DNA of 64,000 bases from positions 1,871 through 65,870 of the forward strand of contig CAUJIK010000047.1 of NCBI GenBank assembly GCA_963205255.1. The letters run 5' to 3'. Shown here one piece after another: positions 1-64,000 of the stretch (position 1 is the stretch's first letter; every line of letters begins with the position of its first letter). The notes below the pieces were generated by a model. The model searched no databases and was not told the origin of the DNA. It was given only the letters and a program-made list of their open reading frames with translations. This DNA is from Pseudomonadota bacterium (GTDB lineage: Bacteria; Pseudomonadota; Gammaproteobacteria; Steroidobacterales; Steroidobacteraceae). The position numbers and the translations under genes are program-made.

Positions 1-1046
1 TGTACCGTATTTCGCTCTCGGGCACCCTCGAGACGATTCATGCCTTCGGCACCGACGAGGGCAAGGACCCCGAAGGCACGCTCATCGTGGGCGCGGACGG
101 CAACCTCTACGGCACTACGCTGACCGGCGGTGAGAACGATCGCGGCACTATCTACCGCATTACCACCGGCGGGCAGCTGACCACGCTGTATTCCTTTCCG
201 CGTGTGGGCGCCTTCAGCACTGCCGGTGTCGCGACCAATGAGACCGGCGCCAATCCGCGTTCCGGCCTCATGATCGGAGCCGACGGCAACTTCTACGGCA
301 CGGCTTACCAGGGCGGCAGCCACGGCTACGGCACGGTGTACCGCATGACGCCCGCGGGCGACGTCACGGTGCTGCATCACTTCACCGGCGCCAGTTCCGG
401 CGGTGCCTTCCCGCTGGGTGGCGTGATCCAGGATGCGGCCGGCAATTTCTACGGCACCACGGAGCAGGGTGGTCACCTGAACCGCGGCACGGCCTGGCAG
501 CTGTCGCCGGCGGGTGAGTTCACCCTGCTGCACAGTTTCCTCGGCGGCTCCTTCGACGGCTACATGCCCTATGCCGGTCTGACTCTGGTGGGCGATGAGC
601 TCTATGGCGTCAGTTACTCCGACGCGGTGGCGGGCCTGGGCGCGGTGTTCCAGCTGGAACGTGGTACCGGCGGCGTACTGCCGGTGCGGATCGCGGTGTC
701 GCCGACGTCGATCCAGGTTGGCAGCAGCGCCACGATCACCTGGGACACCACCGGTGCGGCCTCGTGCAGCGGCTCCGGCGCCTGGACGGACACGATCGCC
801 GTGTCGGGCTCTCTGACGGTGACTCCCGCCGCGGCCGGAATCTACAGCTACACACTCAGCTGCACCGATGGCGCGGGCGTGGAGCGTCATGGCTATGTCT
901 CGCTGGCGGTCAATGCGCCGCCCAGCCAGCCGGTGGATGGCGGCGGCGATGGCGGTGGCGGCAGCCTGCGCTTCGGCACACTGTTGTTGCTGGGCGCGCT
1001 GCTCTGGGCGCTGAGGCTCAGGGGCCGCGCCTTCTTCGCGGCCTGA
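1..1046 (+). CDS. Secreted tandem-repeat protein (GloVer-type 'choice-of-anchor' repeats), truncated at its 5' end by the window edge. It carries an Ig-like domain and a GlyGly-CTERM-like sorting tail.
   Basis: The frame is open from nt 3 (YRISLSGTLETIHAFGTDEGKDPEGTLIV...) into ORF 87..1046. Repeats of about 45 aa each contain DGN(L/F)YGTT..GG....GT(I/V/A)(Y/W). The C-terminus GGGDGGGGSLRFGTLLLLGALLWALRLRGR is a Gly run, a hydrophobic helix and an Arg cluster. Confidence 0.7.
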   Translation, partial: YRISLSGTLETIHAFGTDEGKDPEGTLIVGADGNLYGTTLTGGENDRGTIYRITTGGQLTTLYSFPRVGAFSTAGVATNETGANPRSGLMIGADGNFYGTAYQGGSHGYGTVYRMTPAGDVTVLHHFTGASSGGAFPLGGVIQDAAGNFYGTTEQGGHLNRGTAWQLSPAGEFTLLHSFLGGSFDGYMPYAGLTLVGDELYGVSYSDAVAGLGAVFQLERGTGGVLPVRIAVSPTSIQVGSSATITWDTTGAASCSGSGAWTDTIAVSGSLTVTPAAAGIYSYTLSCTDGAGVERHGYVSLAVNAPPSQPVDGGGDGGGGSLRFGTLLLLGALLWALRLRGRAFFAA

Positions 1047-1064
1047 GGCCAGAGCTTCCCGCGC

Positions 1065-1916
1065 ATGTCCGCCACGCGCACCAGCGAGCCGGTTCGCGCG
1101 TTGCTGGGCGAGGCTTCCGTCGAGATGGGCTGCGCCGAGGCCGGCCACCTGGCCGAGGCCGCGAGGCTGCTGCCGGCCGGCAGCGACATCTTCATTGCCA
1201 TGCTTCCCGGCGAAAGCTGGCAGGAACTGGTGGCTGCCGCCGGAGCCGTGCGTGACGCCGGTCTGAATCCGGTGCCGCACCTGCCGGGTCGCCGCATCAG
1301 GGACCGTGCCGAACTGGCTGGCATTGCCGGCGAGCTTGCGCGCGCCGGCGTCACCCGGGTGTTGCTCATCGCCGGCGATGTTCCCGTGCCCGCAGGCGAC
1401 TACGCCTCCACCGTGCCGATCCTCGAGACCGGGGAGCTGCCGCGCGCGGGCATCCGTTCCATCTGTGTGGCCGGCCACCCCGAGGGCCATGCGCACATGA
1501 CCGCCGACGAGCAGCATGGATTCGAGGCACGCAAGGCGCAGCTGGCGGCGCAGCAGGGCTTCGAGCTCTCCTTTGCCACGCAGCTGTGCTTTGAATCCGC
1601 GCCCATCATCGCCTGGGAGCGGCAGCTGCGTGCCCATGGTATCAACGCACCCGTGCGGGCCGGCCTTCCCGGTTCCGCCAGTCTCGATACGCTGCGGCAG
1701 TTCGCGCAGATCTACGGCGCCGGGCCTTCGGCGCGCGTGCTGGCCGCAGATGAGGGCGTCGTGCTGGCCGATCAAGGCCCGCGGCAGCTGGTTGCGCAGC
1801 TTGCCGAAGCGCAGGTGTCTGGCGGCTCCTGCTTCCACTCGGTGCACCTGTTTTCGTTCGGCAGTTTCCTCAGCAGCTGTCGTTGGCTGGCGACGGAGCG
1901 GCGCGCGGATCGCTGA
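1065..1916 (+). CDS. Methylenetetrahydrofolate reductase-like protein (MetF/MTHFR fold)
   Basis: ORF 1065..1916. Motifs VLLIAGDVPVP, VAGHPEGHAH and FATQLCFES occur in the order typical of MTHFR-family proteins. Confidence 0.55.
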   Translation: MSATRTSEPVRALLGEASVEMGCAEAGHLAEAARLLPAGSDIFIAMLPGESWQELVAAAGAVRDAGLNPVPHLPGRRIRDRAELAGIAGELARAGVTRVLLIAGDVPVPAGDYASTVPILETGELPRAGIRSICVAGHPEGHAHMTADEQHGFEARKAQLAAQQGFELSFATQLCFESAPIIAWERQLRAHGINAPVRAGLPGSASLDTLRQFAQIYGAGPSARVLAADEGVVLADQGPRQLVAQLAEAQVSGGSCFHSVHLFSFGSFLSSCRWLATERRADR

Positions 1917-1920
1917 AGCT

Positions 1921-1965
1921 GCATCTGGCAGTCATGAATGACTGCGATGATGCAGGGGTTATACT
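1921..1965 (+). promoter_or_regulatory. Candidate operator and promoter of the RND efflux operon
   Basis: There is a perfect inverted repeat GCAGTCAT-GA-ATGACTGC at 1928-1945. It is flanked by an outer GCATC (1921-1925) / GATGC (1949-1953) pair. The right arm overlaps a -35-like ATGACT, and a TATACT -10-like hexamer lies at 1960-1965, about 65 nt before the adaptor ATG. Confidence 0.3.
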
Positions 1966-2030
1966 TGCGCGCCCTGAGGACAGGTGTCCCCCGCACCGGT
2001 CGTTCTCCCGAACCAAGGTTCTCCGATCCC

Positions 2031-3242
2031 ATGTCTGACAGCTTTGCTTTCCGGCCGCGTTCGAGCGGCATATCACGTGGTGCATTGTCTGTGCTGGTCG
2101 CGGCGCTGCTGGCCGCCTGTGGCGGCGGCACGCAGCCCGGGCCGCCGCCGTCGCCCGAGGTGAGTGTGGCGGTCGTGCCCGAGCGCGACATCACCGAGTG
2201 GAACGAATACACCGGCCGTCTCGAAGCGGTGAACACGGTGGAAGTGCGTCCGCAGGTCTCGGGCTTGCTCGAGCGCGTGGCCTTCACCGAAGGCAGGGAA
2301 GTGAAGCAGGGCGAGCTGCTGTTCCAGATCGACCCGCGTCCCTTCCAGGCCGAGCTGGAACGCGCGCAGGCGCAGCAGGATCAGAGCCGCACGGCGGCGG
2401 AGCTCGCGGCGGCGGACCAGGCGCGCGGTGATCGGCTGCTCGCCTCGCGCGCCATTTCGCAGGAAGAATATGACCAGCGCGTCGCGGCGAACCGCAATGC
2501 GGCCGCCGCGGTGCGCGCCACCGATGCCGCGGTGCGCGTCGCGCGCCTGAATCTGGGATACACGCGCATCACATCGCCCATCGACGGGCGCATCGGCCGC
2601 GCCGAGGTCACGCCGGGCAATCTGGTCGCCGGTGGGCAGGCCGGCGCCACGCGCCTGACCACCGTGGTGTCGCTGGAACCGATGTATGCCTATTTCGAGG
2701 TGGCCGAGCAGGATTACCTCAAGTACATCGAGCTGGCGCGCAATGGCGGGCGGTCGCTGTCGCAGGACACCAGGAATCCGGTGCACCTGGCGATCGGCAA
2801 CGACAAGGAGTTCGCCCGCGAAGGCCACATGGATTTTGTGGACAACCGCGTGCAGTCGGGCACCGGCACGGTGCTGGGCCGCGCGGTGTTCCCGAACCCG
2901 GACCGTGTGCTCACGCCGGGAATGTTCGTGCGCGTGCGGATGATGGGCTCGAATGCCTACAAGGGCGCGCTCATCAACGATCGCGCCATCGCCACCGACC
3001 AGGACCGGCGCTATGTGCTGCTGGTGGGCGAGGGCGACACGCTGGAATACCGCGCCATCGAGACCGGCCCCATCGTCGATGGGCTGCGCGTGGTGCGCTC
3101 CGGCCTCAAGCCCGGCGATCGCATCGTGGTCAACGGCCTGCAGCGCGTGCGGCCCGGGATGACGGTGGTGCCGCGCATCGTGCCGATGGAAAGCGATGCC
3201 GCCGTGCCGGCGCCCGCCGCGGCGCAAGCGGCCCCGGGATGA
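2031..3242 (+). CDS. RND efflux periplasmic adaptor (membrane fusion protein, AcrA/MexA family)
   Basis: ORF 1938..3242. I moved the start to ATG 2031, which gives a lipoprotein signal (...LVAALLAACGGG). It has a coiled-coil hairpin and the LGYTRITSPIDGRIG barrel motif. It ends 13 nt before the pump gene. Confidence 0.9.
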   Translation: MSDSFAFRPRSSGISRGALSVLVAALLAACGGGTQPGPPPSPEVSVAVVPERDITEWNEYTGRLEAVNTVEVRPQVSGLLERVAFTEGREVKQGELLFQIDPRPFQAELERAQAQQDQSRTAAELAAADQARGDRLLASRAISQEEYDQRVAANRNAAAAVRATDAAVRVARLNLGYTRITSPIDGRIGRAEVTPGNLVAGGQAGATRLTTVVSLEPMYAYFEVAEQDYLKYIELARNGGRSLSQDTRNPVHLAIGNDKEFAREGHMDFVDNRVQSGTGTVLGRAVFPNPDRVLTPGMFVRVRMMGSNAYKGALINDRAIATDQDRRYVLLVGEGDTLEYRAIETGPIVDGLRVVRSGLKPGDRIVVNGLQRVRPGMTVVPRIVPMESDAAVPAPAAAQAAPG

Positions 3243-3255
3243 TCCAGGCGGCCCC

Positions 3256-6200
3256 ATGAAGCTTGCGCACTTCTTCATCGACAGACCCATCTTCGCCGGT
3301 GTGGTCTCGATCATCATTTTCCTCGCCGGCCTGATCGCTCTTCAGCGTCTGCCCATCAGCGAGTACCCGGAAGTGACGCCGCCCTCGGTGGTGGTGGCCG
3401 CGGCCTATCCGGGCGCAAGCCCGGCCGTGGTCGCCGAGACTGTGGCGGCGCCGCTGGAGCAGTCGATCAACGGTGTCGAGAACATGCTCTACATGTCCTC
3501 GTCGTCCTCTTCCTCGGGGGCGATGAACCTCACCGTCACCTTCAAGACCGGCACCGATATCGATCAGGCGCAGGTACAGGTGCAGAACCGCGTGGCGCAG
3601 GCGCTGGCAAAGCTGCCCGAGGATGTGCGCCGCATCGGCGTCACCACGGTCAAGACCAATCCGAACATCACGCTGTTCGTGCAGCTGGTGTCGCCCTCCG
3701 GTCGCTACGATCTCACCTACCTGCGCAATTTCGCCGAACTGCAGGTGCGTGACACGTTGGCCCGCATCCCGGGCATGGGGCAGGTGGAAGTCTTCGGCGG
3801 CGGCAGCTACGCCATGCGTGTGTGGCTCGATCCGGAGCAGGTTGCCGGGCGCGATCTGACGGCTGGCGATGTGGTGGCCGCGATCCGCGAGCAGAACGTG
3901 CAGGTGGCCGCGGGCGTGGTCGGCGCGCCGCCCATGTCCACGCCGGTGGACCAGCAGCTGCTGATCAGCACCAAGGGCCGGCTGTCCTCCGAGGAAGAGT
4001 TCGGCGACATCATCATCAAGACCGGCGCCAACGGTGATGTCACCCGCCTCAGGGATGTGGCGCGCATCGAGCTGGGTTCGGCCGAATATGGCATCGGCAG
4101 CTACCTCGACGGCCTGCCGTCGGTGGCCATCGGCATCTTCCAGGCGCCCGGCTCCAATGCGCTGGCGCTGGCCGATGACGTGAAGGCGGCGATGCAGCAG
4201 ATGCAGCGCAGCTTCCCCGAGGGCGTGGAATACCGCGTGGTCTACGACCCGACGAATTTCGTGCGCCAGTCCATCGATGCGGTGGTGACCACGCTGTTCG
4301 AGGCGCTGTTGCTGGTGGTGCTGGTGGTGGTGCTGTTCCTGCAGAGCTGGCGCGCATCCATCATTCCGCTGGCCGCGGTGCCGGTGTCCATCGTCGGCAC
4401 CTTCGCCGTGCTGCTCGCCATGGGGTTCTCCATCAACACCCTGTCGCTGTTCGGCCTGGTGCTCGCCATCGGCATCGTGGTGGACGATGCCATCGTGGTG
4501 GTGGAGAACGTGGAGCGCAACATCGCGGCGGGCCTGTCGCCGCGCGATGCCACCTTCCGCGCCATGGATGAGGTCAGCGGCCCGATCATCGCCATCGCGC
4601 TGGTGCTGACGGCGGTGTTCCTGCCCATCGCCTTCCTCGGCGGGCTCACCGGCGAGTTCTACCGCCAGTTCGCGGTCACCATCGCGATCTCGACGCTGAT
4701 CTCGGCATTCAATTCGCTGACGCTGTCGCCGGCGCTGGCGGCCGCGCTGCTCAAGCCCCATGGCGTGCGCAGCGACGCGATCACGCGCATCATCGATCGC
4801 GTGGCAGGGCCGGTGTTCCGGCCATTCAACCGCTTCTTCACGCGCACCTCCGAGTCCTATGGCCGCGGTGTGTCGTGGACCTTGCGCCGCACGGGCCTGG
4901 CGCTGGCGGTGTATGTGCTGCTGCTGGGCTTCGGCGTGCTGGGTTTCCTCAAGGTGCCGGCCGGCTTCGTGCCCACCCAGGACAAGGACTACCTGATCGC
5001 CTTTGCCCAGCTGCCCGACGCGGCCTCGCTGTCGCGCACCGAGGTGGTGATGAAGCGCGTCGGCGACATCCTTGCCGCCGAGGACGGTGTCGAATCCGTC
5101 ATCACCTTCGCGGGCATGTCGGTGACCGGTGGCTTTGGCATGGCGTCCAACAGCGGCGTGATCTTCGCGACGCTGGATCCCAAGGCCACGCGCGGCAAGA
5201 ACCTCTCGGCGGACCAGATCCTGGGGCGTGTGCAGGGCAAGCTGTTTGCCATTGAGGACGCTTTCGTCGGCGTGGTGATGCCGCCGCCGGTGGATGGCAT
5301 GGGCGTTCTCGGCGGCTTCAAGATGCAGCTCGAGGATCGCAGCTCGCTGGGATACCAGGGGCTCAACCGCGTGCTGCAGGAATTTCTGGCCGAGGCGAAC
5401 CAGGTGCCCGGCGTGGTTGGCGTGTTCTCGAACTACCTGGTCAACGTGCCGCAGCTGCAGGCTGAAATCGACCGCGAGAAGGCCAAGCGCGACAACGTGC
5501 CGCTGTCGAATGTGTTCGAGGCGCTGCAGGTGTACCTGGGATCGCTGTACGTCAATGACATGAACCTGTTCGGACGCACCTACCAGGTAATCGTGCAGTC
5601 CGATGCGGATCATCGCGCGCACAAGGAGCAGATTCTCGGGCTCAAGACGCGCAATGCCGCGGGCGGCATGGTGCCGCTGGGTTCGGTGATGACGGTGAAC
5701 GACAGCACCGGGCCCAGCATGGTCACTCACTACAACGGTTATCTCGCCGCCGATGTCACCGGCCAGGCGCTGCCCGGAACCAGTTCCAGCGGCGCGCTCG
5801 ATGCCATGGAGAATCTGGCGCGGCGCGTGCTGCCCGCTGGTGTGGCCTTCGAATGGACCGAGCTTTCCTACCAGGAGATCCTCTCGCGCGGCAGCTCGAC
5901 GCTGATCTTCCCGCTGTGCGTGCTGCTGGCGTTCCTGGTGCTCGCTGCCCAGTATGAAAGCTGGACGCTGCCGCTGGCGGTGATCCTCATCGTGCCCATG
6001 TGCATCATCTGCGCGCTGGCCGGCGTGTGGCTGGTGGGTGGCGACAACAACATCTTCACCAAGGTGGGTTTCATCGTGCTGGTGGGGCTGGCATGCAAGA
6101 ACGCCATCCTCATCGTCGAGTTCGCCATGCATCTGGAGCAGCAGGGCCGCAAGGCCATGGATGCGGCCATCGAGGCTTGCCGGCTGCGCCTGCGCCCCAT

Positions 6201-6414
6201 CATCATGACTTCGCTGGCCTTCATCATGGGCGTGGTGCCGCTGGTGTTCTCCAGTGGCGCCGGTTCCGAGATGCGCCATGCCATGGGCGTGGCGGTGTTC
6301 TCCGGCATGCTGGGCGTGACCTTCTTCGGGCTGTTCCTGACGCCGGTGTTCTATCTGATGATCCGCGCGCTGGTGCTGCGCTACAAAAACGGCGAGGCCG
6401 CCTCCGATGCATGA
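3256..6414 (+). CDS. RND multidrug efflux permease (HAE1, AcrB/MexB family)
   Basis: ORF 3196..6414, with the start at ATG 3256. This gives the canonical N-terminus MKLAHFFIDRPIFAGV and a 1052-aa protein with 12-TM architecture. Confidence 0.95.
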   Translation: MKLAHFFIDRPIFAGVVSIIIFLAGLIALQRLPISEYPEVTPPSVVVAAAYPGASPAVVAETVAAPLEQSINGVENMLYMSSSSSSSGAMNLTVTFKTGTDIDQAQVQVQNRVAQALAKLPEDVRRIGVTTVKTNPNITLFVQLVSPSGRYDLTYLRNFAELQVRDTLARIPGMGQVEVFGGGSYAMRVWLDPEQVAGRDLTAGDVVAAIREQNVQVAAGVVGAPPMSTPVDQQLLISTKGRLSSEEEFGDIIIKTGANGDVTRLRDVARIELGSAEYGIGSYLDGLPSVAIGIFQAPGSNALALADDVKAAMQQMQRSFPEGVEYRVVYDPTNFVRQSIDAVVTTLFEALLLVVLVVVLFLQSWRASIIPLAAVPVSIVGTFAVLLAMGFSINTLSLFGLVLAIGIVVDDAIVVVENVERNIAAGLSPRDATFRAMDEVSGPIIAIALVLTAVFLPIAFLGGLTGEFYRQFAVTIAISTLISAFNSLTLSPALAAALLKPHGVRSDAITRIIDRVAGPVFRPFNRFFTRTSESYGRGVSWTLRRTGLALAVYVLLLGFGVLGFLKVPAGFVPTQDKDYLIAFAQLPDAASLSRTEVVMKRVGDILAAEDGVESVITFAGMSVTGGFGMASNSGVIFATLDPKATRGKNLSADQILGRVQGKLFAIEDAFVGVVMPPPVDGMGVLGGFKMQLEDRSSLGYQGLNRVLQEFLAEANQVPGVVGVFSNYLVNVPQLQAEIDREKAKRDNVPLSNVFEALQVYLGSLYVNDMNLFGRTYQVIVQSDADHRAHKEQILGLKTRNAAGGMVPLGSVMTVNDSTGPSMVTHYNGYLAADVTGQALPGTSSSGALDAMENLARRVLPAGVAFEWTELSYQEILSRGSSTLIFPLCVLLAFLVLAAQYESWTLPLAVILIVPMCIICALAGVWLVGGDNNIFTKVGFIVLVGLACKNAILIVEFAMHLEQQGRKAMDAAIEACRLRLRPIIMTSLAFIMGVVPLVFSSGAGSEMRHAMGVAVFSGMLGVTFFGLFLTPVFYLMIRALVLRYKNGEAASDA

Positions 6415-7879
6415 CAACTCCGCCGGTCGTCCGCGCGCTGCTGGCGTGCCCGCATTGCTGGCCGCGGGCCTGCTGCTGGCCGGCTGCGCCGTGGGGCCGG
6501 ACTACAAGCGGCCCCAGCCGGAGCTGGATGCGGGATTCGCCGGGCAGTCGCTGGTGGAGGCACAGGCGGGCGCGCTGCTGGCGCGCTGGTGGACGCTGTT
6601 TGCCGATCCTCTGCTGGACGAGCTGGTTGCCAGTGCGGTGGAATCCAACCGGAGCCTCGCTGCTGCCGAGGCGCGCCTGAAGGAGGCGCGCGCGGCGCGA
6701 CGCGAGCAGGTCATGGACTTGCTGCCCACAGTGTCGGCCAGCGGCAGCGCTACCTCCCAGCGCCAGAGTCGCGGCAGTACTCCTGGCGGCGTCCCTCTGG
6801 CGCGCGACTACGATCTCTATGAGGCCGGGTTCGATGCCAGCTGGGAGCTGGATCTGTTTGGTCGCGTGCGGCGCGGCAACCAGGCCGCACGCGCCGCGCA
6901 GCAGGCGGCGCAGGCGGCGCGCGATGATGTGCGGCTGTCTGTCATAGCCGAGGTGGCGCGCAACTACTTCGAACTGCGCGGCGCGCAGTTGCAGCTGCAG
7001 GTGTCCACCCGCAATGCCGAGAACCAGCAGCGTGCGCTGGAGCTGGTGCAGGCGCGCCTGGATGCGGGTCGGGGCACGGCGCTGGATACCGCGCGCGCCG
7101 AGGCGCAGATCCAGACCACGCTGGCCGCCGTGCCGCCGCTGGAGGCGGCCGTCACGCGCGCCCGTCATCGCATCGAGGTGCTGGTAGGCCTGCGTCCGGG
7201 TCAGCTGGCGGATCGGCTGGAGAGCATCGAACCGCTTCCGCAATTGCCGCAGACACTGACGCTCGATGATCCGGCGACGCTGCTGCGCCGTCGGCCGGAT
7301 CTGCGCGTGGCCGAGCGCCAGCTTGCCGCCACCAGCGCCCGCGTCGGCGTGGCCGTGGCCGATTTCTTTCCGCGCATCACGCTCAATGGCGCCATCGGCC
7401 TGTCGGCACTGGACGCCGGAGCGCTGCGGGATCATGGCAACGACTACCGGCGCTTCGGGCCGGCGCTGTCGTGGGCGTTTCTGGATTCGGCGCGCGTGTA
7501 TCAGCGCGTGCGTGCCGCGGGCGCGCGCCATGAGGAAGCGCTGGCGAACTACGAGCAGGCGGTGCTGACGGCGCTGGAAGACGTGGAGAATTCGCTGTCG
7601 GACTACGGGCGCCAGCGCCGTCGCCTCGAGCACCTGGCGGCCGCGGCGCGAGCCAGTGTGCTGGCGGCCGACCTTGCAACACAGCGCTTCGAAGGTGGCA
7701 TCGAGGATTTTCTCACCGCGCTGGATGCCTATCGCACCTCGTTGCTCGCGGAGGAACAGCTCGCCATGGGGCAGACTCAGGCGGCCACGTCGCTGGTGGC
7801 GCTTTACAAGGCGCTGGGCGGCGGCTGGGAGATTACCGACACTGCGCCGGTTGCTCCCGTTCCGAGTTCGGCCCCCTGA
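6407..7879 (+). CDS. Efflux outer-membrane factor lipoprotein (NodT/OprM family)
   Basis: ORF 6407..7879. The lipobox LLLAGCAVGPDYKRP is the hallmark N-terminus of this family. The start overlaps the pump stop by 8 nt. Confidence 0.9.
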   Translation: MHDNSAGRPRAAGVPALLAAGLLLAGCAVGPDYKRPQPELDAGFAGQSLVEAQAGALLARWWTLFADPLLDELVASAVESNRSLAAAEARLKEARAARREQVMDLLPTVSASGSATSQRQSRGSTPGGVPLARDYDLYEAGFDASWELDLFGRVRRGNQAARAAQQAAQAARDDVRLSVIAEVARNYFELRGAQLQLQVSTRNAENQQRALELVQARLDAGRGTALDTARAEAQIQTTLAAVPPLEAAVTRARHRIEVLVGLRPGQLADRLESIEPLPQLPQTLTLDDPATLLRRRPDLRVAERQLAATSARVGVAVADFFPRITLNGAIGLSALDAGALRDHGNDYRRFGPALSWAFLDSARVYQRVRAAGARHEEALANYEQAVLTALEDVENSLSDYGRQRRRLEHLAAAARASVLAADLATQRFEGGIEDFLTALDAYRTSLLAEEQLAMGQTQAATSLVALYKALGGGWEITDTAPVAPVPSSAP

Positions 7880-7899
7880 GCGCGGAGGCCAGGACCGGT

Positions 7900-8535
7900 A
7901 TGAAACACCGCGTGCTTATCGTCGATGATCATCCCATCGTGCGGCAGGGGATGCGGCTGATGATCGACGCCGAGCCGGATCTGGTCGTCTGCGGCGAAGC
8001 CCAGTCGGAGCAGGAGGCCAGGGCGCAGGTGCGCGCGCTGGCTCCCGACGCCGTGGTGGTCGATCTGTCGCTGGACCAGGGAGACGGATTCAATGTGGTG
8101 CGCGACATCCGCGCGCACTTCCCGCAGATGCGCGTGCTGGTGCTTTCCATGCACGACGAAGCGATCTATGCCAGCCGGCTCCTTGCCGAAGGGGCGGCCG
8201 GCTACATCATGAAGCAGGCCGCGACCGACCAGCTGGTCGATGCACTGCGCGTGGTGCTGCGCGGCGAGACCTATCTGAGCGAACCAGCGCGGCAACGGAT
8301 CAGCCAGAGCCGACAGCAGGCGGATGAGCCGCGTGCCCGGCTTTCAGTGCGCGAGCTGCAGGTGATCAACCTCGTCGGCCGTGGCGTGGGTTCGCGCGAC
8401 ATCGCCAACCGGCTGTCGCTGTCGGTGAAGACCATCGAATCGCATCGCGCCGCCATCAAGCGCAAGCTGGGTCTGGCGACCAACGCCCAGCTGGTGCAAT
8501 ACGCCATCCAATGGTACGGCCGGCCGGACGCCTGA
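7900..8535 (+). CDS. NarL/LuxR-family response regulator (REC + HTH_LuxR)
   Basis: The receiver domain reads MKHRVLIVDDHPIVRQG...VVVDLSLDQGDG. The C-terminal LSVRELQVINLV...SVKTIESHRAAIKRKLG is a LuxR-type HTH. There is no adjacent kinase. Confidence 0.9.
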   Translation: MKHRVLIVDDHPIVRQGMRLMIDAEPDLVVCGEAQSEQEARAQVRALAPDAVVVDLSLDQGDGFNVVRDIRAHFPQMRVLVLSMHDEAIYASRLLAEGAAGYIMKQAATDQLVDALRVVLRGETYLSEPARQRISQSRQQADEPRARLSVRELQVINLVGRGVGSRDIANRLSLSVKTIESHRAAIKRKLGLATNAQLVQYAIQWYGRPDA

Positions 8536-9689
8536 TCAGGATCGCAGTCGCCGCCGTGGCGGGGCTGCTGGTGCTGGCGGTGCTGGCCGCCGCTGCGCTG
8601 CTGTTTCTCGTCGATGCCGATCGTTTCCGGCCGCGCATCGAGACGCTGGCTTCGCGCGAACTGGGCCGCAATGTCTCCCTCGGCCGGCTGCATTGGGACA
8701 TGGGCTGGCGGCTGGGCGTTGCCAGCGAAGGCGGCTCGGTGGCCAATGCGCCGGGCTTTGGTGATGTGCCCTTTGCCAGCTGGAAGCGGGTGAGCTTCGG
8801 GCTTGCCCTGCGACCCTTGCTGGATCGGCGCGTGCTGATCGATGGCGTGACCATCGATGGCCTGGTGCTCGAACTGCGGCGCGATGCCGGCGGCGTTGCC
8901 AACTGGGATTTTTCCCTGCCTGCCGCCACAGAGTCCGCTGGGAGTACCCGGATCGCCGTCGAGTCCGTGACACTGAAGCAGGCGCACATCAGCTACGTGG
9001 ACGCAGTCAGCGACGCACGCTGGCGCGTCGAGGAGCTGGATCTCGCGCTCGGTCTCGAACCCGGAGAAGGCGCCCTGCCGCAGGCGCTGCGCGATGTCGA
9101 ACTCGATGGGCGCCTTTTCGGCGGGCCGTTGCCCGCGGCCGGCGCGGTGTTTGCGCTGGATGCGCCGCGGCTGGGCTTCGTCGTGGAGGGGCCGCAGCTA
9201 TCGTTGCCCCGCTTCAGCGCGCGCTTCGACAGCACTGATATCGAGGGGCAGTTCGAAGTCGCGAATGCCGAGTCCTTCGCGGCGCAGCTCAAAGTCTCCA
9301 CGCCCTCGCTGCGCGGGCAGCTTCAGGCATTGGGTATCACAGCGCCGCTGACGCGCGATCCACAGGTCTTCGGCGCCCTGCAGCTGTCCGCTCAGGCGAA
9401 CTACAGTGATGGCGCAATGAACCTCACCGCACTGGATGTGAAACTCGACGATACGCGGCTGCAGGGAGAAGTGCAGCTTCCGGCGTTGTCGCCGTTGGTG
9501 CTGCGCTTCAGGCTGGACGCTGACACCATGGATGTGGATCGCTATCTCGAACCGCCCGAAGCCAAGAGCGATCCTTTCGAGCTGCCGGTGGCCACGCTCG
9601 AGTCGCTGGATGCAAAGGGTGTGCTGCGCATCAGCGAGGCCCGGCTTTCAGGCGCCACGGCGCATGATGTCGTGCTCACCGTGGAGTGA
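8511..9689 (+). CDS. AsmA-family protein (short form)
   Basis: It has an N-terminal TM anchor followed by [28 protein letters not shown], which is AsmA-like. The C-terminal [17 protein letters not shown] motif also fits. The start is uncertain; ATG 8511 overlaps the regulator gene by 25 nt. Confidence 0.6.
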
Positions 9690-10756
9690 GCGTGGAGCCC
9701 ATCGAACCCATTGCTCCGGCGCTGCTGGACTGGCATCGCCAGCATGGCCGGCACGACCTGCCCTGGCAGCGCGAGCGCACGCCCTATCGCGTGTGGGTAT
9801 CCGAAGTGATGCTGCAGCAGACCCAGGTCGCCACCGTCATCGGCTACTTCGAGCGTTTCCTGGCGCGCTTTCCCGATGTGGTCGCGCTCGCCGATGCGCC
9901 ACAGGACGAGGTGCTGCATCTGTGGGCGGGGCTGGGTTACTACGCGCGGGCGCGTAATCTGCAGCGCGCCGCGCAGCAGGTGCGCGACCGGCACGAGGGC
10001 CTCTTTCCCGGCGACTTCGACAGTGTCGCGGCGCTGCCGGGCGTGGGCCGTTCCACGGCGGGCGCCATTCTGGCGCTGGCCTGCGACCAGTCGCATCCCA
10101 TCCTCGATGGCAATGTGCGTCGCGTGCTCGCGCGCCTGTTCGCCGTGCCTGGCCGCAGCGGTGAGCGTGCTTTCGAGAACCAGTTGTGGGAGCTTGCCGC
10201 GGCGCTGACGCCGCGTGAGCACGTAGCTGCCTACACCCAGGCCATGATGGATCTGGGCGCCACGCTGTGCACGCGCCGCAAGCCGCGCTGCGCGCAGTGC
10301 CCGTTAGTGGCGCGCTGCGTCGCCCATGCCCAGGGGCATCCCGAGGATTACCCCGCGCCGAAGAAGCCGCTGCGGCGCCGTCAGCGCCGCACCTGGATGC
10401 TGATCGCGCAGCGGACCGATGGCGGCATATGGCTGCTGCAACGGCCCGCGCGCGGCGTGTGGGGCGGCCTGTGGTCGCCTCCCGAGTTCGAGGAGCAGGA
10501 CGCGGCCTGTGAGGCAGCGCGGCAGTGGGCGGGGCAGGGTGCCGCCCTGCGTGATGGCGAGGTGTTGCAGCATGCCTTCACGCATTTCGATCTCGCCATC
10601 CACCCATTGTGGGTCGACGTGGATGAGCGCGCGCATGGCGCTTCCGCCGTCGCGGAGTCCGGTGCCCGGGGGCTGTGGTATAACCCTGCGAAGCCGGCAA
10701 GCATCGGGCTTCCGGCCCCTGTTTCCCTGTTGCTGCACAAATCACCGCTTCGATGA
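9686..10756 (+). CDS. mutY: A/G-specific adenine DNA glycosylase
   Basis: [36 protein letters not shown] is present, along with an HhH-GPD region and the 4Fe-4S cluster motif C-x6-C-x2-C-x5-C ([17 protein letters not shown]). The GTG start overlaps the AsmA stop as GTGA. Confidence 0.9.
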
Positions 10757-11025
10757 CCCGCACCGTCAATTGTGTGTTGCTCAAGCGCGAGGCCCCTGGC
10801 CTTGCCCGTCAGCCTTACCCCGGCCCCCTGGGTGAGCGCATCTTCAACGAGGTCTCGCAGGAGGCCTGGAGCGGCTGGGTGCGTCACCAGACCATGCTGA
10901 TCAACGAATACCGGCTCACGCCGGTGGACCCCAAGGCGCGCAAGTTCCTCGAAGCCGAGATGGAGAAATACCTCTTCGGCGGCGGCTCCCAGAAGCCGGC
11001 CGAATTCACCACGCCGGCGAGCTGA
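10753..11025 (+). CDS. yggX: Fe(2+)-trafficking / oxidative-damage protection protein YggX
   Basis: A 90-aa protein beginning [17 protein letters not shown]...W...[11 protein letters not shown]. The mutY-yggX synteny matches that of enterobacteria. ATGA overlap with mutY. Confidence 0.85.
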
Positions 11026-11057
11026 CCGGCCGGATCGGCGCTTCCGGCGCGGCGAGC

Positions 11058-11087
11058 TTGACGCCCGGAAGCCGCCCCCGGTCTAAT
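11058..11087 (+). promoter_or_regulatory. Candidate sigma70 promoter for tRNA-Phe
   Basis: TTGACG (11058-11063), an 18-nt spacer and TCTAAT (11082-11087). A GC-rich discriminator follows, about 20 nt before the tRNA. Confidence 0.3.
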
Positions 11088-11109
11088 ACGCGCCCCTTCG
11101 AGCCCGAAT

Positions 11110-11185
11110 GCCCGGGTAGCTCAGTTGGTAGAGCAGCGGATTGAAAATCCGCGTGTCGCTGGTTCGATTCCGGCCCCGGGCACCA
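11110..11185 (+). tRNA. tRNA-Phe (anticodon GAA)
   Basis: A 76-nt cloverleaf folded by hand. The acceptor is GCCCGGG/CCCGGGC, the D arm GCTC-AGTTGGTA-GAGC, and the anticodon arm GCGGA-TTGAAAA-TCCGC. The T arm is GCTGG-TTCGATT-CCGGC, and the CCA end is encoded. Confidence 0.95.
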
Positions 11186-11390
11186 TCTTCCGCATCCGCG
11201 ACGTCCGCACGGACCTCCGGAACCAATGGCGCGGTGGATCAGGGGGCGGCTGATTCCAAGTGGGTGCTCGTCCCAGACATAAGCTGACTCCTACACGCGG
11301 CCCGCTGTGCTGCCGACAGACCTCCGTGATCCCGTCCGCCATGTTGCTGTTTGCGAACTGGTGGGCCGGCAGCTGAACAGGAGAGTCGTC

Positions 11391-11861
11391 ATGCAAAGGC
11401 TGAAAAAGACGATCGAGGTGAAGGCGCCCCTGAGCAACGCATACAACCAGTGGACCCAATTCGAGGAGTTCCCTCGTTTCATGTCGGCGATCAGATCGGT
11501 GCATCAGGAAGACGACACCCATCTGCGCTGGAGTGCCCGATTCTGGGGCGGCGTGGACGAGCAATGGAAGGTCGAGATCACGGAGCAGGAACCCGACAGC
11601 CATATTTCCTGGAGGAGCGTGTCGGGAACGGTCAATGCCGGAACGATCTTCTTTGACGACATCGGCGAAGGTCTGACCCGCGTGCGTCTTGCCATGATCT
11701 ATGACCCGGAAGGCTTTGTGGAAAACCTCGGTGACGCATTGGGAATGGTGAACCGGGGGGTCGACAATGCCCTGCGCGGCTTCAAAGGCTTCATCGAGGC
11801 GCGCGGCGAAGAGACAGGAGCATGGCGGGGCGAGGTTCGCGAGGATGAACCGCAGAAATGA
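11391..11861 (+). CDS. SRPBCC-family protein (polyketide cyclase/dehydrase-like)
   Basis: ORF 11307..11861. The start is taken at ATG 11391, which follows a GGAGAG Shine-Dalgarno sequence. The motif KTIEVKAPLSNAYNQWTQFEEFPRFM is typical of this family. Confidence 0.7.
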   Translation: MQRLKKTIEVKAPLSNAYNQWTQFEEFPRFMSAIRSVHQEDDTHLRWSARFWGGVDEQWKVEITEQEPDSHISWRSVSGTVNAGTIFFDDIGEGLTRVRLAMIYDPEGFVENLGDALGMVNRGVDNALRGFKGFIEARGEETGAWRGEVREDEPQK

Positions 11862-12065
11862 CGCGTTGCGCGAATTCTTAAATGCGAAGGTCCGCGGCTT
11901 TCCACCGATAGCCCGGTGAGAATCAGCCGCCGCACTCGCAGGTAGCTCAGCAGCGAATCCGGCGGGCTCTCGAAGAATGCCGAGTTCTTCGGTTTCAGGA
12001 CGAAGTGATCCGTTTCGGCGGGCTGGAGCAGCCGCGCTATCGACTGCGGATGCAGGGAAGCGTGC

Positions 12066-12096
12066 TTGACCTTACCATGATGTCAAGGCTCAGACT
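12066..12096 (+). promoter_or_regulatory. MerR/CueR-type promoter of copA (19-bp spacer with an internal dyad)
   Basis: TTGACC-N19-CAGACT. The spacer TTACCATGATGTCAAGGCT contains the dyad CCTT-N11-AAGG. It shares TTGACCTT(A/G)CCAT with the copZ promoter. Confidence 0.6.
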
Positions 12097-12127
12097 GGCC
12101 ATGAGGTCAGTGATCGAGGATGCGTCA

Positions 12128-14398
12128 ATGAGTGAGTCGGTCAGCAACATCAGCGCCAGTACAGCTCCCGCCGATCTGCGGATCGAGGGCATGAGCTGCG
12201 CCTCCTGCGTGGGCCGCGTCGAGCGCGCGCTCAATGCGGTGCCCGGCGTGACCGAGGCCAGCGTCAACCTCGCGACCGAGCGCGCCACCGTGCGTGGCAC
12301 GGCCAGCATCGACGCGCTGCTGGCCGCGGTCGAGAAGGCCGGCTACGTCGGCAAGGCGCTTGAGTCGGACACACAGGTCGATGAGGAGGCCGCGCAGCGC
12401 AAGGATGCCGAGCGTGCGGCATTGAAACGAGACCTGATCCTGGCGACCGCGCTGGCATTGCCGGTGTTCGTGCTGGAGATGGGCTCGCATCTGATTCCTG
12501 CCATGCACGGGCTGATCATGCGCAGCATCGGCATGCAGTGGAGCTGGCTGCTGCAGTTCGTGCTGACCACGCTGGTGCTAATCATTCCTGGTCGCCGTTT
12601 CTATCTCCTCGGGTTTCCCGCGCTGGCGCGAATGGCGCCGGACATGAACTCGCTGGTCGCGGTGGGCACGCTGGCCGCATACGCTTACTCGGTGGTCGCC
12701 ACCTTTGCGCCGCGCCTGCTGCCGGCAGGCACGGTGAATGTGTATTACGAGGCCGCGGCGGTGATCGTGGCGCTGGTGCTGCTGGGCCGCTTTCTCGAAG
12801 CGCGGGCCAAAGGCCGCACTTCCGAAGCGATCAAACGTCTGGTCGGTTTGCAGGCCAGGGTCGCCCATGTGCTGCGTGATGGTCGCAGCGTGGATATCCC
12901 CGTCGAGCAGGTGGTTGAAGGCGATGTGCTCGAAGTGCGCCCCGGTGAGCGCGTGCCGGTGGATGGCGAGGTGCTTGAAGGAGGCAGCTTCGTCGATGAA
13001 TCGATGATCAGCGGTGAGCCGGTGCCAGTGGAAAAGATCGTCGGCAGCACCGTGGTCGGCGGCACGGTCAACCAGACCGGAGCATTCGCGCTGCGGGCAA
13101 CCGCGGTAGGCGGCAAGACCCTGCTGGCGCAGATCATCCGCATGGTGGAGCAGGCGCAGGGCGCCAAGCTGCCCATCCAGGCGCTGGTGGACAGGGTCAC
13201 GATGTGGTTTGTGCCGGCGGTGATGCTGGCCGCGCTCGCCACCTTCCTGGTGTGGCTGGTGTTCGGTCCGGAGCCGGCGCTGACTTTCGCACTGGTCAAC
13301 GCGGTGGCGGTGCTGATCATTGCCTGTCCCTGCGCGATGGGTCTGGCTACGCCAACCTCCATCATGGTCGGCACCGGGCGCGGCGCTGAGCTGGGCGTGT
13401 TGTTTCGCAAGGGCGAGGCGCTGCAGTTGCTCAAAGGCGCGCGCGTGGTGGCGGTGGACAAGACCGGCACGGTGACCGAAGGTCGTCCGGCGCTGACGGA
13501 TCTGGAGGTCACCGGCGGTTTCGCGCGCGAGCATGTGCTGGCCATGGTCGCGGCGGTGGAATCACGCTCGGAGCATCCGATCGCGCGCGCCATTGTCGAG
13601 GCCGCCGAGGCGCAGGGCATTGCGCTGCCGGCGCTGGGCGAGTTCGAGTCGGTGACCGGCATGGGTGTGCGCGCGACCGCGGATGGCGTGCGGGTCGAGG
13701 TCGGCGCCGATCGCTACATGCGCGAGCTGGGGCTCAGCGTGCAGGTGTTCGCGGCGGTCGCGGAACGACTGGGCAGCGAGGGCAAGTCGCCGCTGTATGC
13801 CGCCATCGACGGCCGGCTGGCCGCGATTATCGCGGTCGCGGACCCCATCAAGCCCCAGTCGCGCGTCGCCATCGATACGCTGCATCAGCTGGGCCTTAAG
13901 GTGGCGATGATCACCGGCGACAACGCCCGCACCGCGCGCGCCATCGCCGATCAGCTGGGCATCGACGAGGTTGTGGCCGAGGTGCTTCCGGCAGGCAAGG
14001 TCGATGCGGTGAAACGGCTCAAGACCACGCACGGCGCGGTCGCGTTCGTCGGCGACGGCATCAACGATGCGCCGGCGCTGGCCGAGGCCGATGTGGGCCT
14101 TGCGATCGGCACCGGCACCGATGTCGCGATGGAGTCCGCGGATGTGGTGCTGATGTCCGGCAATCTGCAGGGCGTGCCGACGGCCATCGCCTTGTCGCGG
14201 GCCACCATCGGCAACATCCGCCAGAACCTGTTCTGGGCCTTCGCCTATAACACCGCATTGATCCCGGTGGCGGCGGGCGTGCTGTATCCGGCATTCGGCA
14301 TCCTGCTGTCGCCGGTGTTCGCCGCCGGCGCGATGGCGATGTCCAGTGTGTTCGTGGTCGGCAATGCGCTGCGGCTGCGGCGCTGGAGGGGCGGATGA
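12128..14398 (+). CDS. copA: Cu(I)-translocating P1B-type ATPase
   Basis: ORF 12005..14398. The start is placed at ATG 12128, downstream of the predicted transcription start. Motifs: HMA domain [18 protein letters not shown] ([13 protein letters not shown]), DKTGT and GDGINDAP. Confidence 0.95.
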
Positions 14399-14805
14399 AT
14401 ATCGGGCAGGCGTCGAAGGCGTCGGGTGTCTCGGCCAAGATGATCCGCTACTACGAACAGATCGGTCTGCTGCCGCAGGTCGTGCGCACCGGCTCGGGTT
14501 ACCGCGCCTACACCGACGCGGATGTGCACAAGCTGCGTTTCGTGCGCCGGGCGCGCGACCTGGGGTTCTCGCTGGCGGAAATCGCGGATCTGCTGGCGCT
14601 GTGGGGCGACCGCTCGCGCAAGAGCGCCGACGTCAAGCGCGTGGCGCAGCAGCACATCACGCAGTTGCGCGAGCGCATGGATGAGCTGCAGCAGATGGTC
14701 GATACATTGCAGGCGCTGGTGAGTTCCTGCGCCGGTGATCACCGGCCGGATTGCCCCATCCTGGCCGATCTTGCGGGCAGCGCCGGCAAGTCGCAGCCAG
14801 GCTAG
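14395..14805 (+). CDS. cueR: Cu(I)-responsive MerR-family regulator
   Basis: [26 protein letters not shown] is a MerR-type HTH. The C-terminal [10 protein letters not shown] loop has two Cys separated by 7 residues, as in CueR. ATGA overlap with copA. Confidence 0.9.
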
Positions 14806-15008
14806 GTTTCTTCCGCGCTGCCGGTGACGTTGTAGCCGCAGTCCTGGATGGCCTGCGTGGCCTGCTGCGGCGTGACCGCGCCGTTGATCCGGACGCTGCG
14901 CGCCGGCAGGTCGACCACGACCCGGGCATTGCCATCGAGCTTCTGGATTGCGCTGGTGACGGCCTTTACGCAGTGGCCGCAAGTCATGCCTTCAACGATG
15001 AGTTTCAC
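14802..15008 (-). CDS. copZ: Copper chaperone (HMA domain, CopZ-like)
   Basis: ORF 14802..15035. I prefer the GTG at 15008 as the start because GGGGG lies 8 nt upstream. The N-terminus is MKLIVEGMTCGHCVKAV. The upstream TTG at 15035 is the alternative start. Confidence 0.85.
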   Translation of the reverse strand: MKLIVEGMTCGHCVKAVTSAIQKLDGNARVVVDLPARSVRINGAVTPQQATQAIQDCGYNVTGSAEET

Positions 15009-15050
15009 CTGGAATGCCCCCGGGAGATACGGCAAATCGCCGCCGGAATG

Positions 15051-15081
15051 AATCTAGACCTTCCAGCGATGGCAAGGTCAA
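15051..15081 (-). promoter_or_regulatory. MerR/CueR-type promoter of copZ
   Basis: The minus strand reads TTGACC-TTGCCATCGCTGGAAGGTC-TAGATT with a 19-bp spacer. The dyad GACCTTGC-N7-GGAAGGTC closely resembles the E. coli CueR box (ACCTTCC-N7-GGAAGGT). Confidence 0.7.
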
Positions 15082-15116
15082 GTCACCGACATAACGCCGA
15101 CATTCGAGTTTGTACC

Positions 15117-15135
15117 ATCAATGAGAACCATTCGT
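15117..15135 (+). promoter_or_regulatory. Candidate Fur box upstream of the TonB-dependent receptor
   Basis: ATCAATGAGAACCATTCGT. Its core AATGAGAACCATT matches 11 of 13 positions of the Fur consensus core AATGATAATCATT. It lies about 40 nt before the receptor ATG. Confidence 0.4.
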
Positions 15136-15172
15136 GTTCGCATGCACATTGCTATTGATCGAGGACTCATTG

Positions 15173-17506
15173 ATGCCCAAGCCTGCTCGTCCGCTCACCC
15201 TGCCCACTCCCACCCAGACGCAGAAGCTGTTCACCGCCACGCTTGGCGTTGCCCTGGCTTCCTCGGCCGCCTCGTTGCGCGCCGCGGCCCAGGAGACCGA
15301 GCAGAGCGCGACCCAGCTCGAGAAGGTCTCGGTCGAGGAGGTGGTCGAGGAATTCAAGGCGGATACGGCTTCCTCGCCCAAGTACACCGCGGCGCTGGTC
15401 GATACCCCGAAGTCGGTCACGGTGATCACGGCTCAGGTCATGGAGAGCACTGGCGCGACCTCGCTGGTCGAGGCGCTGCGCACCACCCCCGGCATCACGC
15501 TCGGCGCCGGCGAGGGCGGCAACCCGGTCGGCGACCGTCCCTTCCTGCGCGGCTTCGATGCGCAGAGCAGCACCTACATCGACGGCATGCGCGATATCGG
15601 CGCGCAGTCGCGTGAAGTCTTCAATCTCGAGGCGGTGGAAGTCACCAAGGGGCCGGATGGCACCGTGGGTGGTCGCGGCAGCGCCGGCGGCAGCCTCAAC
15701 CTCGTCAGCAAGACGGGGCGCGCGGAAAACTTCCTGCGCGGCACGCTGGGCCTGGGCACGGCGGACTACAAGCGCGCCACCGTCGACGGCAACATCACAC
15801 TCGGCGAAACCGCGGCGCTGCGCCTCAATGCGCTGTACCACGACGCGGATGTCGCGGGTCGCGACGAGGTCTACAACAATCGCTGGGGCGTTGCGCCGTC
15901 CATTGCCTTTGGCCTGGGCACCCGCACGCCGATCACGCTGAGCCACTATCACCTGCAGAGCGACAACCTGCCCGACACCGGCGTCCCCTACGACAACCCG
16001 ACGCTGCGCTCCCATGCCGATGCGCCGGCGCGGGTCCTGCAGACCGGAGACGGCCGTCCGGTGGATGTGGACCTTAGCAATTTCTACGGCCTCAAGAACC
16101 GTGACTTCTACCGCGATCACGCGGACACGACCACGCTGCAGATCGAGCATCAGTTCAATGAGCACGCGATCCTGCGCAACGTGGCCCGCTACTCGCGCAC
16201 GGCGCAGAACTATGTCTGGACGCAGCCGGACGACAGCCAGGGCAACATCTATTACGGCTATGTCTGGCGGCGCATCAACACGCGCGCGACCACCGTGCAT
16301 ACGGTGGCCGATCAGCTGAGCCTTTCCGGCCTGTTCGCGACCGGCGCCATCCAGCACTCGTATGCCGCCGGCTTCGAGATCAGCCGTGAGCAGGGCGAGA
16401 ACTACTCCTACGTGGCGACGCCGGGCACTGGCAGCGGCGCCATGCTGAGCGGTACCGCGCCGAACCAGGTGATGAACCCGAACTGGAGCTGCGGCGCGAA
16501 TGTCGGCGCTGCGGGTGGATACAACTGCACCAGTCTGTTCGATCCGGACCCGAACGACCCCTGGGCCGGCACGATGACGCGTTCGGCGAATCCGTCCAAC
16601 GCCGAGTCGAACACCCGATCGGTCTACGTCTTCGACACGCTCACGCTCACGCCGAAGTGGCTGCTGAGCCTGGGAGCGCGTACCGATCACTACGAGACTG
16701 AAACCCTCGGCGTCGTCAGCAACAACGCGCGCACGCGGCTCGCCTACAGCGACGACCTGTTCAACTGGCAGGCGGGCCTGGTGTTCAAGCCGCTGGCCAA
16801 CGGCAGCATCTATACCTCGTACGCCACCTCCTCCACGCCGCTCAACGCGACGCTGGCGCAGGGCAGCGAGAGCCAGGGCCTTTCCGCCACCACGCAGGAC
16901 CTCGAGCCGGAGAAGAACCGCTCGTACGAGCTGGGCACCAAGTGGGATCTGGCCGGCAACCGCCTGGCGCTGACCGCGGCGCTGTTCCGTACCGAGACCA
17001 CCAACGCGCGCATCACGCAGCAGGACGGCACCATCCAGATGGCCGGCGAGAAGCGCGTGCAGGGCGTGGAGCTGGGCGCTTCGGGCAGCGTCACCGACAA
17101 ATGGCAGGTGTTCGGCGGCTACACCATGCTCGACAGCGAGCTGGTGCGGGCGGGCGGCTCCGGCGCGAATTTCGGCCTGCAGGATGGTCAGCCGTTCCCC
17201 AACACACCCAAGCACAGTGCCAGCCTGTGGACCACCTTCCAGGTGTTGCCGAACCTCACCCTGGGTGGCGGTGGCAACTACATGGCCAAGGTGTACGGCG
17301 GCGTCAATCCCAACGCACCCAAGTGGGTTCCTTCCTACGTGCGCTTCGACGCGATGGCGAACTACACGATGAGCGATCGCTACACCTTGCAGCTCAACGT
17401 GCAGAATCTCGCCGACAAGCGCTACTTCGACCGCGCCTACGCCGCGCACTATGCGTCGGTGGCGCCGGGTCGCTCGGCGACGGTGAGCCTCAGCGCCCGG
17501 CTTTGA
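15173..17506 (+). CDS. TonB-dependent siderophore receptor (catecholate/Fiu-CirA-like)
   Basis: ORF 15134..17506, with the start at ATG 15173 after a GAGGA Shine-Dalgarno sequence. It has a signal peptide and a plug domain (DTPKSVTVITAQVMESTGATSLVEALRTTPGITLG). The C-terminus ...SATVSLSARL ends in a hydrophobic Leu rather than the usual aromatic beta-barrel terminus. Confidence 0.9.
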   Translation: MPKPARPLTLPTPTQTQKLFTATLGVALASSAASLRAAAQETEQSATQLEKVSVEEVVEEFKADTASSPKYTAALVDTPKSVTVITAQVMESTGATSLVEALRTTPGITLGAGEGGNPVGDRPFLRGFDAQSSTYIDGMRDIGAQSREVFNLEAVEVTKGPDGTVGGRGSAGGSLNLVSKTGRAENFLRGTLGLGTADYKRATVDGNITLGETAALRLNALYHDADVAGRDEVYNNRWGVAPSIAFGLGTRTPITLSHYHLQSDNLPDTGVPYDNPTLRSHADAPARVLQTGDGRPVDVDLSNFYGLKNRDFYRDHADTTTLQIEHQFNEHAILRNVARYSRTAQNYVWTQPDDSQGNIYYGYVWRRINTRATTVHTVADQLSLSGLFATGAIQHSYAAGFEISREQGENYSYVATPGTGSGAMLSGTAPNQVMNPNWSCGANVGAAGGYNCTSLFDPDPNDPWAGTMTRSANPSNAESNTRSVYVFDTLTLTPKWLLSLGARTDHYETETLGVVSNNARTRLAYSDDLFNWQAGLVFKPLANGSIYTSYATSSTPLNATLAQGSESQGLSATTQDLEPEKNRSYELGTKWDLAGNRLALTAALFRTETTNARITQQDGTIQMAGEKRVQGVELGASGSVTDKWQVFGGYTMLDSELVRAGGSGANFGLQDGQPFPNTPKHSASLWTTFQVLPNLTLGGGGNYMAKVYGGVNPNAPKWVPSYVRFDAMANYTMSDRYTLQLNVQNLADKRYFDRAYAAHYASVAPGRSATVSLSARL

Positions 17507-18237
17507 TGATCCGCGCCACGGCGCCCGAGCTGCGCATCACGGCCGAGCAGTTGCGCTCTGTGCTGGCGGGGCCGCCGGAAGCGGCGGCCCCGTGGCTGGA
17601 ACTGGCCGCGGGGCACGGTTCGGCACAGGCCCAGACCGCACTGGGCCAGTTCCTGCTCGCGGGGCATGGCGTGCCGCAGGATGAGGAACGCGCCGTGTAC
17701 TGGTTCCGGCGCGCGGCGCGCGCCGATCACCCCATGGCCTTCAACATGCTCGGTCGCTGTTACGAGCTGGGCACGGGCGTGAAAGCGGACCCGATGATGG
17801 CGACCTACTGGTATCGCCTCGCCGCACAGACGGGTCTGGACTGGGGCATGTACAACTACGCCACCTCGCTGATGCTGGGACGCGGAGTGGAAAGCGACCG
17901 CGCGCAGGCTTTTCACTGGTTCGGCAAGGCCGCGGCAATGGGCCACGCCAAGTCCATCAACATCGTTGGCGGCTTCCACGAGGATGGCTGGGAAGTGCCT
18001 GCCGATCGCGAAGCGGCCTTCGACTGCTATCGCCGCGCAGCCGAAGCCGGCGACTTCCGCGGCCAGTTCAATTACGCACGCCTGCTGATGGAGCAGCAGC
18101 GCCTCGATGAGGCGCTGCCATGGCTGCATGAATGCGTCCGGACCGCCACCCCCGCCTTCATCGGCAAGGTGCGCGATTTCCTGCGGCGCGCGGACGACGA
18201 GCGGCTGCGCGCCTACCTCGCGGGCTTGAACTTGTAG
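17506..18237 (+). CDS. Sel1-repeat (SLR/TPR-like) protein
   Basis: This is the C-terminal part of ORF 16942..18237. ATG 17506 overlaps the receptor TGA by 1 nt. It contains repeated A..WF.KAA..G...A...LG motifs. Confidence 0.8.
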   Translation: MIRATAPELRITAEQLRSVLAGPPEAAAPWLELAAGHGSAQAQTALGQFLLAGHGVPQDEERAVYWFRRAARADHPMAFNMLGRCYELGTGVKADPMMATYWYRLAAQTGLDWGMYNYATSLMLGRGVESDRAQAFHWFGKAAAMGHAKSINIVGGFHEDGWEVPADREAAFDCYRRAAEAGDFRGQFNYARLLMEQQRLDEALPWLHECVRTATPAFIGKVRDFLRRADDERLRAYLAGLNL

Positions 18238-18779
18238 CGCTGGCCGGCGAGCGAAGCCTCGTACATGGCGCCGCCCTTGACGATGGTGAACACCACCATG
18301 CCGTTCTCGTACTGGCCTATCGTCCGCGCGTCGCGCTTGGTGGCGCTGGCCGTGGCCGATGCGCCGGTGGTGCCGGCCTCCGCCGTGGCGCCCGCGGTGA
18401 TCAGCACCGCGCTGGCGTTGGCGCTGAACTCGAAGTCGCGGCCGGTGAAGGTATCGAAGGCTTTCTTGTTCTGGAAGAAGATGATCTGGCTGTACGCCTG
18501 GCCGCCGGCCTGGAAGCCGATGCTGAGTTTGGTCAGCGTGGTGTCGCCGACATAGCGGCCACCCACATACACCTTGCCGTCGCCATGCGCGCCGCCCACC
18601 ACCAGTCCGGCCTTGCCGATGGTGGGGAATAAGGCGTAGCCATAGCTCTTGTTGAAGAAGGTGGCGCTCTGTCCCGCATCGCGGAACAGTTTGAGCGTGT
18701 CGTCATAGGCATCGGCCCAGACCGCGGAGCCCGCCATCATCAGCAGCAGGCCTGTCAGCATCACTCTGGCTTTGTTCAT
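18213..18779 (-). CDS. SYLF (Ysc84-like) lipid-binding domain protein, secreted
   Basis: ORF 18213..18791, with the start at ATG 18779 (MNKARVMLTGLLLMMAGSAVWA signal). YGYALFPTIGKAGLVVGGAHGDGKVY is typical of SYLF/DUF500 proteins. Confidence 0.7.
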   Translation of the reverse strand: MNKARVMLTGLLLMMAGSAVWADAYDDTLKLFRDAGQSATFFNKSYGYALFPTIGKAGLVVGGAHGDGKVYVGGRYVGDTTLTKLSIGFQAGGQAYSQIIFFQNKKAFDTFTGRDFEFSANASAVLITAGATAEAGTTGASATASATKRDARTIGQYENGMVVFTIVKGGAMYEASLAGQRYKFKPAR

Positions 18780-18901
18780 GGCACACCTCATCAGGCGATT
18801 CGGGCCGGCGGCCCCATAATGGGCAGGCTAGCATTATTCGGGGTGGGCGCCACCGGTGCGGTTTGCGGGTAGGATCGCGCAGTCGAAGCCGCCTCGAGGA
18901 C

Positions 18902-19777
18902 ATGCCCGTGAATCTGACCGCAGCCCGCAGCCTGGTGCTGGCATTGCTGCTGCCAGCTGTCGCCATGTCCGCACAGTCTGGCCGCAGTCTCAGCGATGTG
19001 GTCTATGCCACCGTCGACGACACGTCGTTGATGCTGGACCTGCATCTGCCCGCGAACGAGCGCCGGCCGCCGCTGCTGGTGTATCTGCATGGCGGCGCCT
19101 GGTCCGCCGGCGACAAGTCGGCCTATCCGGCGTTCCTGGTCGAGCGCGGCTTCGCGGTGGCGAGCGTGGATTACCGCTCCACCAATATCGCGCCGTTTCC
19201 GGCGAACACCCACGACATCAAGGCGGCGCTGCGCTTCCTGCGCGCCAAGGCAGGGGAGTATGGCTACCGCGCCGAGCGCATCGCGCTGATGGGGGTCTCG
19301 TCGGGCGGCCATCTCGCCGCGCTTGCGGGCGTGACCAACGGGGATGCCGAACTCGAGGGCGAGGAGGGCGAGTACCTGGATCAGTCCTCGGATGTGCAGG
19401 CCATCGTGAGCTACTACGGCGCCAGCAATCTCGCCACCATCCTCGCGCAGTCGACGCCTGCGGGCCTGGAGGTGCGCGGGCCGGCGCTGCGGCAGTTGCT
19501 GGGCGCTCCCCCTGAGGAGGTGCCGGAGCTGGCCCAGCAGGCGAGCCCGGTCTTCCATGTGGATCGCGGCGATCCGCCGCTGATGCTGCTGCACGGCGAC
19601 CAGGACGTGCAGATGCCCATCAACCAGGCCCATGAGCTGGTGGGGGCCTACCGCAAGGCCGGGCTGTTCGTGGAATTCATGGTGCTCAATGGCGCCGGCC
19701 ACGGCGGCGAGGCCTTTTTTCAGGGCGAAGCCGCGGACCGCGTCATGAGCTTCCTGCACCGGACGGTAGGCCGTTGA
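18902..19777 (+). CDS. Secreted alpha/beta-hydrolase (esterase/lipase)
   Basis: ORF 18863..19777, with the start at ATG 18902 and a signal peptide. It has the oxyanion motif YLHGGAW and the nucleophile elbow GVSSGG. Confidence 0.8.
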   Translation: MPVNLTAARSLVLALLLPAVAMSAQSGRSLSDVVYATVDDTSLMLDLHLPANERRPPLLVYLHGGAWSAGDKSAYPAFLVERGFAVASVDYRSTNIAPFPANTHDIKAALRFLRAKAGEYGYRAERIALMGVSSGGHLAALAGVTNGDAELEGEEGEYLDQSSDVQAIVSYYGASNLATILAQSTPAGLEVRGPALRQLLGAPPEEVPELAQQASPVFHVDRGDPPLMLLHGDQDVQMPINQAHELVGAYRKAGLFVEFMVLNGAGHGGEAFFQGEAADRVMSFLHRTVGR

Positions 19778-19778
19778 C

Positions 19779-20939
19779 GTGTCGGGTAGAATCGCGGTTT
19801 ACCCACCGGAGAACGCCCTGAACGCCCCAGCAATCCCCGACACCCATGCCGCACCCCCGCAGGGCGATGCGGCGCTGGTGGCCGTCGACCGCGTGGTCGA
19901 GGAGCTGCGGCGTGGTCGTCTGGTGGCCGTGACGGCGGGGCAGGGCAAGGATGCGAGCTGGCGGCTGGTGCTGGCGCTGGAGACGGCCACGCTCGAGCCC
20001 GTGCAGTGGCTGCTGTCGAGGAATGCGATGGTGGCGGTCACTGGCGAGCGCGCGGCCGCCCTGGGGGCCTGCGAGGCCAAGGACGTGCTGCTGGCGCTGC
20101 CCGATGGCGTGGAGGCTGAGCGTGTGCTGGCGCTCGGGCAATGCTGGAACGCCGCGGGCTGGCGCCAGGTGCTGGGCAAGGCGGTGGAGGCCGGCATTCC
20201 GGGCGATCAGCCCGTGGTGGCGGCCGTGCAGCTGGCCAAGTTTGCCCAGCTGCTGCCGGCGTTGCTGGTCAGTCCGGTGTTTCGGGGGGCGTTGCCCGCG
20301 AATGTGCTCGCGGTGACGGCGCCGCAGGTGCAGCGCCATGCGCTGCCGGTGGATGCGGACCTGCTGCAGGTCAGCGAGGCGGCGGTGCCGCTCAAGGGCG
20401 ACATCGCCAGCAGGCTGGTGCTGTTCCGTGATCGTCGCGACGCCGCCGAACATGTGGCCGTGGTGGTGGGGAAAGTGGATGCCGCGCAGCCGGTTCCGGT
20501 GCGTGTGCATTCGTCCTGCTTCACCGGCGATCTGCTGGGCAGCCTGCGCTGCGACTGCGGCGAGCAGCTGCACACGGCCATCCAGCGGCTCGATGCCGCC
20601 GGCGGCGGCGTGCTGCTGTATCTGGCGCAGGAGGGCCGCGGCATCGGCCTTGCGAACAAGCTGCGCGCCTACCAGTTGCAGGATGACGGGCTGGATACGG
20701 TGGATGCGAACCGGCACCTGGGATTCAGCGCCGATGAACGCGACTACGGCATCGCCGCCGCCATGCTGCGCAGTCTGGGCGTGGTGCGCATCCGCCTGCT
20801 GTCCAACAGCCCGCACAAAGTCAGCGCGCTGCGTGAGCGCGGCATCGACGTGGTGTCGATCGAGACGCTGCCGGGCACGCCCAACGAGCACAACGAGCGT
20901 TATCTGCGCACCAAGCGCGAGCGCGCCGGGCATCTGTAA
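19779..20939 (+). CDS. ribA: GTP cyclohydrolase II (long form with an N-terminal extension)
   Basis: VRVHSSCFTGDLLGSLRCDCGEQL carries the zinc Cys triad. LYLAQEGRGIGLANKLRAYQLQDDGLDTVDAN is also present. The start is GTG, 1 nt after the esterase stop. Confidence 0.85.
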   Translation: MSGRIAVYPPENALNAPAIPDTHAAPPQGDAALVAVDRVVEELRRGRLVAVTAGQGKDASWRLVLALETATLEPVQWLLSRNAMVAVTGERAAALGACEAKDVLLALPDGVEAERVLALGQCWNAAGWRQVLGKAVEAGIPGDQPVVAAVQLAKFAQLLPALLVSPVFRGALPANVLAVTAPQVQRHALPVDADLLQVSEAAVPLKGDIASRLVLFRDRRDAAEHVAVVVGKVDAAQPVPVRVHSSCFTGDLLGSLRCDCGEQLHTAIQRLDAAGGGVLLYLAQEGRGIGLANKLRAYQLQDDGLDTVDANRHLGFSADERDYGIAAAMLRSLGVVRIRLLSNSPHKVSALRERGIDVVSIETLPGTPNEHNERYLRTKRERAGHL

Positions 20940-20952
20940 GGTACGCGTTCCT

Positions 20953-22227
20953 TCAGGCCGGTTGCGGTCTGGAAAAGTGCAGCGTGGCGCGAGTGCCGCC
21001 AGCCGGCGGAGATTCCACATCGAGATGCCAGCCCAGATGGGCGCAGGCCCGGGATATCAGTTCGATGCCGATGCCGCCTCTGGTGTCGCTAACGCCGGCG
21101 CGCGCCAGCTGCGTGTAGATGCGGCCGCGCTCGGCATCGGAAAGTCCGTGCCCAGGGTCTTCCACCACGACCTGCGACGCCGTGGCGTGGACACGGATGG
21201 TGCCGTGCTCGCTGTTCTCGATGGCATTGCGGACCAGATTGCCGATGGTGGCGGCGAGTATCTGTCTGGGCGCCTGCACCGTACACGGGGCGGTGATGAC
21301 GAGGTCGAAGTGCAGTTGCCTGGCTCCCGCGAGGACGCGGTGATCCTGCACCACGGAGTCGAGCAGTTCGACCAGATCCACCGGTTCCATCATCGAACGC
21401 AGGCGCTGCGGATCGCGCGCCAGGACCAGCAGCAACGCGACCGTGTCCTGCATCTCGTTGGCGGTGGCGATGATGCGTTGCAGATGTGATTCCACCGGGC
21501 GTTTCATCGCCTGCTGATCCAGGGCCACCTCGGCGCTGCTGATCAGCACGGCGATGGGCGTGCGCAGCTCGTGGCTGGCCATGCGGATGAAATGGCGTTC
21601 GCGCTCCACGTATTCGTCATTGCGCGCAAGGTAGGTGTTGACGCTCCTGGCAATGATCCGCGCTTCCCGCGGCGCCCTGGCTTCGACCGCAATGCGCTGT
21701 CCGCTGCGATCGGGCAGCAGGCTGTGGATGGAGCGGGCGAGCGAGGTGAGGGGCCGGACGAGCCGCGCAACGCCAAGGTATGTCAGCAGCGTCAGGACCA
21801 GGACGATGGCCGCCGACGACACGAGGATCACCCGGACGAACTCCATCTCCTTGGCCTCCATGGCCGTGATGTCCAGCGCCATGACGCTGCGGGCGTCGCC
21901 GGTGCCGGTCACCAGCGCCACATACTGGCGTTCGTCCAGGGCGATCTCGTCGTGCGTGCCGGGCGGCAGGTCGAACTCCCGCGGGATGGCGTGTGTGCTG
22001 CCATGGCCGTAAAGCTGCAGCAGCTCGGTATCGGTCCAGCGGTATCCGGGGTCGGAGCTCATGCGTTCCCGGAAGTACGCATGCTCACTTTGCAGCAGTG
22101 AATTCCAGATCGCCGCCTCCACATTCTCGTTCACGAACAGGCCGTGCGCGGCCACTGCCAGCGACAGCAGCAGCATGTACGTGAGCATGCCGAGCGTGAG
22201 CCGCCGCTGCAGGCTCGCGCTGGTCAC
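20953..22227 (-). CDS. Sensor histidine kinase (2 TM, HAMP, HisKA, HATPase)
   Basis: H-box MASHELRTPIAV, N-box LVRNAIENS and G-boxes DPGHGL / GGIGIELI. Confidence 0.85.
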   Translation of the reverse strand: MTSASLQRRLTLGMLTYMLLLSLAVAAHGLFVNENVEAAIWNSLLQSEHAYFRERMSSDPGYRWTDTELLQLYGHGSTHAIPREFDLPPGTHDEIALDERQYVALVTGTGDARSVMALDITAMEAKEMEFVRVILVSSAAIVLVLTLLTYLGVARLVRPLTSLARSIHSLLPDRSGQRIAVEARAPREARIIARSVNTYLARNDEYVERERHFIRMASHELRTPIAVLISSAEVALDQQAMKRPVESHLQRIIATANEMQDTVALLLVLARDPQRLRSMMEPVDLVELLDSVVQDHRVLAGARQLHFDLVITAPCTVQAPRQILAATIGNLVRNAIENSEHGTIRVHATASQVVVEDPGHGLSDAERGRIYTQLARAGVSDTRGGIGIELISRACAHLGWHLDVESPPAGGTRATLHFSRPQPA

Positions 22228-22919
22228 CGGTTCTCTCCCCGTGCCGCCAGCAGGTACCCCACGCCGCGCAAGGTGTGCAGCAGCTTCACATCACTGTCGC
22301 CGTCGATGGCGCGCCGCAGTTCATACATATGCGAGCGCAGCATGTCGCCCTCGGGAGGGTCGTCTCCCCACAAGGTGCTTTCCAGTTCGGTGCGTGTCAC
22401 CACAGCGGGGCTGGCGCGCATCAGCGCTTCGAGCAGGCGCCGCGCGCTGTGCGAGAGCGGTACATGGCGCGATCCGCGCTGCGCGCTCTGCGTGTCCAGA
22501 TCGAAGGCCAGGTCCTCCACCTGCAGCTTGCGGCGCCGTCCGCGCGAGCGCGCGAGCAATGCCTCGATCCTTACTTCGAGCTCCGCCAGGGCGAAGGGTT
22601 TGGTGAGGTAGTCGTCGGCGCCGGTGCGAAAGGCATTGACCTTGTCTTCGATTTCACCGCGGGCAGTGAGCATGAGGATGGGGACATCGCTGTCGCGGGC
22701 GCGCAGCTCGCGGATGATGTCCAGCCCCTCCCTCGAAGGCAGGCCCCAGTCGAGGATGAGCGCGTGGTAGCTGCCTTCCTGCGCCAGCGCCAGTCCCGCA
22801 TCGCCATCCTGGGCCGCATCGAGCAGGTAGCCGCGGGGCTCCAGATAGGCGAACAGGTTCTGGACCAGGCGGACGTTGTCCTCCAGAAGCAGAATGCGGG
22901 CGCGAGGGGGCGGATGCAT
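22224..22919 (-). CDS. OmpR/PhoB-family response regulator
   Basis: RILLLEDN...LILDWGLP...ADDYLTKPF is the receiver domain. The winged helix ends LHTLRGVGYLL. There is a 4-nt overlap with the kinase gene. Confidence 0.9.
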   Translation of the reverse strand: MHPPPRARILLLEDNVRLVQNLFAYLEPRGYLLDAAQDGDAGLALAQEGSYHALILDWGLPSREGLDIIRELRARDSDVPILMLTARGEIEDKVNAFRTGADDYLTKPFALAELEVRIEALLARSRGRRRKLQVEDLAFDLDTQSAQRGSRHVPLSHSARRLLEALMRASPAVVTRTELESTLWGDDPPEGDMLRSHMYELRRAIDGDSDVKLLHTLRGVGYLLAARGENR

Positions 22920-22933
22920 GCACCAGCAATCTT

Positions 22934-22952
22934 AATAAGAACAATTCTTATT
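22934..22952. promoter_or_regulatory. Perfect inverted repeat in the AT-rich leader/promoter of the two-component operon
   Basis: AATAAGAA-CAA-TTCTTATT, located 15-33 nt upstream of the regulator ATG (22919). It sits in one of the very few AT-rich patches of the window. Confidence 0.3.
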
Positions 22953-23044
22953 CGCAGGAATTATTGTGTGCAAACCTGCGTGGCTCCCCTGCCTCGGCGG
23001 CCATCCGGCAGATCAGGATGGGGCGCGAGCCTTCGGGCAGCCTG

Positions 23045-24970
23045 TCAGAGGCCGGCGGCCTCGAGCTGTTCACCCAGTTCCAGCCATTCGGTTTCCACTT
23101 CGCTGGTTTCCTGCGCCACGCGCGCGCGCCGCGCGGTGAGTTCGCGTGCCTCGCCGCCGCCGTTCGCATACAGCGCCGGATCAGCAAGCTTTGCATCCAG
23201 ATCGGCGGTCTGCGCGGTCAGCTCCTGCAGCCGCTTTTCGCAGCGCGCCAGGCGTGAGCGCAGCGCGGAGGGGTTGATGCGCGGCTTTGCGCCGGGCTGC
23301 GTGGCCGCGGTCTGCGCCGGCTGCGCCGCGGTGGCGGGCCTGGCTGCTGCGGTCGGCCTGGAAGCCGAGCCGTCGCCCTCGTCGTTGCGCGCCGCGGCCA
23401 GCCAGCGTGCGTAGTCGTCCAGGTCGCCGTCGAACTCGGTGACTCGCCCACCGCCGACCAGCAGGAAACGGTCGCTCACCGTCGCGAGCAGGTGCCGGTC
23501 GTGGGAGACCATCACCACGGCGCCCAGGTATTCCTGCAAGGCCATGGCCAGCGCCTGGCGCATCTCCAGGTCAAGGTGGTTGGTGGGCTCGTCCAGCAGC
23601 AGCAGGTTGGGGCGCGAATAGGCGACCAGCGCCAGCGCCAGCCTGGCCTTCTCGCCGCCGGAAAACGGCCCCACGGATTCGAACACGCGGTCGCCGCGGA
23701 AACCGAAGCCGGCAAGGTAATTGCGCTGCTCCTGTTCCGTGTCGCGACGACCCACCTTCTGTCCGTGACGCGCCAGATTCAACAGCGGCGAGGCGTCCGG
23801 ATCGAGCTGTTCGAGCTGGTGCTGGGCGAAATAGCCGATGGCCAGATCGCGCGCGTCATTGCGTGAGCCGCCACGACCGGCGAGTTCGCCGGCGAGCATC
23901 TTGATCAGGGTGGATTTGCCGGCGCCGTTGCGGCCCAGGAGCGCGATGCGGTCGCCGGGATACACGGTGAGGTCCACGTCGCTGAGCAGGATGCGGTCGC
24001 CGTAGCCGGTGGACTGCTGCTCGATGGCGAGCAGCGGCCGTGGCAGTTTCGCCGGTTCAGCAAAGGAGAACTCGAAGGGCGAATCCACATGCGCGGGCGC
24101 GATGCGTTGCATGCGCTCCAGCGCCTTGATGCGGCTCTGCGCCTGGCGCGCCTTGGTGGCCTTGGCGCGAAAGCGTTCGACGAACGATTCCATGTGCGCG
24201 ATCTCGCGCTGCTGCTTTTCGTACAGCGCGCTCTGTTGCGCCAGGCGCGCGGCGCGCGCTTCCTCGAAGGCGCTGTAGTTGCCGCGGTAGACCTCTGCCT
24301 TCCCGCCTTCGATGTTCACTATGCGGTTCACCACCCGGTCGAGGAACTCGCGGTCGTGCGCGATGAGCAGCAGCGTGCCGGAATATTCCGCAAGCCAGCC
24401 CTCGAGCCACACGATGGCATCGAGGTCGAGGTGGTTGGTGGGCTCGTCCAGCAGCAGCAGGTCCGAAGGGCACATCAGCGCCTTGGCCACGTTGAGCCGC
24501 ACGCGCCAGCCGCCGGAGAAATCGCGCACCGGGCGGGTCTCGTCCACAGAGGTGAAGCCCAGGCCGTGCATCAGCTGCGCGGCGCGTGAGCGCGCGTCGT
24601 AGCCGCCCACGGCGGCGTACTGCGTGTAGAGGTTGGCGAGCTTCATGCCGTCGGCATGGGCGGCCTCCGCGGCTGCGATCTGCGCTTCCAGCCGGCGCAG
24701 CCGCGCATCGCCATCGAGCACGAATTCGATCGCCTCGCGGTCCGTGGCCTCCACGTCCTGCGCCACATGGGCCACTTCGAGGCTCGTGGGCATTTCGAAA
24801 TGGCCGGCGTCGGGTGTGAGCTCGCCGCGCACCAGGGCCATGAGGCTCGATTTGCCGCTGCCGTTCTCGCCCGTGATGCCGACCTTCTCGCCACGGAACA
24901 GGCTGAAGCTCGCCTGGGCGAACAGGACGCGGGGGCCGCGGCGCAGCGTGACATCGTCGAATACCAGCAT
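23045..24970 (-). CDS. ABC-F family ATPase (YheS/Uup-like; two NBDs and a C-terminal coiled coil)
   Basis: Two Walker A motifs (GENGSGKSS, GRNGAGKST), two LSGG signatures (FSGGWRVR, FSGGEKAR), no TM domain and an inter-domain linker. Confidence 0.9.
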   Translation of the reverse strand: MLVFDDVTLRRGPRVLFAQASFSLFRGEKVGITGENGSGKSSLMALVRGELTPDAGHFEMPTSLEVAHVAQDVEATDREAIEFVLDGDARLRRLEAQIAAAEAAHADGMKLANLYTQYAAVGGYDARSRAAQLMHGLGFTSVDETRPVRDFSGGWRVRLNVAKALMCPSDLLLLDEPTNHLDLDAIVWLEGWLAEYSGTLLLIAHDREFLDRVVNRIVNIEGGKAEVYRGNYSAFEEARAARLAQQSALYEKQQREIAHMESFVERFRAKATKARQAQSRIKALERMQRIAPAHVDSPFEFSFAEPAKLPRPLLAIEQQSTGYGDRILLSDVDLTVYPGDRIALLGRNGAGKSTLIKMLAGELAGRGGSRNDARDLAIGYFAQHQLEQLDPDASPLLNLARHGQKVGRRDTEQEQRNYLAGFGFRGDRVFESVGPFSGGEKARLALALVAYSRPNLLLLDEPTNHLDLEMRQALAMALQEYLGAVVMVSHDRHLLATVSDRFLLVGGGRVTEFDGDLDDYARWLAAARNDEGDGSASRPTAAARPATAAQPAQTAATQPGAKPRINPSALRSRLARCEKRLQELTAQTADLDAKLADPALYANGGGEARELTARRARVAQETSEVETEWLELGEQLEAAGL

Positions 24971-25050
24971 GGGGCGCGAAGGCTAGGGGGTAGCGGCCCG
25001 GCGGGCAAGAAGCGCGCGGCATTCCGGAGGCGCGTAGTAAGATTCCCCGC

Positions 25051-25530
25051 ATGAAAACCCATGCTTTCCGCGGCCTGCGCCTGGCCTGCCTGTTGCTCTG
25101 TGCAAGCCTTGCGGGGCCAGCGCTGGCGGATGTCGAGATCACCGACGGCTGGACGCGCGAGACGCCGCCGGGCGCCAGGACCGGTGTCGGCTACTTCATG
25201 TTGCGCAACACCGGCAGCCAGGCACGCAAGCTGGTGCAGGTGAGCTCGCCGGCGGCAGCCGGGGTGACGGTGCACCAGAGCAGCGTCGATGCCCAGGGTG
25301 TGGCGCGCATGCGGCCGGTGGCCTCACTGGAACTGGCGCCGGGGCAGATGCTGCACTTCGAGCCGGGTGGCTACCACCTGATGTTCGAGGGGCTCACGGC
25401 GTCGTTCAAGGTGGATGACGAAGTGCCGGTGACCCTGACGTTCAGCGGCGGGCAGCCGGTCACCGTGAAGCTCAAGGTGCGATCGCTGATGGATCAGGGC
25501 AAGCCCGCGCACGAGCACGCGCACCACTGA
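25051..25530 (+). CDS. Periplasmic copper chaperone PCu(A)C (DUF461)
   Basis: Signal peptide, then ITDGWTRETPPGARTGVGYFML..., and H...M motifs (VHQS...RMRPV, GGYHLMF). Confidence 0.8.
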   Translation: MKTHAFRGLRLACLLLCASLAGPALADVEITDGWTRETPPGARTGVGYFMLRNTGSQARKLVQVSSPAAAGVTVHQSSVDAQGVARMRPVASLELAPGQMLHFEPGGYHLMFEGLTASFKVDDEVPVTLTFSGGQPVTVKLKVRSLMDQGKPAHEHAHH

Positions 25531-25549
25531 GGGGGCGCCGCGCGGACGT

Positions 25550-25942
25550 TCATCCGCCCGCGCGTTTGGCGTCGTAGCCCAGCTTTTGCAGTTCCGCGAC
25601 CAGCCGGTCGCGATGCTCGCCCTGGATCTCGATGCGATCTCCCCGGGCCGCGCCGCCGGCGCCGCAGGCGCGTTTGAGTTTGCCGGCGAGCTCCTCGAGC
25701 GCATCGCCCGTCAGCGGCAGGCCGGTGATCACGGTCACGCCCTTGCCGCCGCGTCCCGCGGTTTCGCGGCCTACACGGATCTTCGGCGGTCCCGCGTTCG
25801 CGGGGCGTGCCACGGGCTGCTTCACGGGTCGATCCAGCACCACACCGCGGAAGGTGGCCTTCGGCTTCACGCAAGAACTCCTGCCCGGCCTGGGTAGAGA
25901 ATGAGAAGGGGGAATGATGTCTGCGGCCGGGCGGCCCGACAA
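25550..25942 (-). CDS. yciH: SUI1/eIF1-family translation initiation factor homolog
   Basis: IRVGRETAGRGGKGVTVITGLPL...LKRACGAGGAARGDRIEIQGEHRDRLVAELQKLGY aligns with E. coli YciH. The start is uncertain: the only candidate for the full ORF is a TTG at 25942. Confidence 0.75.
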   Translation of the reverse strand: MSGRPAADIIPPSHSLPRPGRSSCVKPKATFRGVVLDRPVKQPVARPANAGPPKIRVGRETAGRGGKGVTVITGLPLTGDALEELAGKLKRACGAGGAARGDRIEIQGEHRDRLVAELQKLGYDAKRAGG

Positions 25943-25948
25943 GATGGT

Positions 25949-28267
25949 TTACCCGACCGCGCGCCGGTGGGTCTGCGCCGGGAGCCTGATCCTGTCGTCC
26001 ACGCCGGTCGCGACCGTGATCGGCGCCGGCACGCCGAACAGATAGCCCTGGACTTCGCTGCATCCGGCCGCGATCACGTAGTCGAGCTGCTCCTGCGTTT
26101 CGACGCCCTCGGCCACCGTGGTGACGCCGAGGTTCTTGCCCAGGTCCGCGATGGCTCTCACCACCGCGGCGCAGTCGTGCCGGACCACGGCATCGCGTAC
26201 GAATGAGCCATCGACCTTGATCTTGTCGAAGGGGAAGGCGCGCAGGTGGGCAAGCGATGAATAGCCGGTGCCGAAATCATCGAGCACGACGTGTACGCCA
26301 AGGTCGCGTATCTGGCGCAGGTCCCCGATCACGTCATGCTTGTCATCGAGCAGGGCAGTTTCGGTGATTTCGATCTCCAGCCGGTCCGGCGGCAGGCCGC
26401 TTGCGGCCAGTGCCGCGAGCACATAGCCATGCAGCGTCCCCTTGCCGAGCTGCGTGGCCGATACGTTGACGGCGACCCGCGCGCCATCCTCCCAGCCGGC
26501 CGCCTCGCGGCAGGCCGTTTCCAGCACGAATGCACCGAGCGCATCGGCCAGGCCGCATTGCTCTGCGACCGGCACGAATTCGGCGGGCGAGATCCAGCCA
26601 TGGTCTGGATGGCGCCAGCGCACCAGCGCTTCGCGCGCCGTGATCTCGCTGGTCTTGAGAGAGACGATCGACTGATAGAAGACCAGCAGGTGCTTGCGGT
26701 TGTGCAATGCCTCGCGCAGCGCGGTCTCCAGATGCACGCGCTGCTTGATGCGGTCTTCCATTCCGGGCGCAAACAGGCGTGCGTTGCCCCGGCCGGCTTC
26801 CTTCGCCGCATAAAGCGCCATGTCGGACCGTGCCAGCAGCGTTTCCGCGGTGTCGCCATGGTCGGGCGTCAGGGCAATGCCGATGGATGCGCCGATCACG
26901 ATATTGCCGTACCCGAAATCATAGTTGGCGCTCAGCGCGGCAATGACCCGGTCGGCATGGGCCTGCACCTGCCCTGCGTTGCCGTGGGGGATGAGCACGG
27001 CGAATTCGTCGCCGCCGAGACGGCCGACGAGCATCCCCGGCGCGCCGCAGACGGCGCGCAACCGCCTGGCCACTTCATTGAGCAGCAGGTCGCCGATTCC
27101 GTGACCACGCGTATCGTTCACCATCTTGAAGCCGTCGAGGTCGATGTAGAGCAGCCCGCGCAGACTGCCGGGCATGGCAAGCCCGCGTTCCAGCTCATCG
27201 TGGAAACTGGTGCGGTTGGGCAATCCCGTCAGCGTGTCATGGTGCGCCAGATGGCTGATGTGCTGTTCGGCCGCGGCTTCCTTGGTGACCAGCGCCCAGG
27301 TCAGCATGGAGCCGAGATAGGCGCCATCGCCTGTGAAGACCGCGGAAGCCTTGAGGTCGAGCACCTCGTTCCCAAGCGTGACGCGCTCATGGTGCGGCAG
27401 GTTCGCCGGATCGGCCAGTATCCGCCGCAGGTGCTGCGGGTGCCCATGGAAAACGTCGACCGACGCGCCGAGCAGATCGTCGACCCTGATCGGCAGCAGA
27501 TGCTCGATCTGGCGGACCAGTTTCCTGGAAGTTTCGTTGGCGTAGGTGACCTTGAGTGTGCCCGGTTCGACTGTCATCACGGCGACTGGCATGTCGTCGA
27601 TCATGCGCAGCAGCCGGTTCTGTTCCTCGTGCTTGCGGCGCGCCTCGGTGCGGGCATCGACCATGCCCGCGAAGTCGCGGTTCTGGATGAGGCTGATGAA
27701 GGTCGCCGCAATGATCACCGGAAAGAACGAGGCTGCCATGATGGCCAGAGGCAGGATGCCGCTGAACGCGAAAAAGCCGAGGAAGGAAGTCCCACCGATG
27801 ATGGAGACGCTCAGCATCGCCGCGCGTACCTGCACCAGGCAGAGCATGCAGGCGAGCATGGTGATTGCCAGGTAGAAGGCGACGTGGGTTTTCTCGTAGG
27901 CGCCTCCGTAGGGAAACAGGGCGAAGGCCCAGATGCACATCAGGGCGCCCAGAACGGCGGAGAGCTTGGTGGTGCGGACCATCTCCTTGCGCAGCTGTTC
28001 CGTGGTGGCCTGGTTCTTTTTCCAGCGCAGACACATGATGAACCGCGCGCAGCCGGTGGCGGTGAGCGCCAGCGGGAACACGACGGTCAGGAGAATCGGC
28101 GCGCTGTTCGAGAACGACACCGACAGGCCCCAGCTGTTGGCGATGAGCACGAAATAGAGCAACGGAACCATCCGGAACAGTGTCGCGCCCTGTTCCTTGA
28201 GCAGTTCCTCGTTGTCGGTCTGTTTCGGGAAGAGCGCGGCGAGGCGCGAACCCGTCCTGCGTATCAT
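25949..28267 (-). CDS. Membrane-anchored PAS-GGDEF-EAL protein (c-di-GMP cyclase/phosphodiesterase), intact copy
   Basis: About 6 N-terminal hydrophobic helices, then a PAS-like segment (MIDDMPVAVMTV...LTWALVT). This is followed by GGDEF (RLGGDEFAV) and a complete EAL domain (EALVRW, DDFGTGYSS, KVDGSF, EGVETQEQ, QGYLFG). Confidence 0.9.
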   Translation of the reverse strand: MIRRTGSRLAALFPKQTDNEELLKEQGATLFRMVPLLYFVLIANSWGLSVSFSNSAPILLTVVFPLALTATGCARFIMCLRWKKNQATTEQLRKEMVRTTKLSAVLGALMCIWAFALFPYGGAYEKTHVAFYLAITMLACMLCLVQVRAAMLSVSIIGGTSFLGFFAFSGILPLAIMAASFFPVIIAATFISLIQNRDFAGMVDARTEARRKHEEQNRLLRMIDDMPVAVMTVEPGTLKVTYANETSRKLVRQIEHLLPIRVDDLLGASVDVFHGHPQHLRRILADPANLPHHERVTLGNEVLDLKASAVFTGDGAYLGSMLTWALVTKEAAAEQHISHLAHHDTLTGLPNRTSFHDELERGLAMPGSLRGLLYIDLDGFKMVNDTRGHGIGDLLLNEVARRLRAVCGAPGMLVGRLGGDEFAVLIPHGNAGQVQAHADRVIAALSANYDFGYGNIVIGASIGIALTPDHGDTAETLLARSDMALYAAKEAGRGNARLFAPGMEDRIKQRVHLETALREALHNRKHLLVFYQSIVSLKTSEITAREALVRWRHPDHGWISPAEFVPVAEQCGLADALGAFVLETACREAAGWEDGARVAVNVSATQLGKGTLHGYVLAALAASGLPPDRLEIEITETALLDDKHDVIGDLRQIRDLGVHVVLDDFGTGYSSLAHLRAFPFDKIKVDGSFVRDAVVRHDCAAVVRAIADLGKNLGVTTVAEGVETQEQLDYVIAAGCSEVQGYLFGVPAPITVATGVDDRIRLPAQTHRRAVG

Positions 28268-28276
28268 CGAGAGACC

Positions 28277-28441
28277 TTATCCGGCCGCATGCTGCCGGTG
28301 CGGTTGCGCCTCGGCCACGTTCGGCATCGGCCTTCCGAACAGGTAGCCCTGCACCTCGCGGCATCCTTCCGCGATCACGCAATCGAGCTGCTCCCTGGTC
28401 TCGACTCCTTCGGCCACCGTGGTGACGCCGAGGCGCTTGCC
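28277..28441 (-). pseudogene. Orphaned in-frame 3' tail of the second GGDEF-EAL gene, carrying the EGVE and QGY motifs of the EAL domain
   Basis: Hand translation immediately 3' of the TAG at 28442-28444 gives GKRLGVTTVAEGVETREQLDCVIAEGCREVQGYLFGRPMPNVAEAQPHRQHAAG*. This is colinear with ...LGKNLGVTTVAEGVETQEQLDYVIAAGCSEVQGYLFGVP of the neighbouring paralog. Confidence 0.85.
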
Positions 28442-30589
28442 CTAATCCGCGATCGCCTTCACCACCGCGGCGCAGTCCTGCCGTATCACCGCATCGCGCA
28501 CGAAGGAGCCATCGACCTTGATCTTGTCGAAGGGGAAGGCGCGCAGATGAGCCAGCGAAGAAAAGCCGGTGCCGAAGTCATCCAGCGCCACGCGCACGCC
28601 CAGTGCGCGCGCCGCGCGCAGGTCGGCGATGCAGTCGGCCGCGTCGTTGACCAATGCGCTTTCAGTCACTTCGATCTCGAGCCGGTCGGGCGGCAGGCCG
28701 CTTTCGCGCAGCGCATCGGCGAGCGTGGGCGCGAGTGTTCCCTTGCCGAGCTGGCTCGGCGAGATGTTCACGGCGACGCGCGCGCCATCGGACCAGCCCG
28801 CGGCATCGATGCAGGCGCGGCGCAGCACGAAGGCGCCGAGGCGGTCGATCAGCCCGCTTTCCTCCGCCACCGGGATGAATTCCAGCGGAGGCATCCAGCC
28901 GTGTCCGGGCAGCTGCCAGCGGACCAGCGCCTCGCGCGCCGTGATCTGCTGCGTGTCGATGTCGACGATGGGCTGGTAGTGGACGCACAGCTCATCGCCG
29001 GCATCGAGCGCTTCGCGCAGCCGCGCTTCGATGCGCACGCGATCCTGGATGCGCTCTTCCATCCCGGCGGAGAACACCATGAAAGTGCCCTTGCCGGCGG
29101 ACTTGGCCGCATAGAGGGCCATGTCGGCGCGCGACAGCAGTGTTTCGGCGGTCTGTCCATGCTGCGGCGCATGCGCGATGCCGATGGAGGCGCCGATCTG
29201 CAGCCGCAGATCCGTGCCGATGAGATAGGGCTGCGTCAGTGCGTCCAGTAGTGCCGCGGCCAGAGCGGCCAGCTGGTCCTCGGCGCAATGGTCCGCCAGC
29301 ACCGCGAACTCGTCGCCGCCCAGCCGCGCGATGGTGATGCCAGGATAGTCGCAGGTGCGGCGCAGGCGGCTTGCGACCATGCCCAGCAATGTGTCGCCGA
29401 CCAGATGGCCCTTGGAGTCATTGACGATCTTGAAGCCGTCGAGATCGATGAACAGCAGTCCACAGGCGCTGTTGGGGCGGGCGAGGCTGGCTTCCAGCTG
29501 CTCGCGGAAGCTGCTGCGGTTGGCAAGTCCGGTAAGCGTGTCGTAGTGGGCGAGCTGGCGTATGCGGTTCTCCGCGGCCACTTCGCCGGTGACGATGGCC
29601 CAGGTCAGCATCGGGCCGAGATAGCTGCCGTCCGGCGACCTCACCGCCGCGATCTGCACATCCAGCACTTCGGTGCCAACCTGCAGGCGCGTGCGGTAGG
29701 GCAGGTTGGCGGCGTCGGTGAGCACGCGTCCGCCTGTCTTCGCGCCGTCGAGGAGAAAGTCGATCGGCATGCCGATCAGGTTCTGCGCCTGGATGGGCAG
29801 CAGGTGTCCGATCTGGCGCAGCAGTGTGCGGGTCGCTTCATTGAAGTAGTTGATGCGGTGATGCACCGGATCGGCCGTCATGACCGCGCCGGGCATGTCA
29901 TCGATCATGCGCAGCAGGCGGTGCTGTTCGTTGATCAGCGCCTGCGCATCGGACTGGGCAGTGACCATGTTCTGGAAGTTGCCGCTCTGGATGGTCGCGG
30001 CCACCGCCACGGCGCCCATGATCAGCACCACGCTGACCAGCATGAACAGCAGCGTGCCGCTGCCGTTCTGGATGCCGACTCCCACCATGCCCAGCACCGT
30101 GCAGGTGGCAAGCATCATGGATACCGCCCGCAGGTGCGTGAGGCAGGCGATGCACCCCATCATCGACGTGGCGAGGAACAGCACGGTGTGGCTCTTTGTG
30201 TATGCATCCCCGTACGGGAGCAGCGCGAGAGCCCAGGCGGTGAAGGATGTGGCCAGCACGAACCCGATGCGCTTGGTGCCCGCCAGGGCGCTGGTTGCCA
30301 CGTCGATGCTCAGGTCGTGGTTCTTGCGTCGCCGCCACCAGGCAATGACGCGCAGTCCGCAAATCAGGGAGAGGATCGCCGGGCAGCCGCGCGCCAGCCA
30401 TGCCGGCGCCACGCTCCAGTGGGAAGCCGCCAGCGACCAGCTGCTCGCGATGACGACGAAATACATCGTCGGCAGGACGCGGCTGAGCACGGCGTACTGT
30501 GCCCTCTGGAGGTCCGGGCCTCCGCTTGGCGTGAACAGCAGCAGAAAGAGTCCGGTGACGAATTTCTTGATGCGCCCGAGTATCGTCAT
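28442..30589 (-). CDS. Membrane-anchored PAS-GGDEF-EAL paralog with the EAL domain cut short by an amber codon
   Basis: The architecture matches 25949..28267 (MIDDMPGAVMT PAS, RLGGDEFAV, EALVRW, DDFGTGFSS, KVDGSF). The ORF stops at ...AVVKAIAD-TAG, where the paralog reads ...AVVRAIADLGK. Confidence 0.85.
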   Translation of the reverse strand: MTILGRIKKFVTGLFLLLFTPSGGPDLQRAQYAVLSRVLPTMYFVVIASSWSLAASHWSVAPAWLARGCPAILSLICGLRVIAWWRRRKNHDLSIDVATSALAGTKRIGFVLATSFTAWALALLPYGDAYTKSHTVLFLATSMMGCIACLTHLRAVSMMLATCTVLGMVGVGIQNGSGTLLFMLVSVVLIMGAVAVAATIQSGNFQNMVTAQSDAQALINEQHRLLRMIDDMPGAVMTADPVHHRINYFNEATRTLLRQIGHLLPIQAQNLIGMPIDFLLDGAKTGGRVLTDAANLPYRTRLQVGTEVLDVQIAAVRSPDGSYLGPMLTWAIVTGEVAAENRIRQLAHYDTLTGLANRSSFREQLEASLARPNSACGLLFIDLDGFKIVNDSKGHLVGDTLLGMVASRLRRTCDYPGITIARLGGDEFAVLADHCAEDQLAALAAALLDALTQPYLIGTDLRLQIGASIGIAHAPQHGQTAETLLSRADMALYAAKSAGKGTFMVFSAGMEERIQDRVRIEARLREALDAGDELCVHYQPIVDIDTQQITAREALVRWQLPGHGWMPPLEFIPVAEESGLIDRLGAFVLRRACIDAAGWSDGARVAVNISPSQLGKGTLAPTLADALRESGLPPDRLEIEVTESALVNDAADCIADLRAARALGVRVALDDFGTGFSSLAHLRAFPFDKIKVDGSFVRDAVIRQDCAAVVKAIAD

Positions 30590-30761
30590 GAATCCAGGCG
30601 TCCTGCGATTTTACTTATGATCCATCACCCGGTTGGCATGCCGTGCCCGGTGATTGTGCGTGAATGGCAGCCACGATCCGGACCCGGATCACATCCCGTG
30701 GATTCGAAGGCCGCCGCGCGGCGTGAACTGCGACCGTGGTACGGCCGGGCACCCAGGGGCG

Positions 30762-32123
30762 CTAGATCAGTCGCTCGATTTTCTTGCGGCGCCACACCAG
30801 GCGGTAGTAAAGCGCCTGGAACAGCAGCATGGCGGCGAAGGTGACCGGATAGGCGATCCACACGCCGTCGAGGCCGATGGTGCGGCTCAGGTACCAGGCC
30901 ACGGGAATCTCCACCAGCAGGATGGCGCTGATCGACAGCAGCACCGGCACCATCACCGTGCCGCTGGCGCGCATCACGCCGGAAATGACGACGGCGGCGC
31001 CGAACAGCAGCATGCTCCACAGCACGATGTAGAGCATGCGCAGCGCGATGCGGATGGTCTCCTGGTGATCAGTGAACATGCCGATGATGGGCCGCGCGAA
31101 GAGGTAGCACAGCAGCAGCAATCCGCCGGTGATGGCGAAATTGATCATGATGCCGGTGCGGGTGATCGCGCCGGGCCGGTCGGTGTGGCCGGCGCCGATG
31201 GCCTGCGCGCCGAGGATGGAGGCCGCGATCGCAATGGAGATCGCGGGGAACTGCACATAGCCGATCACCTGGTTGCCCACGCCGTAGGCCGCGGTGGCTT
31301 CGGAGCCGAAGCGGTTCACCATGCCGAGCAGCGCCACTTCGGCCAGCGACACGATCACCATCTGCAGCGCGGTGGGCACGCCGATGCGCAGCACCGAGGC
31401 GAGAATGGCGCCGTCGATGCGCAGGTGGCGGAAGAACTGTGTGGTGGGCGCGAAGGGATGATTCCTGCGCCGCAGGTACCAGCTCAGCCAGGCCAGGCTG
31501 ACGATGAAGGAGGCTATCGCGCCATAGGCGGCGCTGGCGACACCGAGGCGCGGCAGGCCGCCCCAGCCGGCGATCAGCGCCGGTGTCACCACTACGCCGA
31601 TCAAGGTCGAGACGATCAGCGCATACAGCGGCGTGATGGTGTCGCCCACGCCGCGCAGGATGGAGGTGAGCAGCAGGAAGGTGAAGAAGCCGGGCATGGC
31701 GACCAGCATCACGCGCGCGTAGGTCGTGGCCTCGCGCATGATGTCGGGCGGGGTCGCCAGCGCCGCGAGCAGCCGCGGCGCGAAGGTGCCGCCGAACAGC
31801 GCGATGGCGAGGCCGCCGATCGCGCCCACGGCGAGCGTGGTGCCGGCCACCGCCTGCACGCGCTCGCGCTGGCCGGCCCCCCAGGCCTGTCCGATGAGCA
31901 CCGAGGAGCCTGCGCCCAGGCCCATGATGAAGGAGATCAGGAACAGCATCAGCGGAAAGAACGCCGAGGCTGCGGCCAGCGCGCCCACGCCGATCATGTG
32001 ACCCAGGAAGATGCTGTTCAGCGTCCCCGAGAGGGACTGCAATATGTTGGCCAGCATCATCGGGCCGAGGAAGATCAGGAAGAGCTTCCAGGTGGGGGTG
32101 TGGGGATTGAATGGGCTGCGCAT
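30762..32123 (-). CDS. MATE-family efflux transporter
   Basis: ORF 30762..32411. I moved the start to ATG 32123 (MRSPFNPHTPTWKLFLIFLGPMMLANILQSL). The protein has 12 hydrophobic segments. The upstream extension is Arg/Ser-rich junk. Confidence 0.9.
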   Translation of the reverse strand: MRSPFNPHTPTWKLFLIFLGPMMLANILQSLSGTLNSIFLGHMIGVGALAAASAFFPLMLFLISFIMGLGAGSSVLIGQAWGAGQRERVQAVAGTTLAVGAIGGLAIALFGGTFAPRLLAALATPPDIMREATTYARVMLVAMPGFFTFLLLTSILRGVGDTITPLYALIVSTLIGVVVTPALIAGWGGLPRLGVASAAYGAIASFIVSLAWLSWYLRRRNHPFAPTTQFFRHLRIDGAILASVLRIGVPTALQMVIVSLAEVALLGMVNRFGSEATAAYGVGNQVIGYVQFPAISIAIAASILGAQAIGAGHTDRPGAITRTGIMINFAITGGLLLLCYLFARPIIGMFTDHQETIRIALRMLYIVLWSMLLFGAAVVISGVMRASGTVMVPVLLSISAILLVEIPVAWYLSRTIGLDGVWIAYPVTFAAMLLFQALYYRLVWRRKKIERLI

Positions 32124-32199
32124 GGGTGGAAGCTTGAGGAACGCGCTATGATGCCAGCTCATCCTCCGGAACAGCCGCAAGAATCCAGCCTGAAATTCC

Positions 32200-33525
32200 A
32201 TGCATGAAGCCGCGGTCATCCTCGGCCTGATCATTCTCAACGGGTTGTTCGCCTCGGCCGAGCTGGCGCTGGTGTCGGCCCGCCGGCCGCGCCTGCAGGC
32301 GCTGGCCGAAGACGGCCACCGCGGCGCCCGCGCGGCGCTGGCGCTGCTGGACGACCCCACGCGGCTGCTCTCCTCGGTGCAGATCGGCATCACGCTGGTG
32401 GGCATCCTCACCGGCGTTTATTCGGGCGCGGCCTATTCGGCGGTGCTGGCGACGTGGATCTCGGCCCATTTTCCGGGCCTTGCGCCCTATGCCAGTGAAT
32501 TGGCCTTCGGCGCCATCGTGGTGGTGATGACCTATGTCTCGCTGGTGCTGGGCGAGCTGGTGCCCAAGCGCCTGGCGCTGGCGCATGCGGATCGCTGGGC
32601 GACTCTGGTGGCCGTGCCCATGCAGCTGGTGGCGCGCGTGGGTGCGCCGCTGGTGTGGCTGCTGCAGTTCTCCACCGAGCAGATCCTGCGGCTGGTGCCG
32701 GGCGCGGCCGGCAGCCAGTCCACCATCACCGACGACGATGTGCGCGCGCTGGCCGCCGAGGGCTTGCAGAAAGGCGGCCTGCATCGCCATGAAGCCGAGA
32801 TGATCGATTCGGTGCTGCGCCTGGCAGACCGCTCCATCGACGCCATCATGGTGCCGCGCGGGGACATCCTCTGGCTCGACCTGGCCGAGCCTGTGGCGAC
32901 ATTGTGGGACGAGGCGCGGCGCAGCGGCCATGCGCGCTTCCTGCTGTGCCGCGGCGAGCTGGAGCAACTCATCGGCGTGATCTCGCTCGCGAACCTGGGC
33001 GAGGCGCTGCGTCGCGGCCACATCGATCTGGACAGCGATGTGCAGCCGCCGCTGCATGTGCCCGAGAGCATCTCGATCTTCAAGCTGCTGGAAACCTTCC
33101 GCCGCTCGAGCGTCCATCTGGGCGTGGTGACCAACGAATACGGCGGCATCGAGGGGCTGGTGACGCCGGCCGACATCCTGCGCGCCATTGCCGGCGAGCT
33201 GCCCGAGATGGGCAGCCGCGATTCGGCCGGCTATTCGCAGCGCGAGGACGGCAGCTGGCTGATCGACGGCCATCTGCCCATCCATGAGGCCGAGCGCGTG
33301 CTGGGACGGCGCGACCTGGAGCGGGACGACAACTACAACACCATGGCCGGTTTCGTGCTCTGGCACCTGGGGCGCATGCCGGTGTCCGGCGAGAAGCTGG
33401 CCTGGCGGGACCTTTCCATCGAAGTGGTGGACATGGATGGGCTGGTCATCGACAAGCTGCTGGTGCAGCCGCGGGCGGCACAGGGCCTGCGCGCCGGCGC
33501 CGACACACGCATAATGGACCCATGA
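32200..33525 (+). CDS. CNNM/TlyC-family 'hemolysin' (DUF21, CBS pair, CorC_HlyC)
   Basis: ILNGLFASAELALVSARR is the DUF21 signature. It also has a CBS region and a C-terminal transporter-associated domain (GHLPIHEAERVLG...GFVLWHLGRMP). Confidence 0.85.
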   Translation: MHEAAVILGLIILNGLFASAELALVSARRPRLQALAEDGHRGARAALALLDDPTRLLSSVQIGITLVGILTGVYSGAAYSAVLATWISAHFPGLAPYASELAFGAIVVVMTYVSLVLGELVPKRLALAHADRWATLVAVPMQLVARVGAPLVWLLQFSTEQILRLVPGAAGSQSTITDDDVRALAAEGLQKGGLHRHEAEMIDSVLRLADRSIDAIMVPRGDILWLDLAEPVATLWDEARRSGHARFLLCRGELEQLIGVISLANLGEALRRGHIDLDSDVQPPLHVPESISIFKLLETFRRSSVHLGVVTNEYGGIEGLVTPADILRAIAGELPEMGSRDSAGYSQREDGSWLIDGHLPIHEAERVLGRRDLERDDNYNTMAGFVLWHLGRMPVSGEKLAWRDLSIEVVDMDGLVIDKLLVQPRAAQGLRAGADTRIMDP

Positions 33526-34541
33526 ACGCCAACGCCGACAACTCTTCCAGCACCGGCGACGTCGGTCGCCGCAACATCGTCACGCTGCAGTCGCACATCC
33601 TCGAGGAGCAGCTGCGGCAGCCGCATGCCACGGGCATGTTCTCGTGGATACTCTCGGCGCTGTCGATCTCCGCGAAGATGATCGCCGCATCGGTGCGTCG
33701 CGCGCGGCTCGAAGACGTGCTCGGCAGCGTGGGCGGGCACAACGTGCAGGGCGAGCAGCAGCAGAAGCTCGACGTGATCGCCAACGACATCCTTCTGCGC
33801 AACCTCGGCAACCGCCAGGGCGTCGCCATCGTCGCCTCGGAGGAGAACGAGGAGCCGGTGATCCTGCGCGCGCAGAACGACGGTGAGACGCGCTACTGCG
33901 TGATGTTCGATCCGCTCGATGGCTCGTCGAACCTCGATGTCTGCGGTGCGGTAGGCACCATCTTCAGCATCCTGCGCAAGGACCGGCGCTCGGCGCGGGT
34001 GGAGGATTCGCTGTTGCAGCCGGGTTCGCAGCAGGTGGCCGCGGGCTATGTGCTCTATGGTCCCTCCACGGTGCTGGTGCTGACCATCGGCAGCGGTGTG
34101 CACATGTTCGTGCTCGACCCTTCCATCGGCGCCTTCGTGCGTGTGGCGGAGAATCTGCGCATTCCGCAGCGGAGCAAGAGCTACTCGCTCAACGAGGGCA
34201 ATCGCCTGTCATTCCCGCAGGGCTATCAGGACTACCTGCACTGGGCGCAGCAGAATGGCTATTCCAGTCGCTATGCCGGCGCCATGGTAGCGGACGTGCA
34301 CCGCATCCTGCTCAAGGGCGGCGTGTTCATGTATCCGCCGACCGCGAAGGCGCCCAAGGGCAAGCTGCGGCTGATGTACGAGGCCAATCCCATGGGTTTC
34401 ATCATCGAGCAGGCCGGCGGCAAGGCACTGACCGGGCCGGGAGCGCGCATTCTCGACGTGCAGCCCATCGACATCCATCAACGCACCACGGTGATTCTCG
34501 GCAGCAGCGACGAGGTGGATCACGTGGTGGCGAGGCTCTGA
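33522..34541 (+). CDS. fbp: Class 1 fructose-1,6-bisphosphatase
   Basis: VQGEQQQKLDVIANDIL, VMFDPLDGSSNLD and GKLRLMYEANPMGFIIEQAGG. ATGA overlap with the upstream gene. Confidence 0.9.
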   Translation: MNANADNSSSTGDVGRRNIVTLQSHILEEQLRQPHATGMFSWILSALSISAKMIAASVRRARLEDVLGSVGGHNVQGEQQQKLDVIANDILLRNLGNRQGVAIVASEENEEPVILRAQNDGETRYCVMFDPLDGSSNLDVCGAVGTIFSILRKDRRSARVEDSLLQPGSQQVAAGYVLYGPSTVLVLTIGSGVHMFVLDPSIGAFVRVAENLRIPQRSKSYSLNEGNRLSFPQGYQDYLHWAQQNGYSSRYAGAMVADVHRILLKGGVFMYPPTAKAPKGKLRLMYEANPMGFIIEQAGGKALTGPGARILDVQPIDIHQRTTVILGSSDEVDHVVARL

Positions 34542-34545
34542 ACCG

Positions 34546-36192
34546 TCAGTCGTTCTGGCGTCCGTCCACGCGCGACAGCAGGATCACCGGCAACAGGCCG
34601 GCGGCGATGATGAGCAGCGCCGCGATCACGCCATCCTCGTAGGTGCCGCGTATCGCTTCGGCGTAGAGGTGGGTGGCGAGGGTCTCCACGTTCAGCGGCC
34701 GCAGCAGCAATGTGGCCGGCAATTCCTTCATGCAGTCGACGAATACCAGCAGCGTCGCGGCCGCCAGCGCCGGCCGCATCAGCGGCAGGTGGATCCGGCG
34801 CAGCACGCCGCCGGCGGTTTCACCCAGTGTGCGTCCTGCGTGGTCCAGCGCCGGCGCGATGCGGCCGAAGCCGGCTTCGAGGTTGCCGGCGGCCACCGCG
34901 AGGAAGCGCGTGGCGTAGGCATAGATGAGGCCGATGCTGGAGCCCAGCAGCAGCAGACCGGTCACCGGCCGGCCAGTGAGCGTCTCGATGAGTGTTGCGA
35001 GGCCGTCATCCATGGCGCCCAGCGGCGCCAGCAGGCCGATGCCGAGCACCGCTCCCGGGATGGCGTAGCCCAGTGTGGCGATGCGCTCGCTGCCGCCGGC
35101 CAGCGCGCCGGGCCGCAGCCGCAGCGCGTAGACCACGGCCATAGCGGCCAGCACCGTTATCAGCGTGGCGATGGCCGACAGCTTCAGCGTGTCGAGCGTG
35201 ACCTGAACCAGGCCCTCGGGAAAACCAGCGAAGCGCACCCGCTCCACGGCGCGCGCCGCGAGATAGCAGAAGGGCGCGACGAAACCCAGCAGCACCGGCA
35301 GCGCCAGCGCGCCGATGGCCGCGGCGGCGCGGCCGCCGGTGAGGCGCTGCGGCGTCATGCGGCGCGACTTCTGCGCGGCCACCGCATAGCGCTGCCGGCG
35401 GCGCGCGGCGCGCTCCACCACCAGCAGCGCGACCACCACGGCGAGCATGGCGAGCGCGATCTGCGCCGCGCCGGCCAGGTCCGCGCGATTCACCCAGGTG
35501 GAATAGATCGATACCGTGAAGGTGCGCACGCCGAGCAGCTCTGAGGCGCCGATGTCGTTGAGCGTTTCCATCAGCGCGAGACTGGTGCCCACGGCAATCG
35601 CCGGCCGCGCCAGCGGCAGCGCCACGCGCAGGAACACGGCGCGCGGACCCTGGCCCAGCGTGCGCGCCGCCTCGAGCAGGCTGGCCGCCTGCATCAGGAA
35701 CATGGCGCGCGTGGTGAGGTAGACGTAAGGGTAGAGCACGAAGCCCAGCACCAGCGCGCAGCCCGGCAGCGAGCGCACGTCGGGCAGCCGCAGATCCTGC
35801 GGGCCTGCAAGCCCCAGCATGGCGCGCAGTCCGCTCTGCAGCGGCCCGATGGGATGCAGCAGGTCCATCCAGGCATAGGCCATGATGTAGGTGGGCACTG
35901 CCAGCGGCAGCAGCAGCGCCCATTCGAATATCCGCCGGCCGCGGAAGTCGTAGGCCGTGACCAGCCAGGCGCTGCCCGTGCCCAGCGCGATCACCAGCAC
36001 GCCCACGCCGGCCAGCAGCAGCAGCGTGTCGTGCAGTGCCGGCGGCAGCACGTAGCGCAGCAGGTGCGGCCACAGCGAGCCGTCCCCGTGCAGCGCGGCG
36101 AACAGCAGCGCGGCCACCGGCAGCAGCGCCAGCGCCGCCACGACGATGGCCGCGGTCAGCCAGGGGCTGCCCGAACGCACTGCTCCCTTCAC
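34546..36192 (-). CDS. Fe(3+)-type ABC importer permease (fused double permease, FbpB/AfuB-like)
   Basis: A 548-aa protein made of two tandem six-helix BPD-type permease halves. It is the last gene of the ABC set. Confidence 0.8.
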   Translation of the reverse strand: MKGAVRSGSPWLTAAIVVAALALLPVAALLFAALHGDGSLWPHLLRYVLPPALHDTLLLLAGVGVLVIALGTGSAWLVTAYDFRGRRIFEWALLLPLAVPTYIMAYAWMDLLHPIGPLQSGLRAMLGLAGPQDLRLPDVRSLPGCALVLGFVLYPYVYLTTRAMFLMQAASLLEAARTLGQGPRAVFLRVALPLARPAIAVGTSLALMETLNDIGASELLGVRTFTVSIYSTWVNRADLAGAAQIALAMLAVVVALLVVERAARRRQRYAVAAQKSRRMTPQRLTGGRAAAAIGALALPVLLGFVAPFCYLAARAVERVRFAGFPEGLVQVTLDTLKLSAIATLITVLAAMAVVYALRLRPGALAGGSERIATLGYAIPGAVLGIGLLAPLGAMDDGLATLIETLTGRPVTGLLLLGSSIGLIYAYATRFLAVAAGNLEAGFGRIAPALDHAGRTLGETAGGVLRRIHLPLMRPALAAATLLVFVDCMKELPATLLLRPLNVETLATHLYAEAIRGTYEDGVIAALLIIAAGLLPVILLSRVDGRQND

Positions 36193-36223
36193 AGGCTCAC
36201 ACTGGTCACACGCTCGCTGCGGA

Positions 36224-37264
36224 TCAGTTGTCGAAGCCCACGCGTTCGGCGAGCAGGCTCGCCGTCTTGCGGTGGGCGGCGATCTGCGCCAGCGGCAGAG
36301 TGTCGGGTGTGAGCGGCCCCAGCGCCTCGATCAGCGGGTCGATCTTCGCGCCGGCCTTTACCGGATATTCGTAGTTGGTGCTGGCGTAGAGGTGCTGTGC
36401 ATCATCCGACACCAGGTATTCGAGCAGCTTCACCGCGGCGTCGCGGTTGGGCGCATGCTGCGCCAGCGCCGCGCCGGAGACATTCACATGCGTGCCATGG
36501 CCGTCGAAGGCGGGCAGCACCACATTGATTGCCTCGCCCCATTTCACCTGCTCCGGGCCGCCGCTGCCGCTGCGCATGCGGCCGACGTAGTAGGAATTGC
36601 CGAGGCCGATGTCACACAGCCCGCCCAGGATGTCGCGCGCCACTTCGCGGTCGCCGCCGCCGGGGCGGCGCGCAAGATTGGCTTTCACGCCGCGCAGCCA
36701 GGTCTCGGCCGCGGCTTCGCCGTGATGGGCGATGTAGGCGGCGATCAGCGCGGTGTTGTAGGGGTGCTGCGCGGAGCGGATGCAGATCTTTCCCTTCCAC
36801 TCCGGCTTCGACAGGTCTTCGTAGTTGAACTGTTGCAGCGAGGTGCGATCCTTCGAGGCGTAGAGCACGCGGGCGCGCAGCGACAGGGCGAACCAGCGGC
36901 CTTGCGGGTCGCGCAGCTGCGCCGGAATGGCCGCCTCAAGCGCCGGTGAACGCAGAGGCTGGGTGACGCCGCGATCCACCAGATCCACGAGGTTGCCGAA
37001 ATCCACCGCCATGAGCACATCGGCCGGTGAGCGCCGGCCCTCGGCGGCCACGCGCTCGGCCAGGCCATCCTTCACGAACACCGTGTTCACCTTGATGCCG
37101 CTGCTGCGCGTGAAGGCCGCGAGCAGCGGCTGGATCAGCCCGGGCTCACGCGTGGTGTAGAGGTTCACTTCGGCGGCGCCGGCGGTGGAGGCAAGCCCCG
37201 CGGCGAGCAGCAGCGTCGTGGCGCAGCGGCGCAATGCGCGGCTCAGAGTGGTGGTGTGCGTCAT
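36224..37264 (-). CDS. Fe(3+) ABC importer periplasmic binding protein (FbpA/AfuA-like)
   Basis: A signal peptide is followed by AEVNLYTTREPGLIQPLLAAFT. The motifs SYYVGRM and YEYPV are typical of ferric-binding proteins. Confidence 0.8.
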   Translation of the reverse strand: MTHTTTLSRALRRCATTLLLAAGLASTAGAAEVNLYTTREPGLIQPLLAAFTRSSGIKVNTVFVKDGLAERVAAEGRRSPADVLMAVDFGNLVDLVDRGVTQPLRSPALEAAIPAQLRDPQGRWFALSLRARVLYASKDRTSLQQFNYEDLSKPEWKGKICIRSAQHPYNTALIAAYIAHHGEAAAETWLRGVKANLARRPGGGDREVARDILGGLCDIGLGNSYYVGRMRSGSGGPEQVKWGEAINVVLPAFDGHGTHVNVSGAALAQHAPNRDAAVKLLEYLVSDDAQHLYASTNYEYPVKAGAKIDPLIEALGPLTPDTLPLAQIAAHRKTASLLAERVGFDN

Positions 37265-38322
37265 TCAAGGCTCCTTGGGTCGGGCTGCGGGCAGGCGGGG
37301 AACACATGCGCGGCCTGTGTATCCACCTGCAGAAAAACATTCTCTCCGGGCCGCGCGTCGCAGGTTCCGGAAACCTGCACATCGAAAGGTTCGGCGATGC
37401 CTTCCACGGAAAGTCGCAGCTGCTGCGAGGCGCCGAGGAAAGTCCGCGTCAGCAGCCGCGCCGGAATGCCGTCGGCGGCGGGCCTGATGTGATGCGGGCG
37501 CAGCGCCACGCAGACATCAATGTTTTCGAGAAGCCGCGGCGCGTCGAAGTTCCCCAGCGGTGTCGCGACGCGGCCGCCGATGTGGCGTCCGCGCAGCTCG
37601 ATGAGCTCGCTGCAGAAGCGGGCCGCGTACAGCGAAGCCGGCTGCCGGTAGAGTGTTTCGGGCGCGGCGTCCTGCTCGATGCGGCCCTCGCGCATCAGCA
37701 CGATGCGGTCGGCGATGCGCAGCGCCTCTTCCGGATCGTGCGTGACGATGATGGCGGTGATGCGGGCCTCGCGCAGGATGTCGAGGGTCTCGGCTCGCAC
37801 CCGGTCGCGCAGGCCGCGGTCGAGATTGGAGAACGGTTCGTCCATCAGCAGCAACCGCGGTTGCGGGGCCAGCGCCCGCGCCAGCGCCACGCGCTGCTGC
37901 TCGCCGCCGGAGAGCATGTGCGGATAGCTGTCGGCGCGCGCGCCGAGCCGCACGCGCTCGAGCGCGGCTTGCGCGCTGGCCTGATGCGCGGATCTTGCGC
38001 CGCGCAGGCCGAACATCACATTGCGCAGCACGGAAAGATGCGGGAACAGCGCGTAGTCCTGGAACACCAGGCCGATGTTGCGCCGCTCCGGCGGCACGAA
38101 TGTGCCGGAGTCGTTCAGCACCGCGCCATCCATGCTCACGCGGCCCGCATCGGGCGCTTCGAGGCCGGCGATGAGCCGCAGCAGAGTCGTCTTGCCGCAG
38201 CCCGAACTGCCCAGCAGGCAGATGATCTCGCCGGGAGCGGCGCGCAGGCTCACGTCGCGCACGGCGGTCAGCCGGCCGTAGGTGCGGCGCAGTCCCTGCA
38301 ACTCCAGTGCCGCGGCGCTCAC
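37261..38322 (-). CDS. Fe(3+) ABC importer ATPase (FbpC-like)
   Basis: Walker A GSSGCGKTT, signature LSGGEQQRVALARAL and Walker B LLLMDEPFS. I prefer the GTG at 38322 as the start because it forms a GTGA overlap with the DUF1513 stop. The longest ORF starts at 38346. Confidence 0.85.
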   Translation of the reverse strand: MSAAALELQGLRRTYGRLTAVRDVSLRAAPGEIICLLGSSGCGKTTLLRLIAGLEAPDAGRVSMDGAVLNDSGTFVPPERRNIGLVFQDYALFPHLSVLRNVMFGLRGARSAHQASAQAALERVRLGARADSYPHMLSGGEQQRVALARALAPQPRLLLMDEPFSNLDRGLRDRVRAETLDILREARITAIIVTHDPEEALRIADRIVLMREGRIEQDAAPETLYRQPASLYAARFCSELIELRGRHIGGRVATPLGNFDAPRLLENIDVCVALRPHHIRPAADGIPARLLTRTFLGASQQLRLSVEGIAEPFDVQVSGTCDARPGENVFLQVDTQAAHVFPACPQPDPRSLE

Positions 38323-39437
38323 AGATGCCTCAGGTGGTTGTCCCACGACAGCTCGCGCGAACCGGCCACCAGCAGGTGCTCGTCACTGCCCGGTCCGGCT
38401 TCGAGCATGGCGCCGTATCCGTCGCTGATGAGGAAGCGGGCCGTGCCCAGCGATGCGATGCCGCACCCATCCGCGCGCGCGGTGGCGCCGAGGCAGCGTC
38501 CATCGGCCGTGCTCCAGTAGGCGATGTGGCCGCCCACGGGACTGCTGGTGGCGACGATGCCGCGTTCGGTGTCGATGGCGATGGAGCCCAGATAGTTGCG
38601 TAATGAGCGCAGCACTTGCGGCGGGCCGGAGAACAGCTCCGGCGCCGCGCCGCGCCGATGCCGGCCCACCAGCGGTGGCTGTTGTGTCGCCGGACCTTCG
38701 TGCTGGCAGGCAAACCACACCGCTCCCGCGGCATCCACGACCAGATGCCGGATCGACAGCTGGAACAGCGCCGGCGGCAGCTCGACCTTCTCCAGCAGGC
38801 GCCCATCGGCGGCGTCCAGATACACCAGCGAAGGACGCATGGTGGTGAGGTTCAGCGAGGTCTTGCCGAAATCCGGGTGCGTGAGCAGGCCGCCATTGGC
38901 GACACACAGCGTGCGCCCGTCCGGCATCAACACCACTTCGTGCGGGCCGATGCCCGCCGTGTCGAACTCTGTCAGCCGCTGCCAGCCTGCGCCGGAGCGG
39001 GCGTCATACACGCCCAGAACGCCGCGGCCGGCCTCATAGTCGTTCTCCGTGGCATAGAGCCGCGTGGCGTCCAGCGAGAACACGCCGTGGCCGAAGTAGT
39101 GGCGCCCTTCGGGCAGTGGCAGCAGACCCTGCGGGGCGCCGTCGGTCAGGCTGAAAGCCTGCGCGAAGAAGCCTGGCTGGCGGCCGAAGGCCACGGCGCG
39201 TGAGCCTGCCGCATCGATGGCGAAGCTGTGGCCGCGATCCGGCAATGCCGCCACGGCGAGGTCGTGGCCGCGCTGATCGATCAAAGCGGCTTCGTAACGT
39301 CCGCCGAAGCGCCGTGCCGCAAGGAAGCGTGCGGGCGACGCGGCGGCGCATGCGTGCAGCCCGCGCGCACCGGCCACGCTCGCCATGCCCGCGCAGATCG
39401 CCAGAAAGGAGCGGCGCGATGTCAGGTCAGTCGCCAT
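38319..39437 (-). CDS. DUF1513 beta-propeller-like protein with a Tat signal
   Basis: The N-terminus MATDLTSRRSFLAICAGMASVAGA contains a twin-arginine motif. GHGVFSLDATRLYATENDYE and GIGPHEVVLMPDGRTLCVANGG resemble DUF1513 family members found next to imelysins. Confidence 0.75.
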   Translation of the reverse strand: MATDLTSRRSFLAICAGMASVAGARGLHACAAASPARFLAARRFGGRYEAALIDQRGHDLAVAALPDRGHSFAIDAAGSRAVAFGRQPGFFAQAFSLTDGAPQGLLPLPEGRHYFGHGVFSLDATRLYATENDYEAGRGVLGVYDARSGAGWQRLTEFDTAGIGPHEVVLMPDGRTLCVANGGLLTHPDFGKTSLNLTTMRPSLVYLDAADGRLLEKVELPPALFQLSIRHLVVDAAGAVWFACQHEGPATQQPPLVGRHRRGAAPELFSGPPQVLRSLRNYLGSIAIDTERGIVATSSPVGGHIAYWSTADGRCLGATARADGCGIASLGTARFLISDGYGAMLEAGPGSDEHLLVAGSRELSWDNHLRHL

Positions 39438-40542
39438 CGAGGGAATTGAAGCCGAGGTTCACGGCCAGCGCGGGCGCCAGATTTTCGTCCACGATGGAGC
39501 GGGCATTGGTGAGCAGCAGCTGGGCGTGTATCAGCAGATCACGCTGCGTGGCGTCGGCGAGGGCCTGGGACATGGGCAGGTCGAGTTGGTCGAAATCGGC
39601 GCGCAGGCGCCGCAGTTCGCCGCGCACGGAATCATCGATCCAGCGGTCGGATTCCGGCAGCGCGGCATCGAGCCCGCCCGCTGCGTAGAAGGCGGCCAGG
39701 GCGTCCACGCCCGCGGCGAGATAGCGTGTGGTGAGCGCGCTGCGCCACAGCGGCAGCAGCGCGCCGCGTGCCTGATCGGCGCTGGCGCCCAGCGCCGGCA
39801 CGAGCTTCTGGTCGCGCAGCACATGCAGTCCGGTGGACAGCGCCTTGAGCATCTCGGTGGCTACTTCATCGCGGCTGCGATAGATGCTGTTGTCCGCGGC
39901 CGGCCGCGAGAGTTCGCGGGCCGATGGCGCATTGCCGTTCCAGCCGGCGGCGATCTCGCGCGCCAGGCGCGCAAGGTTGGTCGCCACGGCGGCCGCCCAG
40001 GCGCAGCGGTAGCGGCCCGCTTCACCGCCCGCGATCGATTGCGCCGCGTCGTCGGCGTAGAGCGCGTATTCCAGTGCTGGCAGTCCCTGCACCGCTGCGC
40101 TCTGCTGCTGGAGCTGATCGGGAGCGAGCAGCGCCGGATCCGCGGCCGCCAGCAGCGCGCGCAACTGGCGCTGCATCACCGCGCGCGGATCGGGCCAGAA
40201 AAAGAAATGCTCCAGCCGGTTGGCCTCGGTGAGCGGACCGAAGCGCAGCAGCTCGACATGCGCCCAGGCCTCGGCAAGCTCGCCCAGCCGTCGCTCGACC
40301 AGCGCGCGGCGCGCGGCGTCGGCGGGCCGCGCGCAGTAACCTTGCACGGCCGTCTGCGTCTGCGTCGCGCTGGTCTGCAATGCGCGCGTGCGCGGCTGGA
40401 TGTATTCGCGCAGCAGCCTTGCGCCCAGGTCCGCCGGTATGGCGGCGGCGCCTGCGGTGACCCCGCCCGCCGGCGGCGCGCCGGCCGTGGCGGCGCAGCC
40501 GGTCAGCAGCGCGAGCAGGGTTGCAAGGGCGAAACGGGGCAT
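39427..40542 (-). CDS. Imelysin-like lipoprotein (peptidase M75 fold without the HxxE motif)
   Basis: ORF 39427..40743. I moved the start to ATG 40542, which gives the lipobox LLALLTGCAA. The family-typical C-terminus ...NLGFNSLDGD is present. There is no His at the position equivalent to HxxE (GLPALEYALY). Confidence 0.7.
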   Translation of the reverse strand: MPRFALATLLALLTGCAATAGAPPAGGVTAGAAAIPADLGARLLREYIQPRTRALQTSATQTQTAVQGYCARPADAARRALVERRLGELAEAWAHVELLRFGPLTEANRLEHFFFWPDPRAVMQRQLRALLAAADPALLAPDQLQQQSAAVQGLPALEYALYADDAAQSIAGGEAGRYRCAWAAAVATNLARLAREIAAGWNGNAPSARELSRPAADNSIYRSRDEVATEMLKALSTGLHVLRDQKLVPALGASADQARGALLPLWRSALTTRYLAAGVDALAAFYAAGGLDAALPESDRWIDDSVRGELRRLRADFDQLDLPMSQALADATQRDLLIHAQLLLTNARSIVDENLAPALAVNLGFNSLDGD

Positions 40543-42086
40543 CACAGTGACTCGATGAAGCGCAGCAGGTCGGCGCGCTGTGCCGGTGTCATGGCCACCA
40601 CGCGGCTGCGCGCGGCGCGCGCCTCGCCATCGTGCCACAGGATGGCCTCCAGCACGCTGCGCGCGCGCCCATCGTGCAGGAAGCTGCTGCGTTCGTTCAC
40701 CGTATGCGCAAGGCCAATGCCCCACAGCGGTGGCGTGCGCCATTCGCGGCCGTTCGCATTGCCCTCGGGACGGTTGTCGGCCAATCCATCGCCCATGTCG
40801 TGCAGCAGCAGGTCGGTGTAGGGCCAGATGAGCTGGAAACGCAGCTCCGGCAGCGCGGCGTCGCGGCGCGTGACGAATTTCGGCACATGGCAGGCCGTGC
40901 AGCGCGCTTCATGGAACAGCTGCTTGCCGGCGAGCACCTGCGGGTCGTCGATGTCGCGCCGCGCGGGCACGGCCAGGTGGTTGGAATAGAAGGTGACGAA
41001 GTCCATCAGGTCCTGCGGCACTTCCACGGGTCCGAACTGCGGCTGCGCGCCATGGGGCATGTCGAGACAGCGCTTCTGGCGGGGTGTGCACTCGCCCCAG
41101 TGGCCGGGATGCAGCGGAGTCGACAGGCCCATGTCGTCGGCGAAGGCGCGGGCGCTCTGCTGCTCCACAGTGGGCTGGCCGGCCTTCCATCCAAAGCGTC
41201 CCAGCGTCACCTCGCCGGTGTGTGCATCGCGCACGCGGCGCGCCTTGCCGCGCACACCGTCCGGATCGTCGCGCCGCTCGGCGTTGGCGAGGATGTCCGC
41301 TTCGTGCACCGATTCGAGCAGGCCCATGCCGATCATCCTGGGCGCGATGCGCGGCGAGATCATCACGTCCTTGCGCATCGGTCCGTAACCCAGATCGACG
41401 ATGCGGTAATGCGGTTTGCGCAGCCGCACCTGTTCGCCGCCGTTGAGATCCACGGTGATCTCTTCCCAGTCGATCCTCAGTCGCGCCTCGGCCGGCAGGC
41501 CGGTGACGGCAAAGTTCTGCATCTGCCCGCCGTAGGTGGGCTCGGGCAGCACCGAGAGTGATTTCTCGAGCTGCTCGCGTTCGGCGCGGTTCGTCGGCGG
41601 CACCGACAGGCGCAGGAACAGCGACACGGCTTCCTCGCCCGGATCGGGCACCACGCCGCCGCCATCCTTGATGTGGCATCCCTGGCAGGAGCGCGCATTG
41701 AACAGCGGACCGAGACCATCGGATGCCTGGGTAGAGGCGGGCGCAGCCACCCAGTCCTTGCGGAACAGCCCGTTGCCGACCTGGAAACGTTGCCGGCCCT
41801 CGAAGGGAAGATTCGCGGAGGGCTGCGAGAAGATGTCGCGGTTGATGAGCTTGTCACGCACCGTGGTCGCGCCGCCAGGCAATGCCTCGAAGCGTTCCGC
41901 GGTCGTGAACTGGTTCGCGAGGCGCGTGATCTCGCGCACCCGCGCAAGATCGGCCGCGCTCAGATCGCTGCGCTGCGCAGCCGTTTCGGCGGCCTGCGCG
42001 GCGCCGGCCGCTGCCGCCTGAACGACACCGGCGCACAGCAGGGCAGACAGCAGTGCGGTGGCGCGGTGTTTACTGGAACACGGCAT
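40542..42086 (-). CDS. Di-haem oxidoreductase / cytochrome-c-peroxidase-like protein (DUF1111 family)
   Basis: ORF 40542..42221, with the start at ATG 42086 giving a signal peptide. It has two haem-c motifs, CQGCH and CTACH. Confidence 0.8.
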   Translation of the reverse strand: MPCSSKHRATALLSALLCAGVVQAAAAGAAQAAETAAQRSDLSAADLARVREITRLANQFTTAERFEALPGGATTVRDKLINRDIFSQPSANLPFEGRQRFQVGNGLFRKDWVAAPASTQASDGLGPLFNARSCQGCHIKDGGGVVPDPGEEAVSLFLRLSVPPTNRAEREQLEKSLSVLPEPTYGGQMQNFAVTGLPAEARLRIDWEEITVDLNGGEQVRLRKPHYRIVDLGYGPMRKDVMISPRIAPRMIGMGLLESVHEADILANAERRDDPDGVRGKARRVRDAHTGEVTLGRFGWKAGQPTVEQQSARAFADDMGLSTPLHPGHWGECTPRQKRCLDMPHGAQPQFGPVEVPQDLMDFVTFYSNHLAVPARRDIDDPQVLAGKQLFHEARCTACHVPKFVTRRDAALPELRFQLIWPYTDLLLHDMGDGLADNRPEGNANGREWRTPPLWGIGLAHTVNERSSFLHDGRARSVLEAILWHDGEARAARSRVVAMTPAQRADLLRFIESL

Positions 42087-43356
42087 CTGGGTTGTCGAGG
42101 CTGTCCGAGCCCTCGATGGACACACTGCCCAGGGCCAGCGCCTGCACCACGCGCTCGGTGCTGCGGGTCTGGGCGATGAGGCTGTCGATGGCTGATTGCA
42201 CCAGTGCATTCCCTTCGACATTGCCCGCGCCGATCATCTGGTCGTAAGCCTCGGTGGTGCGGGCGCGCTCCCGGATGCGCTCCAGCGCGGCAACGCTGGC
42301 TTCGAGCCGGTTGCGCATTTCGCCATCGAGCGCCGCATCACGCGCGCGCACCAGATCGGACAGCGACGGGCCGCTGACCAGCGTGCCGTCGGTGCGCCGG
42401 TAGCTGCCCAGATAGACGTTCTGCATGCCGAGCTGGCCGTAGTAGTGCGAGTTGTGGGTGTTGTCGGAGAAGCAGTCGTGCTCTTCCTCCGGGTCGTGGA
42501 GGATCAGGCCCAGCTTCATGCGTTCGCCGGCCAGTTCGCCATAGGACAGCGAGCCGATGCCCGTGAGCATGGCGCCGAGCGCTGCCGTCTGGCCTTCCTG
42601 ATGCAGGCGCATACGTGCCGCGCCATCCTGGCGCCAGTTCGCGACCATTTCCTCAAGGTCGCTGATCAGCAGCGCGGTCGCGGCCTTCAGATAGTCGACG
42701 CGGCGCTGGCAATTGCCGCCAGTGCAGTTGGCGGGATCGAAATCAGTGGCTGGCCGGTCACCGGCTCCAGGCCCGGTTCCATTCAGGTCCTGGCCCCACA
42801 GCAGGAACTCGATGGCGTGATAACCCGTGGCCACGTTGGCCTCGATGCCGCCGATCTCGTGCAGGGATTCCGACAGCAGCTGGGTGGTGATGGCGCTGGC
42901 GTCGATCTCGCGGCCGCCGATGTGCAGCTTCGGGTTCGCGATCACATTGGCCGCGTACCAGGCGTTGGCATCGGATTCGCTGCCGTAGCTCGCGTCCACA
43001 TAGTCGATGAGCCCTTCATCCAGCGGCCAGGCGTTCACGCGTCCTTCCCAGTCATCGACGATGGGGTTGCCGAAGCGGAACACCTCGGTCTGCAGGTAAG
43101 GCACGCGCGCGGCAAGCCACGCCTTGCGGGCGGCGTCGAGGTGCGTGGCGTTCGGGGTCGCCACCAGGGTGTCCACCGCCTGCGCCAGCTCCCGGGCGCC
43201 CGCATTGGCGTCCTCGTAGGCGGCCAGGGCGATGTTGGCGTAGGTGTCCACGACATTGGCTTCGGCGCCCTGCGCAACCAGATGGGCAGCCGGGAACAGC
43301 GTCAACCACAGAGCTGCCGCGAGGCGGCGCTTTCTGCCAGAAGGGATTTCAATCAT
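42070..43356 (-). CDS. Imelysin-family protein (IrpA / iron-regulated protein A-like) with an HxxE motif
   Basis: Signal peptide, then TYANIALAAYEDA..., GYHAIEFLLWGQD (the HxxE motif) and RVDYL. Confidence 0.8.
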   Translation of the reverse strand: MIEIPSGRKRRLAAALWLTLFPAAHLVAQGAEANVVDTYANIALAAYEDANAGARELAQAVDTLVATPNATHLDAARKAWLAARVPYLQTEVFRFGNPIVDDWEGRVNAWPLDEGLIDYVDASYGSESDANAWYAANVIANPKLHIGGREIDASAITTQLLSESLHEIGGIEANVATGYHAIEFLLWGQDLNGTGPGAGDRPATDFDPANCTGGNCQRRVDYLKAATALLISDLEEMVANWRQDGAARMRLHQEGQTAALGAMLTGIGSLSYGELAGERMKLGLILHDPEEEHDCFSDNTHNSHYYGQLGMQNVYLGSYRRTDGTLVSGPSLSDLVRARDAALDGEMRNRLEASVAALERIRERARTTEAYDQMIGAGNVEGNALVQSAIDSLIAQTRSTERVVQALALGSVSIEGSDSLDNPDAVFQ

Positions 43357-43366
43357 GGGAGGGGGA

Positions 43367-43385
43367 GCAAATGAGAATGACTATC
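43367..43385. promoter_or_regulatory. Candidate Fur box in front of the imelysin operon
   Basis: GCAAATGAGAATGACTATC matches 13 of 19 positions of GATAATGATAATCATTATC. It lies 11-29 nt upstream of the imelysin ATG, in the 78-nt intergenic gap. It shares AATGAGAA with the box at 15117. Confidence 0.45.
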
Positions 43386-43434
43386 AAGAAGATACCGGAA
43401 CCTGGCCTTCCTGACCATGGGTGCGGGGCCTGCT

Positions 43435-44607
43435 TTACAGCGCGAGGGCGTCTCCCTGTGCCTCGGCCTCCATCAGGAGGCGCACGGCTTCGCGTTCGGT
43501 CTGGCTGAGGCCAGGATGCCAGACATCGAAGATCAGGACCACGCGCAGCTCACCGCTGGTATTGGCCGCTTCATGCTCGATGGTGTCGTCGAATACGAAG
43601 GCCTTGCCACGCTCCCAGAGGCGGGTTTGTGCCCCCACCCGGAACCAGCAGCCCTCGGGCACGATCAGCGGCAGATGGCACAGCAGGCGGGTATTGGAGA
43701 CCCCGGTGTGCGGCGGGATCAGGGTTCCCGGCGCCAGCATGGAGAACACGGCGTTGGGTGAGCAGCCGCCGATGCGCGGCTGCGGCAGGCGCGCCAGCAG
43801 TTCCATGGTATGCGGGCAGTGCCGGGCGTTGGCCTCGATGCGGCGGCCATACTGCCAGAGGTGGATGGCGGTCCAGTCGCGGTTGTTGTTGAGCCCGGCC
43901 CATTGCATCAGCGGCTCGTGGTCCGGATAGCGTATGTAAGGCACGAGTTCGGCCTTTTCGGCTGCCGCGACGGCGGCGAACTCGGCCGCGATGACGTCGG
44001 TCGCGGCTTCGAGTTCCCCAAGCCATGGAAACAGACTGCGGTCGTGGAACTCGTGCTCGACCAGGCCGGGAAAATGGAAATGGCTGGGCTCGCTGTGGAA
44101 GACGCGCGTTTTGCGTACCGCGTTGGTGCGGAACCGTGCGATGTGTTGTTGTTCTCCGGCGGTGGCACCCGCCGTGACGCCGGAGAGCACGTCGGCCAGC
44201 TGCTGGTCATGCGAATCGACATATGCCGCGCTCACCTGTTCCGCGCGAGCCAATGCCCGTTCCAGCGGCGGCGCCAGCGGGCCGCGTGGCTTCTGCGCCA
44301 GGGCGCGTCCGTAGGCCTCACCGGCTCCCGGGTGACCCATGCGTTCCAGCAACGAGGCCTTGCTCAGCAGCGCGGTAAAATCCAGTGGCGCCAGCGCCAG
44401 CGCCCGGTTCACCGCGGCCAGCGCATGCTCGACATCTCCCTGCGCGGCGCAGAGAGAGCCGAGCTTGAGCCAGCTCTGCATATCCGGCTGGACAGATATC
44501 GCGCGTTCCAGCAGTGCGCGAGCGCTGCGCAGGTCGCCGCGCGCTGCGGCGGCATCGGCCTGCTGTGCCAGCGCGGCGGCCGGCAGTGGCTCAGATGGTG
44601 TAGCCAT
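43435..44607 (-). CDS. TPR-repeat protein fused to an aspartyl/asparaginyl beta-hydroxylase (2OG/Fe(II) oxygenase) domain
   Basis: The N-terminus carries TPR-like repeats. The C-terminus reads LAPGTLIPPHTGVSNTRLLCHLPLIVP...FDDTIEHEAAN, which supplies the His ligands of the AspH/LpxO-type fold. There is no signal peptide. Confidence 0.8.
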   Translation of the reverse strand: MATPSEPLPAAALAQQADAAAARGDLRSARALLERAISVQPDMQSWLKLGSLCAAQGDVEHALAAVNRALALAPLDFTALLSKASLLERMGHPGAGEAYGRALAQKPRGPLAPPLERALARAEQVSAAYVDSHDQQLADVLSGVTAGATAGEQQHIARFRTNAVRKTRVFHSEPSHFHFPGLVEHEFHDRSLFPWLGELEAATDVIAAEFAAVAAAEKAELVPYIRYPDHEPLMQWAGLNNNRDWTAIHLWQYGRRIEANARHCPHTMELLARLPQPRIGGCSPNAVFSMLAPGTLIPPHTGVSNTRLLCHLPLIVPEGCWFRVGAQTRLWERGKAFVFDDTIEHEAANTSGELRVVLIFDVWHPGLSQTEREAVRLLMEAEAQGDALAL

Positions 44608-46603
44608 GACGCTCGATCCAGGGCTGAAGTGTGGGTATCACGGGCTCCAGCCAGGGGCGATAACGTTGCCAGCGGCCTTTCGCCCGCGTGTACAGCGGTT
44701 CTGTGACCTGCGCGTAGCTGGCGGTAGTGATCAGGCCGCGACCGGATGCCGTGCGCTGATGGTCCAGCACCTTGTCGGCCCATTCGAGGCCCAGCCAGTC
44801 GAACAGCGGGCGCAGTTCGGCATTGCTGTTCTCGACCATGCGCTCGTAGTGCACCGTGTGGCAGTCGAGGTTCATCATCTGCCGGCATTGCTCCCAGTAG
44901 CCGAAGCTCTGATCGTACAGCCAGGCGGCGCTGTCCAGTTCGAGGAAGCAGGACATTGCATTGTTGAGCCGGAAGTTGGTGATGTAGCAGCTCAGCAGCA
45001 CGTCCAGCGGATGGCGCAGCGCCAGCACGAAGCGCGCTTCGGGGAACAGGCGGTGGATGACGGGCACCCGGTTCAGGTGCAGCGGGGATTTGTCGATCAG
45101 CAGCGCATCCTCGCGCAGGTCGATCCAGCGCTGCGCCTCTTTGAAGTAGAGATCCCGGAAGCCGGCGATATCCGCGGCGGACAGCGTCGGCAGTGCGGCA
45201 ATGCCACCTAGCTCGCGCTCCACCACGGCGACCGGCGGGCGCTCTTCCAGCACCTGCACGCGCGCATGCCCCATCAGGATGGTGTCCAGCAGCGTCGTGC
45301 CCGAGCGCGGAAACCCGACCAGGAAAACCGGCGCGGCGCGACCGGTCGGCGGCGCTTCGCGTCGCCAGGAGGCATGCCACTGCGCAGTCACCAGTTCGCG
45401 ATTGCGCGTCAGCGTGGTGCGATATTCGCTGGCGCGCCGCAGGGGCTCGCTGGGATCCTGCTGCTGCAGGCGGTTCATCTGCGCAAACGCTTCGAAGGCC
45501 TGCCCGGCATGGCCGAGCCGGTCGTGGCACTGGCCGCGCAAGTGCGCGACCTGCACCGGCTCCAGATCCACGGGAACCTGATCCAGTTCGGCCAGCCCCT
45601 GTTCGAAGCGGCCCTCGCGCCGGCATTGCAGCGCAGCGAGGAAGTGCGTGACGCCGGCTCCGATGTCACCGGCGCGCGCGGCCTGCACCAGGGGCGCAAT
45701 GCCCTCAGGTTGGTTGCTGAGCTCCAGATGCAAAGCCAGCAGCACATAGGCTTCGTCCAGCGATGGGTTCAGCGTCAGCGCGTTGCGGAATGCTGTTTCT
45801 GCCCCATCCATCTGCCAGGCAAACTGTCGTTCGATGCCCAGACGGATCTGCAGGGTCGCATCCTGGGGCGCAAGCTGTGCCGCCTCTTCGAGCCACTGCA
45901 GTGCCTCCGTGTCACGTCCCTGTATCTTGGCGAGAGCCGCCAGCTGCACACGCGGCTTTTCGTCGCCCGGGAAATCTCTGGAATAAGTCTTCAATGCCGC
46001 CTCTGCTTCCGCGAGGCGGTTCAGCTGCACCAGTGTGGTTGCCTGGTTGAAACGCGCCGGCGCATTACGGGGCTGCAGCGCCACGGCCTTGTCCATGGCT
46101 GCAAGACCTGCATCGCTCTCACCGCTGGCGGCCAGCGCATTGCCGAGATTGTTCCAGCTCTCGAAGTCGCCGGGAGTCGTCGCGACAATGTCTCGGTAGG
46201 CTGCCGCTGCTGCTGCCGGTTCGCCGCCGTGCAGCAGCAGGTAAGCGCGCAGCCGCAGCAGTCGCCTCGAGGCATCGGTCCGGCACAGCGGTTCCGGGCA
46301 CGCGTCCAGCGCGCCTGCCATGTCGCCGCTGTCGGTGAGCGCGCGCACGAGGTTGCAGCGTACGGCGATGTCGTCGGGCTTGTGCTCGAGCGCGCTGTGG
46401 AAATGCCTGATCCCTGCCGCGAAATTGCCGGCTTGGCATTCCAGACTCCCCAACAGCGCGTGGAAGATTTCCGGTGCTTCGTTTCCTTTCAGTCCGGCCT
46501 GGGCCGCGGCACGAGCGCCTGCGGCGTCGCCACTGCGGGCGCAGGCCAGAGCGCGTTGGATCAGCCGCACAGTGGGTGCGGAGGGCGTCGGATTTGCGGC
46601 CAT
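44591..46603 (-). CDS. TPR-repeat protein fused to a PAPS-dependent sulfotransferase domain
   Basis: ORF 44591..46639. About 400 aa of TPR repeats are followed by FLVGFPRSGTTLLDTIL (5'-PSB loop) and LALRHPLDVLLS (3'-PB motif). I prefer the ATG at 46603 as the start because the ATG at 46639 sits in a terminator loop. The gene overlaps the hydroxylase gene by 17 nt. Confidence 0.8.
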   Translation of the reverse strand: MAANPTPSAPTVRLIQRALACARSGDAAGARAAAQAGLKGNEAPEIFHALLGSLECQAGNFAAGIRHFHSALEHKPDDIAVRCNLVRALTDSGDMAGALDACPEPLCRTDASRRLLRLRAYLLLHGGEPAAAAAAYRDIVATTPGDFESWNNLGNALAASGESDAGLAAMDKAVALQPRNAPARFNQATTLVQLNRLAEAEAALKTYSRDFPGDEKPRVQLAALAKIQGRDTEALQWLEEAAQLAPQDATLQIRLGIERQFAWQMDGAETAFRNALTLNPSLDEAYVLLALHLELSNQPEGIAPLVQAARAGDIGAGVTHFLAALQCRREGRFEQGLAELDQVPVDLEPVQVAHLRGQCHDRLGHAGQAFEAFAQMNRLQQQDPSEPLRRASEYRTTLTRNRELVTAQWHASWRREAPPTGRAAPVFLVGFPRSGTTLLDTILMGHARVQVLEERPPVAVVERELGGIAALPTLSAADIAGFRDLYFKEAQRWIDLREDALLIDKSPLHLNRVPVIHRLFPEARFVLALRHPLDVLLSCYITNFRLNNAMSCFLELDSAAWLYDQSFGYWEQCRQMMNLDCHTVHYERMVENSNAELRPLFDWLGLEWADKVLDHQRTASGRGLITTASYAQVTEPLYTRAKGRWQRYRPWLEPVIPTLQPWIERHGYTI

Positions 46604-46620
46604 GCCGGGATCGTAAGACA

Positions 46621-46655
46621 AAAAAAGGGTGGTGGGCATGGCCCACCACCCTTTT
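46621..46655 (-). terminator. Rho-independent terminator after the TonB-dependent receptor
   Basis: An 11-bp GC stem, GGGTGGTGGGC / GCCCACCACCC, with a short loop. A run of 7 U follows on the minus strand (the A-run at 46620-46626 on the plus strand). It begins about 25 nt after the receptor stop. Confidence 0.7.
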
Positions 46656-46680
46656 GACAGGCTGCTAAACCCGCGGGCGG

Positions 46681-49600
46681 TTACAGCTCGATGGACACGC
46701 TCGCAAAGACATAGCGTCCCAGCGCGTCATAGACCGCCGGATACGTGTTGCCATTGCAGGGGCCCGTCGGGCACTGGTTGCGGGTGCCGTTCGCGCGACC
46801 GCTGGAGACCAGCGGCGGTGTCTTGTCGAACATGTTGTTCATGCCCAGGCGAACCGTGTATTTCTCGGAGAAGGTGTACCAGCCTGACAGGTCGAAGTAG
46901 TTCTGCGCCCCGAGCTTGGCGCTGAACGGATCGTACGGACCCTCGAGGCTCTGGTTGGAACTGGAGAAGTCCACCTTCACATCGCCGAAGTAGCGCCACT
47001 GGATCGAGGCGCCCAGACCGTTGGGGCGGGTCAGCGACAGTCGCGCATTGTGCCGCCACTTGGGAGTGGGAGCCGACGGAGTACCGCTGAGGTTCGAGCA
47101 GGTTGCGCCGTAGTAGCCCGCGCAGTCGTAGGGCACGGACAGGCCGTTGTCCACCTCGTACTTGTCGATCAATGTGCCGATCAGGTCGGCAGACAGCTTG
47201 CCGATGCCGAGGTTGAACGTATAGGCCGCGTTGAAGTCGATGCCTGTGGTATGCACGCCACCGATATTCGACTGCAGGTTCACGATGTAGCCATCGGGAG
47301 TCAGCCACAGCGAACCGCTCACCGGGTTGCGGTGGATCAGGTCGCAGACGGCCGGATCAGCTGTCGCCGTACAGGTGTTGATGATGGCATCCGAGCCGAA
47401 GCCCTGGATGGCATCGCGCACCTTGATGTCGTAGTAGTCGATGGTGAGCGAGAAGTTGGGCAGAAAGCCCGGCTCCAGGATCACGCCCAGCGACTTGGTG
47501 GTGGCACGCTCGGGCAGCAGGGTGGGTGTGCCACCCAGGTAGGCGTTGTACTGGCCCGCGGGGTTGCCCGAGACGACCTGGCCGACGGACAGGCCCTGCG
47601 CCAGGCAGCCCGCGTTGTCTGCCGTGATGATTTCGTCGGCACAGGGATCCGCCGAACCATCCAGACCCACGTAGTTCGGGGAGAACAGTTCCTGGATGTT
47701 GGGTGCGCGCACCGCCCGGTTCAGGCCCGCGCGGAAGCGGATGTCGCGGATGGGTGCGAACTCGAAGCCGTACTTGTAGGTGTCGGTGTTGAAGCTGCGG
47801 TTGTTCGAAGTCTTGTACTGCGAATAGCGGTAGCCGGCATTGACCGTCAGATCGTAGACCGCGCCCTGCGACACGATGGGCAGCTGTGCTTCGGCAAACA
47901 GGTCATTGGTCTTGATCGAGCCGTAGACGGGCAGTTTGGGCGCGCCCTGGCCCGTGAGATCGCCGGTCATGAAAGCCTGGTCGGTCTGGAACTGCAGCGA
48001 GTCCTTGCGGTGCTCGATACCGAAGGCAACGCCCAGGCCATAGTCGGACCAGGGCGTGACCACGCCGTATTCCCCGAGCTTGCCGGTCATCGAGGCGCTG
48101 GCCACCTGCTGGTCCACGTTGCCGCGCGCAAAGCCGACGGCGGAGAGATAGCCGACCGCCTCCTGGGACACGGCGCCGCCGCTCAGGATGTCATAGGGCA
48201 CGCAGCCCGGGTCCGAGCCGTCGACCACCGAACGGCACACTGGCTGGCCAAAGGTGGCCGCGTCTGCTCTCGGGTCGCTGACCACGTCCAGTGCGCGGTT
48301 CAGACGGGCGACGGAGAGCTCGTTCAGGTAGGTCTCCGCATAGTTGGTGCGACCGAACTGGTAGTAGGCGTCATAGTTCCACGCCTTGCTCAGGTCGCCC
48401 TTGACGCCCACCAGCGTGCGATACGAGGTGTGAGTCAGATCGTCGACGCGCGGGCCGCCTTCGACGTTGCGCCGCAGCGGCTGGAAGAAGGCCTTGTTGT
48501 AGTTGGCGCCGGTGGTTGGGTCGATGAAGCTCAGCGGCGCCACGCCCGGGTGCGTGAAGGAGGTCAGCGGGACGGTACCGAGGAAGCCATTCACCTGGTT
48601 CTCAGGGTCGCAGATGATGGCTGCCTGCTGCGCTGAGATCAGCGGGTTGTCGCAGTTGATCATCAGCGTGTTGCCGAAATTGCCCGAGGGGGCAATCTGC
48701 GCGATCGAGCGGTCGTCCATGAACATGAATTCCATGTACGGCTGGATCGAGTCGCTGACTTCGTAGCTGGCGAACAGGCCGCCGGTGTAGCGCTCGTCCG
48801 GGCGCTGGAAGTAGTTCGTGGGAGCGAAGTTGTAACGGTCGATGGTCGGTACCAGCTGGCGGCCGGCGCCGAAGCCGTACACTGTAGAGAACAACGTGGT
48901 GGCATCGCTGTCGTAAAGGACCACGTGGCCCGGTGCGCCGGTCAGAGAGCCGCCGCACTGCAGTGTCGTTGCGTTCACGTCCTGGATGGTGCAGGCACTG
49001 AAGTCGCGCTGGTCCTGCGTCACCGCGTCGACGCGGCGGTAGCCTACGTAAGCAGTGAGATGCCCCTTCCCATCGGCAAAGCTGGTGCCCATGGTTGCCG
49101 TGGCATCCCAGGCGCCGCCATCGGTCACATGCTTCTTGGGTTCTTCAAAACCGGCGAAGCCGGCATTGCGGCGCGCTGCCAGCAGCGGCGGCACGATCTT
49201 GTTGTTGTTGTCGTGCTGATAGAAGCTGTACTGCACGTCGGCCCTGAAGCCTTCAAACTTGTCGTCCATCAGGAAGTTCACGACGCCGGCAACGGCGTCG
49301 GCGCCGTAGGTGGCCGATGCGCCGCCGGTCATCACCTCGACGCGCTTGATCAGCGCGGCAGGGATGGCATTGATGTCCGCCGCGAGTGAGCCGGAGCCAC
49401 TGGGCTCGCCCGGCATCATGCGACGCCCGTTGATCAGTACCAGCGTGCGGGCGGCGCCCAGGCCACGCAGATCCACCGTTGCGGTGCCGTCCGCGGCGTT
49501 CGACAGCGTGCTCGCCTGGCCGGCGAACACCTGCGGCAGGCGGTTGAGCATGTCCTCGACGCGCACCGTACCCTGGATCTTGAAGTCTTCCGACGTGACC

Positions 49601-49782
49601 GTGGTCACCGGGCTGATGCCTTCGAGATTCGGTTGTGCAATGCGCGAACCGGTGACGATCACTTCGGTCAGCGCTTCTTCGGCTTGCTGCGCCAGCGCGC
49701 TGCCAGTGGATATGAGCGTCGCCGCAGCAAAGCTCGCGGTGATGCATGAACGGACCGCAATCCGGATATTGTTGGATCTCAC
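46681..49782 (-). CDS. Large TonB-dependent receptor (about 1030 aa)
   Basis: ORF 46681..49920. I prefer the GTG at 49782 as the start because it follows a GAGGAGG Shine-Dalgarno sequence. It has the signal RSNNIRIAVRSCITASFAAATLISTGSALAQQ, the plug VIVTGSRIAQPNLEGISPVTTVTSEDF and the terminal ...YVFASVSIEL. Confidence 0.9.
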   Translation of the reverse strand: MRSNNIRIAVRSCITASFAAATLISTGSALAQQAEEALTEVIVTGSRIAQPNLEGISPVTTVTSEDFKIQGTVRVEDMLNRLPQVFAGQASTLSNAADGTATVDLRGLGAARTLVLINGRRMMPGEPSGSGSLAADINAIPAALIKRVEVMTGGASATYGADAVAGVVNFLMDDKFEGFRADVQYSFYQHDNNNKIVPPLLAARRNAGFAGFEEPKKHVTDGGAWDATATMGTSFADGKGHLTAYVGYRRVDAVTQDQRDFSACTIQDVNATTLQCGGSLTGAPGHVVLYDSDATTLFSTVYGFGAGRQLVPTIDRYNFAPTNYFQRPDERYTGGLFASYEVSDSIQPYMEFMFMDDRSIAQIAPSGNFGNTLMINCDNPLISAQQAAIICDPENQVNGFLGTVPLTSFTHPGVAPLSFIDPTTGANYNKAFFQPLRRNVEGGPRVDDLTHTSYRTLVGVKGDLSKAWNYDAYYQFGRTNYAETYLNELSVARLNRALDVVSDPRADAATFGQPVCRSVVDGSDPGCVPYDILSGGAVSQEAVGYLSAVGFARGNVDQQVASASMTGKLGEYGVVTPWSDYGLGVAFGIEHRKDSLQFQTDQAFMTGDLTGQGAPKLPVYGSIKTNDLFAEAQLPIVSQGAVYDLTVNAGYRYSQYKTSNNRSFNTDTYKYGFEFAPIRDIRFRAGLNRAVRAPNIQELFSPNYVGLDGSADPCADEIITADNAGCLAQGLSVGQVVSGNPAGQYNAYLGGTPTLLPERATTKSLGVILEPGFLPNFSLTIDYYDIKVRDAIQGFGSDAIINTCTATADPAVCDLIHRNPVSGSLWLTPDGYIVNLQSNIGGVHTTGIDFNAAYTFNLGIGKLSADLIGTLIDKYEVDNGLSVPYDCAGYYGATCSNLSGTPSAPTPKWRHNARLSLTRPNGLGASIQWRYFGDVKVDFSSSNQSLEGPYDPFSAKLGAQNYFDLSGWYTFSEKYTVRLGMNNMFDKTPPLVSSGRANGTRNQCPTGPCNGNTYPAVYDALGRYVFASVSIEL

Positions 49783-50030
49783 GATGGATTCCTCCTCTGG
49801 TACGGCTCGGCGTGCGCCTGCGTATCGTAAAGTTCTAGTGTCGTAAAAAGACCACCCGACAATGGCTGCGATTCCGTTGAAGACACGCACCCCACGGGTG
49901 CGACCGGAACCGTCGGGCAAGGACAGATTATGTAGAGTCTGCGATTCAAGGCTTAAATTCTAAGCTTAATAAAGCTCTTCGCGCTTATATATATTCTATC
50001 TTCTACCTCAACAGTGACTGCCGGGACATC

Positions 50031-50564
50031 ATGGAGAGCCGCAACGTGAGTTCATTCACAGTTCAAGGTCTGCTGGGGCTCGCGACTGTTGTTTTTTTGC
50101 ATACCGCAGTGCGGGCGCAGGAATCGGTGTCGGTTCCTGCTGGTCCCGTGGCGGATTTGCTGCGCTGCCGCGAGCTTGCGGGTGAGTCCGCGCGGTTGAC
50201 CTGTTTCGATGCCGCCGTGGCCGGCATCGAGCAGGCGGTGCGGGCCGGAGACCTGCGTGTGGTGGATCGAGCGGTGCTGGCCGAGGAGCAGAGCGCGCGC
50301 TTCGGGCTGCGGGAGGCCGACCGGGCGCGGGGCGCGGTGGAACAGCCGGAGGAGCTTTCCGCGGCGGTGAAATCTGCGCAGAAGACTCTCGATGGATGGG
50401 TGGTGACGCTGGAGGACGGTTCTGTCTGGCGTCAGATCGATGCCAGGACCAGCCCGGTGGATCCTGTCGTTGGCCAGGTCGTCACCATCAAGCGCGCTGC
50501 GCTGGGCAGCTACCGGTTGCTGCTCAATTCAAATGTGGGTTTCAGGGTGCGCCGCGTGCGCTGA
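50031..50564 (+). CDS. Hypothetical secreted protein
   Basis: 177 aa with the signal peptide LLGLATVVFLHTAVRAQE. I recognise no family. It is divergent from the large TonB receptor across an AT-rich region. Confidence 0.5.
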   Translation: MESRNVSSFTVQGLLGLATVVFLHTAVRAQESVSVPAGPVADLLRCRELAGESARLTCFDAAVAGIEQAVRAGDLRVVDRAVLAEEQSARFGLREADRARGAVEQPEELSAAVKSAQKTLDGWVVTLEDGSVWRQIDARTSPVDPVVGQVVTIKRAALGSYRLLLNSNVGFRVRRVR

Positions 50565-50577
50565 CGAAATAAAGAAA

Positions 50578-50608
50578 AAGCCTGGGCAACTTCCGTTGCC
50601 CAGGCTTT
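50578..50608. terminator. Bidirectional rho-independent terminator (stronger for ompA on the minus strand)
   Basis: A 13-bp stem AAGCCTGGGCAAC-TTCC-GTTGCCCAGGCTT. On the minus strand it is followed by TTTTTCTTTATTT, and on the plus strand only by TTT. Confidence 0.75.
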
Positions 50609-50644
50609 CACGCGGATCTTTCCGGCCCTTTCAGGCCGTCGCGA

Positions 50645-51730
50645 TCAACGTGTGTCGGTACGACGCAGCACCACGCGGCGGTTCTGCGCGCGGCCTTCGG
50701 CCGTCGCGTTGTCCGCCTCGGGCTGGGTCTCACCGTAGCCCACCGACTCCAGACGCGAGCCGTCGACACCGCGATCCGTGAAGTACTTCTTCACGGAGTC
50801 GGCGCGACGCTGCGACAGGCGCAGGTTGTAGGCATCGGCGCCGGTGCTGTCGGTGTGGCCTTCGACCACGCCCTTGGCAGTCGGCACCGTGTCCTTGAAG
50901 AACTCGACCGCGCGGTCGAGGTCAGCCTGGGCCGCCGCCTTGATGTTGGCGGAATCGGTGTCGAACAGCACCTCCAGGCGCACCGCCAGGCTGCAACCCA
51001 CGGAGTCCACGGCGTCGCCGGCGGGCGTCTGCGGGCAGCGGTCGGCCGAATCCGGCACGCCGTCCTTGTCGCCATCCGCCGGAGGCGGCGGGGGAGGCGG
51101 CGGCGGGGGCGGGGGAGGCGGCGGGGGCGGCGGCGGAGTCGCCGCTACCGGCGCGGCCGGAGCCGTGCCGCCGAAGGCCACCTGCAGGCCGAGGCCCACG
51201 TACGGGTCGAGGAGCGCTTCGCCGACGAAATAGCGCAGGCCGGCATCGGCGCGCAGCTGCAGCTTCGTGCCCTTGCTGGATTCGGCGATGTCGCCGAGGA
51301 AGCCGGCGCCCACGTTGGCGAACAGCGACTCGGCAAACGACAGGTCATCGGTGCCGCCGTACTGGCCAATGGGATTGATGCCGTCCGCGAAGCCAATGCC
51401 GCCCAGCAGGAACGGGCTGGTGCGGCCAGCGCGGTTGAACACGCGCTCCATGTCGATGCCGGCGCCATGCAGTTCCTTCTTGGAGCCGCCGGCGAAGGGC
51501 TTGTGCTCGCTGACGAAGGCGCTGACGTTGAGGTTCCACTGCTCGCTCAGTACGCGGCCGATGTTGAGCTTCAGGCCGCTGCCTTCATCCACTCCCCAGC
51601 CATGGTCGGAGAACAGGTGGAAGGGCTGCACGCCAATGATCGTTGCGCCGGGGTCCTCGCCGCCGGCCTGCGCGCCCGTCGCGCCCAGCAGGGCGGTCGC
51701 GATGGCGAGCGATAACAGGGACTTCTTCAT
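50645..51730 (-). CDS. OmpA-family outer-membrane protein (MopB/OprF-like: beta-barrel, poly-Pro hinge, TSP3-like Ca-binding repeats, OmpA_C)
   Basis: A signal peptide and barrel, then 19 consecutive Pro residues and DGDKDGVPDSADRCPQTPAGDAVDSVGC. The OmpA_C domain reads VEGHTDSTGADAYNLRLSQRRADSV. Confidence 0.9.
   Translation of the reverse strand: MKKSLLSLAIATALLGATGAQAGGEDPGATIIGVQPFHLFSDHGWGVDEGSGLKLNIGRVLSEQWNLNVSAFVSEHKPFAGGSKKELHGAGIDMERVFNRAGRTSPFLLGGIGFADGINPIGQYGGTDDLSFAESLFANVGAGFLGDIAESSKGTKLQLRADAGLRYFVGEALLDPYVGLGLQVAFGGTAPAAPVAATPPPPPPPPPPPPPPPPPPPADGDKDGVPDSADRCPQTPAGDAVDSVGCSLAVRLEVLFDTDSANIKAAAQADLDRAVEFFKDTVPTAKGVVEGHTDSTGADAYNLRLSQRRADSVKKYFTDRGVDGSRLESVGYGETQPEADNATAEGRAQNRRVVLRRTDTR
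51080..51136 (-). repeat. (CCN)19 proline-codon tract; the complementary plus strand carries four G5 runs
   Basis: Counting codon by codon gives 19 consecutive CCG/CCC/CCT codons. The plus strand has GGGGG at 51090-94, 51105-09, 51111-15 and 51123-27. Confidence 0.9.
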
Positions 51731-51855
51731 TAGAAACTACCTTCTGGGCTTCCCCGGGGGTGGGGGAGGACGCCAATGCTACTCACAAGTGTCGGTTTCA
51801 CCAAGTCTTTGGTGATTTTGTTGCACAAATGATACAGGCGTTGCCAGGCACCGGA

Positions 51856-52338
51856 TCAAGGCTGGAGGCGGGGGTGCAGCAGCCGGTCGCCAATCTTGAT
51901 GCCCCGGCGCGCAGCTTCACCCCCGCGCACCTCGAGCACGCCTGCCACGTCGACGCCGGACGCGATGATGTCCGTGGTCAGCGGCCGGGCATTGGCCGCG
52001 ATGTGCAGGATGCGTCCGTCCGGCCCGAAGAACAGCATGTCGAGCGGGATGTAGGTGTTCTTCATCCACATCTGCATGGGCCGCGGAGTCTGGAGCAGGA
52101 ACAGCATGCCGTAGTCCGCGGGCAGGTCGCGTATCCACATCAGGCCCTGCGCCTGCCGTGACGGCGTATCGGCGATGAACACCTGGAAGCCGTCACGGCC
52201 CTCGGCGCGCTGGATGGTGAGCGCGCTGCGTGGAAATTCCTTCAGCTGAGCCGGCTGGTAGCCGGGCAGTGTCTGGGCGCAGGCGCTCCCCAGCATCAGC
52301 GTGGCAAGCAGGGCAGTCAGCACTCGCCGGATCATCAT
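51856..52338 (-). CDS. DUF192 domain protein, secreted
   Basis: A signal peptide, then FIADTPSRQAQGLMWIRDLPADYGMLFL....MWMKNTYIPLDMLF, which is typical of DUF192/COG1430. Confidence 0.8.
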   Translation of the reverse strand: MMIRRVLTALLATLMLGSACAQTLPGYQPAQLKEFPRSALTIQRAEGRDGFQVFIADTPSRQAQGLMWIRDLPADYGMLFLLQTPRPMQMWMKNTYIPLDMLFFGPDGRILHIAANARPLTTDIIASGVDVAGVLEVRGGEAARRGIKIGDRLLHPRLQP

Positions 52339-52925
52339 GGCGCTTTCTCCATATGTATGCGTCCCGCGAACTCGAAAGTGGGCACCAGCAGGCGCTGGCT
52401 TCCGCTGCCATCGGTGGCGGGGGCCGTGCAGTAGCCGCGCGCTTCGATGCGCTCATCGCCGCCGCCGGCTGCCAGCAGCGCCCGTCGTTGCAGTGATTCC
52501 ACGGCGCAGCGTGTGCTGCCGCCGGTGGAGAACAGTGTCTTCTCGCCCTCGAGGATCACCGTGAGATTGGTGGGTAGCGCCTGCGCCGGGCCGGCCGCGG
52601 CATCGGTCAGGTCGATGCCGAAGATGAAGCGCAAATTGCGCGGCGGGCCATCCCCCGCGGCAGGCAGCACGCCGGCGATCACGGCGCGCAGGCCATTGCC
52701 ATCCGGTCGCACGCCGCCCTCGCATTGCATGGCGTCGTTGCGCCAGTCGAGGTCCGCATCGATCGCGCCGCGCAGGCGCGCGCGCAGGAAGCCATCGCCC
52801 GCGGGCAGGCAGGTGGCCTCCGGTGTCGCGGCGGATGGGGTTTGCGCCGGAGCGGAATCGCCGGCGCAGGCGGCAAGGCTTGCTCCCAGCAGCGCCAGCG
52901 CACCGGGCAGAGAGAGCCGTTTCAT
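52335..52925 (-). CDS. Hypothetical lipoprotein (196 aa)
   Basis: This is the C-terminal part of ORF 52335..54476. ATG 52925 gives MKRLSLPGALALLGASLAACAGD, a lipobox. It overlaps the M14 stop by 1 nt and the DUF192 start by 4 nt. I recognise no family. Confidence 0.6.
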   Translation of the reverse strand: MKRLSLPGALALLGASLAACAGDSAPAQTPSAATPEATCLPAGDGFLRARLRGAIDADLDWRNDAMQCEGGVRPDGNGLRAVIAGVLPAAGDGPPRNLRFIFGIDLTDAAAGPAQALPTNLTVILEGEKTLFSTGGSTRCAVESLQRRALLAAGGGDERIEARGYCTAPATDGSGSQRLLVPTFEFAGRIHMEKAP

Positions 52926-54520
52926 CAATCGCGCGTCCGCAGCACCGGGTAGCCGTCGCCGGCCAGCGCCTCGTCGAACAGGTTCCACGTGACCAGGCTG
53001 TCGTTGGATCTCGGCTCGAGCAGGTACATGGCCAGCCGCGCCAGCGGCTGGGTCATGGACACGCGCCAGGCGCCGGCGGCCACGGTGGTGTCGGTCGTGC
53101 CCCAGGCGCCGGTCACGGTGCGTTCCTGATGATTCTCGAAGGGGCGCTCCGCCGCGGCGGAGGTGGCGATGGCATAACTTTCCAGCCCCGAGGCGACCGG
53201 CGCCGCCACCGGCTCCAGCACGATGCCATGTGCCCGCAGGCGCTGCACCGCCGCCTTCTGGTCGGCGGGTATGAAGTACATGGCCGGCATGCGCTCGCGC
53301 TCGGTGGAGCGGAAGGTGGTTTCGTCGGCCATCATCTCGGCCCTCACCACGTCGGTGCGGCTGTGCATCACATGCCCGCTGTAGGGGTTCACCACCTCGA
53401 CCACATCGCCCATCAGGATCTCGACGTTGCCGGTGCGCTGGATCTGCGAGCGCAGCGACTGGCTGATGCCCGGCAGGCGCGCGGCGTCGGCGGCCTCGGT
53501 GATGCGCCGCAGGGTCGCGGCATTGTCGTGCGCGTAGTTCAGCACCTCTTCCATGAAGCGGTAGGAGACCTTGATGCGTTCGTCGAAGGGCAGGTAGGAA
53601 TAGGCTTCGCTGAGGATGCCGAAGCGGTTGCGCAGGCCCCAGTAGTTGTGGGAATAGCGCGGCAGATCTTCCACCGTGCGCCAGATGCGCTCGGGTTCGC
53701 GCGGCGGCACATTGCCGTAGGAGCGGATCGCCCAGCCGTCCTTTGCCTTGAAGGCTGCGGTGACGGCCTCCATCCAGGTGCGCGCCTGCTGCACGATGGC
53801 CGGATCGACGGCCGGGTTGTTGGGCGTCTCGTAGGTGAGGTGGTAGGCGTGGCGCGAACCATTGGTCGCGTGCAGGTCCACCATCACATGCGGATCGTAG
53901 TCGTTCAGCAGGCGCACCATCGCGCGCGCTTCGGGCGTCTCCAGCTTGATGTGGTCGCGGTTGATGTTCAGGCCCTGCGCGTTGACGCGTGTGCCCTGGC
54001 CGCCGAGCGGGCCGTTCTGGAAGCCGCGGCTGGTGAGCGTGATGCGCTCGTTGCCATCGGCGTTGTGCACCGGATTCAGCAGCAGCACCATCGAGTTCAT
54101 CCATTCGGGATGCTGGCCGCGCGCCAGATCGCGAACCAGCGCCAGGATGGCCTCCTTGCCTTCCACCTCTCCGGCGTGGATGTTGGCCTGCACATATACG
54201 CGCAACAGCCCCGATGCCTTCGCTGTGGCCGGCCGCGCATCGGCCACCCGGCCCACCACGGCCAGCGGCATCTGCCGGCCTTCGAAGGTGTAGCCGAAGG
54301 GCGTCACGTGCACCAGGCTCGATGCCGCATCCACCGTGGCGAGGAAGGCCTGCACATCGTCGTAGCGGCTGGTTTCGACGAAATTGGTGCGTTCGGCGCG
54401 TGTCTGCAGCCCGGCGAGGCGCGCGTCCTGCGCGCCGCTGGCGAGGGGGCTGGCGGCGCAGAGGCCAGCAACGCACAGAATGGTGGCAAGTCGATGGCGG
54501 ACGGGAACATGCTGGTGCAT
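52925..54520 (-). CDS. M14-family zinc carboxypeptidase, secreted
   Basis: The zinc ligands are in ANIHAGEVEGKEA (HxxE) and VMVDLHATNG. There is a signal peptide. The start is either ATG 54520 or ATG 54529; the longest ORF starts at 54553. Confidence 0.85.
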   Translation of the reverse strand: MHQHVPVRHRLATILCVAGLCAASPLASGAQDARLAGLQTRAERTNFVETSRYDDVQAFLATVDAASSLVHVTPFGYTFEGRQMPLAVVGRVADARPATAKASGLLRVYVQANIHAGEVEGKEAILALVRDLARGQHPEWMNSMVLLLNPVHNADGNERITLTSRGFQNGPLGGQGTRVNAQGLNINRDHIKLETPEARAMVRLLNDYDPHVMVDLHATNGSRHAYHLTYETPNNPAVDPAIVQQARTWMEAVTAAFKAKDGWAIRSYGNVPPREPERIWRTVEDLPRYSHNYWGLRNRFGILSEAYSYLPFDERIKVSYRFMEEVLNYAHDNAATLRRITEAADAARLPGISQSLRSQIQRTGNVEILMGDVVEVVNPYSGHVMHSRTDVVRAEMMADETTFRSTERERMPAMYFIPADQKAAVQRLRAHGIVLEPVAAPVASGLESYAIATSAAAERPFENHQERTVTGAWGTTDTTVAAGAWRVSMTQPLARLAMYLLEPRSNDSLVTWNLFDEALAGDGYPVLRTRD

Positions 54521-54582
54521 GGCGGCCATCCTACAAGGTTGTGCGGCGTGCACGAAGCGAGCCCGCTTCCAGCCGTTACACT

Positions 54583-57147
54583 ATGCGCATGCAAGTAATC
54601 GAAATCTCTCCCGTCATTCCCGCCGCGTTGGGCCGCCTGCCCGAGCTTGCGGCGAACCTGTTCTACAGCTGGCATCGTCCCACGCGTGCGCTCTTCAGCG
54701 ATCTGGACCGGGCGCTGTGGCGCCAGTCGCGCAGCAACCCGCGGCTGCTGCTGCGCTGTGTGGCGCAGGAAGCGCTCGACCGCGCCGCCACCGATCCGGA
54801 CTACCTGCGGCGCTACCACGAGGCGCTGGCCTCTTTCGACGCCTACCAGTCGCAGGTCTTGCGTTCGGGCGAACCGCTGGTGGCCTATTTCTGCGCCGAG
54901 TACGGCTTCCACGAGAGCTTCCCGAATTACTCCGGCGGCCTCGGCATCCTCGCCGGCGATTACTGCAAGGCGGCCAGCGACGAGCAGCTGAACTTCGTGG
55001 CTGTGGGTCTGCTTTACCGTCAGGGCTATTTCTCGCAGGGCGTGGACAGCGACGGCGTGCAGCATGCCGGCTATGCCGATGCCGATCCGCGCGACCTGCC
55101 GGTGGAGCGCGTGCTCGACGCGGCCGGCAACTGGCTGACGGTTTCGGTGCCCGTGGGTGAGCGGCAGGTGCAGGCGCAGCTGTGGCGCGCGCAGGTGGGC
55201 CGCATCAGCGTCTATCTGCTCGACACCAATACGCCGGCCAATTCCGAGGCCGACCGCGATATCACTTTCCGTCTCTATGGCGGCGATGACGCCCATCGTC
55301 TGAAGCAGGAGCTGGTGCTGGGTGTTGGCGGCGTGCGCGCGCTGCGCGCGCTGGGTCTTGCGCCCTCCGTGTGGCATCTGAACGAAGGCCATGCCGCCTT
55401 TCTGACGCTGGAGCTGCTGCGCGAGCAGCTGGAGCAGGGGCGCAGTTTCGACACGGGCCTCGAGGCCGTGGCCGCGCAGAGCGTGTTCACCACGCACACC
55501 CCTGTGGCCGCTGGCCACGATGCCTTCCACGACAGCCTGTTCCGGGAGCATTTCTCCGGCCTGGCGCGCGCCATGGGTGTGGACATGGGGCAGTTGCTGA
55601 GGCTGGGTCGCGCGCCCGGCATCGACGACTGGTTCAACATGACGCGTCTGGCTCTCAACGGCACGCGTCGCGTCAACGGCGTGAGCCGCATTCATGGCGG
55701 CGTGTCCTCGCAGCTGTGCGCCGATCACTGGCCGGAGGTTCCGCCGCTGGAGAATCCGGTGGGCTATGTCACCAATGGCGTGCATGTGCCGACCTTCCTT
55801 TCCTCGGTCTGGCATCCGTATCTCGATGAGCACCTGCCGCAGTGGCGCGAACGCTGCAGCGATGCGCAGTACTGGCAGGGGCTGGATCACGCGGCCGACG
55901 CGCCCTTCTGGCGCGTGGCGCAGGACGCCAAGTCGCGCATGCTGGCCGGCGTGCGCGCGCGGCTGCAGCGCGAATACCGGCGCAAGGGGCTGGCCACGGC
56001 GCAACTGCGCCATATCTGCCGCTACCTGGATCCGGCCAACCCCGATGTGCTCACCATCGGTTTCGCGCGGCGCTTTGCCACCTACAAGCGCGCCTCGCTG
56101 ATCATGCGCGACCGGCAGCGCCTGCTGAGGCTGGTTGGCAACTCCGATCGGCCGATACTGTTCCTGTTTGCCGGCAAGGCCCATCCGGCCGACCAGCCCG
56201 GGCAGCAGATACTGCGCGAGATCAAGCAGGCGATGCTCACGCCGGAGCTGGCGGGCCGCGTGGTGTTCCTCGAGGATTACGACATCCAGCTGGCGCGCTG
56301 GCTGGTCACCGGCGTCGACGTCTGGCTCAACAATCCCATCGCGCCGCTGGAGGCCAGCGGCACCTCGGGCATCAAGGCGGCCATCAACGGGCGGCTCAAT
56401 CTTTCGATCCTTGACGGTTGGTGGGCCGAAGCCTGGGATGGCGACAATGGCTGGGGTCTGCCTGGCGCCACGGTGCATGATCCGGGTCGCCGCGACGAGC
56501 TCGATGCCGAGATGGTGCTCGATGCCATCGAGGAAGAAGCCGTGCCGCTGTACTACGCGCGCAACCAGGATGGCCTGTCGCCCGACTGGGTGCGCCGCAG
56601 CCGGCATGCCATGGCTTCGGTGATGCCGCGCTTCAACATGCAGCGCATGATCTGCGACTACTCGCGCGGCATGTACGACCCGGCCGCGAAACAGGGCGCG
56701 CTGCTGGCGCGGGACAACGGTGCGCGCGCCGCGGAGCTTGCGGCCTGGAAGCACAAGGTGCGCGAGCGCTGGCGGGGTGTGCGCATCCTCTCGGTCACCG
56801 ACCAGCCGCGCGAGCCCGGCGTCGGCGCGCCGCTGCGCATGCAGGTCAGCGTGCATGTCGACGGTCTTTCGCCGTCGGACCTGCGCGTGGAATTCAAGGC
56901 GCGGCGCCTGCTGCCCGAAGCTTCCTTCGATCTGGCGCCATTGTCCTCGTTCGGCCATCCGGTGCCGCAGGGGCAATGGCGCGCGGAGTTCACGGCTACC
57001 GGAAGCGCGGCGCCCGATGGCGGCGTGCTCTACGAAGTGGCTGCGGTGCCGCCGCTGGCGGGGCAATATCAGCTGGAGGTGCGCGTGTATCCGTGGCACG
57101 AGCTGCTCTCGCATCCGCTTGAAATGGGGCTCATGAAGACGTTGTAG
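54583..57147 (+). CDS. glgP: Alpha-glucan phosphorylase (GT35, 'alpha-glucan family' type with a DUF3417 N-terminus)
   Basis: This is the C-terminal part of ORF 54214..57147, starting at ATG 54583 or 54589. Motifs: YFCAEYGFHESFPNYSGGLGILAGD and the PLP-Lys region EASGTSGIKAAINGRLNLSILDGWW. Confidence 0.9.
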   Translation: MRMQVIEISPVIPAALGRLPELAANLFYSWHRPTRALFSDLDRALWRQSRSNPRLLLRCVAQEALDRAATDPDYLRRYHEALASFDAYQSQVLRSGEPLVAYFCAEYGFHESFPNYSGGLGILAGDYCKAASDEQLNFVAVGLLYRQGYFSQGVDSDGVQHAGYADADPRDLPVERVLDAAGNWLTVSVPVGERQVQAQLWRAQVGRISVYLLDTNTPANSEADRDITFRLYGGDDAHRLKQELVLGVGGVRALRALGLAPSVWHLNEGHAAFLTLELLREQLEQGRSFDTGLEAVAAQSVFTTHTPVAAGHDAFHDSLFREHFSGLARAMGVDMGQLLRLGRAPGIDDWFNMTRLALNGTRRVNGVSRIHGGVSSQLCADHWPEVPPLENPVGYVTNGVHVPTFLSSVWHPYLDEHLPQWRERCSDAQYWQGLDHAADAPFWRVAQDAKSRMLAGVRARLQREYRRKGLATAQLRHICRYLDPANPDVLTIGFARRFATYKRASLIMRDRQRLLRLVGNSDRPILFLFAGKAHPADQPGQQILREIKQAMLTPELAGRVVFLEDYDIQLARWLVTGVDVWLNNPIAPLEASGTSGIKAAINGRLNLSILDGWWAEAWDGDNGWGLPGATVHDPGRRDELDAEMVLDAIEEEAVPLYYARNQDGLSPDWVRRSRHAMASVMPRFNMQRMICDYSRGMYDPAAKQGALLARDNGARAAELAAWKHKVRERWRGVRILSVTDQPREPGVGAPLRMQVSVHVDGLSPSDLRVEFKARRLLPEASFDLAPLSSFGHPVPQGQWRAEFTATGSAAPDGGVLYEVAAVPPLAGQYQLEVRVYPWHELLSHPLEMGLMKTL

Positions 57148-57173
57148 TTCCCTTGAGATGGAGGTCGATTCCC

Positions 57174-57876
57174 ATGAACCGTCGCGACATTCTTGCCATG
57201 TCTCTGGCCTCATCGGCCTTCTTCAGCATCGCTCGGGCGGCAGAGCGGGCGAGGCCCAGGATCGGCCTGATCGGCTCGGGCAATGTGGGCGGCAATCTGG
57301 GCCGCGTCTGGGCTGCCGCCGGCTACCAGGTCATGTTCTCGTCGCGCGACCTCGAGGGGGATCGCCGGCTCGCCGCCGATGCGGGAGCCAATGCCAGTGC
57401 CGGCACGCCGCAGGAAGCGGCGGCTTTTGGCGACGTGCTGGTGTTCGCGGTGCCTTACGGAGCGCTGCCTGAACTGGGGCAGTCCCTGGGCAGCGCGCTG
57501 CGCAACAAGATCGTCATCGATGCCTGCAACCCCTTCCCGCAGCGTGACGGCGAGATCGCGAACGAAGCGCGCGCAGGGTGCGGGTCTGGTGTCGGCGCGG
57601 CTGTTGCCTGGCGCGCGCATCGTGCGCGCCTTCAATGCCGTGGGCGCCGCGCGCATGGGCGCTGTCCACCAGACGCCGGGGCAGGTAGGCATGCCGATGG
57701 CCGGTGATGATGCCCAGGCCATCGAGGTTGCTTCAGGGCTGATCCGCGACATCGGCTTCGAGCCCGTGCTGGTGGGCGGGGTCGACATGGGCAGGTACCT
57801 GATGCCGGGCACGCCGCTGGCGGGTGAGCACACTCCTGGGGAGATCCGCCGTATCGCGGCGACCCTCAGCCCCTGA
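57174..57876 (+). pseudogene. Tat-signal NAD(P)-binding oxidoreductase (F420-dependent NADP reductase/ProC-like fold) split by a frameshift near 57566-57575
   Basis: The N-terminal half lies in the frame of ORF 57153..57707 (MNRRDILAMSLASSAFFSIARA, then IGLIGSGNVGGNLG). The C-terminal half lies in the frame of ORF 57283..57876 (GLVSARLLPGARIVRAFNAV...MAGDDAQAIEVASGLIRDIGFEPV). The junction is at a (GC)4 run. Confidence 0.7.
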
Positions 57877-57897
57877 CAAGCGATCTGTCCGCGGTGG

Positions 57898-60069
57898 CTA
57901 TCCGGTCTTGACGAGAATGACGCCCGCCAGTGGCGGCAAATCGAGCGTGATCGAACAGGGCAGTCCGTGCAGCGGTTCATGCGCGGCCTCGACACGGGCC
58001 GCGCCGAGATTCGCGCCGCCATAGTGATCCGAGTCGGAGTTGAGCAGCACCTCATACATGCCCGGCTCCGGCACGCCGATGCGATGCCCGGGCCGCGGCT
58101 GCGGCGTGAAATTCAGCGCCACGACAGCGGCGTGGCCGTCGGCGCGGCGCAGGTAAGCCAGCGTGGAGTGCTGCTCATCGTTGCAGTCGATCCACTGGAA
58201 GCCCTGCGGCTCGAATTCATAGCGGTGAAATGCCGGGTGCGATACGTACAGGCGGTTCAGATCGCTCACCAGCTGCAGCACGCCGCGGTGCTCGGCATGT
58301 TCGAGCAGGAACCAGGGCAGCGCCACATGGAAATCCCATTCCCATGGATGCCCAAATTCCCCGCCCATGAACAGCAGCTTCTTGCCGGGCATGGTCCACA
58401 TGTAGACATACAGCAGCCGCAGGTTCGCCATCTGCTGCCAGCGGTCGCCGGGCATGCGGCCCAGCAGCGAGCTCTTCAGGTGCACCACTTCGTCATGTGA
58501 CAGCGGCAGGATGAAGTTCTCGCTGAAGGCATACATCATGCCGAAGGTCAGCTTGTTCTGGTGGTGGCGGCGGTAGATCGGGTCTTCCTTGAAGTACGAC
58601 AGCGTGTCGTGCATCCAGCCCATGTTCCATTTCATCGAGAAGCCCAGGCCGCCCATGTCGGGCGGGCGGCTCACCATGGGCCAGTCGGTGGATTCCTCGG
58701 CCATGATCACGGTGCCCGGCGAACGCGAGTGCGTGAGGTGGTTCAGTTGCCGCAGGAACTCGATGGCCTCGAGGTTCTCGCGCCCGCCGTGGCGGTTGGG
58801 CACGAAGTTGCCGCCGCGCGCGAAATCCAGGTACAGCATCGACGCCACCGCGTCCACGCGCAGGCCGTCGAAATGGAATTCCTCCAGCCAGTAGCAGGCC
58901 GAGGACAGCAGGAAGGCGCGCACCTCGTGCCGATCGTAGTTGAAGATGTAGGTGCCCCAGTCCTGGTGCTCGCCCTTGCGCGGGTCGGCGTATTCATAGA
59001 GCGCCGTGCCATCGAAGCGCGCCAGTCCATGCGCGTCGCGCGGGAAATGCGCCGGCACCCAGTCCAGCAGCACGCCGATGCCGGCGCGGTGGGCGCTGTC
59101 GATGAAAGCCTTCAGATCGTCGGGCGAACCGAAGCGGCTGGTCGGCGCGAAGTAGCCCGTGGTCTGGTAGCCCCATGAATCGTCGAGCGGATGCTCGGTG
59201 ATGGGCAGAAATTCGATGTGTGTGTAGCCCAGGCGCTGCACATAGGGGATGAGCTGGTCGGCCAGTTCCTTCCAGGTGAGGAAGCCGCCGTCCTCGTGGC
59301 GCTGCCAGGACCCGATATGCACCTCGTAGATGGACATGGGCGCATGCAGCCAGTCGCGTTCGCGCCGTGCCTGCATCCACGATTCGTCCTGCCAGGGATA
59401 AGGAGCGTCGGTGGTGACGATGGAGGCCGTGGCCGGGCGCAGCTCCATGGCGCGGGCGTAAGGGTCGGTCTTTACCTCGACGCTGCCGGTGACGTGGCTG
59501 CGGATCTCGAATTTGTACAACTCGCCCACGGCAAGGCCAGGCACGAACAGTTCCCACACGCCACTGCTGCCCAGCACGCGCATGGGCAGGCGCCGGCCGT
59601 CCCAGTCGCAGAACGGGCCGACCACGCTGACGCGCTCGGCATTGGGCGCCCACACGGCGAAGCGGATGCCGGCAACGCCATCGAAAGTGGCGGCATGCGC
59701 GCCCAGCATGCGCCAGGCGTCGGCGTGGCCGCCGCTGGCGAACAACGCCAGGTCGGCTTCCGACAACGTGGGGGTGAAACTGTAGGGGTCGGCGCGCCGG
59801 TGCTGGCGGCCGCGATCGTCCTCCCACTTCAGCACCGGATGCCAGGGCTGCGGTTGCCGGGCCAGTTCCGCGTGGAAGAAATCCGTCTGCCCCATGCGCG
59901 AGAGCACGGGACCGCCTTCCAGTATCGCCGACCGGGTACCGGGAAGATAGGCCGTCACGACAGTTGCCATAGCAGTGTCATGCGGCCCCAGCAGGCTGTG
60001 CGGATTGTGATGCATGCCTGCTGCGAGGCGAGTCAGTTCTGGGTGCACTGTGGTTAATATAGCCGTCAT
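57898..60069 (-). CDS. glgB: 1,4-alpha-glucan branching enzyme (GH13)
   Basis: [16 protein letters not shown] is the N-terminal signature. Also present are [30 protein letters not shown] and [12 protein letters not shown]. An alternative GTG start lies at 60048. Confidence 0.95.
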
Positions 60070-61345
60070 GGCGAAAGTTTCCCGAAAATCCGGTGACCGC
60101 TATGTGAGCCGTCTCACCGGAGGCACGCTGGCGATGATCATGGCCGGCGGTCGCGGCGAACGGTTGCGTGGCCTCACCGAGCAGCGCTGCAAACCCGCCA
60201 CCCCATTCGGCGGCAAGTTCCGCATCGTGGATTTCGTGCTTTCCAACTGCGTGAACTCGGGGATTCGCAAGATCGCGCTGCTCACGCAATACAAGGGACA
60301 GTCGCTGATCCAGCACGTGCAGCGCGGCTGGAGCTACCTGCGTGGCGAGTTCGGCGAGTTCATCGACGTGATTCCGGCGCAGCAGCAGATCGGCAAGCAC
60401 TGGTACCGCGGCACGGCCGACTGCGTTTACCAGAATCTCGACTATCTGCGGCAGCACCGTCCGACCCATGTGCTGGTACTGGCCGGGGATCACATCTACA
60501 AGATGGACTACGGTCCGATGATCGCCTATCACGTGGAAAAGGGCGCGGACATCACCGTCGGTGTGGTCGAGGTGCCGGTCAACGACGCGCGCGAGTTCGG
60601 CGTGCTGTCGGTGCTGGATTCGAACCGCGTGACCAAGTTCACCGAGAAGCCGCGCGAGCCGGAGCCCATGCCGGGCCGTAAAGATGTGGCGCTGGCGTCC
60701 ATGGGCATATATGTCTTCAACGCCAGGCTTCTCGAGCAATTGTTGTCCGAGGATGCGATCGACGAATCCTCCGGCCATGATTTCGGCAAGAATGTCATCC
60801 CCAAGGCTCTCGAGAGCCTGCAGGTGTTCGCCTATCCGTTCCGCAATGCGCGTACCAGCGCGCAGGACTACTGGCGCGACGTGGGAACGGTGGATGCTTT
60901 TTACGAAGCCAACCTCGAATTGGTGCATGTGTCGCCGGAACTCAATGTCTATGACGAGGAATGGCCCATCTGGACCTACCAGGTACAGCAGCCGCCGGCG
61001 AAGTTCGTGCTCGACGACGGCGATCGCGTGGGCATGGCGGTAAATTCGCTGGTGGCGGGCGGCTGCATCATCTCCGGCGCCGTGGTGCGCGAATCGCTGC
61101 TGTTCTCGCAGGTGCGCGTCGAGGAGCGCTCGGTGATTGAATCTTCGGTGATCATGCCCGGTGTGCATGTGGGCAAGGGCTGCACCATCCGCCGCGCCAT
61201 CATCGACGAGCATTGCGACATTCCCGATGGCACGCAGATCGGTGTCGACCCGGAAGCCGACCGGGAGCGTTTCGATGTCACGCCCCGGGGCGTGGCGCTG
61301 GTCACGCCGCAGGCATTGATGGCCGCGACCATCGTTCGTGCCTGA
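60068..61345 (+). CDS. glgC: Glucose-1-phosphate adenylyltransferase
   Basis: ORF 60014..61345, with the start at ATG 60068. Motifs: [55 protein letters not shown] and [12 protein letters not shown]. Confidence 0.95.
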
Positions 61346-63074
61346 TCCGGCAGGAGCGCAATTGACCGACGTCCGCCTGCCAGTGGTGTTCCTCTGGCAC
61401 ATGCATCAGCCGCCCTACCGCGATGCGCTGTCGGGGCGCTATATCCTGCCCTGGACCTACCTGCACGCCATCAAGGACTACACCGACATGGCCGCGCACC
61501 TCGAAGCGCAGCCGGGCGCGCGCGTGGTGGTGAATTTCACGCCGGTGCTGATCGAGCAGCTCGAGGAGCTCGATGCGCGCGTGTGCGAGAGCCTCGCGGG
61601 CGGCAGGGCGCCGCCGGATGCGCTGCTCGCCACACTGACGGAGCGGCCGCTGCCTGCGGACGGCGCTGAACGGCTCACTCTGCTGCGCGCCTGTCTCAAG
61701 GCCGGGCCGCATCTGGTGGAACGCTATCCGCCATTCCGCCAGCTCGCCGCCATTGCGGCGACGGTGAGCGAGCCCGAAGTCATCGGCTATGCTTCCGATT
61801 CGCTGCTGCATGATCTGTCCGTCTGGTATCACCTCGCCTGGCTGGGTGAGTCCGTGCGTCGCAGCGATGCACGCGTGGCCGCGCTCGTCGCCAGGGAGCG
61901 CGGCTTCAGCGCCGCGGACCGCCGGATGCTGCTGGAACTGATCGGCGAATTGCTCTCCGGCATACTGCCGCGCTACCGCCGGCTTGCGGATGAGGGGCGC
62001 TGTGAGCTCGCGGTCTCTCCCTACAGCCACCCCATACTGCCGCTGCTGCTGGATTTCGGCGCCGCGCGCGAATCCGAGCCGCATGCACCGCTGCCTGAGC
62101 ACGCGGCCTATCCCGGCGGCGCGCAGCGCGCGGCCTGGCACATGGATGAGGCCGTGCGCTGCTTCGAGCGCGTGTTCGGCCGCCGGCCGCGCGGCTGCTG
62201 GCCTTCAGAAGGCGCGATCAGCAACGCGGCTGTGCGTGCAATCGACGCGGCGGACTTCGACTGGTTCGCCACCAGCGCCAGTGTGCTGCGCGGCTCGCTG
62301 GAAAAATCCGGGGTGGTCATTGCCGAGGAGGAGGAGGCGCAGGAGCGGCAGCTCAATCGCGCTCATGGAATGCCGGGCTGCCGTGTCGCCGGTTTCTTCC
62401 GCCAGGAGATGCTCTCGGATCTCATCGGCTTCACCTACTCGAAATGGCATGGCGATGATGCCGCGGCGCATTTCATCGGTGAGCTGGAAGGCATCGAGGC
62501 GCGCACGCGCGGCGAGCCGGAGCGGGTGCTGCTGGTGGCGCTGGATGGCGAGAACGCCTGGGAGCACTACCCCTTCAACGGGCACTATTTCCTCAGTGCC
62601 CTGTATGCGACGCTTGCTGAGCATCCGGCGCTGCGCATGGCGACGCTGTCGGAGGTGGTGGACGAGCAGCGCGCCGCGCAGCGGGTGCCCGCCTCGCTGC
62701 CGCAGGTGCGTGCCGGCAGCTGGGTGTATGGCACGCTGTCGACCTGGATGGGCGACGCCAACAAGAACCGTGGCTGGGATCTGCTCTGCGAGGCCAAGCT
62801 GGCCTTCGACGAGGCGGTGGCGTCGGGCCGCCTTGCGGGCAGCGCTCTGGATCGCGCCACGCGCCAGCTCGCCGCCTGCGAAGCCTCGGACTGGTTCTGG
62901 TGGTTCGGGGACTACAACCCCGCCGGCGCCGTGCGCGATTTCGATGAGCTGTACCGCCATCAGCTCGCCAGCCTCTATCGCGCTCTGGATATCGTGCCGC
63001 CGGCCGTGCTGGAAGAGCCCATCAGCATCGGTCGTGGTGATCCCGAAGGCGGCGGCGCCATGCGTCGCGCGTAA
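61338..63074 (+). CDS. Glycoside hydrolase family 57 protein
   Basis: VVFLWHMHQPPYRD, CWPSEGAIS (nucleophile region) and ALDGENAWEHYP. The start overlaps the glgC stop; a TTG 21 nt downstream is an alternative start. Confidence 0.85.
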   Translation: MPDPAGAQLTDVRLPVVFLWHMHQPPYRDALSGRYILPWTYLHAIKDYTDMAAHLEAQPGARVVVNFTPVLIEQLEELDARVCESLAGGRAPPDALLATLTERPLPADGAERLTLLRACLKAGPHLVERYPPFRQLAAIAATVSEPEVIGYASDSLLHDLSVWYHLAWLGESVRRSDARVAALVARERGFSAADRRMLLELIGELLSGILPRYRRLADEGRCELAVSPYSHPILPLLLDFGAARESEPHAPLPEHAAYPGGAQRAAWHMDEAVRCFERVFGRRPRGCWPSEGAISNAAVRAIDAADFDWFATSASVLRGSLEKSGVVIAEEEEAQERQLNRAHGMPGCRVAGFFRQEMLSDLIGFTYSKWHGDDAAAHFIGELEGIEARTRGEPERVLLVALDGENAWEHYPFNGHYFLSALYATLAEHPALRMATLSEVVDEQRAAQRVPASLPQVRAGSWVYGTLSTWMGDANKNRGWDLLCEAKLAFDEAVASGRLAGSALDRATRQLAACEASDWFWWFGDYNPAGAVRDFDELYRHQLASLYRALDIVPPAVLEEPISIGRGDPEGGGAMRRA

Positions 63075-63076
63075 AC

Positions 63077-64000
63077 ATGGCCGGACGTATCCTCTCGCGT
63101 CGCCGCGCCGGTGTACTGCTGCCTGTTTCGGCACTGTGGCACGAAGGTCGGGGAGCAATGGGCGATACGGCCCTGCGTTTCATCGACTGGCTCGCCGACG
63201 CCGGTTTCTCTCTGTGGCAGGTGTTGCCGCTGGTGCCGGTGGGCGAGGCAGGCTCTCCCTACTGGTCGCGCGCGGATCGCGCCGGCGAACCCTCCCTCAT
63301 CGATCCGCGTGAGCTGGATCCTGGCAATGACGCCGACATGGCGGCCTTTCGCGCGGCGGCGGCCTCCTGGCTGGAAGACTATGCGCTGTTCGAGGCATTG
63401 AGCCGCGAACAACAGGGCGCGCCCTGGTGGCGGTGGCCGGCGCCGCTGCGCGACCGCGATCCCGCGGCGCTGGCCGCGGCGGCACTGCGACACCGGGAAG
63501 AGATCGATCGCATCGTGCGCGTGCAGTGGCGTTTCGATGCGCAGTGGCGCCGGCTGCGCGAACATGCGCAGGCCCGCGGCATTGCGCTGTTCGGTGATCT
63601 GCCCATCTATGTGGCGCCTGATTCGGTGACCACCTGGTCCGAACCGGCGCAGTTCGTGCTCGATGCGCAGGGCCGGCCCGATCCGGTTGCCGGCGTGCCG
63701 CCCGACTACTTCGCCGAGGACGGCCAGCTGTGGGGCAACCCGGTGTACGACTGGCCGCGGCATGAGCGCGACGGCTTTGCATTCTGGGTCAGGCGCCTGC
63801 GTCTGCAGGCCGAGCGCTTCGATCTGCTGCGCATCGATCATTTCCGCGGGCTGGCCGCGTTCTGGGCCGTGCCTGCGGCGGCGCCCACCGCGCGTGGCGG
63901 GCAGTGGGTCAGCGCGCCCGGCCATGCCCTGCTGCAACGGGTCACGGCGCAACTTCCGCAACTGGAACTGGTGGCCGAGGACCTGGGCGTGATCACCCCC
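63077..64000 (+). CDS. malQ: 4-alpha-glucanotransferase (amylomaltase, GH77), truncated at its 3' end by the window edge
   Basis: This ORF is absent from the supplied track because it has no stop within the window. My hand translation from ATG 63077 gives 308 open codons containing GVLLPVSAL, FGDLPIYVAPDS, GQLWGNPVYDW, LRIDHFRGL and VAEDLGVITP. Confidence 0.9.
   Translation, partial: MAGRILSRRRAGVLLPVSALWHEGRGAMGDTALRFIDWLADAGFSLWQVLPLVPVGEAGSPYWSRADRAGEPSLIDPRELDPGNDADMAAFRAAAASWLEDYALFEALSREQQGAPWWRWPAPLRDRDPAALAAAALRHREEIDRIVRVQWRFDAQWRRLREHAQARGIALFGDLPIYVAPDSVTTWSEPAQFVLDAQGRPDPVAGVPPDYFAEDGQLWGNPVYDWPRHERDGFAFWVRRLRLQAERFDLLRIDHFRGLAAFWAVPAAAPTARGGQWVSAPGHALLQRVTAQLPQLELVAEDLGVITP

Follow-up and report, generated by a model that had tools for sequence, protein, structure and literature searches.

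TPR-fused AspH-type hydroxylase and TPST-like sulfotransferase genes in a conserved cluster with a TonB-dependent receptor gene

Genes and signals at the locus

The window, a 64,000-nucleotide stretch of Steroidobacteraceae DNA, carries on its minus strand two adjacent genes whose products each join TPRs to a modifying enzyme. HYD (43435-44607, minus strand) encodes a 390-aa protein with an AspH-type 2OG/Fe(II) Asp/Asn beta-hydroxylase domain, and ST (44591-46603, minus strand) a 670-aa protein with a TPST-like PAPS sulfotransferase domain. A sequence-only reading of this DNA had noted a 17-nt overlap between the two; the ORF coordinates place it where ST stops and HYD starts (44591-44607, minus strand), an arrangement of translational coupling that is found likewise in the two closest relatives. 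The longest ST frame spans 44591-46639 (minus strand), but the ATG at 46603, the start chosen in that reading, is the better one, since an intrinsic-terminator-like hairpin (46623-46655, minus strand), whose 15-bp stem precedes a T run, falls within the part that the longer frame adds at its 5' end. This hairpin, between the receptor gene and ST, also argues that read-through from the receptor gene would be attenuated.

Directly upstream of ST, where it had been placed before, lies the gene of a dedicated TonB-dependent receptor of about 1033 aa (46681-49782, minus strand). Its start has been corrected to a GTG at 49782, behind a GGAGGA ribosome-binding site; the product has a Sec signal, the TonB box EVIVTGSRI, and plug and beta-barrel Pfam domains. 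The N-terminal extension previously ascribed to the receptor was an artefact of an over-long ORF and is gone with the corrected start. Solved catecholate receptors match the protein in the plug only.

The receptor gene is divergent from o177 (50031-50564, plus strand), which encodes a secreted protein of 177 aa bearing the motifs CR..RLxC[FY]D, LFG, and GSY. The region between them (49783-50030) is AT-rich and has one sigma-70-like match on the plus strand. A consensus scan found no Fur-like box upstream of the receptor gene (best score, 10/19), and 49783-50030 gave no Rfam match, to a riboswitch or otherwise. An unrestricted motif search of the promoter regions was swamped by GC-rich coding k-mers; an AT-restricted pass, used in its place, identified a palindrome in the promoter regions of other, Sphingomonadales, loci that is absent from the window. 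No Pfam or NCBIfam family covers o177, and its AF2 model (pLDDT 84) has no fold match in the PDB (best E, 0.15). A profile search nevertheless retrieves 9,722 representative clusters, bringing to notice a large unannotated protein family.

On the other side of the module, a Fur-box-like site (43367-43391), which at 14/19 is the best in the whole window, separates the HYD stop from an imelysin/DHOR/imelysin/DUF1513 operon. The module has neighbours for iron uptake (an FbpABC-like ABC transporter, the imelysin operon, feoAB) in the window and its closest relatives, the latter with feoAB in place of the imelysin operon. Thus, the pair does sit directly before a Fur-box iron operon, as first described; however, since none of the 80 related loci inspected carries those genes near the pair, a functional tie is rejected and the adjacency is considered incidental. 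The statement that no precursor-like, exporter, or glycan gene adjoins the pair is correct for the window, and neither a RaxX-like precursor peptide nor a peptidase-containing ABC exporter is present around it.

Relationships of the two enzymes

A Pfam search bears out both fusions. In HYD, PF05118 (Asp_Arg_Hydrox) covers residues 203-365 (E 8.5e-44, 149.6 bits against a cut-off of 22.6) and TPRs lie N-terminal to it, at residues ~7-115; in ST, PF13469 (Sulfotransfer_3; E 2.3e-31, 110 bits against a cut-off of 27) is accompanied by numerous TPRs. The PPHTG and DDTIEHE motifs of HYD are present, as are the PAPS loops FPRSGTT and RHPLDVLLS of ST. The catalytic motifs of both are intact, as stated earlier for the PAPS loops: H300, H345, and R355 are invariant in 20 HYD homologues, and PRSGTTL, EE, DKSP, and RHP...S in 21 ST homologues. 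Judged by these residues, both enzymes look catalytically competent.

Human AspH matches HYD with an E of 1.6e-30 (109.6 bits). Both have TPRs ahead of a DSBH oxygenase, and their oxygenase cores are about 40% identical; they also share an unusual two-His iron site that lacks a carboxylate (HxG...H) and the 2OG-binding Arg, such that H300-T-G, H345, and R355 of HYD align with H679-T-G, H725, and R735 of AspH. The AF2 model of HYD (pLDDT 86) has as its top Foldseek matches the human AspH TPR+oxygenase structures (E 4e-17, ~390 columns aligned), and the oxygenase domain alone matches 5apa with a TM of 0.80 and an rmsd of 3.3. However, the TPR region of HYD is shorter, and the domain orientation differs in the model (global TM 0.46-0.48). 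In addition, human AspH is a type II membrane protein that works in the ER lumen on disulfide-bonded EGF domains, whereas HYD is soluble and apparently cytoplasmic. By inspection, neither HYD nor ST has a signal-like or hydrophobic N-terminal segment, in agreement with the earlier statement that both lack signal peptides and TM helices, and both are apparently placed in the cytoplasm. The predicted activity of HYD is beta-hydroxylation of Asp or Asn in a protein.

The catalytic domain of ST aligns over its whole length with human TPST2/TPST1 (E 8e-15, ~1e-14). PRSGTTL, E453/E454, K505, and R530...S538 of ST align with the TPST2 5'-PSB loop, catalytic Glu and Lys, and 3'-PB motifs; the equivalent of TPST2 Ser285 is Gly. 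The Sulfotransfer_3 domain, PRSGTTL, the equivalent catalytic Glu and Lys, and the 3'-phosphate-binding motif are common to TPST1/2, RaxST, and ST. Unlike these enzymes, ST has a ~420-aa N-terminal TPR array, which resembles the peptide-binding TPRs of OGT (E 2e-20). RaxST, which acts on RaxX, exemplifies the sulfation of ribosomal peptides by bacteria in the cytoplasm ahead of secretion; the ST locus differs from Xanthomonas RaxST-RaxX in lacking both a RaxA/RaxB-type exporter and a RaxX-like precursor. O-sulfation of Tyr in a polypeptide is a candidate activity for ST. Since the nearest solved relatives of the two enzymes, human AspH and TPST1/2, modify proteins, a polypeptide recruited through the TPRs would be the most natural substrate. 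The TPR fusions could, instead, mediate assembly of the enzymes with one another.

Genomic coupling of a 2OG beta-hydroxylase to a P-loop sulfotransferase has been described before. For operons with both, hydroxylation of proteins followed by their sulfation was predicted (Iyer et al. 2010, PMC2938197), and an Erythrobacteraceae lasso-peptide cluster includes an Asp beta-hydroxylase together with a sulfotransferase (PMC10040529). Those systems, however, include PhyH-methyltransferase, collagen-like or tail-collar substrates, or lasso cyclase and protease genes, and are without the TPR fusions, the receptor, and o177. No description of the TPR-HYD/ST/receptor cluster was found in the literature searched.

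The cluster in related genomes

HYD and ST contribute the enzymes to a conserved module of four genes, in which o177 diverges from the receptor gene and the latter is followed by ST and HYD. At least 595 species genomes were matched, and neighbourhoods were counted in 80 related loci. Orthologous full-length receptors (~1030 aa, 40-62% identity) adjoin HYD within 10 kb in 63-71 of the 80 loci, spread over four orders; o177 lies divergently beside the receptor gene in 53, and ST is present in 49. Thus, the conserved unit is the receptor, o177, and HYD rather than the HYD/ST pair. In Alpha-, Beta-, and Gammaproteobacteria alike, HYD is accompanied by the receptor and o177, which are the only partners conserved in all clades, including the reduced form in the window. 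The earlier statement that such pairs recur beside TonB receptors is true of Sphingomonadales and Caulobacteraceae, to which Nevskiales/Steroidobacteraceae and Burkholderiales can be added; Xanthomonadaceae proper are absent from the 80 loci. Nevskiales have a receptor-HYD pair followed by an Opp/Dpp-type ABC importer, while Burkholderiales loci have no ST and two HYD paralogues, located between exbB/exbD and the receptor gene.

Most Sphingomonadales clusters encode in addition a third TPR-fused oxygenase (F3) and one to four small proteins, termed f7, so that the absence of an adjacent precursor does not extend to them. Three different enzyme classes are then found in one cluster, all with an N-terminal TPR fusion. 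The f7 proteins are 80-110 aa long, with a Sec signal and a Cys-loop, and have the motif DPNExVCE-x5-GSRL-x3-KRVC-x-T-x2-EW; they lack a conserved Tyr, and their disulfide loop encloses a close copy of the TonB box found in the receptor itself. A reciprocal f7-anchored search, limited to a closer f7 subset because the first alignment was too diverse, found one of the cluster's enzymes immediately upstream in every informative locus (63/63). Of the 16 loci whose upstream sequence reaches 8.5 kb or more, 15-16 have the order receptor-ST-HYD/F3-f7. In most Sphingomonadales, f7 is obligately linked to the cluster. Part of the synteny within Sphingomonadales may reflect shared ancestry and not function.

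Within the 80 loci, f7 is limited to Sphingomonadales (28/55) and consequently cannot be the universal substrate. The window is a reduced version of the cluster without the third oxygenase and f7: tblastn and a six-frame search with an f7 HMM gave no credible homologue of either in its 64 kb (the best f7 match, E 0.016, falls in a non-coding-looking frame), and both are missing from its closest relatives as well. A YbiX-type hydroxylase (F17) is an optional extra gene, present in 11/80 clusters. Another protein, F16, was set aside as a second sulfotransferase: its hhalign match, in which the P-loop aligned, was weak (probability 31%), and there was no Pfam or PDB match.

The f7 proteins fit the paradigm of the bufferins, small Sec-signal Cys proteins that are MNIO-modified RiPPs and receive their modification in the cytoplasm (PMC11626156). 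Both are small (60-70 aa when mature) and encoded beside cytoplasmic modifying enzymes, and by analogy modification of f7 is a candidate. The enzymes differ, being MNIO/DUF2063 for bufferins and TPR-oxygenases plus a sulfotransferase for f7, and a bufferin-like protein beside the enzymes is a feature of the related clusters, not of the window.

Possible roles of the enzymes and receptor

The nearest studied analogue of the cluster is the partnership of CciT and CciO, in which a Caulobacter receptor strictly requires an adjacent cytoplasmic 2OG dioxygenase; this work, from 2025, was the first genetic proof that one such receptor needs its oxygenase (PMC12004947). In CciT-CciO, Fiu-YbiX, and PiuA-PiuC, as here, a dedicated receptor is syntenic and co-conserved with a cytoplasmic 2OG oxygenase across Proteobacteria, and YbiX-type genes even occur inside some HYD clusters. 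However, HYD is a PF05118 protein with TPRs and is not of the PKHD/YbiX type, the receptor is Fiu/PiuA-like in its plug domain only and has no Fur box in the consensus scan, and the module adds the TPST-like ST and o177, joined in relatives by the third TPR-oxygenase and f7.

The best reading, which is advanced tentatively and falls somewhat short of being probable, is that a polypeptide functionally tied to the receptor undergoes TPR-guided hydroxylation and sulfation. In this model, the TPR solenoids would hold an extended polypeptide, the AspH-like domain would beta-hydroxylate an Asp or Asn of it, and the TPST-like domain would move sulfate from PAPS to a hydroxyl, either that of Tyr or the newly made beta-OH. 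Both modifications would take place in the cytoplasm, ahead of Sec export of the target, and the product would then work at or through the dedicated receptor as a ligand, shuttle, or partner, as in model 1 for CciT-CciO. The f7 proteins would be the best candidate substrates in the fuller Sphingomonadales clusters. Because the window has neither F3 nor f7, the target there would be encoded elsewhere in the genome, or would be o177 or the receptor itself. The earlier proposal of a two-enzyme polypeptide-modifying system is supported in part, by the apparent competence of the enzymes, their AspH/TPST kinship, and the conserved link to the receptor; the pair as the unit is not supported, ST being present in only 49/80 loci.

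It has also been considered that the enzymes process cargo. The receptor would bring in a compound from outside, for instance a peptide or metal chelate, and the compound would be hydroxylated and sulfated in the cytoplasm so as to free a nutrient or metal, to make it harmless, or to sustain the import gradient, as in models 2 and 3 for CciO/PiuC/YbiX. CciT-CciO itself, for which the models are still open (PMC12004947), is a precedent, and the YbiX-type gene in some clusters, the Nevskiales importer, and the iron-uptake genes next to the module in the window and its closest relatives agree with such a role. However, most clusters do not encode an inner-membrane importer, the receptor gene lacks an upstream Fur-like box, adjacency to iron genes is limited to close relatives, PAPS-dependent sulfation would be odd for catabolism, and proteins are the substrates of both enzymes' closest homologues. 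Cargo processing is judged rather unlikely.

Modification of the transport apparatus itself appears quite improbable. Here the enzymes would act in the cytoplasm on the nascent receptor, on o177, or on a protein of the TonB complex before export, thereby tuning the receptor, an idea consistent with the conservation of the receptor and o177 as sole partners in all clades and with the position of the Burkholderiales HYD paralogues. In addition, an invariant C-x-D in o177 is reminiscent of the C-x-D/N with which the AspH consensus begins, although this likeness is short and was noticed post hoc. No beta-barrel precursor is known to us to be hydroxylated or sulfated in the cytoplasm, which counts against the idea. 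Furthermore, Caulobacter CciT is still made without CciO, although CciO belongs to a different enzyme family (PMC12004947). Still more improbable is lipid modification, in which HYD would act on a membrane lipid in the manner of LpxO or OlsC and ST would make a sulfolipid. OlsC (88 bits) and LpxO (54.3 bits) are the best NCBIfam matches of HYD, but HYD falls well short of the cut-offs of both families (450 and 500, respectively), and either identity is rejected on that ground. HYD also has no membrane segment by inspection and is nearer to human AspH, with which it shares the TPR architecture; ST is TPST-like, unlike lipid or carbohydrate sulfotransferases; and the cluster has no lipid-synthesis genes. 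An LpxO-like role had been thought unlikely from the start, and these results agree.

A further, more novel reading is that the cluster represents a receptor-ligand system of a previously unrecognised kind. The f7 proteins, and possibly o177, would be hydroxylated and sulfated in the cytoplasm by the TPR-guided AspH/TPST homologues, exported by Sec, and would engage the receptor or TonB. This is unlikely as it stands; if true, f7 or o177 could act as a proteinaceous shuttle or metallophore, given that Fe(III) is classically bound by beta-hydroxy-aspartate, or as a regulator of the gate, and the window would have the reduced form, in which the enzymes, the receptor, and o177 remain.

Cytoplasmic 2OG oxygenases are often found beside TonB-dependent receptors (YbiX, PiuC, CciO), and the HYD cluster, a second, independent, and widespread case, bears on why this is so. 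Its enzymes also indicate the class of substrate: they are homologues of the protein-modifying AspH and TPST, all fused to peptide-binding TPRs and, in many genomes, obligately linked to arrays of small exported proteins. Given this kinship, the fusions, and the f7 arrays, the question is open to direct tests, by mass spectrometry and by genetics, in tractable Sphingomonas or Caulobacter relatives. Finally, bacterial AspH-like and TPST-like enzymes encoded side by side bear on the origin of modifications made in the animal secretory pathway.

Two TPR-fused enzymes and their gene models

Both minus-strand genes of the sequence-only reading, each described as a TPR-fused enzyme with particular catalytic motifs, are present by ORF and domain profile checks. 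HYD, the hydroxylase (43435-44607, minus strand; 390 aa), carries N-terminal TPRs and a C-terminal Asp_Arg_Hydrox domain (PF05118, E 8.5e-44) with the motifs PPHTG and DDTIEHE. ST, the sulfotransferase (44591-46603, minus strand), combines a long array of TPRs with a Sulfotransfer_3 domain (PF13469, E 2.3e-31) that contains FPRSGTT and RHPLDVLLS. The 17-nt overlap reported between them (44591-44607) is also found identically in the two closest relatives, and the two genes are translationally coupled. The longest ST ORF begins at 46639, inside a hairpin (46623-46655; 15-bp stem, T tail) just past the receptor stop codon; consequently, the ATG at 46603, which had been chosen originally, is likely the ST start. 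This hairpin probably attenuates read-through into ST from the gene for the TonB-dependent receptor (46681-49782, minus strand). The receptor ORF was itself over-called. From the corrected start (GTG at 49782, preceded by the ribosome-binding site GGAGGA), a normal Sec signal is followed by the TonB box EVIVTGSRI, and the N-terminal extension previously attributed to the receptor disappears. As first described, neither HYD nor ST has a signal peptide or hydrophobic segment, as judged by inspection only.

The closest solved relative of HYD is human AspH (E 1.6e-30). His300 (of H-T-G), His345, and Arg355 align with AspH His679 (of H-T-G), His725, and Arg735 and are invariant across 20 HYD homologues (58-78% identity). 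The top Foldseek matches of the AlphaFold model (pLDDT 86) are two-domain human AspH structures comprising TPR and oxygenase (E 4e-17, ~390 aligned columns, TM 0.46-0.48), while the oxygenase domain alone superimposes on AspH with a TM of 0.80 and an rmsd of 3.3 Å. Thus, HYD and AspH share the same domain order, but the predicted inter-domain angle differs. Human TPST2 and TPST1 match the ST catalytic domain over its whole length (E about 1e-14). Aligned features, all invariant in 21 homologues, are the PRSGTTL loop, a pair of Glu residues where TPST2 has its catalytic Glu99, the DKSP Lys (Lys158), and the 3'-phosphate motif RHP...S. One difference is that Ser285 of TPST2 is replaced by Gly. 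For the TPR region of ST, the best match is to the TPRs with which O-GlcNAc transferase binds peptides (E 2e-20). The catalytic residues are therefore invariant rather than degenerate in both proteins, and given this conservation of residues and motifs, HYD and ST both look active. They belong to the AspH-like and TPST-like families proper, and the nearest relatives of each are polypeptide-modifying enzymes.

Conserved partners across genomes

A hydroxylase alignment scanned against one genome per species matched at least 595 loci, and the best 80 were analyzed: 55 from Sphingomonadales, 7 from Caulobacteraceae, 8 from Nevskiales/Steroidobacteraceae and unclassified Gammaproteobacteria, 9 from Burkholderiales and other Betaproteobacteria, and 1 from Parvularculaceae. 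Neighborhoods were mapped by tblastn with the window proteins, all-against-all ORF clustering, and family HMMs on six-frame translations; many of the 80 loci are cut by contig ends. Among these best 80, an orthologous full-length receptor (40-62% identity) lies near HYD in 63-71, a homologue of the divergent 177-aa protein o177 (50031-50564, plus strand) in 53, ST in 49, and F3, a third TPR-fused oxygenase (PF13759 2OG-FeII_Oxy_5, TIGR02466-like), in 51. Thus, the co-occurrence of hydroxylase, sulfotransferase, and receptor proposed earlier stands for the receptor, but ST is not universal. These counts reveal that the enzymes are conserved partners of o177 and of a single receptor orthogroup; within one cluster, up to three enzyme classes are fused to TPRs.

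The composition varies. In a Burkholderiales variant without ST, exbB-exbD and then two hydroxylase paralogues lie beside an oppositely oriented receptor gene; in a Nevskiales variant, an Opp/Dpp-type ABC importer comes after receptor and HYD. Certain clusters further encode F17, a YbiX/PiuC-type hydroxylase, together with F16, a 338-aa protein with a weak match to the catalytic domain of ST (hhalign probability 31%). This second enzyme set, in which F16 provides a weakly sulfotransferase-like P-loop and which often includes a second AspH-like paralogue, parallels the ST/HYD/F3 set (L005, L013, L016, L019, L058, L059, L070, L074, L101).

In the o177 protein, a signal peptide is accompanied by an invariant C-x11-C with RLxC[FY]D, the motif LFG, and a six-stranded C-terminal domain ending in GSY...R. 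It matches no Pfam or NCBIfam family, none of its homologues has a Pfam domain, and those named at source are all "hypothetical" except one labeled FtsQ/DivIB. Its AF2 model is confident (pLDDT 84) and has no fold match in the PDB. Against 1.84 billion representatives, its profile matched 9,722 clusters when the cut-off was E <= 1e-3 and 842 when it was E <= 1e-30, with lengths almost always of 170-190 aa; o177 is part of a very large unannotated secreted family of ~175 aa. Between o177 and a convergent OmpA-family gene (50645-51730) lies a strong hairpin flanked on either side by T/A runs (50576-50609), probably a bidirectional terminator.

Fuller clusters also encode candidate substrates, the f7 proteins, small products (80-110 aa) with Sec-type signal peptides (by inspection) and the common core DPNExVCE-x5-G[ST]RL-x3-[KR]RxC-x-T-x2-[EQ]W, which match no Pfam or NCBIfam family. 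One to four f7 genes follow HYD or F3 in 28 of the 55 Sphingomonadales loci among the best 80 of at least 595; such arrays were seen in L003-L048 and L083-L162 (e.g., L006 12728-13659). In a reciprocal test, metagenome contigs were scanned with an f7 alignment, which returned 80 loci, 63 of them extending 400 bp or more upstream. A cluster enzyme lies directly upstream on the same strand in 63/63, and the order receptor-ST-HYD/F3-f7 is found in 15-16 of the 16 loci whose upstream sequence reaches 8.5 kb or more. Consequently, the f7 subfamily scanned is an obligate member of the operon, although shared ancestry contributes to this linkage, since the f7 loci may all be related Sphingomonadales. 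Neither F3 nor f7 has a homologue within the 64-kb window or in its nearest relatives (L001 and L002, 63-65% identity; P0009 and P0003, 71-78%); the window module is only o177, divergent from receptor-ST-HYD.

Iron genes and regulation

The pair had been described as adjoining a Fur-box iron operon. A Fur-like site is indeed present in the 78-bp gap downstream of HYD (43367-43391; 14/19, the best of the whole window in a consensus scan), and belongs to the neighboring operon. That operon comprises four genes (imelysin, di-haem DHOR, imelysin-like, and DUF1513; 38319-43391, minus strand) and is followed by an FbpABC-like ferric ABC transporter (34546-38346). However, the imelysin/DHOR/DUF1513 operon is found in 0 of the best 80 of at least 595 loci, and the adjacency is therefore local. 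The operon and transporter form an iron-uptake island that is, by conservation, unrelated to HYD/ST. In the receptor promoter region, the best match to the Fur consensus is only 10/19.

Within the sub-clade of the window, the module is embedded in a chromosomal region that is conserved (MatE, CNNM, FBPase, FbpABC-like ABC transporter), and the iron-uptake cassette beside it varies: the window has the imelysin operon, L163 has feoAB together with another receptor. In L163 (the contig of P0009) and in the contig of P0003, a convergent feoAB after ST-HYD replaces the imelysin operon, and synteny with the window persists in the outer flank (FBPase, ABC transporter, CNNM, MatE). Thus, the same slot is filled by different iron-uptake cassettes in the window and its closest relatives, a context that hints only weakly at a link to metals.

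An 18-bp palindrome, TGTrGCAAwwTTGCyACA, is conserved between o177 and the receptor in many Sphingomonadales loci (e.g., L035, L037, L038, L033, L010, L015) and looks like an operator. The window, L001, and L002 lack it; reduced clusters therefore seem to be regulated differently from the loci that bear it.

Possible roles of the module

HYD and ST look like competent enzymes, cytoplasmic as judged by inspection only. In the reading that we tentatively prefer, at somewhat less than even odds, they make a polypeptide product for the receptor. The TPRs would present an extended polypeptide, HYD would put a beta-hydroxyl on Asp or Asn, ST would sulfate a hydroxyl, either that of Tyr or the new beta-OH, and the modified product would then work with the receptor. 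Sulfation of a newly made beta-OH was proposed by Iyer et al. for other hydroxylase-sulfotransferase operons (PMC2938197). Bufferins are small Sec-signal Cys proteins whose modification in the cytoplasm precedes export (PMC11626156), and the Caulobacter receptor CciT has a strict requirement for the cytoplasmic dioxygenase CciO encoded next to it (PMC12004947); these precedents make a polypeptide product plausible. For CciO, its authors consider that it makes the receptor substrate, removes an inhibitor, or oxidizes an imported substrate (PMC12004947). Processing of cargo by HYD and ST is rather doubtful. It is improbable that they modify the receptor, o177, or the TonB machinery, and lipid chemistry is very improbable indeed: HYD scores far under the cut-offs of the LpxO/OlsC profiles (54 against 500 and 88 against 450), which rejects that identity and agrees with the earlier view that an LpxO-like role is unlikely.

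A more unusual version of the polypeptide-product reading comes from f7. The Cys-Cys loop of f7 (e.g., EDIVLTGSRLATKR) holds, in several paralogues, a near-copy of the receptor TonB box, as in CEDIVLTGSRLATKRFC versus the consensus [DE]I[IV]VTG[ST]RIPQPNL, or DIVLTGSRLA versus DIVVTGSRIP of the neighboring receptor. This resemblance is suggestive, but the motif is short and was noticed post hoc. That the cluster is a system for a modified, TonB-box-bearing protein ligand is nonetheless unlikely.

The module works like the CciT-CciO, PiuA-PiuC, and Fiu-YbiX pairs in combining a receptor with an oxygenase, but its oxygenase family and receptor type differ and it is without a Fur box; on these points, membership in that class fails. 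The earlier observation that no precursor or exporter lies by the pair holds in the window, and assignment to the RaxST-RaxX or bufferin systems fails for this reason. Full-text literature searches found no paper describing this cluster; related but distinct neighborhoods appear in Iyer et al. 2010 (PMC2938197) and in a lasso-peptide cluster table (PMC10040529).

Elsewhere, the window contains an ordinary glycogen/alpha-glucan cluster (54214-63074; DUF3417-phosphorylase, GlgB branching enzyme, ADP-glucose pyrophosphorylase-like protein, and GH57 enzyme), unrelated to the module, and two large adjoining GGDEF-EAL proteins of 772 and 715 aa (25949-30589, minus strand).
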